DNA of 64,000 nt from Lytechinus pictus (taxonomy: Eukaryota), in assembly GCF_037042905.1 (NCBI RefSeq), contig NC_087251.1, positions 37,450,001 to 37,514,000 of the forward strand, read 5' to 3'. Each line of letters starts with the position of its first letter. Within the stretch, counting starts at the first letter, position 1. Positions 1 to 64,000 of the stretch are shown one piece after another. The translations under genes and the position numbers were made by a program. The notes under the pieces were generated by a model that saw nothing but the letters and a program-made list of their open reading frames with translations, did not search any database and was not told where the DNA came from.

Positions 1-111
1 CATATTTCAATGTATATAATGACCTCTGTGACCTTTGACCTTGTGACCCCAATAGCTAATCTGATTTTGTTTTCTCCTCTCTTCTGTCCCCTCTTTCTCT
101 CTCTCCCATAC

Positions 112-267
112 CTTGTTAAGCTTGATCTGTAGGAGTCTCTGAAGCACCATAAGATCTCGGAGCTGTTCAATGAGGACATCCCACATGCTCACATCAACCC
201 AATCAGGTGACAAATCCGAGCTGGGCGTGGTCACATAATCTCCGTCTACGTCCATCTCATCACTGTC
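112..267 (-). CDS. RAB3GAP2: RAB3GAP2 coding exon 19
   Basis: DSDEMDVD...[25 protein letters not shown]; cag / GTATGG. Confidence 0.82.
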
Positions 268-3200
268 CTGTAAATGGTCAAGGGAACACGAAGTGACCTG
301 AAAGCAGTCATAACTCTTTGCCCGCCACGCACATCATCCCTCCTGTGCCAGATTAATTGTAGGTTGCAACCTTACAAGGGGTTTTGCATTTACTCTGCTA
401 ATCAACTCACACAAACTTTGGATTGGTTTATTGTAAAGTAGAGTTTGGTGTGTACACTGTACAATGAGATGCACACATCACTATTGGGTATGTGTGTATG
501 TACAATAGACCTAATGCACTCTGTGAATATTGTGAATGAAATTTCTGTCGTCTGCTGTAAGTCACTCTAGTCAAACAAATCAAGCAAATAAGCTAAAATG
601 GTAGGTGGTTGGAAACCAGCATGTTCACATACCCATCATCAAACATTGAATACAAAGAGGCCTCCATCAGTTTGAGAAAGTTCTAATGACAATACATAAG
701 GGAATTCAAGTCTCATAATGCCAATTCAAGCCATATCTTGGAGCAAGCTAACTTTTCAAATGCCTGCAGTACTTAAAAACTTCCAAAATGATATGTTCTT
801 TCTTTCTCTCAGTGAAGAAATACGTTAAGAATGCAGTCTCCTTGTCACCGAGGGGTTTCTAAAGGGTAGAATCGGTAACATCAAACTAATATAGAACAAG
901 AGTATCACAGGAGCATTAGGACTTCACTTACAAATAATCTTACACCAAAATACATTAAATTCATATGTACTCTTTTTGATCGATATTGCTTTAATTTACA
1001 ATTTTCTACATAATGTATGTTAACTTTGGATGCATCTTGTTTTGTTCTGTTTTTTTAAGATGAAAGGAATAAATACTATCAATCTATCAAAATCAATTCA
1101 ATCAAATAACATATTTCTCAAAGTGACAAGTTAGAGGCCAACTTTTTGGACAAGTATCATCATAAAACCAACCTGTAAACCTTTGGAATGGTCCACTTTC
1201 TGTCTATCCATATCCCTGACCAGACTTCTGACCACCATGCCTGCCACCTCGGCCCCACCCACATGGCATGTCTCATAGAGCAGCCCATGGATGATCTCCA
1301 TCTCCCTTGGGGGTATGTTGATCCCACCCAGGGGGCGAGGAGAGAAGGGCATGGTAGGAGAAGACACCTCTGTCATCAGGGAGTGGAGGTTGGTCGTCGT
1401 GGTGATGGCGTCTTTGAGGAATTCATTCTCATTGTGAAGCCAGACTTGGAGAAGAAGCATCTGAATACGAACAACAAAAATATAAAAAGCAATTCAGATT
1501 TCAATTGGTAAACTGCCAATTGGTCTACACCCACTTTGTCCACTTTCTGTTTGGTCTCATCCCATGTGGTCTAAAGGCACTGTCACATCATTCCAAGCAA
1601 GCCTTGAATGTGACTTGCCGGTGACTGTTTTGGTTACCTGCAGGCAAAGATACTACAAGGGGAAGATCGGGCAGTACATAGACTGCGTAATGAAACGCTC
1701 TGGAAGAGCGCCCTACAGCGTTGAGTAAGTAACAACCTTTTTTTACCTTTGCATATCGCGAGATGGTTGTGTACAAAACATATGAGAGAAATGGTGAAGG
1801 GGTGAAGGAATAGACAATTTTTACATTTTAGATTTTTTTTTCCTTAAATCAAAGATGAATATACTTCAGAGGTTTCTGGGTAATACAAGGTGGAATTATT
1901 CCCATGCGCCACCCTTGAGCCCTCTCCAAAATCCCCTCTCTCATTTCCCCCATATGTTTCATACACAGCTGCGTGCCGATGTGCGACGGTTTACTTACTC
2001 AACGCTTGCGGGCGTCCTTCCCCATGAGCATTTATCAAGCGTTTGGGAGCGTTTCAAAAAATCGTCGAAGTGTCCGATCTTCCCCTTGCAGTATCTTTGC
2101 CGCAGGTTGCCTGTAGGTTGCCCGCATTAACAGTATCTTGCACATATCTCGCATGCAGTTGCCGCGGGAGTGCACACAAGTCTGATTTGCATGCCAAAAA
2201 AGTTTGAACATGCTCAAAACTTGTTGTAGGTGAGTTACAGGTGATTGCCCGTAAATCATCTGCAAGGCTTGCACGGAACGATGTGACAGGGTCTTAATCT
2301 TCGTCTTCAACCAGTTCGTATATTAACCACGTGGTCTAATTTCCATTTAGTCCATTAACTATTTTGTATTATTTCAAGTTAGGTGCTACCAATTAGGTCT
2401 AATATCCACTTGGTCTAACAAGACTTACCCTTTATGATTAGATGAACTATTTATGAACCAAATTTTCATGTGCCAAAATGCGAACTAATTTGTAGATGAA
2501 GAGGAGTTTAGACCATTTGGGTATGAGTGGGTATTAGACTAATTGAGAATTATACTAAGTGGGTGTTAGACCAAGTGTAGTGCAGGCCACATTGTAACAA
2601 GCCCAATTAAATAAGACCAACTGGGTAGGCCTATGTGATATTAGAATGAGATCGAGGCCAACTGCTCATAGACCAAGTAAATATAAACCTTTGGTTGACC
2701 TAAAAGCAAGATTTGAATGTGTAAAGGAGAAATGATAAATTGGGTCTGGAAGATGATTGGAATTGTTGGACAGTTTGCTCCCTACAGCCAAAGAAGTCCT
2801 ATTCTTCCTATTCTTTCTTCATAGTGTCAACCTAAAAAAAAATTGTGAATGAACATCAGTTCTACTTGAGGAATAGGAGATAACCAAATGAACTTTGTTC
2901 TCTGCAATATCTGTAAATGTCATTCGGTGATCTTTCAATAAATTTGCTGCTTTGGAGATTCACAACATCAAGAGCAAACAGAGAAACATATCTTGACCAG
3001 ACTTTTAAAGTTTTTATAAAGTGTAACTTGAAAAATATAATACATTAGATGAAGATTGAATATGACAACTATTGACTTCTGCTTGCCTTAATGATAAAAA
3101 AAATACAGGAGGCAGAGAATGACTTTTCCTATGAATTTGAATTTTTGGCCTGTAATAGTTGAATACTGGTATTTTCAATAAAATCATGTGACTCTATGAA

Positions 3201-6200
3201 TGATTGGAATGTTAGGTGATACTTGAACATTGTTCATATTGTTGTCCATTTGTCAAAGCTGCAGGCAGGCATAAGTAATATGTCGACTGAGAGGGAAAAA
3301 AATTATATATGGGGACACAAAACGATTTGCCCTATGAATTTGGATGGAATAGTAGAAAAAAGATGTATTGTCAGCATTATCATCATCATCACCATCAACA
3401 TCATCACCATCATCATCATCACCATCAACATTACAATCATCATCACCATCATCATCATGCATACTTACAATGGTGTCATGTGAGCCTATCTCTGCATCTC
3501 TGATCACTTCACATAGCTCCAGAGAGGAGCAGCTGTCTACTAAACATGGCTTGAACAGGTACATACCTAGAAAGAATACATGTACAGGCAATTCATTCTT
3601 TATACTCTCCATCAATTTCATGTATTCAAATGAAAATCAATAAATTCATCAAACTGAATGATCTTGTCTAAGCATGATGCTGCTCATTAATGCAGCATGT
3701 AGAATACATCTTTTTCAGCTAATCATATAGCAAAGAAAAAAATGCTAAATTGTGTGGACATTTTTTTTTTAGATATTCAAATCCAAAAGTTTATGTACAC
3801 CAAAGACCTTCAACACAGATAAGCACTTGTGGACAGTTTTATTAGCTGTCCACTATATCATTATAATTGTTTTCCTGGCTTTTGTTCTCGTTCATGTTTA
3901 GATTGTTACCAAAAGAGGCGTTTATTTTGAAACATGGTTTGTAAATATGGGGAAAAATTCCAATATATACCTAATGTCAAACGTTTCTCTTCTGCCAGAT
4001 TCTCCTTGAAGGCGACTTTCATCTTGATTTCCTCAGCAGCTGCTGGAACTTCTTCCTCTGCATTCTCTTCCTGCTTCTCCTCCGTTTCATCTTCTTTTAC
4101 AGTTCCTTCCCCCTTTCCTTCCTTGTTCGCTCTTTGCACCACGGTCCTGAAGCAGCTCAGGAATGTAGCAGGATCCATGCTGTAGTCCGATTCAAAGTGC
4201 ACCCTCGCTTGGCCAGAAGAGGACAGGTAGGAAGTAATGTCATCCAGAAGAGACTCAAAAGAGGTCAAATCTTGTTTCAATTTTGAAGCAAGATCCTGGA
4301 ACAACATATAATAATCAGGTATTACCAACACACTTCACAATATATTAAGGAGGTAATGATACTAAATATACTGTTATATTTATCTGCACCTGAATACAAA
4401 TTGATCATAATTCATAGAGAGAAATGCCCTCTTTACTATGCACTCACTGTACAAGTGTAACTTTATCATTACTATTATCAAATCAATGAAACAAGCACAC
4501 TCTACATGTACAGTATATCAGGAATTATTTCTTTCCTAAAATCAAGTTTTATCATCACAATTGCTTGAATATACAATACACAGTATCAAACAACAAATAG
4601 GTTACTTTGGAATACATAAGCCATGTAAATACTTCGCATCACAGTAGGTTCGCTTCCAATATCTTCTCCACTTTCAGTACAGATTTAAATAATTATGTAA
4701 TGGGGAATTCCATAAAATATGTTCATAATAATTATGATAGTAATCATGACTTGGGCCATTATTTGTCTCTGTTTATATAGTTTTTATGAAAATTTGCAAT
4801 GTTCTCAAATGATCATGTCTCAGGCACTTATTGTAAGAAATTAAGTAAGAATGGAGGAAAATGGGGGTTGGGCATTCAAAAGCATTGATAACGTCACGGA
4901 TCTGCTCTCAAATTATAATGTATAGTTATTTACCTCTGCTGTGATTCTAGGAGTTGGGCCAACACCACCTTCTCCTTTCCCCTCTACTGCCCCTCCTCCT
5001 GTCTCGCTCCCATCCACTTCCTCCCCCTCCGTCCTCTCCTCTCCTTGTTCCCTCTTCCCAGCTTTCCTCTGCAGGCCTTGTATCTTGATGTAGGCCTCGA
5101 TGAGCTTGACCTGGCACCCGCAGTACTGCAGGAGACGTCGGCTCTCGTAGTCCATGCAGCTGGGATCCTGGCCGCCGAGCTGGTTGATGAGCACCCTGAT
5201 GATGTGGAAGAGTTCTTCTGAGGACATGCCCTTCGCTGACAAGGCTTTATCAAGGGCCTGGGGAGTGTTTCATGAAACCAACAGACAGTGACTTTCACTG
5301 ACAAATTTTCTCTGAGCCTATCAGACACAAGGATTTTCAGTTGTTCATAAACAATACAAGTTATCTAAACCCCTGATAACGATTTTGGGTCAAATGTCCA
5401 AAGAAAGGTGGATGAGATTGGCATAAAATCCAGGCACTGTTTCATGAGAGCTTTAATCTCTGAAAAACTTTTCACTAACACGTACCACACTAAAGTGCTT
5501 CTGCTTCTCAACCAATCGATAGCAAATATTGCATCAAAATTACCCTTGAATGACAACCTAAAGAGCAGAGTACATGCATACTGTCCATTAAAGGAAGGAT
5601 TAAGCCCTCACAGTACATCATACAGTATGTATTCACTTGATCTACAAGCAGTTGGTCGTCTTCTCATGGGCCCGTATTCTGAAGTCGGGTTTAACTTAAA
5701 CTCTGGTTTAAAGTTGTGGTTTAAGTATGGACAGCCAATTGTTACATAAATCACTATCAGTTGAGATATATTTCACCTCATTTGGCTCTCAAATCATTCA
5801 TAATTGTGTAGGAAGTATGAATAGATGATTGTCTTCACCATCGATGAATCAGGAAAGAGCACAGTAAACATAAGAAACATACAACTTAATAAAAATGTTG
5901 ACACTTTTGGCTTCCCATAATTTTAGCACAGAGTTAGACCGTGGTCTAAGTTAAACCTGACTTCAGAATATGGGCCATAGTCTTTACATGGGCTAAACAC
6001 ATTTGGTCTACTATCAATTAACTGCCGTTTGGTTAGAGCATGGGGATGAGACCAACGTTAAGAAGACAGAGCGAGTGTAGATGAATCTGCACTTAACCCT
6101 TCCTGCTACTTTTAAAGAAACTGAAATTTACTTGGTAATATTATCAAGTCATTTAACCTGTGCTGAAGCATTCCAAGGATTTTTGCTCGTCAACACAACC

Positions 6201-9200
6201 TTAACATAAATAACGTAAATATCTTACTCTAAGAAAATATGCCATCACATAAATAAGTGATAATAGTATTTCTGATGTCATTTACCTGTTGTTTATATGC
6301 AGTCAGTTTCAGGTCTTGCAGGATTTTACTGATCGGTTCCACAATAGGTTCTGGGGGAATGTAGAAAAAGATGAAGTGATTTACTATCATATAAGACGAT
6401 ACGTCTGATAATCTGATTACTTGACCCCAATCCTGCTGTAACGTGTCCAACGTCTCTGTATAATCAGCATTTGGGCATCGCTCCAATATTTGGTGTGACT
6501 GTGTTATGTGTGACTACGTTACAATTTTTTTTTTATAATTGATTACTTTTTTGAAAATTTGATGATCGGCCCATTTAAAATAAGGATAAGCAATAATAAT
6601 AATGACAACAAAAATTATAATAAGTAACATTTAAAAAGTGCTTGATACAATGTTTCTAAAGCGCAGCATACAACCATTCTGGCGTTAGAACAACTACCCT
6701 GATCAGGTGGTAAAGCATTTATTTCCTTACAACCAGGTACCCATTTACTTCACTTGGGTGTAGAGTAGCAAATTTAGATTAACACCTTGCCTCAGGATAC
6801 AAGTGCTGTAATGGGAATTGAACCCTGATCCTTGTGGTTCAAAGTCTGGAGACTTTTCCACCGAGTCAAAACATCAGTACTACTAGTAAAGGTCTTTTAC
6901 TGACCTTTGAGAGACCTCCGGTGATGTAGGAGACTCGATAGCTTCTTGATGAGGTGAAGATCATGGGCCCTCTTACTGTTCTTGTCACTCAGAGCAAGAT
7001 GGAACGGAACATTGAAGGTCCGTACCAGGCCACTAGGCTCTAGGAGACAGCACTGTAGCATGTGAGGTCTGGTCCGGGAATCTTGAACGGACAGGCTGTT
7101 CAGACCCATCACTCCGTATCCTGGGTATAGGAGTCTGCAATGAGCAACACAGAATTAAATTGAAATAGACATATTGTAATTCAATTGTGAACTATGATTT
7201 TCAAGCGAAATAAGTATGGATGCCAATGTGTAACACTCTATACAGACAAATCACATTATAAAGAAATAATAATTTTTGTTGTCATTGTAAATGGACTGCC
7301 AATATGTCATATAAAGAAAATGATTCTAATAAAACATTTAACAACTTAACTATTGATGAATTCTAATCAAATGATCATCAAGGCACATGAAACTGGATGC
7401 ATTGCTTTAGGCCATGACACAGACATTCATTTCATTCCATACTGCAAATGAGAGCCAGTTTTGCATTTGTATACTAAATAGTACTAAAAACAGGCAAAAT
7501 ATGGTTTGTAGCGTCTTGATGCCATATCACATTTGAAAGGACAATCCAACTCAACCGGACATTGTGGCATGTGTCTTTAATCCACCGTTCAACATTAAGT
7601 TGCATAATTTACAAGAAACTTACGTTCAATTGTAAAGTCAAGTGCTCCCAAATAAAGAGTATTAGGATTATGCAAAAAAGTTGAGTTGCAATTGAATGCA
7701 AATCAACTACAAATTTGAATTTCATCTAAGGACTTGGGCTTGATATGGAGACTTGAGCACCACTTGATTTCAAATTGAACGTAAGTTTATTGCAAGTCCC
7801 ATAAGTTATGTCAGCTGGGCCCCATCTTACAAAGAGTTACGACTGATCCAATCAATCATAACTCTATGGAAAGCCATCAGTGTCATAATTTTTTGTACAG
7901 GAAATTTGCAAACAAAGAGAAGCACGGGGAATTTTGGAGAAAACAATGAATGCATGAATATACATCATAGCTAGAAAACATTTTGAACAAACATGCATAA
8001 TAGATGTTGAAGTTGCTGGCCGTCCATAGATGCGATTGATTGATCAATCGCAACTCTTTGTAAGACGGGGCCCAGGTGACATTAAAGGTTAATCCCAGAC
8101 GTACATAAACTAATTGCTATAAATCTGTAAAACCATAACCCTGACGTAAGAACACTCACCTGCATGACTTTGGAACATTGAAAGCCGCTACGCGTGGACC
8201 CTGCTGCGTGTTCCATACCTCTATGATGCCTCTCCTGGGTGCGTAGATCACCAGGAAGAGAGCCACTCTGGGTCCATGCTTGCTGCCTGCACTGACCCTG
8301 GGCTTCTTACTGCCATGGTCTGAGGAACGCTCTCTGTGGATATCCTCTACGACCTGGATCCAACCGCACTGCGCATCGCGGTATCCTGACAGATCAAGGA
8401 GTTTCTATTATTGATTAATTTACCTTTTAATTATTATCCTAATTATTATCATAATAATAATATTAATACTAATAATAACAGCAACAACAACAATAATCAT
8501 AGTATTAGTAATAATTATGATAATAATAAACAAATAATATTTATCCAGGGTAGCCAATTCAGTTCTGAGAACTGTTGTACTAGTAGGCCCTACTTAACGT
8601 GATGTTATTACCCTAGCTTTAGCTTTAGCTAGGGTGTCTGTAGGCTCTCAAGCTATCAACAAATTTTATCCTACTGAGTACTCATTTATACCCAAGTTAG
8701 GAAGATTAATAGTTTCACAAAGATTTAACATTAGCTCAAAATTGCATGTGTGGGGTATACAATATATTACCACATTGGTCAGATCGTGATCTGGGGATGC
8801 GCACTACTGTGTATTCATAAATGAGGTTACACATTAGATTTGACGTTTAAGCATGACTCTTTCATAAGTCATATTTCAGTCTTTGTGAAACACCCAAGGT
8901 AAAAAATGAGTCAAACTTTTAGGTAGAGATATTAAAGATTTGTCTGTTTTCATTAAAATTTTTATTTCCACATTTACATATACTTTCAATTGTTTAGAAG
9001 AAATTAAATGTCCTGTAATAACATGTATGAATGATTTGACTATTACATGATTATGTACTAAAATCACTACAAACCAAAGTTCTGAAATCCTGGATTTACC
9101 ATGTGAACCAATCCACAAATCCTGACTTCTATGCATCTCATAGCATTAATAAGTGACACCTGAGCCCTGTTTCATGAAAACATATCATCAATGGCAATGC

Positions 9201-12200
9201 TCTATCCTATTAAGATAATGCTATTTGATTGGATGAGAGCAAACTTGGCTCAGATTTAAAGCCATTGTTATCAAACCAACCTTTTTTAAACCCAACACTA
9301 CTTTACCTTTCCACATGCGTACTGCTACTCCTCGGCTGACATCAATCAGAGACACCCTGCCAAAGCTATCAGTGCTAACTGCTAACCTCATACCAGGAGC
9401 TAATACAATGCTATCACCATGGCGACGGACATCCGGTAATCCAAATCTGCAAGGATACGAGAGAGACAGATAGAGATATCTATCAACCTGCTGACTGGTG
9501 AATTATGTAATTTTCATGATTATACTGGTGGGTGTTTCATAAAGCTGTTCGTAGGTTAAGAGCGATTTTAAGAACAACTGGTGAACCTTTCTTACGCGCT
9601 AACCCATTGCCAATGAATATTTAGAAGTATACCATTTACCACAAGAAAGGATCACCAGTCGCTCTTAACGTAAGAACAGCTTTATGAAACGGCACCCGGG
9701 AACCACCAGGCCCCAGAATATCGTAACTACTGAATTCTGTAATTCTCATGAACTTTGTGCAGAGTTTTATGTTAAGTGTGACTTTACAAACGACTGGTGA
9801 TCCTTTCTTGTGGTAAATGATACACCATTAAATGTTCATTGGTGATTATAATAGTGCGTAAGAAAGATTGGCCAGTCGTTCTTAAAGTCGCTGTTAACTG
9901 ACATACAACTTTATGAAATGGCCACCTGGTCCAGAAGGTGATGTATTAAATTGCTCTTAAAGTTAACTTCATTTGCTGCTTGTGTACCTAAAATAAAGCA
10001 GTAAATGTGATCTTATTTTCAAATTCATACAGCACAAACAAACCTTCACAGACAAAGATAATATTTATATGAAGTTAAGTTATAATTTCATTTCACATAA
10101 TTAAAACCATTTGAATGACCTGAATCACATAAGTCATTTTGAAATCTGTAGTTTGAAACCATGACTTATGTAGAATTCATGCATTGATTATGCTACATTC
10201 AGCACTTATATTGAAATTGCATCCCCTATGAATGTGTACATTTGCATCAGGGTGATAGCTAGTTACTTTATAGGTTATTGCATTAATAAAACAACTGTTT
10301 TGAGGAAATGACTCCACTGTTGGTTAACAGAGGAGTCATTTACTCAAAACAGTCGAATGTAAATGAATTAACATTAATGTTAATTAATTTACATAAGCAA
10401 TTGCATCATTAATACAATAACCTTAGTAACAAGCATCAATAATGATTTCTATGGCAAAAGTGAGCATTTATCATTACACGATTCATCAATGTACACAGTG
10501 AATTAACATAATCAATACATGAAATATGCGTAAGCCACTCTTTGAAAACCACAGATTCAGAACCAAACTTTGTGAATTTCGGACATCATGCCCATGCTTA
10601 CCTTATTGGAAGTGATATTGCAGGTTCAATTCTAGGTTTCGTCTTGCTAGGGGCTTGCGTGTCTGTATTCTGCTTGTTTCCACCAAATCCAAACCAACCA
10701 CTGTATAAGCAAGCAAAACAATTACCTAAGAAACCATGTCATCTTACATTACACAAAGTTTGAAGTTATGCCCATCAATTATCAGAGTTTTAACGGCTAA
10801 ATCACCCTCACCGCAGCAAAAAATAGGATTGTAGATTAATTGTTGTTCACTGAATTAAAGCATTATGTAGAGGTGTTACAGCCAAAGAGGATAAGGTCCA
10901 GTGTTCAAATCCTGCATTAGCACTTGCAAAATTTGGCAAGGCATTTATCTTCATTTGCCACTCTCCATCCAAGTGGAGTAATGGGGACCCTGTAGAAAGG
11001 AATTCCTTGATTTCTCAAGCACCTAATACAGGTAGCTATGCTAAAGCTGGGACAGCAATATGCGGCGCTTAGAAGCATTGTATTTATGCACTATATAAAT
11101 GTTGCATATCATTATTACTATTATCATTATAAGGTTGATATTCTAAATGGAATGAAATAATTCGATAAATGTTCAGAACATACCTTGCAGCAGAGAATAT
11201 GGCTGACTTGAGCTTGCTAGCAACAGCTAATGCCACATCAGAGAAAAGAGGTTGAGCACTTCCCTGGAGGAGTAGAAAAAGAAGCAGTCACATATAAATA
11301 AACAACCTTACAATACAGTTAAACTGTCTCCTGCAAAACTGTGTCCGAAAGATTGGGAAAGGTGGATTGTAATGCATTGATTGAAACTGCACCGTGAGCG
11401 TTCGTCCGAGTGGATTTGGCACGTTAATAATCATACATATTTTTGTAAGAAATCAAATCAATTCTGCTATGTCACACACACTGCACATACTAATGTTCAG
11501 CCAACACATGTCAGTTGTGCTTTGACAGATAATGAAAGTTAAGAAATTAAATATCAAGTTTTATTTTTATGAATTTTTCTCACATAAACTTTCATCCAAC
11601 AGGCCCTTGTAATAATAAGTTATGGACTACAGCAAGGTAATAATTAATGGTCATAATCTATCAACCTTGTTAGACAGATTCCACCATAATGATTTTGTTC
11701 CTACCTCTAGAGCAAAGAAGAATCCTAGGAAAGGTCCGGCACCTGTTGTGATATACTTGTGACAGACCGGGGGAGAGGTCTTAATGGATGCAGCATAGCC
11801 ACCTAGGGTTGAGGCTGCGTGGAGCTGGTCAAAGGAACAACTGGTCACAACACCTGCACAAAACACAATATATGGGGCACACATTATCATTCAGAATAAA
11901 ACATTAATCAAAATGGATAAGGTAATGTCCATAGAGTGTCTTCTTTACTAATATCCATTAATTCATTCACAATTTATTTCGATTTTACCTTATTAAAATA
12001 CCTCATTGAATATCCGTTGGTACCATCATATATAGCTCGCTCTTCCATGACAATATTTAAGGCATACCTGTGCTAATGTGGTCCACTATGGCATCTTGTT
12101 GCTGTAAGCCCCATTTCTTGTAGACAAGTGGTGGTGGTTGTATGTTGTCACTTCCACTGGCAGCAGCTGCAATATAATCAAGAAGAATGACATTTCTGAA

Positions 12201-15200
12201 TATTCATTCGTTCATTGATTCATTGCTTATTCAATCATTTATTCATTCATTCATAATTGGTGATTTCAAGTATGGTATTCAGTTTTGGTGTTGAGAGGAA
12301 TGAGAGCATGAAAAGGCTGCTGAACCAAGCTCCAACACTATTGTGGGTTTAGAAATAAGATACCAATCGTGTTATCGAGAGCTCATGACCTAACGCCTCC
12401 GTGTTATGCTGGAGATCGTCATAACTTTACCAAAGAATTTACAACGTGAAAGTGAAATCGGGGATAAATTGCAGTAAAATCCCACAGTACAGAGTGCAAA
12501 GGCTAAAATCACTGAAAGAATCTCCCAAAATAGATAATACTGTTCAATTAAATGTAGTAAGCTCTAATGATTTTTATCTGTAAAAGTTAATTCCATTGGG
12601 GTGTTTCATCCTGTTCACTGCCTGTTTGTGAGCTCCAGATCACCAATATCAAACTTGAAATCACAATTTTTTTAGTCCTTGGAAGTTGGTGGTGGTGTAT
12701 GAGGAAATTACGCGTAGATCTTCTCCATCTGCTAGGTTCAGCAGACGACTTTCAACCCCAATGCTCAAAACAAACTACCAGGGCCCTGTCTTACAAAGAG
12801 TTAGATTGATCCAATCACTCACAAATATGGAAAGCCAGCAATGTCAACATTGAAAATGCATGTTTGTATAAGAAATTTTCTAGAAATGATGTATATTCAT
12901 AAATTCATAGTTTTCTTGAAAACTTGGTGTGTTTCGCTTTGTTACAAAGGACATTTGTGCAAATTTCCTGTAAAAAATTATGTCATTGATGGATTTCCAT
13001 ATAGTTGAGGTCTATTGGATCAATTTCAACTCATTGTAAGACAGGGCCCAGAAATATTTCACATTTACCACGGGCAGCAAGGCAGTTTAGGTGTGTACCC
13101 AATTCGCCTTCATCGCCTTGGGTTAATACAAGCCCTGAACGTGTTATAAAAACTTCCCTTTGTTTACCTTTAGCCAGCTGATTCCGACATGCTCTAAGAG
13201 ACTGGAACAGACTGAAGCCATCCACTGTCACCAATGCTGTAGGATAGAGAATGGTAAGCTCTTCTTGCTGCTCAGCTACTCCGGCATGGCGTGGCATCTC
13301 ATACGTTCTACCTTTCAGTTTCAGGACAGGGTCTTCATGGAGGAGTTGAGAAAGGAGCAGGGAACCAGTCTGAGATGGATAAAGAAGCCATTACAGATAT
13401 GATATTCCCTCTGAAAAAAAATCTGAAAAATAGCCAAGGGTCGCTAAGTCACCGCCGAAGTCCGAGGCGCCCCGTTTGGGATTACAAGCTCTTGCATAGT
13501 AAAGAAATCGAAATGGAATTTCAAGGTGAGTCTGCATGATAGTTTTATCATTTGACTTTAAAAAGCAGTAAAAACAGCATGAGAATGTTCTTGGGCAAAG
13601 GATTTCATGTAAAAAAATAAAAATTAAAAAAATTAAAAATAAAAAATGTGAAGAAAAAAATCAACAACAAAATCGGAATTCCAATTTTAATCGGGAAAAT
13701 ATCATGCCTGCATTATGTAATTTGTTCCACCATATGTCTAGAGCAACTTTTCTCAAATGGCCCTTTCCTTTTTTTTCCAAATTCAATAGGTACTAAGTTA
13801 ACTGTTGTATTTTTACAAGAAGCACGACTGGTTTACGTATCAGCGACATTTAACTGTAATAAAGAAATCACTGCACAGGCCAGGTGACACGACTTGCAGG
13901 TTCTGTTTACATACAATATTCACTAGCATTGTTCACTTTAAACTAATCGATTATCCACTGACCCATTGCCAAATACCAGACACGACTCAACACTTTGTTA
14001 TCATTCTTTAAATGGGATAACAAGCCTATTTTGAAATAAAATATCAATAATCATGCTCATCTCAGTGATTCAAAAAGCACTATACCCGCCTACAGTCAAG
14101 GACTTTCATCTGCTCTAGGGCAAATTTTTATTACGGTTCATAGTTCCATATATTACGAGTAAACAGTGAAATAAAGTCTTAAAATATTTTGAACAGGTTT
14201 TGAACATAACAAAATAACTGTGACAGGTAAAAGGTCTAACAGTAAAAAAAAAATATATATATATATATATACCCAATTTGTAATAGTTAAAACACAAATG
14301 ACACATAACTCAACGTTTATTTCCTTCTGAACAAATCTCCAGACCAAATGAACTGGGGAGAATTGTTCACAAAAGCTCCTAAAATCATTGCATCTGATTG
14401 GCACAGAGCAAAGTAGCGAGTAAAATCACCGACAATTTGTTTTATGAAATGCTCCCCACATGATAATTGAATGAACCCATTGCAAAGATGAAAGAACAAA
14501 ATACATCTCAATGTAACTTTGTAAAATATGAAATTGAAATAATATAGTAGAATGACATTACTGGCATTGAAATATGAGCGCTCACCTCTGTGTACATTCT
14601 AACATAGCCCGAGGTGAAGCCTAGAACTACACACGTCCAGTCCGGAGCACCATGGGACGATCTCTTCTGTGAGGCAAGAGGGACACATACTGCACACGTG
14701 ATGCACTCCCTGAAACAAAGAGAATAAAAGATGTCAACCCTGAATAGATGAAGAAAGAAATAACAATGATGATGAGGAGAATGATATCTTAATAATAATA
14801 ATTGTTATTATAATTGCTTCCTTTATCAGAAATCTATAAGCACTCTCCAATAAATGTGGCATAAATTTCTATAACAAATTTACCATCAGTCAATCAGGTT
14901 GAAGGATTTCAGTGGCTAGAAACTGTTATTACAAATTTGTCATTACAAGTATTATGAAACGGGCCGGGGATACATCTCTAAATGCTTTTTCTCTTATGGC
15001 AAAGGTGCTATAGAACTATCCACAATTCTTATAATCAAAGGGGAAGTTCACCCTGAAGAAGATTTTGTTGTAAATATAGCGGAAAAAAATATTTAAAATA
15101 TTGGTGAAGGTTTGAGGAAAATTTAGGAAAGATTAAGAAAGTTATTAGAATTTTAAGTTTTGGATTTGTGACGTCATAAATGAGCAGCTGCGCCGTATGT

Positions 15201-18200
15201 TATGTAATATAAAATGTATGATTTTCATTTTTTTAATGGTTCCTGATGACTTACTTTTGTTTTCTTTTCATGATAGGGTGTGAAATGATTTGTCTATTGA
15301 TATACTGATGGTACAATAAAAGTCATTTTCAATTTTGTGAGATAATTACATTTTCATTGATTTTTTACCGTTTGTATGTAGGAATGCTGCTCGCATATAA
15401 CGTCACAAATCACATAATTAAAATTCCAATAACTTTTTAATTATTTAATGGATTTTTCTCAAAACCTTCTGCAATTTTTTTTAATTATTTTTTCTGCTAT
15501 ATTTACAATAAACTTTTTATCAGGGTAAACTTCCCCTTTAATATTTTATGCAATCTACTCACCCTTCTTCCTGATTCAACATTCCTTTGAAAACAATGTG
15601 ATATTTACTCTCAACGCCATCCTTCGCCTCTGGATCCCACTTTTCTGGTTTTGGAAAATAGACACAAACTTTGTATGATTTCTCTACAGCACTGCTTATT
15701 TTTTTTTCATAATCAACTACCTGTTGATATCCATGAAATGTTTACCCGGAACCTCAATCACAAAGAGACTAATCACATTCCCATATTTAAGATTTGTTTC
15801 ATTAAAGGCCTATAAAGCTAACAATTCAATAGAATCTGTACGACACAATTTCCCTATACTTTGGAATTCCACCCCAAAGATGTAACTGACAGCCAAAAAG
15901 AGATTAAAGCAGTTTCTTTATCTCAAATATGCACAGTCAATACTTTCTTGTAAATTATCGTAATTTCTAATTTTTTGTTTCTCTTGATATGGCTTGTTTT
16001 CCTACCTTATCCTTTCTTTGCAATGTAATTTTCAAATCAATGTTGTGGGAACTGTGCTTGTAAAAGGCCTCTTGGCTTTATTTACCCAATTCCCCATTTC
16101 ATTTTCATTTTTATATGTTCGCCCGGTAATGGGTCGGGACGTATTATGATCTCACGCTCGGTGTCCGTCCGTCTGTCTGTCTGTCAACTTTTCCTTATAA
16201 ACGCGAACACTTCAGTTTAACTCAAACTAGGCTCATATAATTGGGTGTGTATGATACTAGCATGGTTCCCAGGAAGCCTATTGATTTTGAGGTCAAAAGG
16301 TCAAGGTCACAGTGACATGTTTTCATCTTACCCTTCTGCAGTCCTTTTAAATGCGTTACATTTTCCACAATGACTGGCTGGATCTACAACATTGGAGAAG
16401 CTTTAAAGTACAAGTCCACCCCAATAAAAAATTGATTTGAATAAAAAGAGAAAAATCCAACAAGCATAAAACTGAAAATTTCATCAAAATCGGATGTAAA
16501 ATAAGAAAGTTATGACATTTTAAATTTTGCTTAATTTCACAAAACAGTTATATGCACATCCTGGTTGGTATGCAAATGAGGAGACTGATGACGTCATCCA
16601 CTCACTATTTCTTTTGTATTTTATTATATGAAATATTCTATTTTTCTACTTGTTGTCAAGTGAAACAGTGATTAATTCCTCCCTGAACATGTGGAATTAG
16701 CATTGTTTAATACTATATGATTCAGTCAAGTAGGTCCCTGTGGTCAAATCTGTAAAAAATGAAATACTGCATAATTCAAACAATAAAAAACAAAAGAAAT
16801 AAGTGATGGACATCATCGACTGACTCATTTGCATGTCACCGAGTTGTGCATATCACTGTTTTGTGTAAAATAAGCAAAAATTTAAGCTGCCATAACTTTC
16901 TCATTTTACATCCGATTTTGATGAAATTTTCAGCGTTATGCTAGTTTGATTTTTCTCTATTTATTCAAATCAATATTTTGCTGGGGTGGACTTGTCCTTT
17001 AACATTGCAGTGAATAGGAATTTTCCAGTGCTCTTTTGACCATTATGGGGAGCGAAGTCGCCCCAAGGCCCAATGTCATTTTTTTCTGATACTCACGTTG
17101 CAAGAAGACAGCTTTCTGTTCAAAGGCAATGACCATGAGCTCGCTGGTAGGTGATAGAGCTATAGAGCATTCCTGCATCCATGCATCTTGATCTGGAGGA
17201 CCTGCTTCCACCTCACTTCCTTCCTAAACACAACAACACAAACAACAATTCAAACAATAAAATACAAAAGAAAGAGTGAGGGACAATCATTGACTGTCTC
17301 ATTAACTCATTTGCATGTCACCGAGTTGTGCATCACTGTTTTGTGAAAAATAAGCGAAACTTTAAAATATCATAACTTTCTTATTTTACATCCAATTTTG
17401 ATGAAATTTTCAGCGTTATGCTAGTTTGATTTTTCTCTATTTATTTAAATTAACATTTTTCTGGGGTGGACTTGACCTTTAACAAAAAAAACCTTACACA
17501 TAAAAACCATTCTTTAAGAACCTTATATGCTTACCAACAAATTCTTGGTTTCAACAAAAACCTTGTGGTAAACTAAATGCTAATAATAAGAATGATCCGC
17601 TTTTATATAGCGCTTGATACATCGGCACGACATCTCTAAGCGCTTTGGATCCTACATTGTAGCATGCCCGAACCAGTGAAAAAAATACACGGGGACGGCT
17701 TACCATTTAAAAATCATCCAAAATCCACACTCAAAATCATGAATAAGCCTTGAAAATAGCGAGGAGCGCAGTTTCAAATTCCGAAGTTGCGTCTTTTTTT
17801 CTGTACCACGTATTTCCACAAACATGGTACCAGGTATGGAAAAAAAATCAATGCGACGGTCGGGAAACAGTTGCATGCATAGGGGTCCATTATGAATACC
17901 ACCATGTGCAATTTCTAATGCACATGTTTCCCCTACAGATATCACAATTCTGTGATAAAATAATTCGAATTACACAGGAAATAAATCCCAGAGTCTAGTA
18001 ACCTATCATTGGTGAGTTGTCATTCGGCTTTGCTTTTCAAAACGGCCTATTAACATCCAAAATAACTTACCTTATTTATTAATTATAACTTAAAAATCAT
18101 TTGTTTTATTTTTCTCGGGGATGTGGTAAATATCAGACAATAAATCATCGAACAAAGCTCCATCTATTTTACAAGGCCGCCGGCAGGCGCACGCATTGGC

Positions 18201-21200
18201 GCTTGTATTAGCTAGCCAGTCTGAGCTCTGTCTCTCTGCCAGAGCTCTGGGGGACAATTCGCTCAGTAAAGGCCTCAATGATGGTGATTTTCTGTTTCAG
18301 ACAGAGTTTACCTTTCAGGTATATTATTCAAAACTTCCAATAAAGTTTGATGATTTCTTCATTGTCATGTATATTTAAGTTCTTAATGAATACATTCTCA
18401 TCAAATTTAGACTCCCTCATAGAGAAATGCAATTTTCATGGAGATCTGCGTTTTCAAAGAACTTCACGAAAAGTTAGGGTATGTGGGCCTTATTACATGT
18501 ACATGGCCGAGTACAGGGTATTGTACTGGAATAGACGGAGTAGAAATTAGATATTGAATTCATTCATATCCAAGTCCAACTCACAGTCACACACACACAC
18601 ACACACACCCACCCAAGATTCTAAGCATGAAAAAAAAACCTTAAAAAATCATACAATATTAAACAAAAAGTAATAATTCATTAATAAGTGAACAGGTATT
18701 CCTCAAAATACAAAAAAGTAGCATTCAAAAAGAGCCCCCGAAATGCAACAAGTAGCCCCCGAAAGGTAGAAATGGAGCCCCCGAAAAAAAAAAAATTCCC
18801 TGGCCCGAACACAATGTATGCACTTTCTCCACTCAATGGGGAGCATTCCAACAAGAATTGCTTGGCACACTTTATAGGTTTCGCGTCCTACCGGGTTCCC
18901 ATTTAACACCTGGGTGGAGAGTGGCAAAGTGTGGATTGACCCCTTGGGATTCGAACACACAACCCACTATTTACAAGGTGAGAGTTAGAACCACTACACC
19001 ATGACCCTTCCATCATGCTTAACAGGTGGAATGCCTCTGGCAGCCTCACCTGTATTACTATCAATTTCTGGATCACAATTCAAACTTTCAATCTGACTTT
19101 GTTCTCATGAAGATGCGTTGTAATTAAACTGAAGCTCGCTTCGGCTGATCCACCTTGAAGCCGGCTGGAGCAACCACATACATTCTGATTACAGGGATGG
19201 TCCAGGCTGGAAATATTTATATCTCAATAAATAAGAGTAAAATTCACAGAGCAAAATGCTGAAATTTGATCAAAATCTGATAACAAATAACAAAGTTATT
19301 GAATTTTAAAATTTGCATTACTCGGTGAAACAGTTATAGGCACGTCTTCATGAATATTCATTAGGTGGGCTGATGTCATATCCCCACTTGTTCTTTTGTA
19401 TTTCAATATGAAATTAGGTTTATCCAAAAAATTTCTACCAAGAACTTAAACAATTGGATTGACAACTGATTAAGTGCATTAGTTATTAATTGCTGCAACA
19501 TATTTCATCATAATGGAGACACATCATTTACACATGTATGAAAAAAATGAAACATTTATGATTTCATGTAACAGAAGAAAAAGGAAAGTGGGGATGTGAC
19601 ATCATCAGCCCACCTAATGAATATTCATGATGATGTGCATAAAACTGTTTTCACAAAATATTGATAAACTTTAAAATTCAATAACTTTATTATTTGATAT
19701 CCGATTTTGATGAAATTTTCAGCATTTTGCTCTGTGAATTTTACTTATTTATTTAGATATACATTATTCATTTTCAGCCCGGACCATCCCTTTAAGACCT
19801 ACTCAATAACCCAGGCTGCTAGTAGAAACGCAAAACAAAGGAATTATTGTAGAGGCGTCGTCTAGATGGGTTGATTCAAAGCCATGGCATGTTTTCCTTC
19901 AGCAAAAACTTTACCCATATTGTGCTGCACTCAACCCAGGCGAGGCAAATGGGTACCCGGTAGGAAAAATTTCCTCCCTACATGTAGGTAGCCAGGCTAA
20001 AGCCAGGGTAATAATAATAGTAGGGCCCGAAGGGAAAACAGTTTTCGGAACTGAAGTGGCTACATGGAGTAAATATACCATTATTATTTTTATTATTGTG
20101 TTTTTCTTATTTGTATCTGTCATCAGAGCTTCACTAAGTTGAAGACCATAAGGAGTAAATTTGATTGAGGTTGTCTTCAGAATTCCTTTAAACATTTAAA
20201 CTTTTAACGTGTTTGAAGATATATCGTAGACAAATTTTGAAAAAATATCCATCGAGATAATAAGTGGAGATCCCTCTGCATGGATCATGAAGGGTTGGAT
20301 CTCAGAATCAGAGAGATATGCACAACAAAAATGTAATATCCCTCCTTGATTGGGATAGAAGAAGACAAGATAGTAAAAGCACATATTGGTTTTCAAGTGC
20401 ATGTTAATTGCAGTGCCATCTATGAAATTTCATATTAAATATTGAATTTAAAAAAACAATGGAATAACATCAAAAATTCACATTAACAAAATATACCCAA
20501 AGCAGAATAAGTGCATAAACACTACAGGTCATGTTTTATTTTTTATAAATCATTTTGTTAAAGGAATATGTCTATTGAAGATTTAGGGTTAATAGAAGAT
20601 TAAAACAAATTAATAAATGATTAATTCTTTGAATATGAATCAATTCAGTTTCTGCACCCCATTACATTTTTCACTACAGGACATCATCATCATCACAAAT
20701 TTGAATTTGGCCAAAAAAATCATACCAGAAGCAAGAGTGCAAAACAAATCATGTATTTTTTTATAAATCGTTTTGTGTGAGGAATATTTCTTACAAGATT
20801 GAAAATATAGGGTGAAAAAAATTATAGAGATAATAAATGGTCTACTTAATTTTATGACTCAATAAAACTTCAGCTGCACTCACAGTTTTCACAAACAGGA
20901 CAACATTATCACAAATTTGACTTGAACAAAAAAAGGGAAAAAAGACAAATGAAATAAATAAGGAATTTTACAAAAAAAAATGCACATACAGCAACTGCAT
21001 TGTCATAGATAAAGCTTTAACTAAATTATAGAAAATTTGAAATATAGCACTTTATAGCAATTTCAAGAAGAAAATAATACACATACTGGAACTACATGTG
21101 GATAAAGCCACTAAACTAAAAGAGGGTGAAACTAAAATGACACTCACTTTCTGAAAAGCAACAGCATTTACTGTAGTTTTGACATTTAGACTCACACTGT

Positions 21201-24200
21201 TACTTTCTTCTCCTGACCACGACCAATCTGCATCCTCCCATCCATCTGAGGTGAGGAAAAAAACATTTCAAGACATGTTAATGGAGGAATTATTAACCAT
21301 AAAATATCAAGCATAAATGCCAGTTGTGGTAACAATCTAAAATTAGTTCAAACTCAAGAGATGATAATTTATTTCAAGTTCCTTTTTGTGAGCCCAGACT
21401 GAGCCTGGGTGAATTGGATACAAAAAAACAGTTTGAGTCATAGTTTACTGAAAAGTTAACATCTTTGCAAGAGAGAAAGAGAGAGTAGTAATGCATACAT
21501 TATATTTTATAAGTTTGTGATCTGATGATAACCTCGATCAGGGGCGGATCCAGGATTTTCCAAAAGGGGGGGGGATGTGGAGCCGTGATATGTGCAAACG
21601 CCGGGATATGTGCAAACAACGGTATATGTGCAAAATTTCGCCGGGATTTGTGCAAACAACGGAATTTGTGCAAACGCCACGCCGGAAAATGTGCAAATCT
21701 GTCAAAATGTATCAACGGCATCTGTTCAAACGTGACGACGGGATATGTGCAAATGAACAATTTTCACGGGAAAAGTGCAAACCTCCGGGATATGTGCAAA
21801 TTACTGTTTTTATCCATATTAAGGATATTTCTCATGAAATGTTTCATAACATTACTGTTAAAATGAGAAACATGCCTGCATAAGGGAGAAGCTACAGCTA
21901 GTGTCATCGGCAATGAAACGCTTTTCAGAGAGGCAGTGGGGGGGGGGGGGGCACCAGGCTTAGTGGACATTTGCTCTGGCGACAATTGCTCCGATGTAAA
22001 TTCTAAACATTAAGCGAAACATAAAAGCTAACCTCCAAAACTAAATACACCCTAATCGTAATCATGACAATATTCTGAACCAAGAACTCTATCACAATCC
22101 TAACACTAATCCTATGCCTTCTGAGATATTAATTGTCGCAATTTTCGCAGGAGTATATGTCGTGTCACCTTAAAGGAACATTTAGTACTGTTTCGAACAC
22201 TGCATGGGGCAATTATTAAAGGGGGTGGGAGAGGCAAGCATGATTTCCACTGATACTCACATTGAACTTGATCTGTTGATTTCATTTCCAGATTTCATCA
22301 GAAGTTGTCGAATTTCTTTAAAATTTAATTATAAACCCAAAATGTCTTGATTACTATGCCATTTGATATTAATTTTTTATGAATCTATGAACATTCAAAC
22401 AAGACATTGTTTCCTATCTCTTTTAACACACCCAAAGTGACGCCAGCTTGTGTAATATCAGCCACATGTGTAAAAACACTGTACCCACTAACGTATATAA
22501 AAAATATTTCCCACACAATCATGTCATACTAGCGCACTTTACCAACAAGAGGCATTAATTTCGAACTACTGTATATACCCACAAATGCGATGCACTTTAC
22601 TCTCTAAATGAAATATTTTTAGGTTGCAATTCATACACCTCGATTTTACAACGAATGTTCCATATGATATGAATGCAGGGGCTGCGATCCGGGGGGGGGG
22701 GGGCAGGGGGTTCACAGTGCCCCCACTTTTTGAAGCACTAAACAGTTTTCCCTTTTAACCCAAGAACGTTGCCCCTTTCATCTTAGAAGGACCTGTTTTA
22801 TGTGTTAAAGTGTGCCCCTTTACCTTTTTATAAATATAAGTGCACATTCTCGTATCAGATAAGTTTCCATTCCTTAAAACCGCTCTTTTCATGCCCTGTC
22901 ATTGTCCGTTTTCCTTATTTCGCGTTCTTATCCCTTCTAAAAGTGCATATTTAAATAATAAAAATCCTTTTAAATTGTTCCTCTCGCCCCTTTAACCCTA
23001 TCTTGGCCAGGGGGGCTCGGAGGCCCCCCTCCCCCCTCAACGAGTCGCGCGATATTTTCGTCGCGCAAAATTTTTTGACCGCGCTGCTCGCTGACTTTTT
23101 ACTTTCAAGTCTTCCGCACCTTTTGAGACCAATTTTGCGTCACCCGGGTACGCGGTTCCGAAGTTACGCAATGTTACGTAAGTGCATCTCAGACCAAAAA
23201 TTGCTCAAAAAACGTGATTTCGTGTACAAAGTCAATGTAAATTGTGTTTTCAACCAAAAATCATAAATGTATGATTATTTTTAGTTTTGCACGCCTAAAT
23301 GTATGTATTTTATGCTGTTTATGATCTTAGAAGAGTCCCCAACGAATTTCATTGAAAAAAACAATGAAAAACAAAAGGTCCAAAAAACAAAGAAATACAT
23401 ACATAGGAAATTGATCTGATATCACGATTTTTTCATGTACACTTGCTAAGAACATCACAAAGGGTTTCTATGCCAAAAATTAGAACATTTGGAGCTTTAT
23501 TTACGGAGTTAGAGGAAAAAGTATGATTTTGCATACTAATTACGCATAAATTAGCATAATTACGTAATAACGATTTGCATGAAATAAATTACTATACAAT
23601 TTTGTAGATTATATCCCAGACAACATGCGTGCCAATTTTCGGTGCGATCGCGCGGTCGACGGCCGAGATCTCAAGGGGGGGGGGGGGGGCCTGGGAGGCC
23701 CCCCTCCCCCGGCCATATGAATTCCAAAAATACCCCGACCTAGATAGGGTTAAGTTGCCCCTTTTCAGAGTGAAATTCTTCTTCTGTAGTGTGTATATTT
23801 TCACCTTTGATCAAGTGCCCCATATGATTATTCTGATAAATGTCCCTTCTCTTCTGGTTTGTTCAAATGTCCAATTTGCTAATATAAGGTATATGTATTT
23901 GCAATTAGCGTCCTTTCTTTTATGCAGGGGCATCTGAGCAGAGGGAGAGGGGGGGGCACTTGCCCCCTTAAGAAATGGACCTCGTTCCATGGACTCAAAA
24001 AGTTTTCAATACCAAGAAAAAGAAAAGAAGAAAAGGAAAGAAAAGTGGTGAAATATGATAGTGTTCTCTATGTCAAAATCTATCACAAATGTTTGTTTTT
24101 TTCATTAAAAGTTTCAAAATTTTGCTCGCTCGCTCGCTCGCAGCTTTAAAGAAATTTTGCCCCACACGCCATGTTTGCCCCACTCAATCATTTTGCTCAT

Positions 24201-27200
24201 TACCCTACTAGGGTACATTATGCTATTTTGTTTTTAAAAAAGTTTTTTGTTTCAAGTGCCCTTTTCTAAAAGAGGAAGTGCCCTTTTTCGCTGTGCCCTC
24301 CCCTCCCCTATCAATTTTGCTCTGCCGACCCATGCTGGTAGTCTCCTTTTCCAGACCCAATGCGACCTTCCCTACAAGATGAAGGTTATTAGTCTACTTT
24401 TTAATACTCAGTCTTGGCCATATATTCTTCCAAACAACAGGATTAACGCTATACCTGGACTAGCTAAGCGTAGTCTTTACTCAAAACCCGGTAGTTAAAA
24501 AGAGAAATAATCTTAACAATTTAAACCTCACCATCTTCTAAACCATTGCCATGTCATCAAGCATATGGATATAGAGTTATTATTTTCTCCAGACCCAGTC
24601 ATTTGAAAAAAAAAAATCAAGAATCTTCGAAACGTCAATCCCGTCATCTTCAATACTAAGAACCTGTAATGTAGCACATGGGTATACAGCGTAATCATAC
24701 AGTGGGTGTACAGTGTAGTTTTTTTAATAAATGGATATGGAGTAAAGGCTATGCTATAGGTACCCGTGCTTTGTTATACTTATAGACTATTAGTTTGGAA
24801 GATGATGGGGTCTTACTATTTAAGTTTTTTTTTAATCACCAGGTTTGGAGTAAAGACTACACTCTATATCCATTTTTTCCCCTCAGATATGAGACGGTGG
24901 GGTCGTCAAATTGAAGATCTCCTAATTTTTTTAATAACAGCGTCTGGGGTAAAGACTGTGCTCTTATATCCATGCTTTCTTACGGGGTCTTATTTTTAAA
25001 GATTATAACATAATTTTTTTTAAACGGGTCTGGAGTAAAGACTACGATATGTACCCTTGCTTTATAACGGAGTCTTAGTCTTGGGTCTTAATTCTGAAGG
25101 TTTTTTAATCAAAGGTCTGGAGAAAAGACAACGTTTTATATCCATCTTTTTCACAGGAATGAGACTGTGGGGTCTTGAAAATTTGTTTAAATAAACGGGT
25201 CTGGAGAATTGAGAATACGTTATATACACGTTCTTTATAACAGAGTCTTAGTAGTGGAAGGGGCTTAAATAGTTTTGAATTTGTTTAATCACCCGGTCTG
25301 GAGCAAAAACTACACTTTAAACCCAGTAACCACCGATAGCTCAGTTGGTAGAGCGGAGGACTGTAGATGATTGATGATTAACATTATGTCGCTGGTTCGA
25401 ATCCGGCTCGGTGGATGTGGTTTTTTTGGCGCAAATATTCACTACTGAATGACACGCGCCGTATAAGCTAAAACAACAACTTATTCGATAGGAATGAGAC
25501 GGTGAGGTATTAAATTAGATTTTTTTTATTGATACAACAAGGTCTAGGGTAAAGACTACATTCTATATTCATTTCTACAAGGTCTTAATTTGGTAAACGG
25601 TGAGGTGTTGCAGTTTTTTTTTTATTATTTTTGAATGGCTATGCTCCTTATGTATGCTTTAGTACAGGATCTTAGTTCAGAAGGATCTTCAAATGATTAA
25701 ATGACCGGGTCTGGAGCATTAACAGACTACACTCTACATCCATGTTATTCCAAACGATAGTGGGTCTTCAATTTAAGGTTGGTGCCCCCCCCCCCCCGCC
25801 GCCTCTCTGAAAAGCGTTTCATTGCCGATGTCATTGTAGCTTCTCCCTTATGCAGGCATGTTTCTCATTTTTAACAGTAATTTTATGACTGAAACATTTC
25901 ATGAGAAATAGCCTTTCTATGGATAAATGCAGTGATTTGCACATATCCCGGAGGTTTGCACTTTTCCCGTGAAAATTGTTCATTTGCACATATCCCGTCG
26001 TCACGTTTGCACAGATGCCGTTGATAAATTTTGACATATTTGCACATTTCCCGGCGTGGCGTTTGCACAAATTCCGTTGTTTGTACAAATCCCGGCGAAA
26101 TTTTGCACATATACCGTTGTTTGCACATATCCTGGCGTTTGCACATATCACGGCTCCACAGGGGTACATTTTCCCAATGAAAATTTGACAAGCAAAAAAA
26201 AGGGGGATCACACTTGAGTAGAAGATATATTTACATTACAAATTTTTATTATGGCTCTCAAAAGGGGGGGGGCATGGGCCGGCTGTGCCCCCCCCCCTGG
26301 ATCCACCACTGACCTAGATTATTTTGTCGACGAATGTACTTGAGTTTCACTCAAGTACACCAGGGGGCCGTTTCATAAAGATGTTCATAAGTTAAGAGCA
26401 ACTTTAAGAACGACTGGTGATCCTTTCTTACGCGCTAAACCATTGCCAATGAACATTTTGGTGTACACGGGTCATTTAACACAAGAAAGGATCACCAGTC
26501 ATTCTTAAAGTCGCTCGTAACTTACGAACAGCTTTATGAAACACCCACCAGGGGAGGTATTTAATTGGAAGTATTGTGCTGCAATATATGTTCAACGGAA
26601 TAAAACCATGTTTATATGTTTCCACCTAGCCCTATTTTGATTAAAATGATAATAAATTGAAACCTATAAAAATTAAAAACCACTGACACTGTGGATTGTT
26701 TTTTTTTTTTATCATTTTGTTGATTTTTTTGGTGAATAAATGAGATGAGAATAAAATAAGGTATGCTTAAATAATAAGGTGTGGGGTTAAAGTCATTTTG
26801 TTGATTTCTTTTTTAAATAAAATAAAGCACATGGGATAAAGTCGGATAAATGTTTAACAGAATAAAGCATGTATATTTCCACCTAAGTTAACCCTATTTT
26901 GATGAAAATGTTAATTGAGAATGATAAAAATTTAAAAAAATTGTTGATTTTTTCTTTTTAAAGGTCAAGTCCACCCCAGGAAAATGCTGACTTGAATAAA
27001 TAGAGAAAAATCAAACTAGCACAGTGCTAAAGATTTCATCAAAATCGGATGTAAAATAAGAAAGTTATGACATTTTAAAGTTTCACTTATTTTTCACATA
27101 ACAGTGATATGCACAACTAGGTGAGTCAGTTGATGATGTCCATCACTCACTATTTCTTTTGTTTTTTATTGTTTGAATTATACAATATTTCATTTTTTTT

Positions 27201-29662
27201 TAGATTTGACAATAAGAACCAACTTGACTGAAACATATAGTATTAAAGAATGCTAATTCCACATGTTCAGGAAGGAATTAATCGTTGTATCACTTGACAA
27301 TGAGGAGAAAATTAAAATATTTCATATTTCATATAATAAAATACAAAAGAAATAGTGAGTGGATGACGTCATAGTCTCCTCATTTGCATACCAGCCAGGA
27401 TGTGCATATAACTGTTTTGTGAAATTAAGCAAAACTTTAAAATGTCATAACTTTCTTATTTTACATCCGATTTTGATGAAATTTTCAGTGTTATTCTTGT
27501 TGGATTTTTTCTTTTAATTCAAATCAACTTATTGTTGGGGTGGACTTGTCCTTTAATGAATGAGATGGGGTTAAAATCTATTTTTATGAAAATAAATAAT
27601 AATGTAAAGCCTAACCCTAAACCTTTTAAAACAAAATACCCTAAACACTAACCCAATCCGCCTATGAGTCCCCAACCAACCCCCTGAAAATAATTTCTAA
27701 ATGAGGTCAGAATCGTAATGAGGCCAGCCTTGCCATGTCGATTATTGGGGCAAGCAATTTTCGCTGGACCTATCTAATAGCACGTATCCTATTGCATATA
27801 TTGCATTTTCGGTGATGTGCATATTGCGCTTTTGTTTTTTAACCCTCGATCGACACTACTTTCTAGAGTTCTGTCGTCAATTTCTCTTGCAAATTTGTAT
27901 TTACAATGAAATCTTCGGAAACTTCTGTCAAACCTGGATGTAAATCGATTGGAAGTGGAAATATTAAATTGAGGAATAAACTGAATATGTGGAGGCAAGC
28001 ACACAGTAGGATGGGGGGTTGGGTGACCGGACACTTAACAGAAATGAAGCCTTGTTTTTATCTCAGGAATAAACCAATAATATAGGTTGAATAGTTTTTT
28101 TTCACCATCAATATTTGTTCTTTATAATATTTTCTTATATTCTGTGCTAAAAAGAATTAAAGACATTGCTTGTAAACTTTTCGAAATTGAGAGTAAAAGT
28201 CATGTGTCCGGACACCCAACCCGTCCGGACACAGAATCACTGGGTATACAGTGTGGGAAGAAGACTTCGATATGAAATATGTCCCCTCCATCCACTAAGT
28301 AAAAAAATTCTACGACAAAACCCCCTACTTCTGTTATCTTTTTCTTCTTACTTCCATGCGTCCATAACATTGGCGAAGAACAATGAGAAACAAGATGGCG
28401 GCGTAAACATCGGGCAAGTCTCTCCCGTCTTTTCATAATATTTTAATCATTTTTTAAATGAATTCTTGTTTAAAAATGAAATTGATAGCGTAGAAATGTC
28501 GGAAATGAAGTCATATCCCATTTACATGATTTAGGGCTAGATCTCTTAGAAGAAGAGTAGAAATCTCGGGGCGAAAGTTTGAGGTTTTTTGGCGGTACAT
28601 GCAGATGAATGGGATGGAATCCCTGGCTTTGTGGAGAGTATTACGTTAGTAAATAAATGATTGTTACTCTCTAGGAGCCTCCTGGCTTGTCCTGGGGCCG
28701 ATTGCACGAAAGGGTCTTTCCAAGGACCGTCTTTCGTGTCGCCCATCTTTTATGATAAGCTGTATGCGGGATATTTCTGAAATGTATAGTGAGTGCTTGT
28801 ATTACCGACCGGCCTTGTATTACCGAACGCGCGCATCATACGCATCAGAAATAATTTCATACGCTCAAAATTTTGCAGAATCCTTCCAAAGAGAACTTGA
28901 ATAGAAAGATGATGAAAAATTGTAAAAAACACATTTTCAAAGTCTTAATATTCTAAAAATAGTAAAATATGGTCAAAATAGCTCATCAGTGATTTTGTTG
29001 TTTTCTCAACTTTTCCCAATGAAAACACACGTTCGGTAATACGATACCTTTTTCAAGTGACCAAAATATTTCACATGCGAAGAGGGGTCCGATCGGAAGC
29101 TAATATCGTAAAAAGGAAATACAATTTCGGCAAAATTTTTACAAATTTATATTTTGTAGGTAATTGTGTATTTATGGTGAAAGTTTGGTGAATTTTATGA
29201 GAATAATGTGTTTGATATGATTGAATTCATGAAAAGTGTTCGGTAATACGATCCACTACCATAACAAATAAAATTTGTTAGCTAGCATTTAAATCAATTT
29301 GTATACAATTTCATGATTATCACATCATTTTATAAACAAAGATTTTGTTTATTTTAACGGATGAATAAAATATATTTGCAGGTAATTTATTTAAAATGCG
29401 TTTCACATGGCGCATCATAATAAATGGGCGACACGAAATTCTTGCAATGACCCTTTCTTGCAATCGGCCCAGACATGGCCCATGATCTGACTGACACTGT
29501 TTGTGCACTTTTATACAGACATGCAAAAAATCATTGAATTTGCTTAGGCTCACCGGTTCCTGTCTCATTTCCTCCTTCACCCTTCTTCCAATTTGGGAAC
29601 AAGTATCTCTGAACAGCAGTAATATCATAGAAACATCCAACATTTGTCAAAACACACGACAT
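112..29662 (-). CDS. RAB3GAP2: Rab3 GTPase-activating protein non-catalytic subunit, multi-exon, 3'-partial (continues past window start)
   Basis: 19 exons assembled by hand with GT-AG sites and consistent phases: 29554-29662, 21196-21245, 17097-17223, 15563-15644, 14586-14709, 13168-13369, 12068-12166, 11705-11853, 11184-11263, 10602-10700, 9307-9446, 8160-8385, 6905-7134, 6286-6350, 4934-5257, 3971-4295, 3469-3566, 1173-1460, 112-267 (2973 nt). Peptides [58 protein letters not shown] and [11 protein letters not shown] match recalled vertebrate RAB3GAP2. Confidence 0.95.
1173..1460 (-). CDS. RAB3GAP2: RAB3GAP2 coding exon 18
   Basis: [11 protein letters not shown]...AGMVVRSLV...KGLQ; cag / GTTGGT. 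Confidence 0.82.
3376..3458. repeat. (CAT)n microsatellite, imperfect
   Basis: catcatcatcaccatcaac..., ending 10 bp from the exon 17 donor. Confidence 0.9.
3469..3566 (-). CDS. RAB3GAP2: RAB3GAP2 coding exon 17
   Basis: [33 protein letters not shown]; tag / GTAAGT. Confidence 0.82.
3971..4295 (-). CDS. RAB3GAP2: RAB3GAP2 coding exon 16
   Basis: [10 protein letters not shown]...RVHFESD...FLSCF...RLTL; open frame with GT-AG bounds. Confidence 0.85.
4934..5257 (-). CDS. RAB3GAP2: RAB3GAP2 coding exon 15
   Basis: [10 protein letters not shown]...[15 protein letters not shown]...ITAE; cag / GTAAAT. Confidence 0.88.
5669..5976. mobile_element. Harbinger-like MITE family E
   Basis: GGCCCGTATTCTGAAGTC / GACTTCAGAATATGGGCC; same family as 41403. 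Confidence 0.8.
6286..6350 (-). CDS. RAB3GAP2: RAB3GAP2 coding exon 14
   Basis: [21 protein letters not shown]; phases fit. Confidence 0.88.
6905..7134 (-). CDS. RAB3GAP2: RAB3GAP2 coding exon 13
   Basis: [12 protein letters not shown]...[25 protein letters not shown]. Confidence 0.95.
7818..8072. mobile_element. Harbinger-like MITE family F
   Basis: GGCCCCATCTTACAAAGAGTT / AACTCTTTGTAAGACGGGGCC, CWG flanks. Confidence 0.78.
8160..8385 (-). CDS. RAB3GAP2: RAB3GAP2 coding exon 12
   Basis: [14 protein letters not shown]...[28 protein letters not shown]. Confidence 0.95.
9307..9446 (-). CDS. RAB3GAP2: RAB3GAP2 coding exon 11
   Basis: [17 protein letters not shown]...[21 protein letters not shown]. 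Confidence 0.95.
9528..9696. mobile_element. MITE family G (a degenerate second copy lies at ~9750-9926)
   Basis: GTTTCATAAAGCTGTTCGTA..TAAGAACAGCTTTATGAAAC palindromic structure, shared with 26364. Confidence 0.75.
10602..10700 (-). CDS. RAB3GAP2: RAB3GAP2 coding exon 10
   Basis: [10 protein letters not shown]...[14 protein letters not shown]. Confidence 0.92.
11184..11263 (-). CDS. RAB3GAP2: RAB3GAP2 coding exon 9
   Basis: [26 protein letters not shown]. Confidence 0.93.
11705..11853 (-). CDS. RAB3GAP2: RAB3GAP2 coding exon 8
   Basis: [28 protein letters not shown]...FFFALE. Confidence 0.93.
12068..12166 (-). CDS. RAB3GAP2: RAB3GAP2 coding exon 7
   Basis: [32 protein letters not shown]. 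Confidence 0.95.
12782..13048. mobile_element. Harbinger-like MITE family F (opposite orientation)
   Basis: GGCCCTGTCTTACAA / TTGTAAGACAGGGCC; CAG TSD. Confidence 0.78.
13168..13369 (-). CDS. RAB3GAP2: RAB3GAP2 coding exon 6
   Basis: [28 protein letters not shown]...[18 protein letters not shown]. Confidence 0.95.
14586..14709 (-). CDS. RAB3GAP2: RAB3GAP2 coding exon 5
   Basis: [41 protein letters not shown]. Confidence 0.95.
15039..15537. mobile_element. Kolobok-like MITE, family B
   Basis: AGGGGAAGTTCACCCTGA / TCAGGGTAAACTTCCCCT; flanks TCAA / TTAA; long inverted arms. Confidence 0.8.
15563..15644 (-). CDS. RAB3GAP2: RAB3GAP2 coding exon 4
   Basis: [27 protein letters not shown]; phases fit. 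Confidence 0.88.
16407..16998. mobile_element. Kolobok-like MITE family A, complete copy
   Basis: TTAA TSD; AGTACAAGTCCACCCC / GGGGTGGACTTGTCCT termini with long imperfect inverted arms. Confidence 0.85.
17097..17223 (-). CDS. RAB3GAP2: RAB3GAP2 coding exon 3
   Basis: [28 protein letters not shown]; tag / GTGAGT. Confidence 0.92.
17245..17478. mobile_element. Family A MITE, one-ended fragment
   Basis: Matches the right half of 16407-16998 and ends GGGGTGGACTTGACCT+TTAA. Confidence 0.8.
18880..19012 (-). mobile_element. tRNA-derived SINE-like relic (related pieces at ~6690-6870, ~10890-11100, ~19880-20030)
   Basis: B-box-like GTTCGAATCCC on the minus strand and a shared core CACTCTCCACCCAGG...AATGGG(T/A)ACC in four places. 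Confidence 0.55.
19193..19791. mobile_element. Kolobok-like MITE, family C
   Basis: AGGGATGGTCCAGGCTG / CAGCCCGGACCATCCCT; flanks TTAC / TTAA. Confidence 0.8.
21196..21245 (-). CDS. RAB3GAP2: RAB3GAP2 coding exon 2 (alternative in-frame donor would extend it to 21148)
   Basis: [17 protein letters not shown], an acidic/Trp motif like the vertebrate DWEDDGW; cag acceptor, GTGAGT donor, phase 1 to 0. Confidence 0.8.
22996..23749. mobile_element. piggyBac-like MITE
   Basis: TTAA TSD on both sides; termini CCCTATCTTGGCC / GACCTAGATAGGG. Confidence 0.85.
25330..25415 (+). tRNA. tRNA-Tyr(GTA) gene with 13-nt intron (25367-25379); anticodon stem damaged, possibly a pseudogene
   Basis: Acceptor stem CCACCGA/TCGGTGG pairs fully. 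A box TAGCTCAGTTGG and B box GGTTCGAATCC are present, anticodon GTA is at 25363-25365, and the intron follows position 37. The anticodon stem GAGGA/ACATT has two mismatches. Confidence 0.85.
25421..25427 (+). terminator. Pol III terminator (T7 run) of the tRNA-Tyr gene
   Basis: TTTTTTT starting 5 nt after the discriminator base. Confidence 0.7.
26364..26548. mobile_element. MITE family G
   Basis: CAG TSD; inverted arms GTTTCATAAAG / CTTTATGAAAC. Confidence 0.78.
26962..27552. mobile_element. Family A MITE, complete copy (opposite orientation to 16407)
   Basis: TTAA TSD; AGGTCAAGTCCACCCC / GGGGTGGACTTGTCCT. Confidence 0.88.
29554..29662 (-). CDS. RAB3GAP2: RAB3GAP2 coding exon 1
   Basis: [26 protein letters not shown] resembles the RAB3GAP2 N-terminus; donor G|GTGAG. 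Confidence 0.88.
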
Positions 29663-30334
29663 ATTCAGCTACTACAGTATGGCACTTGGCCTCACAAAAT
29701 CCAAAACAAGCAAACTTGTCAAACCCTAATAAAACAAGCTCGCGATCTGGTGTCACAGTATTAAAATCAAGATCACCGGACAGTACGGATTGATCCGGGA
29801 GAACAAAACGACTGAGCGATTTGTTCTCCGGTCTCCCTCCTAGCCTGGTGGCTGATCCGGTGGGGGGGGGGCGCACCGGCCCCTGTTCCATCCCCCGCCC
29901 TCTTTTGAAACCTCAGGGGGGAGAGGGGAAAAGGGGGAGGGAGAGTATAAAAAAAGGAAGGCAAAAAAGGAGAGACAAACTTTAGAGAAAAGAGGAAGGA
30001 GCCGGGGGAATTAAGGAGTAAAGAAAAGAGAGAGAGAGAGGAGCATAAGAATTGAAAGGGAGAGAGGAAATGAATGAAGGAAGAAATAGAGAGAGGGAGG
30101 ACGGAGAGGTATAAAAGGAACTGAGGGGGAAGAAAAGTTACTTGAAAGACATCCTCTGCCCTTGGGCGCAGGTTGAGTGCCGGGCTCATATTCTTTTTTT
30201 TTTAACTCTTAGAAAAAATTATCATCTTATTTTTCCACATTGGAATGGAAGAAAAAGAAAGGGGAAAAATGTATACCGAGTGCGAAAGGACCTTGTCTGG
30301 GTATCCAGGAAGGCGTCCCCCCCCCCAACTTTGA

Positions 30335-30825
30335 AGGTCAAGTCCATCTAAGAAAAATGTGGGTTTGAATCAACAGAAAAAAATCAGACAAGCATAATGC
30401 TGAAAATTTCATCAAAATCGGATGTAAAATAAGAAAGTTATGACATTTTAAAGTTTCGCTTATTTTTCACAAAATAGCTATATGCACAATTTAGTCACTT
30501 GCACATGAGAGAATCGATGATGTCCATCACTCACTATTTCTTTTGTTTTTTATTGTTTGAATTATACAATATTTCAATTTTACAGATTTGACAATGACAA
30601 ACTTGACTGAACCACATAATGTCTAACAGTGGTAATTCCACATGTTTAGGGAGAAATAAAACTTTGTTTCACAGGACAATGAATGAGGAGCAAATTAGAA
30701 TATTTCATATTTCATATAATAAAATACAAAAGAAAAAGTGAGTGAGTGATGTAATCAGTTCCATCATTTGCATACCGACCGGGATGTGTATATATTTTTC
30801 TCTTTTTATTCAAATCAACATTTTG
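30335..30825. mobile_element. Family A MITE, internally deleted and right-truncated copy
   Basis: Starts AGGTCAAGTCCA and shares internal sequence with 26962-27552; right terminus missing. Confidence 0.75.
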
Positions 30826-31099
30826 TTCAAATTGGACAAGGAATAACAAAGTAATGACATTTTAAAGATTTGCATTATTTCAGTGAATCTATTTTATGTA
30901 TGTCTTAATGAATATTCAATAAGAAAACTATTTTGAGGGTGTCATATCTTTTAGATTTCATTACATGAAATTGTTAATTCAAATTTTGACTTCTAGGATT
31001 GACAACTGGATTAATGCATTTGCAACCTATTTCATGATAAGGGAGTCACATGCCCGTCATGTATGAAAATATGATATGATTATGATTCTATGTAGTACA

Positions 31100-31866
31100 T
31101 AATGTTTTCTTTTTCTTTTTGCTTATACTACAGCGTTTATTCAGATACGCAGCTTGTTCTCTATCATTATCCAGTTTCAGATCAGAATATCAAAAATGTT
31201 ATGCTCGCATTATTAATCTAGGAAGATCCCAATTACTCACCCTTTTAATGATTTACAAAATATGAATAGATCGAGTGTCCTGTTTAAGATCTAAATCTCC
31301 ATTTTTCCGCCAGCGCTTGCGCTTGCATCACTTGTTAAGTTATATAGGCCTACCTAAAGTATCACCTATCCTGTTCACGATTACAAAAAGTGCATGCTTG
31401 GAATTTCCATTTTTTAGGTAGAAATGTCAAAATTTTCAGCTCGCGCTTCGCGCTCGCATTATTTAATTGTTGAAATATGTAACGTCTTCATGGCTAACTG
31501 TAAACGGTCCTTAATATGTCCTTTTTCGATCAGATAAAAACGTATGAAATTGTCTGCTCGCGCTTTGCAGTTATTATTTGGTTGTTTACACATCTTGTTC
31601 AGGAACACAAACATTACCCAGAAAGTTCAATTTTTAGGACAAAATGTATGAAATTTAAAAAAAAAATTAGTTCGTGCTTCGCGCTCGTATTTTTAAATAA
31701 GGATTATGAGATTATTAAATATTTTATGCTGAATGTAAGATATGACTATTAGGACTACCCCTTCAAAGAAACAAACAAAAATCAACTTCGAGCGGCCGAT
31801 CGGGGAAAATATGGCTAAAAAATATTCCGCCCCCCCCCCTATTGGCGAAGGTAGGATCTGCCCCTG
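31100..31866 (-). repeat. GCGAGCGCGAAGCGCGAGC-core tandem repeats plus element terminus, reverse orientation
   Basis: GCTCGCGCTTCGCGCTCGC cores; end 31750-31866 is the reverse complement of 33335-33440. Confidence 0.75.
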
Positions 31867-32982
31867 TGAAAGGGGGAAATCACTTGTCACTACATTATAT
31901 AAATAATAAAAATTCGAAGTGCGAGGAAATATATTTGGTGTATATTGGCTTGAAAACAGAATATTTTAGTACCATTTAAACCTCTTGAACAGGATTATTT
32001 ATCTCATTAAACGGACAATGCGAGCACCAGGAGTGTCGTAACAATTTTGTTGAAATATATTCATTTGGAAATCACAAAATCAGTATAAAAACACTGTTTT
32101 ACATCAAGGTCCTGAAAAAGTTTAGGACTTAAATCATTAAGAGGTTTCGTAATGTTTTCATAACAGTTTTGTCAAAGTATTATTTTATCAAAACATATAG
32201 TAAAAAAGATCACTTTGTTTGGCCTGTCACTCTCCCAACAAGTTGTTTAATCTTATCAACAATTGTTATTTTTTTATAAATTGTTTAATCTTTTTAAACA
32301 ACTTGTTTAAAACGTTAAACAACTAGAGTGACAAGCTTAAACAACGTGCTAAAATTTCAAGCATCGTTTTAACAGTACGTGTATAGTTTTTGTCATTGGC
32401 AGCGGAAGCATAAAAATTAGGGGGGCGGAAAAAATATTTTCACCCCTATTTTCCCAGTCGGCTGCTAAAAGCTGTTGTTTATATTTTTGTTTACGGGCTA
32501 GTCTACACTATAGTTTGTAGTTTTAAGTGCTTCTTAGTTTTTCTTGATGAGATATCTAACAAGGCATGCGCATTTACAGGATTTTGCACCCCGTGGGCCC
32601 TACCTGATTTTGGTGCCATTGTGCACTTTTATGCGAGTGCGAAGCGCGAGCTGAAAATTAAAAATTTTTGATAACCTTACCTAAAATTTTGACATAAGCA
32701 CTTTAGGTCATCATGCAGGATAGGTATCTATTTTAACAATTTATGTGAAAATTTTTGATAATCTGACCTAAAATTTAGACATTCTATATAATCATGAACA
32801 GAATGGGTATCTAAACTAAACATTTTATGCGAGCGCGTAGCGCAAGCTCAATTTTTTTGTTATTCCAACCAAAAGCTGGACATTCTAAGCACTTTTGTGA
32901 CCATGAACAGGATGGGTATCTATCTAAACAATTGATGTCAGCGCGAAGCGTGAGCTGAAAAATGTAGACATTCTGAGCACTT

Positions 32983-33110
32983 ATAGATTCATTATCAATA
33001 GGAGGTCATCAGATCAATCGTAGTCAAGATGTGCGGTTTCTGGGAGTTGTTGTAGATGATCATTTATCATGGAAAAATCACGTCAGCAATGTTTGTAACA
33101 AAGTTTCAAA
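32983..33110 (+). pseudogene. Short CR1/L2-type reverse transcriptase fragment
   Basis: Translates IDSLSIGGHQINRSQDVRFLGVVVDDHLSWKNHVSNVCNKVS, a typical LINE RT 'FLGV.ID..LSW..H' motif. Confidence 0.75.
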
Positions 33111-34247
33111 CCTTTCATGTTATATTCTCGTTGCCAACCTTTGTACTAAATATTTGTATTATATCACTTGATTGTTTTTTTACTCTTATATCACTTATGA
33201 ACAGAATGGCTATCTAACTAAACAACATTTTTATGCGAGAGCGAACCGCGAGCTGAACATTTTTTATATTCCGACCCAAACCCTAAAATTCTACACTTAT
33301 TGTGACCATAAACTGGATGGATATCTATCTAAACCAGGGGCGGATTCAGCCTCCGCCAATAGGGGGGGGGGGCCGAATATTTTTTCACCTATATTTTCCC
33401 CGATCGGCCGCTCAAAGTTGATTTTTGTTTGTTTCTTTAAAGGTGTTATCACAGTGGCGTAATGAGCCAAAAAAATTGAGGGGGCTCGATTTAGGTTATT
33501 GCGTAAAATTAATAAGAAGTTACGAGCGAGCGAGCAAAAAATTTAGACATTTTTATTACAAAAATCCAAGTTCGTGATAGATTTTGACATAATATTTGGA
33601 AAATAATATATTTCACCCTTATCCCTTTTTTCTTTTCTTTTTCTTGATCGTGATTTATTTATTTATTTATTTATTTTTTTTTGGGGGGGGGGGGGCAAAA
33701 TGCCCATGTCCTAACAGTAATTTCTTAGCTTTTATTCTTACATAAATGTGTAGTAATTTCGTAGGCCCTATTCAAATAGTGTGAGCGCGAAGTGCGAGCT
33801 AAACAATTTTGAAATTTCATGTATTTTGTCCTGAAAATTGAACATTATAGGTAATGCTTGTGAACAATTAAGATGCGTATGTAACTACATAATTACTGCT
33901 CGCGCGAAGCGCGAGCAGAAATATTTATAATGCGTTCTGGCCTTGTCGGAAAGGGACCTGTTCTGGACGTTTTGCTGTCAGCCATTTACACGATACATAT
34001 TTCAATGATTCAATAATGCGAGCGCGAAGCGCGAGCTGAAATTTTTTTGACGTTCCGGCCAAAAAAGTTAACGTTCTATGCACTTTTTGTAATCATGAAC
34101 GGTATAAAACCAAACAATTGATGCGAGCGCAAAGCGCGAGCAAAAAAAAAAAAGAAGAGATTTCAAACCTAAAAACGGGATACCCTCTTTATGTTTTGTA
34201 AATCATTAAAAAAAAAATGGGTATAATTTGGTATCTTCCTATATTAA

Positions 34248-34833
34248 AGGAGAATGAAACTCTTGGAGCAAGTTAGCTTTTGTGAAAGCAGAAAAATCAA
34301 AGAATAAGATCAACAAAACTTTGAGAAAAATAGGACTAGCAATAAAAGAGTTATGAGCATTTGAATGTCGAGATCACTAATGCTATGGAGATCCTCCCAT
34401 TGGCAATGCGACCAAGATCTGTGATGTCACACACGTACAACTCTCCCATTTGGACACTGAAAATATACCCCAAAACATCTCTTTTTGCTCATTCTAATCA
34501 TATGACAAACGATTCATCAATGATATAATGTTGTGAAACCTCTGTACTTGTCATCTCATAAAGAGAACACATCACCTTGTGATAGACTCTATAAAAGTGA
34601 GAATATAAGTGAAATAAGTACTAAAGTAATGAGGGAGTTGTACGTGGCATGTGATATCACAGATCTTGGTCGCATTGCCGTTGGGAGGATCTACATGGCA
34701 CTAGTGATCTAAATATTCGAATGCTCATAACTTTCTTATTATTCATTCAATCTTCCTCAAACTTTCAACAATATGTTTCTTTGATTTTTCTCTTTGATAT
34801 GGATTCAGCTGGTTTCAAGGGTTTCATTCTCCT
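34248..34833. mobile_element. Kolobok-like MITE, family D
   Basis: TTAA TSD; AGGAGAATGAAAC / GTTTCATTCTCCT; long inverted arms. Confidence 0.85.
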
Positions 34834-35717
34834 TTAATAATACGAGCGCAAAGCGTGAGCAAATTTTTTTTGATATTGTGATCTGAAACTGAATATATAT
34901 GCTCATAAAGATTTAAATAAAGAACAAGCTGTGTATCTAAATAAACATGCGTGCGCGTGTTTCAGATTTTGACCTAGAATCTGGGCATTCTAAATACCCT
35001 TTTTCATCATGAAAATCAATAAAGCGAGCGCGAAGAGCGAACTTAATATATTTGATATTCCGATCTGAAAAAGGTCAATTTAAGCTCTGTATTTCAAGCA
35101 CTTTGTAGGAAAATTGTGAGGTGGATATGACTCACAGTTAAAAAAAGATCTAATATGTTTCATTATTATTACTTTGAGTTTTGACATAGGACAGGGACAT
35201 TCTAAGAACATTATGTCATCATATGAAAATGATGACCATCTTCCTATTTCTCTTCCTAAGCGGGAGATGAAACTTGACAATTTGACCTGAATAGGGATAT
35301 TTGAGAACTTTATGGAATACAGGAAAATAATAGGTACCTGACAAATCAAATTTTGCGAGCGCGCAGCGCGAGCAGAAAATGTTAATATGCAGAAGATAAA
35401 ACATAAATTTTTGCAGAGCACTTTTTAAAAATTAATTTGTAAATCAAACAAAATAATGAAAGTTCGATTTCCGGGCTGAAATATGTTTTATATAGTGATT
35501 TAAAAATTTGATATTTAAAGGTCAAGTCCACCCCAGAAAAATGTTGATTTGAATCGATAGAGAAAAATCAGACAAGCTTAATGTTGAAAATTTCATCAAA
35601 ATCGGATGTAAAATAAGAAAGTTATGACATTTTAAAGTTTCGCTTATTTTTCACAAAATAGTTATATGCACAATTTAGTCACTTGCAAATGAGAGAATCG
35701 ACGATGTCCCTCACTCA

Positions 35718-37646
35718 AAAGGCTCTGACGGCTTTTGGTTTTGGTATATCCTTTCAGAGATGGGTCAAAGTTTTGTATACTGACACTCTAAGTTGTGTTT
35801 TAAATGAAGGAAATTCCACTGGTTATTTTGAAATAAAAAGGGGGGTGAGGCAAGGGGATCCTCTTAGTCCTTACCTTTTTATTTTGTGTATTGAAGTAAT
35901 GGCTCATAAATTACGAAAAGATAATCTGATTGAAGGAATAAAATTTGGAGATAAAGAAATTAAATTAGCACTTTATGCAGATGATATGACAGTTTTTGCT
36001 CGTAATGTAAAATCAGTTGATATATATAGACTAAAAGTTTTATTTGCAGATTTTGAAAAACTTTCTGGATTAAAAATCAATAATGAAAAAACTAAAGTAT
36101 TAAAATTAGGCTCATGTCAGCATTTTGATTATGACTTCTCCTTCGGCGAGATCGTTGAATTTCTTAAAGTTTTAGGAGTATTTTTCACCCTAGATGAACA
36201 TAAGAAAGAAGATCTAAATTACAAAGAAATCTTAAGCAAAATTAAAACACTCTTGAACTTTTGGAAGCTAAGGGATATAACGCTTATGGGAGAGATTCAA
36301 CTATTAAAGGTGCATATCTATTCTAAAGTCCTCTATCGAGCGCCTCTTACTCCTGTTCCTAAGTGGGTTTATGAATCATTGGATGAATTAACTTTTGATT
36401 TCTTATGGAAAGGTAAGAAAGACAAAATTAATAGGAATACAATGTTTTTAGACTATAAGCAAGGAGAATTAAAGATGTTAAACTTCCCTGTGCAGGTAAA
36501 GGCACAGCGAATAATGTGGATTAAAAGACTTTTAAATAAAGATGAAGATATGAAATGGAAACAGTACTTTAATTTTGCCACTAAACATTTGGGTGGAGAT
36601 TTGATATTTTCATGTGACTATATACCAGGTTTATTGAAAGTAACAGCTTCCAAATTTTACATGGACTTGTTAGAAGAGTGGGTAAATATAAGACATATTA
36701 GAAGTACAGAGTTTGGGAAAGTGGTGATTTTTAATAATAAGCTTATTCGATATAAAGGGAGTTGTATATTTGATAAGATTCTATACGATAAAGAGGTTTA
36801 TAAATTGCATCATATTTTGGATAATAATGGTAAACTAAAATGCGATACACATTTTCTTAATTTGAATTTAGATGCAAATGATGTTGAAAAGATCAAGCAT
36901 ATAATGTATATGCCTGTTTACCCGTTAGTTGGAAGAACAATATCGAAATAAATGCAAAGCATAACTCTGGAATCGATTTCAATTTGGGTAAGAAAACAAC
37001 TAATTTAATGCTTTTAAAATCAAAAGAAATATACGAACAGCTGTTGAATAAAAATGACATTAAACCTTCTATTTTCGACAAAATTAGAACGAATTATGAT
37101 CTTACCAATAAGGAAGTAGAAAGTATATTTTTAAGACTAAGATATTGCACACTGAATAGTCGATTAAGGGAGTTTCAGTATAAACTTTTGCATAATATTA
37201 TATACACTAACCACCACCTTTTCCGTTTTGGTCTTGTTTCGACCAATTTATGCTCATTTTGTGAAAAGGAAGAAGAAACGTATGAACATCTATTTTATAC
37301 TTGTGAATTTTCAAAATCACTTTGGGATATGTGTGCAAGAAGTTTAAATTCTGAAATAAATAAATTTAGTTGGCAGGAATTTTTTTTCGGGAAGCAGGAG
37401 AAAAGTAAAGGTAAATATCAATTAATTAATCATATTTTGATTTCAGTTAAATATCTTATTTACAAAAACCGAGAATTAAAAAAACCTCCTTCATTGAATG
37501 AAATAAAAAATAGTATTAGGGGGGATCAAAGAGAAGAAAAGAATTTAGCAACAAAGAGGGGGACTCTTACAATCCATTTCTCTAAATGGGAAAACTTAAT
37601 TATTAGACCATTTATTGGAGCCCAGAGCCAGCTCTCCACCGGATAG
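35718..37646 (+). pseudogene. LINE ORF2 remnant (RT C-terminal half + zinc-knuckle region) with one frameshift near 36900-36911
   Basis: ORFs 35683-36951 and 36984-37646 join through the shifted frame ACLPVSWKNNIEINAKH; endonuclease and N-terminal RT are absent. Confidence 0.85.
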
Positions 37647-38088
37647 GGGATGGGGGTGTTTTAGGGAGGGTCGGGGGGAGGGGGGTAGGGTCCAGGGCTG
37701 AGTTTGTTGTTGAGATTGATTTTATTTGAGTGAAGAGGCCGAGGCAATGGGTTTTTAAAAAAAATATGCTGATGGCTTCAATTCGTTAGGTTTTATTAAT
37801 GATTTATTTTTGTGTATTTGACACTGAAAAAAAATTCAATATGTTGAATTTATTGTAGAAGTTTATTCTTAATGCATATTATTATTATCAATGTTATTTA
37901 TAATTATGTTTTAGAAGATGTCTGACATGATTGTGTTTTATTGTAACATTCAAGAAAAAAAATGATGTTAAATTTATAAGTTGTCAAGGTATTTATCAAT
38001 TTGTAAAGACATCAAACTTCTATTTGTTATATATATTTTATTTTGTATATGAATTGAAGTTGTCAATAAAAACTACTTAATAAAAAAA
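35718..38088 (+). mobile_element. 5'-truncated L1/Tx1-clade non-LTR retrotransposon
   Basis: RT motifs GVRQGDPLSPYLF and YADD, C-terminal Cys/His motif CSFC...EHLFYTC, G-rich 3' UTR, AATAAA, short poly(A), TSD ACTCA (35713-17 / 38089-93). Confidence 0.9.
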
Positions 38089-39782
38089 ACTCACAATTTC
38101 TTTTTTTTTTTATTGTTTAGACTATACAATATTTCAATTTTTATAAATTTGACAAGAAGGACCAACTTGACTGAACCATAAAATGTTGAACGAGGGTAAT
38201 TTCACATGTCCAGGGAGAAATAAAACTTTGTTTCACAGTATAATGAGGAGAAAATTTGAATATTTAAAATTTCATATAATAAAATACAAAAGAAATAGGG
38301 AGTGAGTGATGTCATCAGTTCCCTCATTTGCATACCGGCCAGGATGTGCATATAACTATTTTCTGAAATCAAGCGAAACTTAAAAATGTCATAACTTCCT
38401 TATTTCTTCATCCGATTTTGATGAAATTTTCAGTGTTATGCTAGTTGGATTTTTCTCTTTTTATTCAAATCAACTTTTTGTTGGGGTGGACTTGTCCTTT
38501 AAGTTCTGTATTGAGCAAGATATATATTAATCACCAAAAAGTCAAATGTGAGCGCGAAGCGCGAGCGAATTTTGTACTGTATAGTGACATGAAATGTTTC
38601 TAAAATTATTTTCCAAGTCTTCCCCTCATCTTATTTTATTCACTCGTCTTCCTCCTCTTATGTTTCCCCTTCTTTTTTCTCCTCTCTCTTTCCTTTTTTT
38701 TTTTCTTTATTTTCCCTTTTCTTAATTTTTTTTGCTCCGACAATAGGGGGGGGGGGCCGGGCCCCTCGGGCCCCCCTGGATCCGCCTATGTAAACAATTG
38801 ATGCGAGCGCGAAGCGCGAGCTAAAAAAATGATATTCTGACCCAAAATCTTGGATTCTACTTTTTGAAACGATGAACAAGATGGTAATGTTTCTAATATT
38901 TTTCTTTCTTTTTCTGCCTTTCTTCCTCCTTTCCTTCCTTTTTTTCTTTCTCACTTTTTTTAGGGGGGACCGTCCCCTCCACCTGAAATTTAGGGGGGAT
39001 GTGTCCCCCCGACCCGCTTCCGGCGCCTATGGTTTTTGTGCAAGCTGACGGGCCAGTACTTTGATGAACATTATTTGCCCGTTTTGCTGGCGGGTGTAAA
39101 CGAATCGCCTGGCTGGATTCCAGTGGCATAATGAGCCAATACTTTTTTATGGGATATGGCGCATCGGGCAAAATTCATTTTAAAAAAATGAGAGCGAGAG
39201 CGAGAGAAGCGAGCTATTACAAAATCCAATTTGTGATAAGTTTTTGACATTCAAAAAAATTTTCACCCTTCTCTCTTTCCATTTCTCTTTTTTTGGGGGG
39301 GCCTAAGCGCCCCAAGCCCCCACCCAAGTACGTTACTGCGATCGGGACTGCGTATGCGATACTGCCTAATTTTATGACAAAGGCGGATCAAATCAATTTC
39401 CAGGCGACTAGGTCCGGCGGAACAAAATACTGACATAAACATTTTTATTGTGACACTGGTCGAGCTATACCTTGCGGTATCTGCGCTAGAAATTCTCACT
39501 GTTCATTGGTTTGACTGATTTGCCTCCGGGTTTCCACGGGGTCTGGCCGAGTTGTCTCGGTGTTTGTGATAGGAGGACGTATATATTTCATTAGGATTGA
39601 TAGCGCGGCAGTGATTAAAGCTAAAAATACGGCGAAAAAGCGCACGCAGATCTACGTGCGGGAAATTGAAAAATCATCACATTATTCGCCCCTTTGCCTT
39701 GGTTGCAGAAATGACGAAATATAAGCCCTTTTTTTACAGAAATGACGAAATCAATCGTATGAGACGAACGTCAAAACATTAG

Positions 39783-39831
39783 ATGGAAAACCTGTCTGTG
39801 AATCCACGGATAATTACAGCCTTGAAAAGGG
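39783..39831 (+). CDS. XRCC3: XRCC3 coding exon 1
   Basis: MENLSVNPRIITALKR; in-frame TAG directly before the ATG; donor G|GTAATT. Confidence 0.88.
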
Positions 39832-42800
39832 GTAATTATTTCACGAATCTTACATTTTTATGTGAAATTCATGTTTTGTTTACTGACTTCAGTTTAGTCC
39901 CACATGATAAAAAAATATGTTGGGAACTGTTGGATCTATGACTGTTAATTTAAGAAAGGTAAGCTAGAATCCTTTAACCCAGGGAGCCCACGACTTGTCC
40001 GTGTAACACTAGGCGGACATGTGCTCTCCAAAATGGGTATGGGGTTGCAATAGCACTCAAAATAATGCTTGTGTGAGTGGGAAAATATAAATCATGCACT
40101 TACTTACCTCGTCCTCATGCGATTTTTTGTTCTCCTTTTTTTTTTAGGAGCGCGGTAGAGGAGCGCCAGCACTATCGCGCTCCTCAAAAATGAAGGTCTG
40201 ATTGTATATTCTATGCATAGAATCCTTCATTTTGGTGTTGTTTATTTCTGGGGTTTTTCTTCCAGCTAATCTTCGAAGCTTTGAATCAGTACTTCATCTT
40301 TCTCCCGCTGATCTTGGGAGATGCACTAAGTTGTCCTCAAGAGATGTCTCTGTTATTATCAAGGCTGTTTCAGAGGAGGTTTACAAAATTAAATACACCA
40401 CAGGTAATGTAGATCTGTTGATATATTGACCGTCAGAACACCCAAACTGCTTATTATCATATACTGGCTCGCTCAGAGTCGGAATGGGGTACCACAGATA
40501 TTCTATGATGTAAGGCCAATATTGCATGGTTCGACTATAAATAAGTCATCCAGTAAAAGTTTTATTTATACCAAAACAAAAATCAAAAAGCCCTTACAAG
40601 CCATCCAATAAAAGTAGTATTTATTGACCACCCCCCCCAAAAAAAAAACTTATTGCACTCAGTTAATATGGCCCCACTTCATGAAATCATTTTATAACGG
40701 AAATCCGACCACATTTATCTCTTTATGACGTTATTTATTACCATTGCGCATTGCATTGCCTATATGGTACCATGAGCTCATTATATTTCACCAGTAATAA
40801 CATAAAATATAAATTGATATCTTCTGTGTAATATTTCCTATTAGATTATTGATTGATTCATATTTATATCTCCTACCTAAAAATAGTTACTGTGTCAGCT
40901 GTTATATTTTTGAAAGGGCATTATTTTCACGAATTTTGTGAATTGAAGTACGTTGTATTTGATTTGTCATATGTTATACTCATGTTTCTCATTATTTATG
41001 TCACTTTTAATATTCTTGCTTTCTACTTTTAATTTTCTTTCTCTCTCCCTCTTTCTCTGTCTTCCTCTCCCCATCTTTCTCTTTTTCTCACTCTCTCTCC
41101 CCCTCTCTCTTCCTCTCACCCTCTTTCTCTCTGTCTCTCTTCTACCCCATTCCTCCATTATAGCTTTGACTCTGTCAAAACAAAGCAAAGAAGACCTCCT
41201 GGATCCGACTCACCTGACCACGGGGTGTCCGATCCTCGATGACTTCCTCCATGGTGGCATCCTGGTAAAGGGAATAACCGAAGTAGCAGGGCAGAGTGCT
41301 GCAGGGAAGACACAGTTCTGTCTTCAGCTCTGTCTTACAGCACAGCTGCCCATCCAACAGGGTGGTCTTGCTTGTGGTGAGCAGTCCATCAGTAAACACT
41401 ATGGCCCGTATTCTGAAGTCTGGTTTAATTTAAACTCTGGTTTTAAGTTGTGGTTTAACTATGGAAATCCAGTTGTTACATAAGTCTATAACAGTAGAGG
41501 TTCAATGTATCAGCTCATTTGACTCCCAAAACATTATTATCTGCCTGGGAAGGATAGGTATGACACTTATCTTTGCCATTAAGGAATTAGAAAAGAGCAC
41601 TGTAACCATGAGAAACATTCACTGTAAACAAATTTTTGAAATGTTTGGCTTCCCATAATTTTAGCGCAGAGTTAGACCATGGTCTAAGTTAAACCCGACT
41701 TCAGAATACGGGCCTATGGCCCGTATTCTGAAGTCGGGCTTAATTTGAATTTTAATATGTCACATTAATATTACTGAAAAAATAATAGATTTTCCTTTTT
41801 AATCTTTAAGATACCGGTAATATGAAAGAGCTTTGTTTAGTGTGAATGACTGCAGAGTAATCCCCAGACACAATAATAGGAGTATTGTGTTGCTTTGCAA
41901 AGCAAGTACTGTCAGCAATAAAGAGATAACGTATTATTACTATTGTATAGATAATAAGTACAATTGCACAAAAGTGTGTCTGTGGTACATCATGGACCTA
42001 TGAAAAGATGGATGATTAACACAAGCATTTCTTTGATCCAATGATAGTCACCGTCACCTGGTTATGCGCATCTTAATGAGAACATACAGGTGTTGTAACC
42101 ATAGCAATTACCGTGACTACCAAGGGTATCTGATCACTCAAAGACAGAACAGTTTCCCGGTCTTGATTTTTGTTGGCTGATACCCTGTTTCAGCATGTGC
42201 CTTTCAGTCAACATGCTTCATATATGGAGCAGCAAACTTGAGAAGCAGACGATTTTTATGATATAAAATATGATATTCAATCCGCTAACTACCGCTCGCA
42301 CATAAGGACCTCAATAACATTGAGAGATACACGATCTATACATGCTATGTGCCACGTCTATCTGGAATATTATGGAGAAACTTGGGAAAATTGAATTTTA
42401 AATGGTAAACCATCAATCACAATATTGCCTCTATATTAAAATATGCAGACATTTCCCCAAATAAAACACATGGAACTAAGATTAACAAAGGTAAACAAAA
42501 ACTGCACATTGATTTTTCATTATTTCATTGATTTGTTATCAACTGCGCATATAATTTGTGAAATATAAATGTCCGATCACGAACTGCTTCAGTCCCTACT
42601 CATGGTGACGATCATAGGACCAAAGAAGATTAGTACGAAGAGAATGTTATTCAGATGACAATTACAGTCACCTGTTACTGAATTCATTATCTAAGCAATG
42701 AATGTCCATCTTTTCATGGGTACATTAAGGGTTAAACTCTGGTCTAAAATTATGGTTTATATGGCTAGCCAGTTGTGACATAAATCTCTAACAGTAGAGG

Positions 42801-45800
42801 TTGAGTGTATCAGCTCATTTGACTCTCAAAACAATCTTAACTGTCTGGGAGGGATAAATTAGATAGTAGTCTTCATCATTATAAAAGAAGTAGGAAAAAG
42901 CACAGTAAACGTGAGAAGCAGCTCAGAAAAAGCTTGATCTTAGAGTTATGACATAAGAAACAACCTTCTTTTTGCCTGGAAAGAACACTCAATAGGAATT
43001 AGGAGACTATTTTAATGAAATATTAGATTACCACCATTGCCATTTTTCTAAAGCACATCTTTTTTTCTGAGCTGCCCTCAAAATGATTTAAATTTTCAGA
43101 TGCAAGGTTTGAACAACTTGGTGATGATATGCAACATTTATGTCAGACTTTCTAGGCACTACATAATATTACCCCAGTTTTATCATAGCTGTCAATAAGA
43201 TGCTTTTAACATTTCAAGGAAGAAATTATTGTTGCATACCCATTTACAGAGTTGCAAACTAGTAGGATTTTATGGGAAAAGTGACACTGAAAACAATTTT
43301 TCCCCTGAAAAAAGGATTTGTGAAAATTGTAAGAATGGTGACCTTTTGGTATGTTTTTCAAAGTTTTAAAGAAAATAGGTAAAACAGAAATAAGGAATGG
43401 GATTTTTTTTTACAATTAAGTTTGGCAGCTCAGCGTATACCTCAACAGGTTTGATTGTGACAAGTGTATTTCAAACACCTTACCAAAGGATGTCGGTGCA
43501 TCAGCAAAAATCAAACCCCGAACCTTGTGATCTATAATCTGGTTACATATCCACTAGACCATGACACCACTACACCTAGTTTACCAGCGACATTGAACCA
43601 TTTAAGAAAAATATCAGTAATAAATAAAGTATATAACATTGCGTATTAATTTTGATGTTTTTCACAGGTGTGGTTTATGTTTGTACTGAAGATGTCTTCC
43701 CAAGCAAGAGGTTACAGCAACTGATCTCATCGTTCAACAGGAAGATTGAGCCTTCTCTTGCAAAGCAGCTGGCTGTAGGGGATCATATTTACGTTGAGCA
43801 TGTAGCAGAGAAGGTAAAAATACTCTCATAGAGTACTTAAGTGCGTTGTCATCAATATTCTTTTTATTCAATTCAGCATGTTCATGACCATATTTTGATA
43901 GAGCCAAATTTTTTTTCATGATGGCCCAAGGTTTGGCCATATCAAAACCTAATAGGCCTTATTGAAATCAGTGTAAATTGGGAAAAATAGGTATTCATAT
44001 GGCCACATCGTGAGACCATATGGACCCATGCTCACCAGATTTGGATAGTGGATATTCCGTATACTGTATCAGAGACAATGAAATATAAAGAAACATTTTT
44101 GTTCTGTCATTGCTTCGGTACTCATTTTATTGTTGTTGTCTTATTTACATTTTTGTAGGGGGATGAAAGGATCCTAATTTTCTAGTTTTTAAATCAAGAT
44201 GTTTTTCTTTTATTATGATCATTAAATATTGATCTGTTAATAGAGAAAAGTCCCTCGCTTTTATCTTGTGGTGATTCATGTAATCACCCACCTGATATAA
44301 TTTTTTTTTTTCTTTTAACAAAAATGTAATGCCCAGTAGAGCAATAAAAGTACAATGTCAGTCTTGGGATTTCATTCGAGCAGGGATTCATAGGCAACTT
44401 AAGTTCTCTTTTCTTACTTCTTTATTTATGTTCTTTTATGTATGTTCTTTTATGTATGGATTTCATAATTTCATTAACTGGTTATCTGGCAACCCTTTGT
44501 TTGATTGTTTTTGTTTTTCTCCTGATTTTTAAGAACCTCTGGTTGACTTTTTATTGCATAGACCTGCAACATCTCATATTTTGTAAAATTTGTAATGGAC
44601 ACATGGATGTATTCACCTACATATCATCATACAAAGAGATGAAATCAAGTGTAAAATTGTTTTCTATTTGATTTTTGCTCTGAAGAATTACCGTTAACCT
44701 CATATTTTTTCTATAGGATCAACTGTGGCACTGCCTTGAGAAACGTCTCCCCCTCCTGCTGTCCAGAGGTATGGTGAAACTCGCCGTGGTCGACTCGTTG
44801 GCAGCCATATTTAGGAGTGAGTTTGAGCTGCGAGACACGGTGAAACGAGCAAGGGAGCTTCAGCGTGTTGGTGCCCATCTACATAGGCTTAGCTCCCAGT
44901 ACAATGCTGCTGTAGTTTGCGTGAACCAGGTGAGCAATTAAGGTCACACCCGGGGAACAGACTCAAGACCTACCAAAAGTATTATGTTATTTCCAGTGTC
45001 ATATGATTGGTCGGTTTGAAGTTGGTTCCAATGGTGAAACTGCAGCATAATCAAGCAGGAGGGAGCAGTTAATTTATTCTTTTCCAATATTGCCATTGAT
45101 GTTCAGTGTCGTGAAACAATGCATTATGGGATTTTTGGCTCTTTTTTTTGGTAAAGTACAGTCATGAACATGAAGTTATGGGTTTAGATCCTGGCCCAGT
45201 CATAAAAAATAATGTATTTTTTGGATATGGGTGAATCTACCTAAGTCAAACCCACTAGAACCACAGAAATCTGCTTGACTTAGGAAAAGTTTGACTTAAA
45301 ATGTGTAAATGATAGCTCATGCTTGCATATTATGAAGAGAAAAAAATGCTTTGACTTAGGCAGTTGTTGGACTTTTTGAAGGTTGACTGAAACAGATTCT
45401 ATTGTATGCCTGATTTAAACCTTATGGTTCTAATTCTTTTATGTTCTTACTAGAGAACCTAGGAACAAGCTATTCAATTCAGCAATAATTGGAATCTAGT
45501 TTGATACATTAGCCAGCTTTTGTATTGTCAAAACAACCATTGTTTCAAAAGTATGTATATGGTATGAAAATATTACTGAACAGGTCATATTTGATTTTTA
45601 AATTACTTGTCTAAAAGAATTGAACAGTTGATTAAAGGTATAGTGTATGATTGGTTGATCTCAGACAAGGGCAATGAATCAATTTTGAAATTATTACATT
45701 CATTAAATACCTATATTATTGCTCTATTTTATCACGGAAAAGAAACTTGCATAACTTTTATATTTTCATGATATTGAGGGGTGAAACATATATTATAACA

Positions 45801-48800
45801 AATATCGGTTAATCGATATAAGTTTGAACTTTCTTATTGACGCCCTCTCGGGTTAAAAAATAAATTGATATTAGAACACCGTTCGAATCATGCATATTCA
45901 TTACGACTCATGCATATTGATGAAATACGTCATGGCGCATGCGCAGTATCAAGAAATCCCCGTATCAACAAAGTGCAGTACTCTGTGTGTGTAGCTGAGT
46001 AGAAAGCAAACATCGAACGGTGCGTGCAAGCTCAATGAGCCGATGCTAGGCGGCTAGCGACATGCTTGCGCTCTGCATTAGTTTCAGATATAATCCACTA
46101 TTTGCGATAGCACACACAGGATAAGAATACTATATTGAGCTATATCCATAAATGTATCGTACGCGTGAAAAAGGATTCAGACACGTTGATTATCTGACGT
46201 GAATGACGAAGCAAAGGATTGCCCAATACGGCTTACTTTCGGACTCTTATGTCATGAATCTGAAAGTACTCCAAGACTAAAAGAGATACGAGAATCCCAG
46301 AGATGGGCAAGGGCCGAGTTCCGAATTTGATCTTTATTCATGTGGATTGTAGCTCTTTTATGCACCTTTCCCTTCATGTATAGCTTGGCGTGATACATAT
46401 ACGGGAACTACAGCGAGGCGCTATAGCGCAGCTCACTGTATGTATACTCTATACTCTGTATACTGACTCCCTGGCCCTCCCCAAAGGAAAGGGGGAGGGA
46501 GGAGAGAGAAGAAAGAAAGAAGTGGATTGGTGAAAGAGAATCAGGAGAGCCATCATAAAGGGATATGGATACAACATACCCTAATTTGATATTTTGGTGT
46601 TTTTTATCTTTCCTGAATGTTTCAGTCAGTTTCAGATTATTTAGATCCACTCGCAAAGTACAGAGGAGAAATTGGAAAAAAAAGTTAGACCAAAAATATT
46701 TAAAACTCTAAACAGACGGCCACCACCATTCTGTCTACAGCCAAGCATGAAGGGAAAGGGCGAAGAGAAAAACGATTACTTTCAGAGCAGGTTCTACGAT
46801 ATAAAACAGGGTTTGTTTAATACGGGGTTAAATATAGGCCTATAGTAAAACATAACGAAGATGCAATCATATAGGCCTATAGTAAAACATAACGAATATG
46901 CAACCCCAATGCGGGGTTAAATATAGGCCTATAGTAAAACATAACGAAGATACAATCCCAATGCAACACTTGATTACTCTTCGTTTGTTTAGATTGAACT
47001 CGCGAGGTCAAAAGGTGAGCTGAGAAACCTGTTGATGCGAAGTACGTACGTGTAGTCTACATTGTGTAGACCGTGATAGCATGAATGTGACAAACGTACG
47101 CATCAAGTTGCTAATTTCTGTTATTTCTGTTGCCGAGGTTTTTACCTGACTGCTAAGAAAGCACGAATGCCTGTGAGCAAGCAACCAGGGGACCAACGGC
47201 TCAAGGTCGAACAAGCAGAGTAAAGGCGTCATGAGTAAAAAAATGAGGGGGGGGGCAGACATGACGTCAGGGACAAGATTTCTGGGAAAACTCTTATTTT
47301 TGCATCCACACAAGAAAGCTTGCATCGAGATATGGAAAAATGAGAAGTTGAGTATTGCGCGGTGCACGTGCTTCAGAGTTGTGATTTCCAGGGCCGACCA
47401 GCATGTAGAGTCTTACAACAGAACTTTACAAGGCACGCCGTGGGGCAAAGTGCAACAACGTATGTGAACGAAGACTAAGCAAACCTGGAGAAGCAGCAAG
47501 GTGCAACATGTACAAGGGAATTGTGCATGTACATTACGTCTGCTTTGAAATGTGTACATGGGTCGCCGAGTTTTTATGTAGTATGGGGAGGGGGTGGGGG
47601 TAGCCTATAATGATATAGTAGGGCGCTTTATACTTTATACAATCATGGACCTATTACGTCCATGCTATAATCAAACCATCAGCACGACCGGTGGATGGAT
47701 GACTGAAAGAATGGATGGATAGGCATATATAAATGGATCATCCAATTGATGTATTTTCCCAAGAAATGGATGGTCAAAGAGAAATGGATACAAATGATGC
47801 AGCAATAGATAGGGGCACCCCATGGGAGATCAACTTGCTACCCCTTCATAGACAGTAAACAAGTAGAAAGAATTGATAAAAAGATGAAATTTTATAGCAA
47901 CAAATGAGAGGAAGAAAGGCCTCCGGGAAAGGCCTATACGCATACAGAGTGTGCACGAGCAGTTCAACCGTTGAAAAAATGTGAATGACTGCGACATGAG
48001 CAGGACAAAGACATTACTTGCATCCGGGACTTGCATCTTGATTGGCATAACATTTTAGACTTATTTATCAATGGAATTGTAACTCCCATTTCCCTGCTAT
48101 AACTATAGGAAAAGCGAATGATAACTGTTGTTTTATAGACGTGGAAATTTATGCTTCATATTAGGACCAAAGAGATTCTGGCGTACGTGTCAATATTTCA
48201 AAACTCATGCGGGAAAATAATATAATCATTTTATATGATTGAAAAAAAAGTGCCAAGTTCACACTGTCACGATTTTTTTTTTGGTGGCGGTGCTGAGGAA
48301 AATTTGACAAAGCAAAAGAAAAACATTAAAAAAGGTTCCAATACAAAATGTTGGTAATTTTCCTACATTTATCCAATTCGACACCTATACCAGCATTCCA
48401 GGGGGAGCTGCCTACATGGAAAATAATGCACGCCGCACCCCATTGTAAAATCTTGGGGGTGCTTTGCACCCCCGGTTCCAAGGGCCTTAATTATAATCGC
48501 GGAATAATTAATCGTATCAGATCAGTCGAGGCGATCGTATTGATCGTATAAATAGTTGGAATGGTTCAACTATGTGGTGATGTGGCTTTTTTTGCAGGAT
48601 TTTTTTGCATTTATTGGAATAATATACAAAACAAATTTACAATGCTTGAGACATGATCATAATACAAGTGACAATCGTATATGTAGTGACTGGAGAAATA
48701 CAATATATAAAAAAATATATATATAATGAGTAAAATGCATAGGCAAACTATACAGTAAGCAAATATGTGCTTGAAGCATATAGCAGCCAAAATAAAAATG

Positions 48801-51800
48801 AAATTTCGAAACGAGACAAAAATAAAATTGTTATTTTGGGACAAGCCCCATCTCGCGAGGTTTAATGGGTATACGCTTTTTCTGATCATGGACCCTGATG
48901 TACTTAATTTATGATGATGTAATTAATGCACATGTGCTGCCGATGAAAATATAATATTTTGCCTTTATGGGTTTTTTACAACTCCAGGGGGATCAATGAG
49001 AATACAGTAATAGTTCTGAATACGCACTGAGAGAAGTGAAGGCCGGGGGGGGGGGGGCACTTCCATTGACGAGTGGATACCATGCGCGACCATGGGGTCT
49101 CGAAAAGCACCCAAACACGTATTTTCCATATTCTCAAACTGCACCCCTTAACAAGTATTGGCGTCTCAAACCGACCCTTAACAAGTATTGGAAACAAAAC
49201 GATACTCTTGGCAAGTATTCCCGAAATGAACCCCAGCGATATTTTATTGTTATGTCGGGTCCGTCGGTCGTTGGTTTTACCTTTACACATCATTATTTTG
49301 GTTTAGTACGGCCCCATGCACCTTCCACAACTCGCGCAAGTCGGACTCTAAACACGTAGTGTTGGGGCAAAAAGGACATCCTTTATAAAACATTTTAATT
49401 TAGTTTCATCATCCCCGAAAATATTACCCTAAACACGTAGCTTTCCTAGCAACATAGATACCCTTTTTTTAATATTTTTGTGTTTTTGACAAAAAGACAT
49501 CCTTTTTACGTGTTTTTGGGGTCGCGCATGGTATCCACTCGTCAATGTAAGAGCCCCCCCCCCCCCCCCCCCGCGGAGTGAAGGCAAAGCGGTCATGGAG
49601 CATGCAAGCAAACGAGTAATTATAATTCCTTGAATAGTCATACCATAATAAAGTTGGAGAGGATAATATTGAAATAAATAGAAAAATAACATTAAAAAAT
49701 GCGAACATAAGGAATACACACAACCCCCAACCCAAGGCTAGGAATTGTGTAAACATCGAAAAATACAGAAAGATGTTAGGAACCTTGCTTGAACTATTGG
49801 CGTAAATAATAAACGTAAAATATATGAATTAAGGGGCCAGATATATGTGTCGGGCACAAATCATTTTTTTTCGGTGATAGATTTTGACATTATATTCAGA
49901 TATTAGTTCCCCTTCTCGCTTTCTTTTTGTATTGGCCGTGACAAATTTGGGAATCCATATAGCCCCAATCCTTCCCCATTATTTTGAACGCCACTGATTT
50001 CAACTGGATATCGTCAAAAAATATTGATTGATTGATTTTATTTCGCAAGTCACCATAATATATATACAGTAGCATTAAAAACAACAGGCTTACACAGGAT
50101 GACCCACGAAAGCTCTAAAGCTATTTTCCAGTGGGGAAATAGGCTTTACCTTGTAAATAAATATTACCTTGGAAATAAGCTTTACCTTGTAAATAAATAT
50201 TTACAAGGTAGTCAAACTGACAGCAGATGCAGCGTGTAAACACAGTATGAATTTCATTACATGATAATAATAAAATGATAATTACGTAATGTCATGGGTG
50301 GTGAAACAAGGATGGGACGTTTTGTAATTCGCTACGCAGGCTTTTGATAGTAAAGCTGATGAAATACAGGGTTGAAAGTAAAATAATGAGAAAGACTGAA
50401 ATGAAACGATCTATTCAAAATATAAATTCCATGAAAGAGAAGCGATTCAAACAGAGTATGATATTGCGTTTACATTCCCTTTGATTCATATTATTTTGAT
50501 TCCCTTTCAACAATCTACTTCTTTCTTTATTTCTTCTCTCTCCTCCATGCCCCCCTTCCCTTTCTTGGGGCGGCGGGGATGGGGGGGGGGGTATCGGATA
50601 TGAGAAAGCCTGCAGTTTAGGTGTTATGGCACACTCGGACAAGTTCAATTTAGTGGCCTAGTAGGTCCATTGGTAAATTGCCAAGTCGTCGACTGCCAAG
50701 TGCCAACTTGCACTCACCACATGGTCTGATTTAATTTAGTCCATATCCATTCCGTCCATCAATATTTCGTCGAACAACTATTTGGTCCAGTATCCAATTC
50801 ATTTTCATTCATTTTGCACAATAGCACGTTGTCCAATTAGACCAAATGGTATATGGACTGAATGGCTATTGGACCAACTGGTTACTAGACGATAGTGGAT
50901 GAACATAATTATGGTAGACTTTAATGATAGTAGGCGAGTTGGCAATTTGACGATTTGGCATCAGACGAAATGGAAGTAAACTGATCCATGGACTTATATA
51001 GTATCACACCGGTATAGATAAAGAGGTACAAAAGTGGAAACGATGCCCGACGGACATGCGCATATCCAGGATTTTGCACCACGAGGGGGTCACTATTTTT
51101 GCGCCCCTGTGAACTTTTCGGAAAATTGCACCCCGACCCGACCACTCAGGCAATCAAAGTGCCTAAATGCATTTTGAATTGTCTTATTCCACAACCACGT
51201 GAAAAAGGCAATCGAAGACCATTTTTTTTAATGTGTCCATAGTGTGTCCATGTAAAAAAAGATCAAAGTTGTATCCACTTCTTGAAAAGAATAAATGCGA
51301 CCAGAAAGCATAGAATTTTTAAGCGTTTTGGGGTTTCAATTTAGTTCAACTTTTCATCAGAGTGGTAGACCATACTAAAATTATGTGCGAGAGCTGTAAT
51401 TTCTTAACCGGGGCTAGATCCAGCTTTCGCCAATAGGGGAGGGGGATATTTTCATCTGTTTTCCGATCAAACATTCTACGCTTTTTGCAACCGTGAACAT
51501 GATATGTATATGAATTATTTAAACAATTATTATTGATACGAGCGCGAAACGTGAGCTGAATTTTTTTTATATTCTGACCTAAAATTTGAGGGGAAAAAAA
51601 TCTATGAGCACTTTTGGCAATCAAGAACAGGATGAGTATCTATCAACATTTTATGCGATCACGAAGTGCGAACTGACAATTTTTGAATTCCCAATCCAAC
51701 ACTGGACATCATAAGCACTTTTTATAACCATGAACAGGATGAGTATATAGCTAAATAATTAATGCGAGCGCTAAGCGCGAGTTCAAATTTTTTGATATTC

Positions 51801-54800
51801 TGACCTCGTAAATTTGTGCGAGTGCGAAGCGCGAGCTTAAAAAGTGATTGATATTTTGACCTAAAATGTGGACATTCTAAGCACTTTTGGTAATCATGAA
51901 CAGGATTGGTAATTGATGGGAGCAAACATGAGTTTGGCACCCCCTCCCCTCCCTAGGTAAATTGAACCTGAATTTGATGCACCGAGACAAATATCAAATT
52001 GGCGTGTGGTGAATATCCATTCGGCACCCCCTAGGTTGAACATCAATTCGGCGCCCCTATATGTCAAACAGCAACTCGACAACCGTATATAGAAAAAAAT
52101 TATTCGGCGCCCCATCCCCAAGGTTAAACATCATTTCGGTGCCCTTCGGTGCCCCTATGTTGAACATCTATACGGCGCCCCGAGGTAAAACATTAATTCG
52201 CCCCCCCCCCCCTAGGATGAAGATCAATTTGGCACATCCTAGGTCGAACATCAATTCGGCGCCCCTAAGCAAAACATAAATTCGGCACCCGCTATATACA
52301 TACTCTAGGTTGAACATCAATTCGGCGCATCCACCCCCCCCTCCCATGTCAAACAGCAATTCGTCAACCCCTTTTCTTTCCTTCCCTTTTCTCCCTATTT
52401 TGGCGCCCCCGAATACGCGCATGGTAGAGCTACGGATATAGAGAAATAAGGACAAAGATGTAATGAAAATATAAAAACTCTTGAAATACTTTACGTTTTC
52501 TAGGCAAACAAGAATCCAAACTCCAAAGCGTATAATAACGTCCGGCTGAATAGACCTCCATTTGCATCCTGTTTGATATGCTTTCCTGTAAGTTCCATTG
52601 TGGGCAAAATAAAGGGCAAAAGTAAGTCTGCTTTCTTTGAGAGGGTGTAAATGATGATATATTCAAATACCAGCGAGTGCCATAGGTGACGGAATCATAG
52701 GCGACGGAACGTATTTTCAATTTTTTTTTTTTTTTTTTTTTTTTGGGGGGGGGGGACAAAGCGAAAAAAGGCACTTATATGCAAAAAAATTGCATTTTTT
52801 ATGCAAACTTATATTTTCACCATGAGATTATCATCTGTGTTAAGTAGTTGTGCGTTTTGTAGTAATTAAATTGAGCAAAACCTTTTTAAAGTCTTTTCTG
52901 ATTGATAAAATATCTATTTAGGCTTTATTTTTCCGGGAGCGAGCGTAGCAAGCAAGCAGTTTGAACATTTTCAAATCTGAAGTTGTGAAACTCGCCGCTT
53001 TTTGGTCAAATCGCGCAAATTATTGTTAAAAGAGCATTCTTGCGAGGTGTTAAGAGCGCAAATCGCGAGCTATAAATTCTAGACATTGCTTGTACTAACA
53101 TGACTAATAAGACATGAAAATCAAACATTCCGAGCAATTTTGTTATGAAAAAGATGTGCATCTAATTGAAGAATGGACGCGAGCGCGATATTCCAACCAG
53201 AAAACTGGACATTCTAAGCACTTTTTTAACCCAAGAACTTAATTGTGTGTCTTAATAAATAATAATTGATGCGAAGCGCGGCGAGCCGAAAATTTGTAAT
53301 ATTTCAACCTGAAAACTGGATATTCTAAGCAGTTTGAAACCAAGAACATAATGTGTACCTTTGATGCGAGCGGAAAGCGCGAGCTGAAGATTTGTGACAT
53401 TTAAACCTGAAAATTGAACATTATAAGCACAAGTTGTAACCAAAACAAAGTGAGTGCCTTCCTAAAAAATAAATGATGTGGGCGCGAAGCGCGAGCCAAA
53501 TTTTTTTGTGATTTCCAACCTAAAATGTATCGTTTGACTTCAAAAAGGGTATTTTATTTTGAAAAGGGACATTCATGTACATCATTTTGAAATAAGTGCA
53601 CTCTCCATTTAAAAAAGGCATTTTTTCCTACTGGGATTTTTTTATGTAGGGGGTTAAGTGCCCCTGCCGCCCCCCCGGTTCCGCCGCCCCTGCTGCTAAT
53701 ATAGCCTCGGGTTATAATTTTTATCTAAGTTCAAACTGGTATTAACAAAAATATGTTGGTATGACTGCATTTTATAACGATGGTTTTCTTTAAAATATAT
53801 ATTTTTTACCATTTCGATCCATCACATTTTTGCATTTTTTTGTCCGTCGATATGCCCAGCGCTGAGAGGTCATGCCAAAACGTGATTTTGCATGAAGTAC
53901 ATTCTCTGAACCATCATCGGAACTTCGGAATCACACAGAGATGGAAGACCCCTTCCCCCAAATAGTTCCGCCTAGCTGTACGTCCTCGAATATATATATA
54001 TATATTTAATAAGACATCAGAAATGCGAAACACAAATTCACGAGTAATGCAGTTTTTGCAATAAAATTTGCAATTTTATTATATATATATCACCATGATT
54101 TTATTATCCGAGCACATGCAGCGGACCGAGGAGGAGTGGGTGGAGGGAGAGGCACCTAGGAGACGTCATACTTGTTCTTGTTCAGTATACTACCATAACA
54201 AGTTGAAAAGAAAAATGCAAAGAGACACTTGGAGGGGGATCGATGTTACATGGTTATAACATACAGACCTACGCACCGGTATCATAGGCGGATCCAGGAG
54301 GCCGACGTTACGCCCCCCCCCCCCCCCCCCGATATTGGCGGCGCAAAGTAATATGAACGAAAGCAGAGGGGGGGGGCAAAATATAAGAGGAAGAATGAAT
54401 AAAAAAAGGTGAGGGGAATTCAGACTTGGGGAGGGGTGGGAGCCAATCATGTCACTACACATGTATAAAAACAATTTAGCCCGCGCTTTGTGTTCGCATT
54501 GCCTGTTCGATGGAACATCTATTCATCTATACCAATTCATTTATTGATTTATTCATTCAGTCATGGTTAAACAGGTTCACAAGTTCAGAGTTATTAGTAT
54601 ATAAAATCATAGTAACAAGTACAATGACAAGGTATAATTCATATCGAAATAGTATGAGACATAAAGAAATATTAACTGATCAATGTAATACAAAACACGG
54701 AAACATTGTTGAAGGGCTTATAGTAAAACGAACAAGGGAACTAAATAGGCCTTTACTTATTCAAATTTTTGAGCACCTTATCCGTCAGTGTGCATCTTGT

Positions 54801-57800
54801 TTAATGATCATATTGCTCAGATCAATTTTCAGGACACAATACACAGTCCGAAAATAATACCTCACGCTCGCATTTTTTATAGGGTTTAGTACTGTTACGA
54901 CTATAGATTCCAACAAAAACTAACTTTGAGCTGCCGATCGATCGGGAAAAATGTGGATGAAAATATTGTTCACCCCGGCCCCGTTATTAGTGAAAGCTGG
55001 ATCCGCCCCAGAATATATTGTTTAAAAAAAAAGGCATAGGCCACGCGGTATTTGTCATTTTTTTGTGATAAATACATTGAGGCAGTATATTGACAAATAA
55101 TCACTGGAAGAGAAAGAGCATCTTATAGGCCTATATAACGCACAAAGCAAAATAATGAAGAATGGCGGCAAAGCTAGTTCAATACAAAATGATTTCCTTT
55201 TCCTTTAAAAAAAATGTTACAACACGTTATAATAATGAACAAATCAAAATACAGAACCTGAAGAAATTGATAACAATCCAGTGAATCGGAATCGAAACAA
55301 AAGTGCGTATGTAAATATAATTATAAAATAGAAATAAAAAACGGGGAAAAAAATAAGAATAGCCCTTTCACAAGCAACCCTAATTCTCCCTCCCTTCATA
55401 CCCTGGACAAGTAAAGAAAAAATAATACAGCTAGAGAAACGAAGCAAAGATGAAAAGCAAGGAAAGGGAAGGAAGCCGTCTCTCGGTACCTGGTACTCTG
55501 CCCAGATATCAAGATGTACGTAGGACCTATTCTCCGCGATTTGAAAAACAACGTGCATAACATCACAATTATTATGATGGTCATTTAAAAAAGTTCCTTG
55601 GTTGTTTCCAAGTTATTTAATTTATCGAGGGACTGCGCGAATGCACACGCTCCTACAGGATATGAATGAAAAAGTCGCAAACAGACTCCGCCGTTCAATC
55701 CGATACTGTACTGTATAGCCGGTATACAGATCGGCACGTGAGACAAGCGCAGAGGCGATGGATATGAATATTCATGAGCAGGTATTGATGTCATTTGGTC
55801 TCAAGGTGGCGCTCTTCATTTTTTATATCAATTTCAAAATCTGCATCAAAAGAAAGCTCACTTGGCAAAATTTATCTTCTTTATATATTTTTTTGAGAAT
55901 AAAAACAGTTCTTTTGGCCAATGCAATACATTTTATGGACTCAGAACTTGTTTATGAGTATTTTGAAAAGCGAAGAGTGAAATCTAAAAGAAGGTTTTGA
56001 AATAAACCAATGTCACAATTTACCTTTAAGTAATTGCTTTAAAAAGAATGTAATTTTTGTTTCAATCATCATTTCTAGGCATTTTCTTACAATAAACATA
56101 GAATTTGGTAAAATAAGAATGAGACTTTGAAAGAAATATACTTTAACTCTACTGTTCCGCTTATTCTGCTTTAAAGGCCAAGTCCACCTCAGAAAAAAGT
56201 TGATTTGAATAAATAGAGAAAAATCTAACATAACGCTAATAATTTCATCGAAATCGAATGTAAAATAAGAAAGTTGAAACATTTTAAAGTTTCGCTTATT
56301 TTTCACAAAACAATGATATGCACATCTCAGTGACATGCAAATGAGACGGTAGATGATGTCCCTCACTCAGGGTGCTACATAACTTTTTTGAAGCACTTGC
56401 CCAGTCGGGCAAGTAAATTTTCAAATAGTTGGAAAATACTTGCCCGAATATAGATTTCACTTGCCCGAAAAAATCCTTCAAAACAAAGTTTTATTGCTTC
56501 AAAACAAGTTATAGCCTTATAGTTTTACATACCATACCATTGATGGCTTTAAAAATACATTTTTCAACATGACTACTGATGTACCTTGTAGTTCTATTTC
56601 TTTTTTTTTTTTGATGATTTCTATCTTGAACATCATGACAAAATAAATGGTAAATATGCTCTTTAATTAATTTCCTAATCTCATATATTTTCCATATATT
56701 TTGGATGGGACTAGGACACACAATAAAAAAGGGGAAATCACTGAAAATAACCAGAGGGGAAAAAATGAAGAGGGGGGGGGGAGAGAATGACAGAAAAAAA
56801 AGTAAGAAGAAAGACAGATAGGACGAAGAAATAAAGGAAGGAAGAAAGAAACAAAAATATAAAAAAATAAATAAAGAGAGAGAGAGAGAATGGCTGCGGG
56901 GAAGAGAAAGATGGAAAGAAAGAAGGGAAAGGAGGATGGAAAGAAAAAAAATAGAAAAAAAATGAGAGGAAGAGAAAGAAAGGAATGAATAAAAGGAAAA
57001 CAAGAAAGAAAAAGGGTAAACAGAAAGGAAGGAAAAGGGAAAGAAAGAAAACGAGAGAAAGGAAAGAAGGAAGAAAGAAAAGGTATAAGGATAGATGGAA
57101 GGAAGGAAAAAAAAGAAAAGAAAGATACAACGAAAGACAGAAAGAAATGAAGGAAAGAGAAGAAGGAAGGCAGAAAGAAAAAATAAGGAAGAAAAGGAAG
57201 GATGGATGAAAAAAAAAAAAAAATCAGAAAAAAAGAAGGAAAGAAAGAAAGAAGGAAGGAAAGAAAAAAAAATAGAAAAAAAACTGAGGGGAAGAGAAAG
57301 GAAGGAAAGAAAGGAACGAATAAAAAAAGAAAAAGAAAGAAAAAAGGTAAAAAGAAAGACAGGAAGAAAGAAAAGAGAACAAGAAAAGGTAAAGGATTGA
57401 TGGAAGGAAGGAAAAGAGAAAGAAAGAAAATGAGAGAAAAGAAAGAAGGAAGATAGGAAGAAAGAAAAGGTATAAGGATAGATGGAAGGAAGGAAACAAA
57501 AGAAAAGAAAGATACAACGAAAGACAGAAAGAAATGAAGGAAGGGATGAAGAAAGTAAGGAAGAAAAAAAGACAGGAAGAAAAGAAAGGATGGATGGAAA
57601 AAGACAGATCAAAAGAACGAAAGACAGAAAGAAAGGAAGGAGAAAGAAAGAATGAAAGACAAAAAGAAAGGAAGGAATGAAGGAAGAAAGAAAAAAAAAG
57701 ATAGAAAGAAAAGAATGACAAAAAGAAAGACAGCTATAGTAACAGAAAAATGAACAAAAGAAGGAAGGAAATTTAAAGAAACAAAGAGAGATTCAAATGA

Positions 57801-59399
57801 AGGAAAGATAGGCAGAAAGAAAGAAAATAGAGAGGAAGAAAGCTCAAACTATCCAGCCCTATCCAGTCATAAATAAAGAAGAAAATTTATCAATTTCCTT
57901 GGTTAAAAAAAATAGTTACGAAAGAAACCACGTTTATCAACATACACACAAATGCATATGTGGGACTGTCAAACAATGTATTTCAGTGTGTGCGATACAG
58001 ACGATCATTCGAAACCCGATCTTTTTGAAGCATAACAGAAGAGAAAATTTCTCCTTTTACTGCTTACAAATGACAGAGCTACCCCAATTTTTAGGAAATA
58101 TGAACATTATAAGAATTTTCATTGGTGAGAAAACTTCGTTCGTGCAGTACCGTACACTGTAGAAACTTAACTACATGCATCGGCTGCGTGGACTAGGCGC
58201 TAGCTAGCTAGGTACTGTATGCTAGACTGCCATTGATTCTGTGTGTGTGTGTACGTCTCTGAGCTGTGTGTTTATTGCAGAAAACGGCGCAAATTTTGCA
58301 ATTCGAATTATAAACTTTTTTGAAAGAAGAAATTAATAATATTGCTTTTTTTTTGTCTCTTTTTCTTTTCTATATTTTGATGGTGAAATATGGGGAATCT
58401 TTCTAAAATATCATTTCCATAGGAGAATTTTGCTTGCCCGATTCGGGCAAGCAGTTTTTGTCTTTGCTTCAAAACACTTGCCCGACTCTAACTTTTACTT
58501 GCCCCGGGCAATCGGGCAAGCGCTTATGTCGCACCCTGCCTCACTCACTATTTCTTTTGTCCTCTATTGTTTGAAATATACAATATTTCATTTTTAACAG
58601 ATTTGACAATAAGGACCAACTTGACTGAACCATATAGTATTAAACAATGCTACATGTAATTCCATATGTTCATGGAGGAATTAATTGTTGTTTCACTTGA
58701 CAAAGTGGAGAAAATTAGAATATTTCATATGTTATATAATAAAATACAAAAATAAATAGTGAGTGGACGATGTCATCAGTCTCCTCATTTGCATACCGAC
58801 CAGGATGTGCATAAACTGTTTTGTGAAATTCAGTAAAACTTTAAAATGTCATAACTTTCTTATTTTACATCCGATTTTGATGAAATTTTCAGTGTTATGC
58901 TTGTTGGATTTTTCTCTTTTTATTCAAATCAACTTTTTTGTTGGGGTGGACTTGTCCTTTGACTTACATTTTTTATGTCAGAAAGCTATTTACTCTGATT
59001 AGCATCATCATTTCAATTACTCCCAGAATGTTTTTTCTGTTGTTTCAATAAACCATCCTCCTTTTTTTTCATTTTATCACTATATTCATCCAGGTAACGG
59101 CAAATATGAAAGCGTCACTTGATCCCACCGAGTCGGACATGATGCCTGCCCTGGGTCTCACCTGGTCCAACATCGTCAAGGTCCGTCTTATGCTCAGTCG
59201 CACACCCTACAGGTTGCCCCCGTCAGATGCGACAGACACGAGAACTAATAGAACTTCTGTGAATGGGGAATGTAGCCACGAAAGTGAACTCAAAGCGGAG
59301 ATGCCAGTTAGACAAATTGAGATTTTATTTGCACCTCATTTACCCAAAAATGTCTGTTATTACATTGTGGATGCTGATGGGGTGAAAGGATTACAGTGA
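39783..59399 (+). CDS. XRCC3: DNA repair protein XRCC3 (RAD51 paralog), complete, 6 coding exons, 354 aa
   Basis: Exons 39783-39831, 40266-40403, 41164-41376, 43668-43813, 44717-44929, 59094-59399 join in frame (1065 nt). N-terminus MENLSVNPRIITALKRA, Walker [25 protein letters not shown], Walker B LAVVDS, VVCVNQV, PALGLTWSN and FAPHLP are XRCC3-type motifs. Confidence 0.95.
40266..40403 (+). CDS. XRCC3: XRCC3 coding exon 2
   Basis: NLRSFESVLHLSPADLGRCTKLSSRDV; cag / GTAATG. Confidence 0.92.
41164..41376 (+). CDS. XRCC3: XRCC3 coding exon 3 (Walker A)
   Basis: [41 protein letters not shown]. Confidence 0.96.
41403..41714. mobile_element. Harbinger-like MITE family E, followed by a second, interrupted copy from 41718
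   Basis: Perfect terminal inverted repeat with TAT on both sides. The second copy starts at 41718 and resumes near 42732 after an insertion that ends AGGG+TTAA. Confidence 0.82.
43668..43813 (+). CDS. XRCC3: XRCC3 coding exon 4
   Basis: [19 protein letters not shown]...DHIYVEHVAEK. Confidence 0.95.
44717..44929 (+). CDS. XRCC3: XRCC3 coding exon 5 (Walker B)
   Basis: LPLLLSRGMVKLAVVDSLAAIFRSEF...VVCVNQ. Confidence 0.96.
46822..46962. repeat. Short tandem repeat, 3 copies of ATATAGGCCTATAGTAAAACATAACGAA
   Basis: Direct reading of the sequence. Confidence 0.85.
49043..49576. mobile_element. Non-autonomous TIR element with G-run termini and 8-9-bp TSD
   Basis: TIR G-run+CACTTCCATTGACGAGTGGATACCATGCGCGACC mirrored at 49520-49576; AGTGAAGG(C) duplicated at 49035 and 49577. 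Confidence 0.85.
51409..53692 (+). repeat. Further GCGAAGC-core repeat-bearing element(s) in XRCC3 intron 5
   Basis: Start resembles 33335; GCGAGCGCGAAGCGCGAGC-like cores at 51540-51840 and 52940-53500; ends CCGCCGCCCCTG. Confidence 0.65.
51930..52410 (+). repeat. Degenerate minisatellite (AGGTTGAACATCAATTCGGCGCCCC units)
   Basis: More than ten imperfect copies of ATTCGGC(G/A)CCCC, often preceded by AGGTT(G/A)AACATC. Confidence 0.75.
56368..58538. mobile_element. Non-autonomous TIR element with 7-bp TSD (P-like, tentative)
   Basis: TIR CAGGGTGCTACATAA / TTATGTCGCACCCTG; TSD CCTCACT at 56361-67 and 58539-45; subterminal TTGCCCG/CGGGCAA repeats at both ends. Confidence 0.82.
56740..57842 (+). 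repeat. ~1.1-kb polypurine (GA-rich) low-complexity tract with an internal duplication
   Basis: Almost only A/G; block GAAAAGGTATAAGGATAGATGGAAGGAAGG...GATACAACGAAAGACAG occurs near 57075 and 57465. Confidence 0.9.
59094..59399 (+). CDS. XRCC3: XRCC3 coding exon 6 (terminal)
   Basis: VTANM...PALGLTWSNIVKVRLMLSR...FAPHLPKNVCYYIVDADGVKGLQ*. Confidence 0.93.
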   Translation, partial: VTANMKASLDPTESDMMPALGLTWSNIVKVRLMLSRTPYRLPPSDATDTRTNRTSVNGECSHESELKAEMPVRQIEILFAPHLPKNVCYYIVDADGVKGLQ

Positions 59400-61257
59400 A
59401 GATCAGAGATGTCTTATTAGATCTGATGAACAGACAGTTTGAGGGAAAGGATTTCAGTGATTCATGAGGAGGACGATTATCTTTGGAAATCTGTTGCATA
59501 AACAGTCATTGGGAAAGGCTGACATTGAGCTGTTGGAGATGAAAATTTTCTTCATAAATCTGATGAAGGGACAGTCTTTAGGAAAGGTTTACAAGTGAAC
59601 TATTGAGAAGGAAAAGGATCTTCTTAAATCCGATGAACAGACAATCTTAAGTAATGGTCACCACACGTTATACGTGTCAGGGAATAATTCTGCTTCATTT
59701 GATTAGTATTTTAGGTCATAAGAGAAAAGCTCTCAACTAATTTCTATACAGACCTATATAGAAATCTGCTACATAAAATACTTTTTTTTGTATAGCAATA
59801 GCAGTCTTTCAAAAATGTTGAGCGAATTGCGATGTGATACCAGGAAGGTTGTTCCCTTCATGTCTTTGCACGCAGGGGAATTGCAGCCTGCAGTTGACTC
59901 TGACCATATTTCTGTGATTCCCACACCTTATGCTGTCTTGGTCACATCCAGCTGCACACCTTGGTCCTGGGTCTCTTCATAACATGGACCATTTGGGATT
60001 TGAGAAATTTTATGTTGAACATAGGATTTTCTGCAAAATTCAATGCAGATCACACACACTGAGTTTCAAAAAGGGTTGTGACCAAACCACTGGGGAAATC
60101 GGTGATCCATTGATATGTAAAATGATTTTCTTAGATGATGCTATAGGGATAAGTTATTCCTAAATGAACAAAAAGAAAACTCACACACAAAACAGAATCT
60201 CTATTGATTATTGTCCTAGCATTATTTACTTGATCATGTTCATTTGTGGTGCCTTTATTGAACCTGCTGAATCATAATTCTAGGTGTTGAACTGAACTTA
60301 TCTCTACACTTATGTCAGCATGTAACTTAACGGTGTAAGAAGCGTAATAATATGCATACTCTTATGGATATTATTTATTTGATATTGAAAGGCTTGAACA
60401 AAGGCAGAATCGTGCAACCTGTGTCATGACATAAGCCATGTTGTATGATTATGCGTCTTCTTTCTTCCAAGAACTTCATACTGGTTTCTAGTCCAAAGTG
60501 ATGTATAAGTGTAGATAAAGGAAACTTTTTTTTTAATATTTGGTGAACTATGACATGGTGTGTGATGATATGTGCCAAAGAATTTGCTTTATTTGGGGGC
60601 AATGTCATGATAGGTAGTACTGCCAGGACAAAATAAGTTTAAGAACATATTGCAGTGTGAAGATTGATTTGTGGATTGTTTCTAATGCACAAGTATAACT
60701 TCAAAACATACTGAGTAAAATTTAAAAAGATGTTTAAAGTGAAGACTGTGGACTCCTCAAGTTTTGTAGCATGGCGTATTCTATAGCGTATGCACTTGGA
60801 TTGATCCCATGATTCCTTATACAGAATGCATGTGTTGTAAAATGTGCAATACTTGCACTAGTTGTCGTTGTTTGACCTTGCATTAGTGCAGTTTAAGGCA
60901 AATTGATTTCCCATGAAACCTTTAAAATTTAATAACTTTGTCATTTTAATTCATTTTGATGAAGTTATTCTAACTGTCCTCTCTTCTTATTAGACATTTT
61001 AATTCCAGGGAATTCATTCATCATCTCAAAAATCAATAATTGAATAAGTGAATTATGCAATAGTAGAAACTAGGATTGTTAATTGCTCTTTTAAAGGTTT
61101 GAGTATCTCAAAGCTTTAATATCAAACCTTTAATGATAATCACAGGGCTTTTGGAATAAAAAAATTAAACCTGAACACTTGGTTATGACTTTCAATTTCA
61201 TAATGGTATCCAAATTCTTCGTCATCATCATCATCGGTCTTCTACATTTGACACTTT

Positions 61258-61552
61258 GGGAGCATTTCATGAACATTTTGTCAGTTATTTTTTGCTGACT
61301 GATGTTATAAGCTACTGGAAATCCTCAAATCTGATTAGCTGAGAGCAAATAAGTAAGTGAAAATCACTGACAAAACTCTTCATGAAATGCTCCCCTGATG
61401 ACCAGGGGCCCATTTCATAAAACTTGTTACAATAACAAATTTTGAAATAATAGTTTTGAGCTACTGAAATCATTCGATTTGATTGTCTGATCATGAAAAT
61501 GTCGTAGAAATAAAGCATTTGTTATAATAACAAGGCTTAATGAAATGGACCC
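61258..61552. mobile_element. Two adjacent short MITEs (GGGAGCATTTCATGAA..TTCATGAAATGCTCCCC and GGGCCCATTTCAT..ATGAAATGGACCC)
   Basis: Inverted termini; the first resembles the element at ~14357-14458. Confidence 0.6.
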
Positions 61553-64000
61553 TGTTGTTTGGAAAGGTGCAGAAAATTTTGTATTTTTTAATGTAGAAAA
61601 ATATGTTCAATGTAAGCGTTTCAGTCTTGTTACAGTCTAAGTGTTCTAGAAATATATTTCATGCTGTTGTTTAAAAGGATATGCAACTCAGTAAAGTTTA
61701 TCTAATTTTTATGATATTTTCTCCTTTTGTCTTTTGTTGTTGCAACAGGGTTGTTTTTTGTAGTTTTAGCTAATAACATCATGAATTGGCCTCACACCAC
61801 TTGTTTCTTTTTGCATCATGCATTTAATGTCAGTATTATACAATTCCAATTTTCTATTATTTAAGAAATCGCTTCATGAATGTTGCAAAATTCAATACAC
61901 CAGTCACTAAAAATAAACATCAAATGTCCGGTTAATATTCACTTGTTCTAAAAGCAATGGGCCTATAGTACATCTCATGATCTCAGATACTACAATACCA
62001 CAAACCCCTTTGGTTTTACTATCAGTTTGGTATAATTACTGTTGGTCTACACTACACTCATGGGGTGTGGCAAGAAACTTGCAATAGATTGCAAGTCATT
62101 TTCAGGTCAAAAAATCAATTTGAAAGTCTTGCATTTCATTGCAAATTTGCAAAATATTTTAAGGGGGCTTGATATAGCATATCGCGTAAAATTAAAAAAA
62201 TTTGAGTGTAAATATTTCTACTACAAAAATCCAAGTTTGTGATATTTTGACATAATATTCAGAAAATGATATATTTCACTTTTATCCCTTTCCTTTTGTT
62301 TCTTCTCATTTTTTTCCTTGCCATGAAAATTTTCTGGGGGCAAGACCACAAGAGCCCCACCCCCCTCCCATCTGTACGCCAGTGATTTCCACACAAACAA
62401 TCAGGAAATTTGGGTTTGTATCAACATTACTACAAAACAGTTACTTCAAATCAGAGGCTGGTGTAACAATTAAACAAATATAATTGGCATTCATAGGTCA
62501 ACATAACTTCCTTGACAATGCACTTATTGTAATTTTATGGAAAGTAATGTTAATTATACAGCCCCCAACCCCCCCCCCCCCTCTCGCTTTCCCTTCCCGG
62601 CCCCCTCTCTCCATTTATATTTCTCCCCACCTCTTCTCCCATTCTATCTTGTTCTCTCTTCTTTTCTACAAAAACCATGCCCCATACTTAGCAAAAACAT
62701 GAGAAGATATTCATTTTCATTACTTTGTTAGATTGATGCATGTACACCAAAAGGGTTGCGGTATGAATGATATAAACTAAAAATGTGTTTTATTGAGTAA
62801 ATCTACCAATTTCAAATTAGATTTTAATGCGATCAGAATCATCAGATGCCCGATCAAAATAGAATATAAGCATATTTTTGTCCTTTTTGGATAAAACATC
62901 ATGTGCAAGCACGAAATGGTCTGAAAAATTCAAGATATAATTTTCGTAAGAAGCTTTCTAGTATCCAATTAATGAATATGTAAATTAAATGTTTAAACAT
63001 TAAATATAAATATTACAGAGAGAGGGCTTTAAATTCAAATACTAACAGGTGAAAAAGATGCCATATTTAAATTCTTATTGATAAAAAATGCATTCAATGA
63101 CTACTATGCTTGTATATTAGTTCACAATATTGACCCTTTAACCTAAATAAAGACAGGCTTTGATTACTTAGCATTCATTTTAATGCCCTGAAATAAGTAG
63201 TTATTACATTATTTTCCCTAGTTCTAGACTAGATATCATCCTCTAAGGTTTTGTTTATTTTTTTTAATAATTTATGTGTGTTTAGATGCTTCGATCCCTG
63301 GTTCTAGCTGACATAAGACATGAAAACAAACCCTGCGAGATTAGTCAAAATTCCATTTCTCCAATTTCAATTATCAATGAATATAGATCTAATCATGAAG
63401 CTTATTTCCCAATTGTGAATAAACCCCATCTACAGTCGATATTACTGACATGAGCGAACAAGCGACGAAATCCCTTCCGAATCCGCTCGGTTCTCGCTTC
63501 GGAAATTATAAGCCTGCCGAACATATCCGAACTAATTATAACTGCTTTCGGCCATCTTTTCACAAACAGATGTGGATCATGAAGGAACTCGACATTTTGG
63601 TGCCGATTTAGGACTAATCTGGGAAATGTACATCCAGAAGATTGAAGTAGATTTAAGCTACGTTTTTTCATAGCTGTACACGCGAAATTTGGAGTGCTGG
63701 TTCAGTTGTTGAAACCCTGGTAAGTAAATTTATTCTGGCCTTGCAATATGGGTGTTGGTGAAGTTTTTGGTCGCACTGGTGCAGTACACGTAGTGTTGAG
63801 TGCAATTCAGCCCGACATGGCCCGTCTATCCATTGACAGGCGCAGGCGTTGTGTGGAATGGAGTTGTGTACAGCGTGTGTGCAGAGATCTGTGACTGTGT
63901 GTGTGACTGCACTGTGACTGTGACTGAGAGATCGAGAGAGGCTGTCATATTTTTTGGTCAGATTGAGAGTTCTTGACATTGGCCCAAATGTAAATCACAA

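Follow-up and report, generated by a model that had tools for sequence, protein, structure and literature searches.

According to PMC2836005, Ginger1 transposons carry TGTNR ends, a 4-bp duplication of CCGG or CCGT/ACGG, and terminal inverted repeats (TIRs) of about 40 to 270 bp, and Ginger2/Tdd elements use an AT-rich RTATAY target with a 4-bp duplication (5 bp for Tdd); the TIRs listed there for Ginger1 and Ginger2/Tdd range from 40 to 297 bp. The IS3EU/GingerRoot elements are 3.9 to 12.9 kb in size and show a 6-bp duplication, mostly TA..TA ends, and TIRs of 100 to 150 bp (PMC10045372, PMC6839031). The ends of complete IS3EU families are always TA..TA (PMC10045372), and among 77 GingerRoot copies, 5 have TG..CA ends and 22 carry host gene fragments (PMC6839031). 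The Drosophila Tetris foldbacks, assigned to Mutator and flanked by 8- to 10-bp duplications, combine an outer tandem-repeat TIR domain with an inner unique domain around a noncoding, heterogeneous middle and lack a transposase (PMC4079207). Pol III cassettes are known from the non-autonomous LTR elements grouped as TRIMp3 (Helenus, Ajax, and Cassandra), for which a functional tRNA is unlikely (PMC10886601).

A foldback-like, gene-less element lies in the first coding intron of RAB3GAP2 within the 64-kb stretch of Lytechinus pictus DNA analyzed here (the window). The RAB3GAP2 exons were placed by tblastn with sea-urchin RAB3GAP2 proteins, and GT and AG stand at the intron borders. The locus consists of the following features.

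21246..29580, minus strand: host intron, first coding intron of RAB3GAP2, with exons near 29582-29662 and 21148-21245
21531..21538, unstranded: left copy of the 8-bp duplication of the host MITE, a 7/8 match to 26312-26319
21539..21575, plus strand: left half of the hAT-like host MITE, a 16-bp end followed by an A-run and a G-run
21570..21575, unstranded: candidate target duplication of the element, with its partner at 26161-26166 (6-bp reading, 5/6)
21576..26160, 4,585 bp: the foldback-like element, with long inverted arms and TGT..ACA ends
21576..21957, plus strand: left TIR, the outer part (to about 21800) with motif repeats, the inner part unique
25777..26160, minus strand: right TIR, partner of the left arm
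26161..26311, plus strand: right half of the host MITE, its end matching the left end
26312..26319, unstranded: right copy of the 8-bp duplication of the host MITE, a 7/8 match to the left copy

The entire 4,585 bp is a single insertion into a small MITE within the RAB3GAP2 intron, because the host MITE is split and its 8-bp duplication still matches at 7/8 positions (chance about 2e-4). The 16-bp ends of the two halves are identical at 14/16 positions, and such ends occur 6 times in the window versus 0.06 expected. The host MITE is presumably hAT-like, judged by its 8-bp duplication and CA..TG ends. Since it is split, the DNA between the arms is not native to this intron site, and a tRNA resident there before the TIRs arrived is unlikely. 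The sequence-only reading of an inserted, TIR-bounded element with a tRNA inside, lying in the G-run of a hAT-like MITE whose halves and 8-bp duplication are still visible, is thus confirmed, as are its inverted termini of about 380 bp.

By BLAST, the arms (21576-21962 versus 26160-25774) are 92.6% identical over 392 columns (E 4.5e-163), and the global alignment of 21576-21957 with 25777-26160 contains 359 matches, 18 substitutions, and 12 gap columns. For an arm length of about 382 bp, the 18 substitutions in 377 aligned bases give a divergence of 4.8%, which is lower in the outer part (2.7%) than in the inner part (7.9%; Fisher p 0.026). The outer part of the left arm contains ten 7-bp motifs (9 exact and 1 with one mismatch) in units of 18 to 23 bp; each 385-bp arm contains the exact motif 9 times, compared with 11 occurrences in the remaining 63 kb of the window. 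Long open reading frames over the arms were rejected as genes, being merely open frames that run through the tandem motif. Neither BLAST nor nhmmer found a third arm copy within the 64-kb window, and no target duplication was found flanking either arm individually. Exact 22- to 24-nt arm patterns had 0 matches in viral, metagenome, and prokaryote collections, and patterns of the host MITE and of the array likewise had 0; urchin DNA is not expected there, and these negatives do not bear on copy number. Sequencing runs contained at most 0.30 of the words from 19800-28300. The duplication of the element itself is imperfect. It can be read at 4, 5, or 6 bp (the 4-bp flanks are GGGA and GGGG, the target being a G-run), each reading having one mismatch; read at 8 to 10 bp, the flanks show 3 to 6 mismatches.

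With TGTGG at both termini, the element shares the TGTNR pattern of Ginger1 but differs in its flanks, which are GGGA/GGGG rather than CCGG/CCGT, and in its arms of about 382 bp. From Ginger2/Tdd it differs in having a G-run target instead of RTATAY, with one mismatch each in the 4- and 5-bp readings, and the Gypsy-integrase-like transposase of both groups is absent from this copy (0/48 frames). The Ginger-like assignment made at first is therefore not supported when set against the target sequences and arm lengths in PMC2836005. The element lies within the size range of IS3EU/GingerRoot, and a 6-bp duplication is one of its three equally good readings (5/6); its TG..CA ends are the minority form there, its arms are longer at about 382 bp, and this copy has no transposase; the word "tRNA" does not occur in the main text of PMC10045372 and PMC6839031. 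The long arms with outer repeats and inner unique sequence around a noncoding middle resemble the Tetris foldbacks, from which the 4- to 6-bp duplication and the TGT..ACA ends set the element apart; tRNA cargo is not mentioned in the available text of PMC4079207. Like the Pack-MULE and Pack-TYPE elements described in PMC6839031 and PMC8903248, the element is non-autonomous and TIR bounded with host DNA between its arms, but their cargo consists of plant protein-gene fragments, whereas here repeats and a tRNA pseudogene are carried in an animal element known from one copy. TRIMp3 elements and tRNA-derived SINEs are likewise non-autonomous and contain a sequence that imitates a small-RNA gene, Pol III boxes included. 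In contrast to the present element, TRIMp3 elements are retroelements smaller than about 1.3 kb that have direct LTRs, a PBS, and a PPT, and the tRNA part is their promoter. In Helenus the tRNA-like sequence is contained in the direct LTRs; here, the arms of the 4.6-kb element are inverted, and the tRNA lies outside them with an intron and a terminator.

The sea-urchin TU elements, for which Lieberman 1983 is the cited source, are foldback elements, having long TIRs with outer tandem repeats. The present element is likened to them by its foldback architecture. Academ transposons have YR ends and a 3- to 4-bp duplication. The TG ends and the one-mismatch 3- or 4-bp reading of the element may be compatible with that pattern.

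The interior between the arms is composed mostly of MITE remnants and a degenerate array of repeats of about 90 bp.

21958..22151, unstranded: probable truncated MITE remnant, adjoining the left arm and recognized by eye
22676..22991, unstranded: MITE remnant with a G-run, a relative of the host MITE's right half
22992..23753, unstranded: nested MITE with CCCT..AGGG ends (22996-23749) and an exact TTAA duplication
23925..24212, unstranded: member of a MITE family scattered through the window, with decayed ends and without target duplication
24338..25776, unstranded: degenerate array with units of about 85 to 100 bp, stopping at the right arm

The remnant next to the left arm, for which nhmmer found no relative within the window and which has no target duplication, resembles a common MITE type of marine invertebrates. 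The remnant at 22676..22991 matches 26158-26303 (nhmmer E 1.5e-4), and the MITE at 23925..24212 has 7 further matches in the window, with 80% identity to 33449-33700. The nested MITE is presumably piggyBac-like, given its ends and TTAA duplication, and is the only interior element with a credible pair of ends plus duplication. Array units lie on the minus strand to the left of about 24700 and on the plus strand to the right, with a self-inverted match centered near 24715; 8 training units show a mean pairwise identity of 59%, and 5 further units or part-units were found. None of the 48 interior stop-to-stop frames scanned (at least 40 amino acids; 48 of the 50 listed) reaches a Pfam cutoff, and the 3 weak subthreshold matches include none to a transposase. 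Besides the tRNA, the Rfam scan gave nothing credible, matches to mir-7 and Plastid-ycf2 lying below their cutoffs. The interior is probably older than the insertion because the arms differ by 4.8% and the array units by about 41%, and because ends plus duplication survive in only one of the roughly four MITE-like pieces of the interior, whereas the host MITE, itself older than the insertion, keeps both.

Within the array lies a tRNA-like module.

25330..25415, plus strand: tRNA-Tyr(GTA)-like gene with a 13-nt intron at 25367-25379 (ARAGORN, Rfam RF00005)
25421..25427, plus strand: run of seven T residues following the tRNA, resembling a Pol III terminator

The copy scores 46.5 bits with Rfam RF00005 versus a cutoff of 29, and ARAGORN also calls tRNA-Tyr(GTA). 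The copy was compared with 95 reference genes, which are metagenome tRNA-Tyr genes and not this urchin's own; their positions 6-37 and 46-57 were fixed by the pattern. In its A and B boxes the copy shows no change from the modal gene, and a run of at least 4 T residues within 30 nt downstream is found in 93/95 of these references. Overall, 19 of 21 stem pairs hold, with the acceptor stem complete (7/7) and the D and T stems paired. The copy retains both identity elements of eukaryotic tyrosine tRNAs, pair 1-72 and A73. The anticodon stem, in contrast, forms 3/5 pairs versus 5/5 in 93/95 references: pairs 29-41 and 31-39 are broken, equal to the worst 2/95 references, and position 45 is also changed. 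The base at intron position -3, which should pair with C32 to form the anticodon-intron pair, is A in the copy and G in 93/95 references (77/78 distinct introns). Other intron lengths of 9 to 17 nt were rejected, the anticodon stem never exceeding 3/5 pairs. The copy differs from the modal reference at seven positions in 73 nt. Four of these represent two compensatory swaps in the acceptor stem (pairs 3-70 and 4-69; P 0.00125 if randomly placed), and all seven lie outside the two boxes (P 0.06, not significant). The pattern speaks for former selection on folding rather than for mere decay.

The module interrupts an array unit, the first half of which ends at 25325, and the second-half motif (family D14) resumes at 25490. 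Upstream of the mature 5' end, no more than about 4 nt lie outside the array; the 5' flank is repeat array. No exact repeats of more than 5 bp flank the module, the best candidates (8/9 matches) being explained by likeness to the array. A hairpin after the terminator is modest (z -2.7, 3/200 shuffles), and a hammerhead ribozyme suspected by eye behind the tRNA was dropped, there being no Rfam match at E up to 1. The earlier description of a tRNA-Tyr(GTA) gene with intron, A and B boxes, and T7 run is accordingly upheld. Its claim of a complete and undamaged Pol III unit is not supported, given the damage to the anticodon arm and to the intron -3 base and a 5' flank that consists of array.

The element is probably a non-autonomous foldback or Pack-type transposon with a passenger tRNA pseudogene. 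In this account, a cut-and-paste element of foldback type with long TIRs inserted as one 4.6-kb piece into the MITE in RAB3GAP2 intron 1, as its split halves indicate, presumably mobilized by a transposase acting in trans and binding the repeated 7-bp motif of each arm. The middle would be older passenger DNA, comprising MITE remnants and the decayed array, into which a tRNA-Tyr module of roughly 140 to 165 bp would have been copied before the insertion. At the DNA level, the tRNA copy retains what TFIIIC and Pol III recognize, and transcription may occur, but by established tRNA biology its splicing and decoding are unlikely because the anticodon stem is broken and the anticodon-intron pair is lost. 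With the damage at its code-reading part, the copy is most likely a pseudogene riding along and not the element's reason; it would travel together with the element, of which one copy is observed. The compensatory acceptor swaps, the single copy, and the imperfect duplication of the element run counter to this explanation.

That the tRNA was never cargo is unlikely: the array would have come with the element, and the module would have been pasted into it at the RAB3GAP2 site after the insertion, through capture during DNA repair or retroposition of a pre-tRNA. The interrupted array unit and the short stretch of non-array DNA ahead of the tRNA are consistent with such a late arrival, and at least one nested MITE with a clean duplication indicates that later insertions are possible, but the module lacks an exact flanking repeat of more than 5 bp, and its seven changes within 73 nt are more than the roughly 2.4% per arm that the arm divergence implies, a discrepancy that would vanish if the donor itself had been a variant. 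It is extremely unlikely that two separate solo insertions of the 380-bp repeat happen to surround a tRNA locus already in place. Each arm alone runs TG..CA and the outer duplication is imperfect; however, neither arm has its own duplication, for which reason two inverted solo LTRs were also rejected, the window contains no third arm, and the host-MITE halves share their ends and duplication across 4.8 kb.

It is unlikely that the element is a copy of a cut-and-paste family, possibly related to IS3EU/GingerRoot, in which an intron-bearing tRNA-Tyr gene now serves as a conserved Pol III cassette that does not decode. Such a family-wide module, serving as a TFIIIC site or a non-decoding tRNA-like RNA, would be useful to the transposon, for instance by holding chromatin open, and its anticodon arm would be dispensable; the idea extends that of the sequence-only reading by a non-decoding RNA. 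The compensatory swaps, the intact boxes, the terminator, and the modest hairpin behind it argue for this reading, as does the precedent of Pol III cassettes in non-autonomous LTR elements (PMC10886601). Against it, a second copy is not seen in the 64-kb window, a cut-and-paste element requires no RNA, the module is placed asymmetrically amid decayed repeats, and the absence of changes from the boxes does not reach significance. It is very unlikely that the element relocates or amplifies a working variant tRNA-Tyr gene. The ARAGORN and Rfam calls, the retained identity elements, and the 19/21 stem pairs would agree with a working gene, but not the two anticodon-stem mismatches and the lost anticodon-intron pair.

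As a passenger-bearing transposon, the element is most likely one more foldback or Pack-type element in a repeat-rich genome, and tRNA calls within repeats need a check of the stems. If the cassette reading were true, the acceptor, D, and T arms and the boxes would be under selection with the anticodon arm let go, and the element would represent a DNA-transposon counterpart of TRIMp3, spreading TFIIIC sites through introns. If all sister copies keep the module, DNA transposons would move Pol III promoter/terminator units, of which our literature search found no description, and these copies would provide a natural test of whether TFIIIC sites aid transposons or reshape host chromatin.

The element, a stretch of 4,585 bp bounded by terminal inverted repeats (21576-26160), is a single insertion with foldback-type arms that has no coding capacity and carries a damaged tRNA-Tyr copy within an old repeat array. 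It lies entirely within the first coding intron of RAB3GAP2, 330 bp from the 3' splice site. The principal features of the region are as follows.

109-29662, minus strand: RAB3GAP2 (tblastn and protein match)
About 21246-29580, minus strand: first coding intron of RAB3GAP2, with GT and AG at its borders
24338-25776: repeat array, units of about 85-100 bp, mean identity 59% (8 units)
25330-25415, plus strand: tRNA-Tyr(GTA) copy (ARAGORN and Rfam)
About 41200-59400, plus strand: Rad51-family gene (Pfam), presumably XRCC3-like

The window comes from a sea urchin. A protein search with a RAB3GAP2 exon gives top matches in Strongylocentrotus (96%) and Lytechinus (94%), and the Lytechinus protein aligns to the window's minus strand as 19 exon matches with identities of 82-100% (tblastn). 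Since the gene is read from that strand, the tRNA is antisense to its host. RAB3GAP2 and the Rad51-family gene are divergently oriented. The neighborhood also contains a broken non-LTR retrotransposon (35662-37646), whose RVT_1 and zf-RVT matches fall in two frames that overlap, and hairpin MITEs at 16405-17002, 19196-19795, 26958-27556, and 30330-30830, several with TTAA flanks and three belonging to one family of 82-86% mutual identity.

The near-identical inverted arms described in the sequence-only reading are real, with 92.6% identity over 392 columns (BLAST) and TGTGG at both termini. Global alignment pairs 377 bases, 18 of which are substituted, and leaves 12 columns with gaps. Divergence is 2.7% in the outer 225 bp versus 7.9% in the inner part (p 0.026); either the arms were imperfect from the outset or the motif region has been homogenized. 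Each arm contains nine exact copies and one single-mismatch copy of a 7-bp motif, all in the outer part, compared with 11 exact copies in the other 63 kb. Insertion into a small hAT-like MITE is likewise borne out: its halves flank the element (21539-21575 and 26161-26311), with 16-bp ends identical at 14/16 positions and an 8-bp duplication identical at 7/8 (chance about 2e-4 under local composition). No target duplication was found around either arm singly. The split host MITE and the arms without duplications of their own indicate that the 4,585 bp entered as one insertion and that the interior is foreign to the site, which makes it hardly credible that the arms flank the tRNA by chance. 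Directly past the host MITE lies a hairpin repeat with 70-bp arms (26360-26552), with relatives near 9534-9930 and a subthreshold Rfam match to mir-7.

The Ginger-like label is not supported. Ginger1 targets CCGG/CCGT, Ginger2 targets RTATAY, and the tables of PMC2836005 list Ginger inverted repeats of up to 297 bp; the only shared feature is the TGTNR end, so the element is not to be classed as Ginger. Its own target duplication can be read as 4, 5, or 6 bp with one mismatch each, and at 7-10 bp at least three mismatches appear. Foldback elements (PMC4079207) share its architecture but have 8-10-bp duplications, which are absent here. A relationship to IS3EU/GingerRoot would be compatible with the sequence, as PMC10045372 and PMC6839031 report 6-bp duplications, TG..CA ends in 5/77 copies, and host fragments in 22/77. 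Nonautonomous elements are classified by ends and duplication (PMC4455052), which takes more copies than one; the insertion itself is real, fairly young, and of foldback type. Pattern scans gave no match in sequence collections in which urchin DNA is not expected. The passages of PMC8232201 that were consulted contain nothing on tRNA cargo, and literature listings of mostly open-access papers show none on a DNA transposon with an intron-containing tRNA gene.

No transposase is detectable in the interior: of 50 stop-to-stop frames of at least 40 amino acids, 48 were scanned with Pfam and none reaches the cut-off, the three weak matches being unrelated to transposase. The same scan elsewhere in the window recovered RAB3GAP2, Rad51-like, and reverse-transcriptase frames. 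By hand-drawn borders, MITE-like pieces comprise about 44% of the interior and the array, including the tRNA, 38%. One interior MITE has its ends and an exact TTAA duplication; the remaining pieces are truncated or lack duplications. Ends and duplication survive in the host MITE, which must predate the insertion, but have been lost from most interior pieces; judged from this one copy, the interior is probably older than the insertion and was carried in with it. The array is arranged head to head, flipping orientation near 24715 with about 4 units to the left and about 10 to the right, and its right end abuts the right arm. Below E 0.3, its units match nothing in the rest of the window, and the array may be a separate, older foldback element.

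The tRNA was compared with all 95 tRNA-Tyr matches from 78 metagenome loci (95/95 parsed, 14 distinct mature sequences), which represent unknown organisms and few samples and were found with a pattern fixing positions 6-37 and 46-57. The copy departs from the modal gene, the commonest form, at 7/73 positions, against a maximum of 4 among the references. Changes at positions 39, 41, and 45 break pairs 31-39 and 29-41, leaving the anticodon stem paired at 3/5, compared with 5/5 in 93/95 references, and varying the intron length between 9 and 17 nt does not restore it. Two references also show 3/5, with a 10-nt apparent intron and probable deletions. The intron base at -3, which normally pairs with C32 for splicing, is A instead of the G of 93/95 references. 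The remaining four differences are compensatory swaps at pairs 3-70 and 4-69, so that the acceptor stem stays 7/7 in a form found in 0/95 references; seven random changes would give two compensated pairs with P 0.00125. Of the tRNA gene described in the sequence-only reading, the intron, the A and B boxes (unchanged from the modal gene; P 0.06), and the T7 run, beginning 5 nt past the gene, stand; the anticodon stem and the -3 base are damaged. A working tRNA is accordingly very improbable.

The tRNA and its short flanks break the array; the non-array DNA amounts to about 4 nt upstream and 50-75 nt downstream. With native upstream DNA missing, this is a small module, not the whole transcription unit once claimed. 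A hairpin immediately past the T7 run (25427-25461) has no Rfam match; the trailer, 79 nt long, has a folding z of -2.7, equaled by 3/200 shuffles. Arrival of the tRNA after the element would fit the interrupted array, but no exact repeat above 5 bp flanks the module, and such a late arrival is unlikely. Helenus-type retroelements carry tRNA-like Pol III cassettes (PMC10886601). A cassette of this kind shared by the whole transposon family is the more interesting alternative; it draws on the compensatory changes in the acceptor stem but is distinctly unlikely here. The spread and insulation proposed in the sequence-only reading are hypothetical.

The tRNA is thus probably a passenger pseudogene in a foldback-type element. 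A DDE transposase acting in trans would bind the repeated 7-bp motif and move the element, the interior having presumably been captured before the element reached this site; Pol III transcription could occur, without splicing or decoding. The compensatory acceptor swaps show that the structure was once under selection, at some stage of the module's history, and the simplest site of that selection would be a variant host tRNA-Tyr gene.
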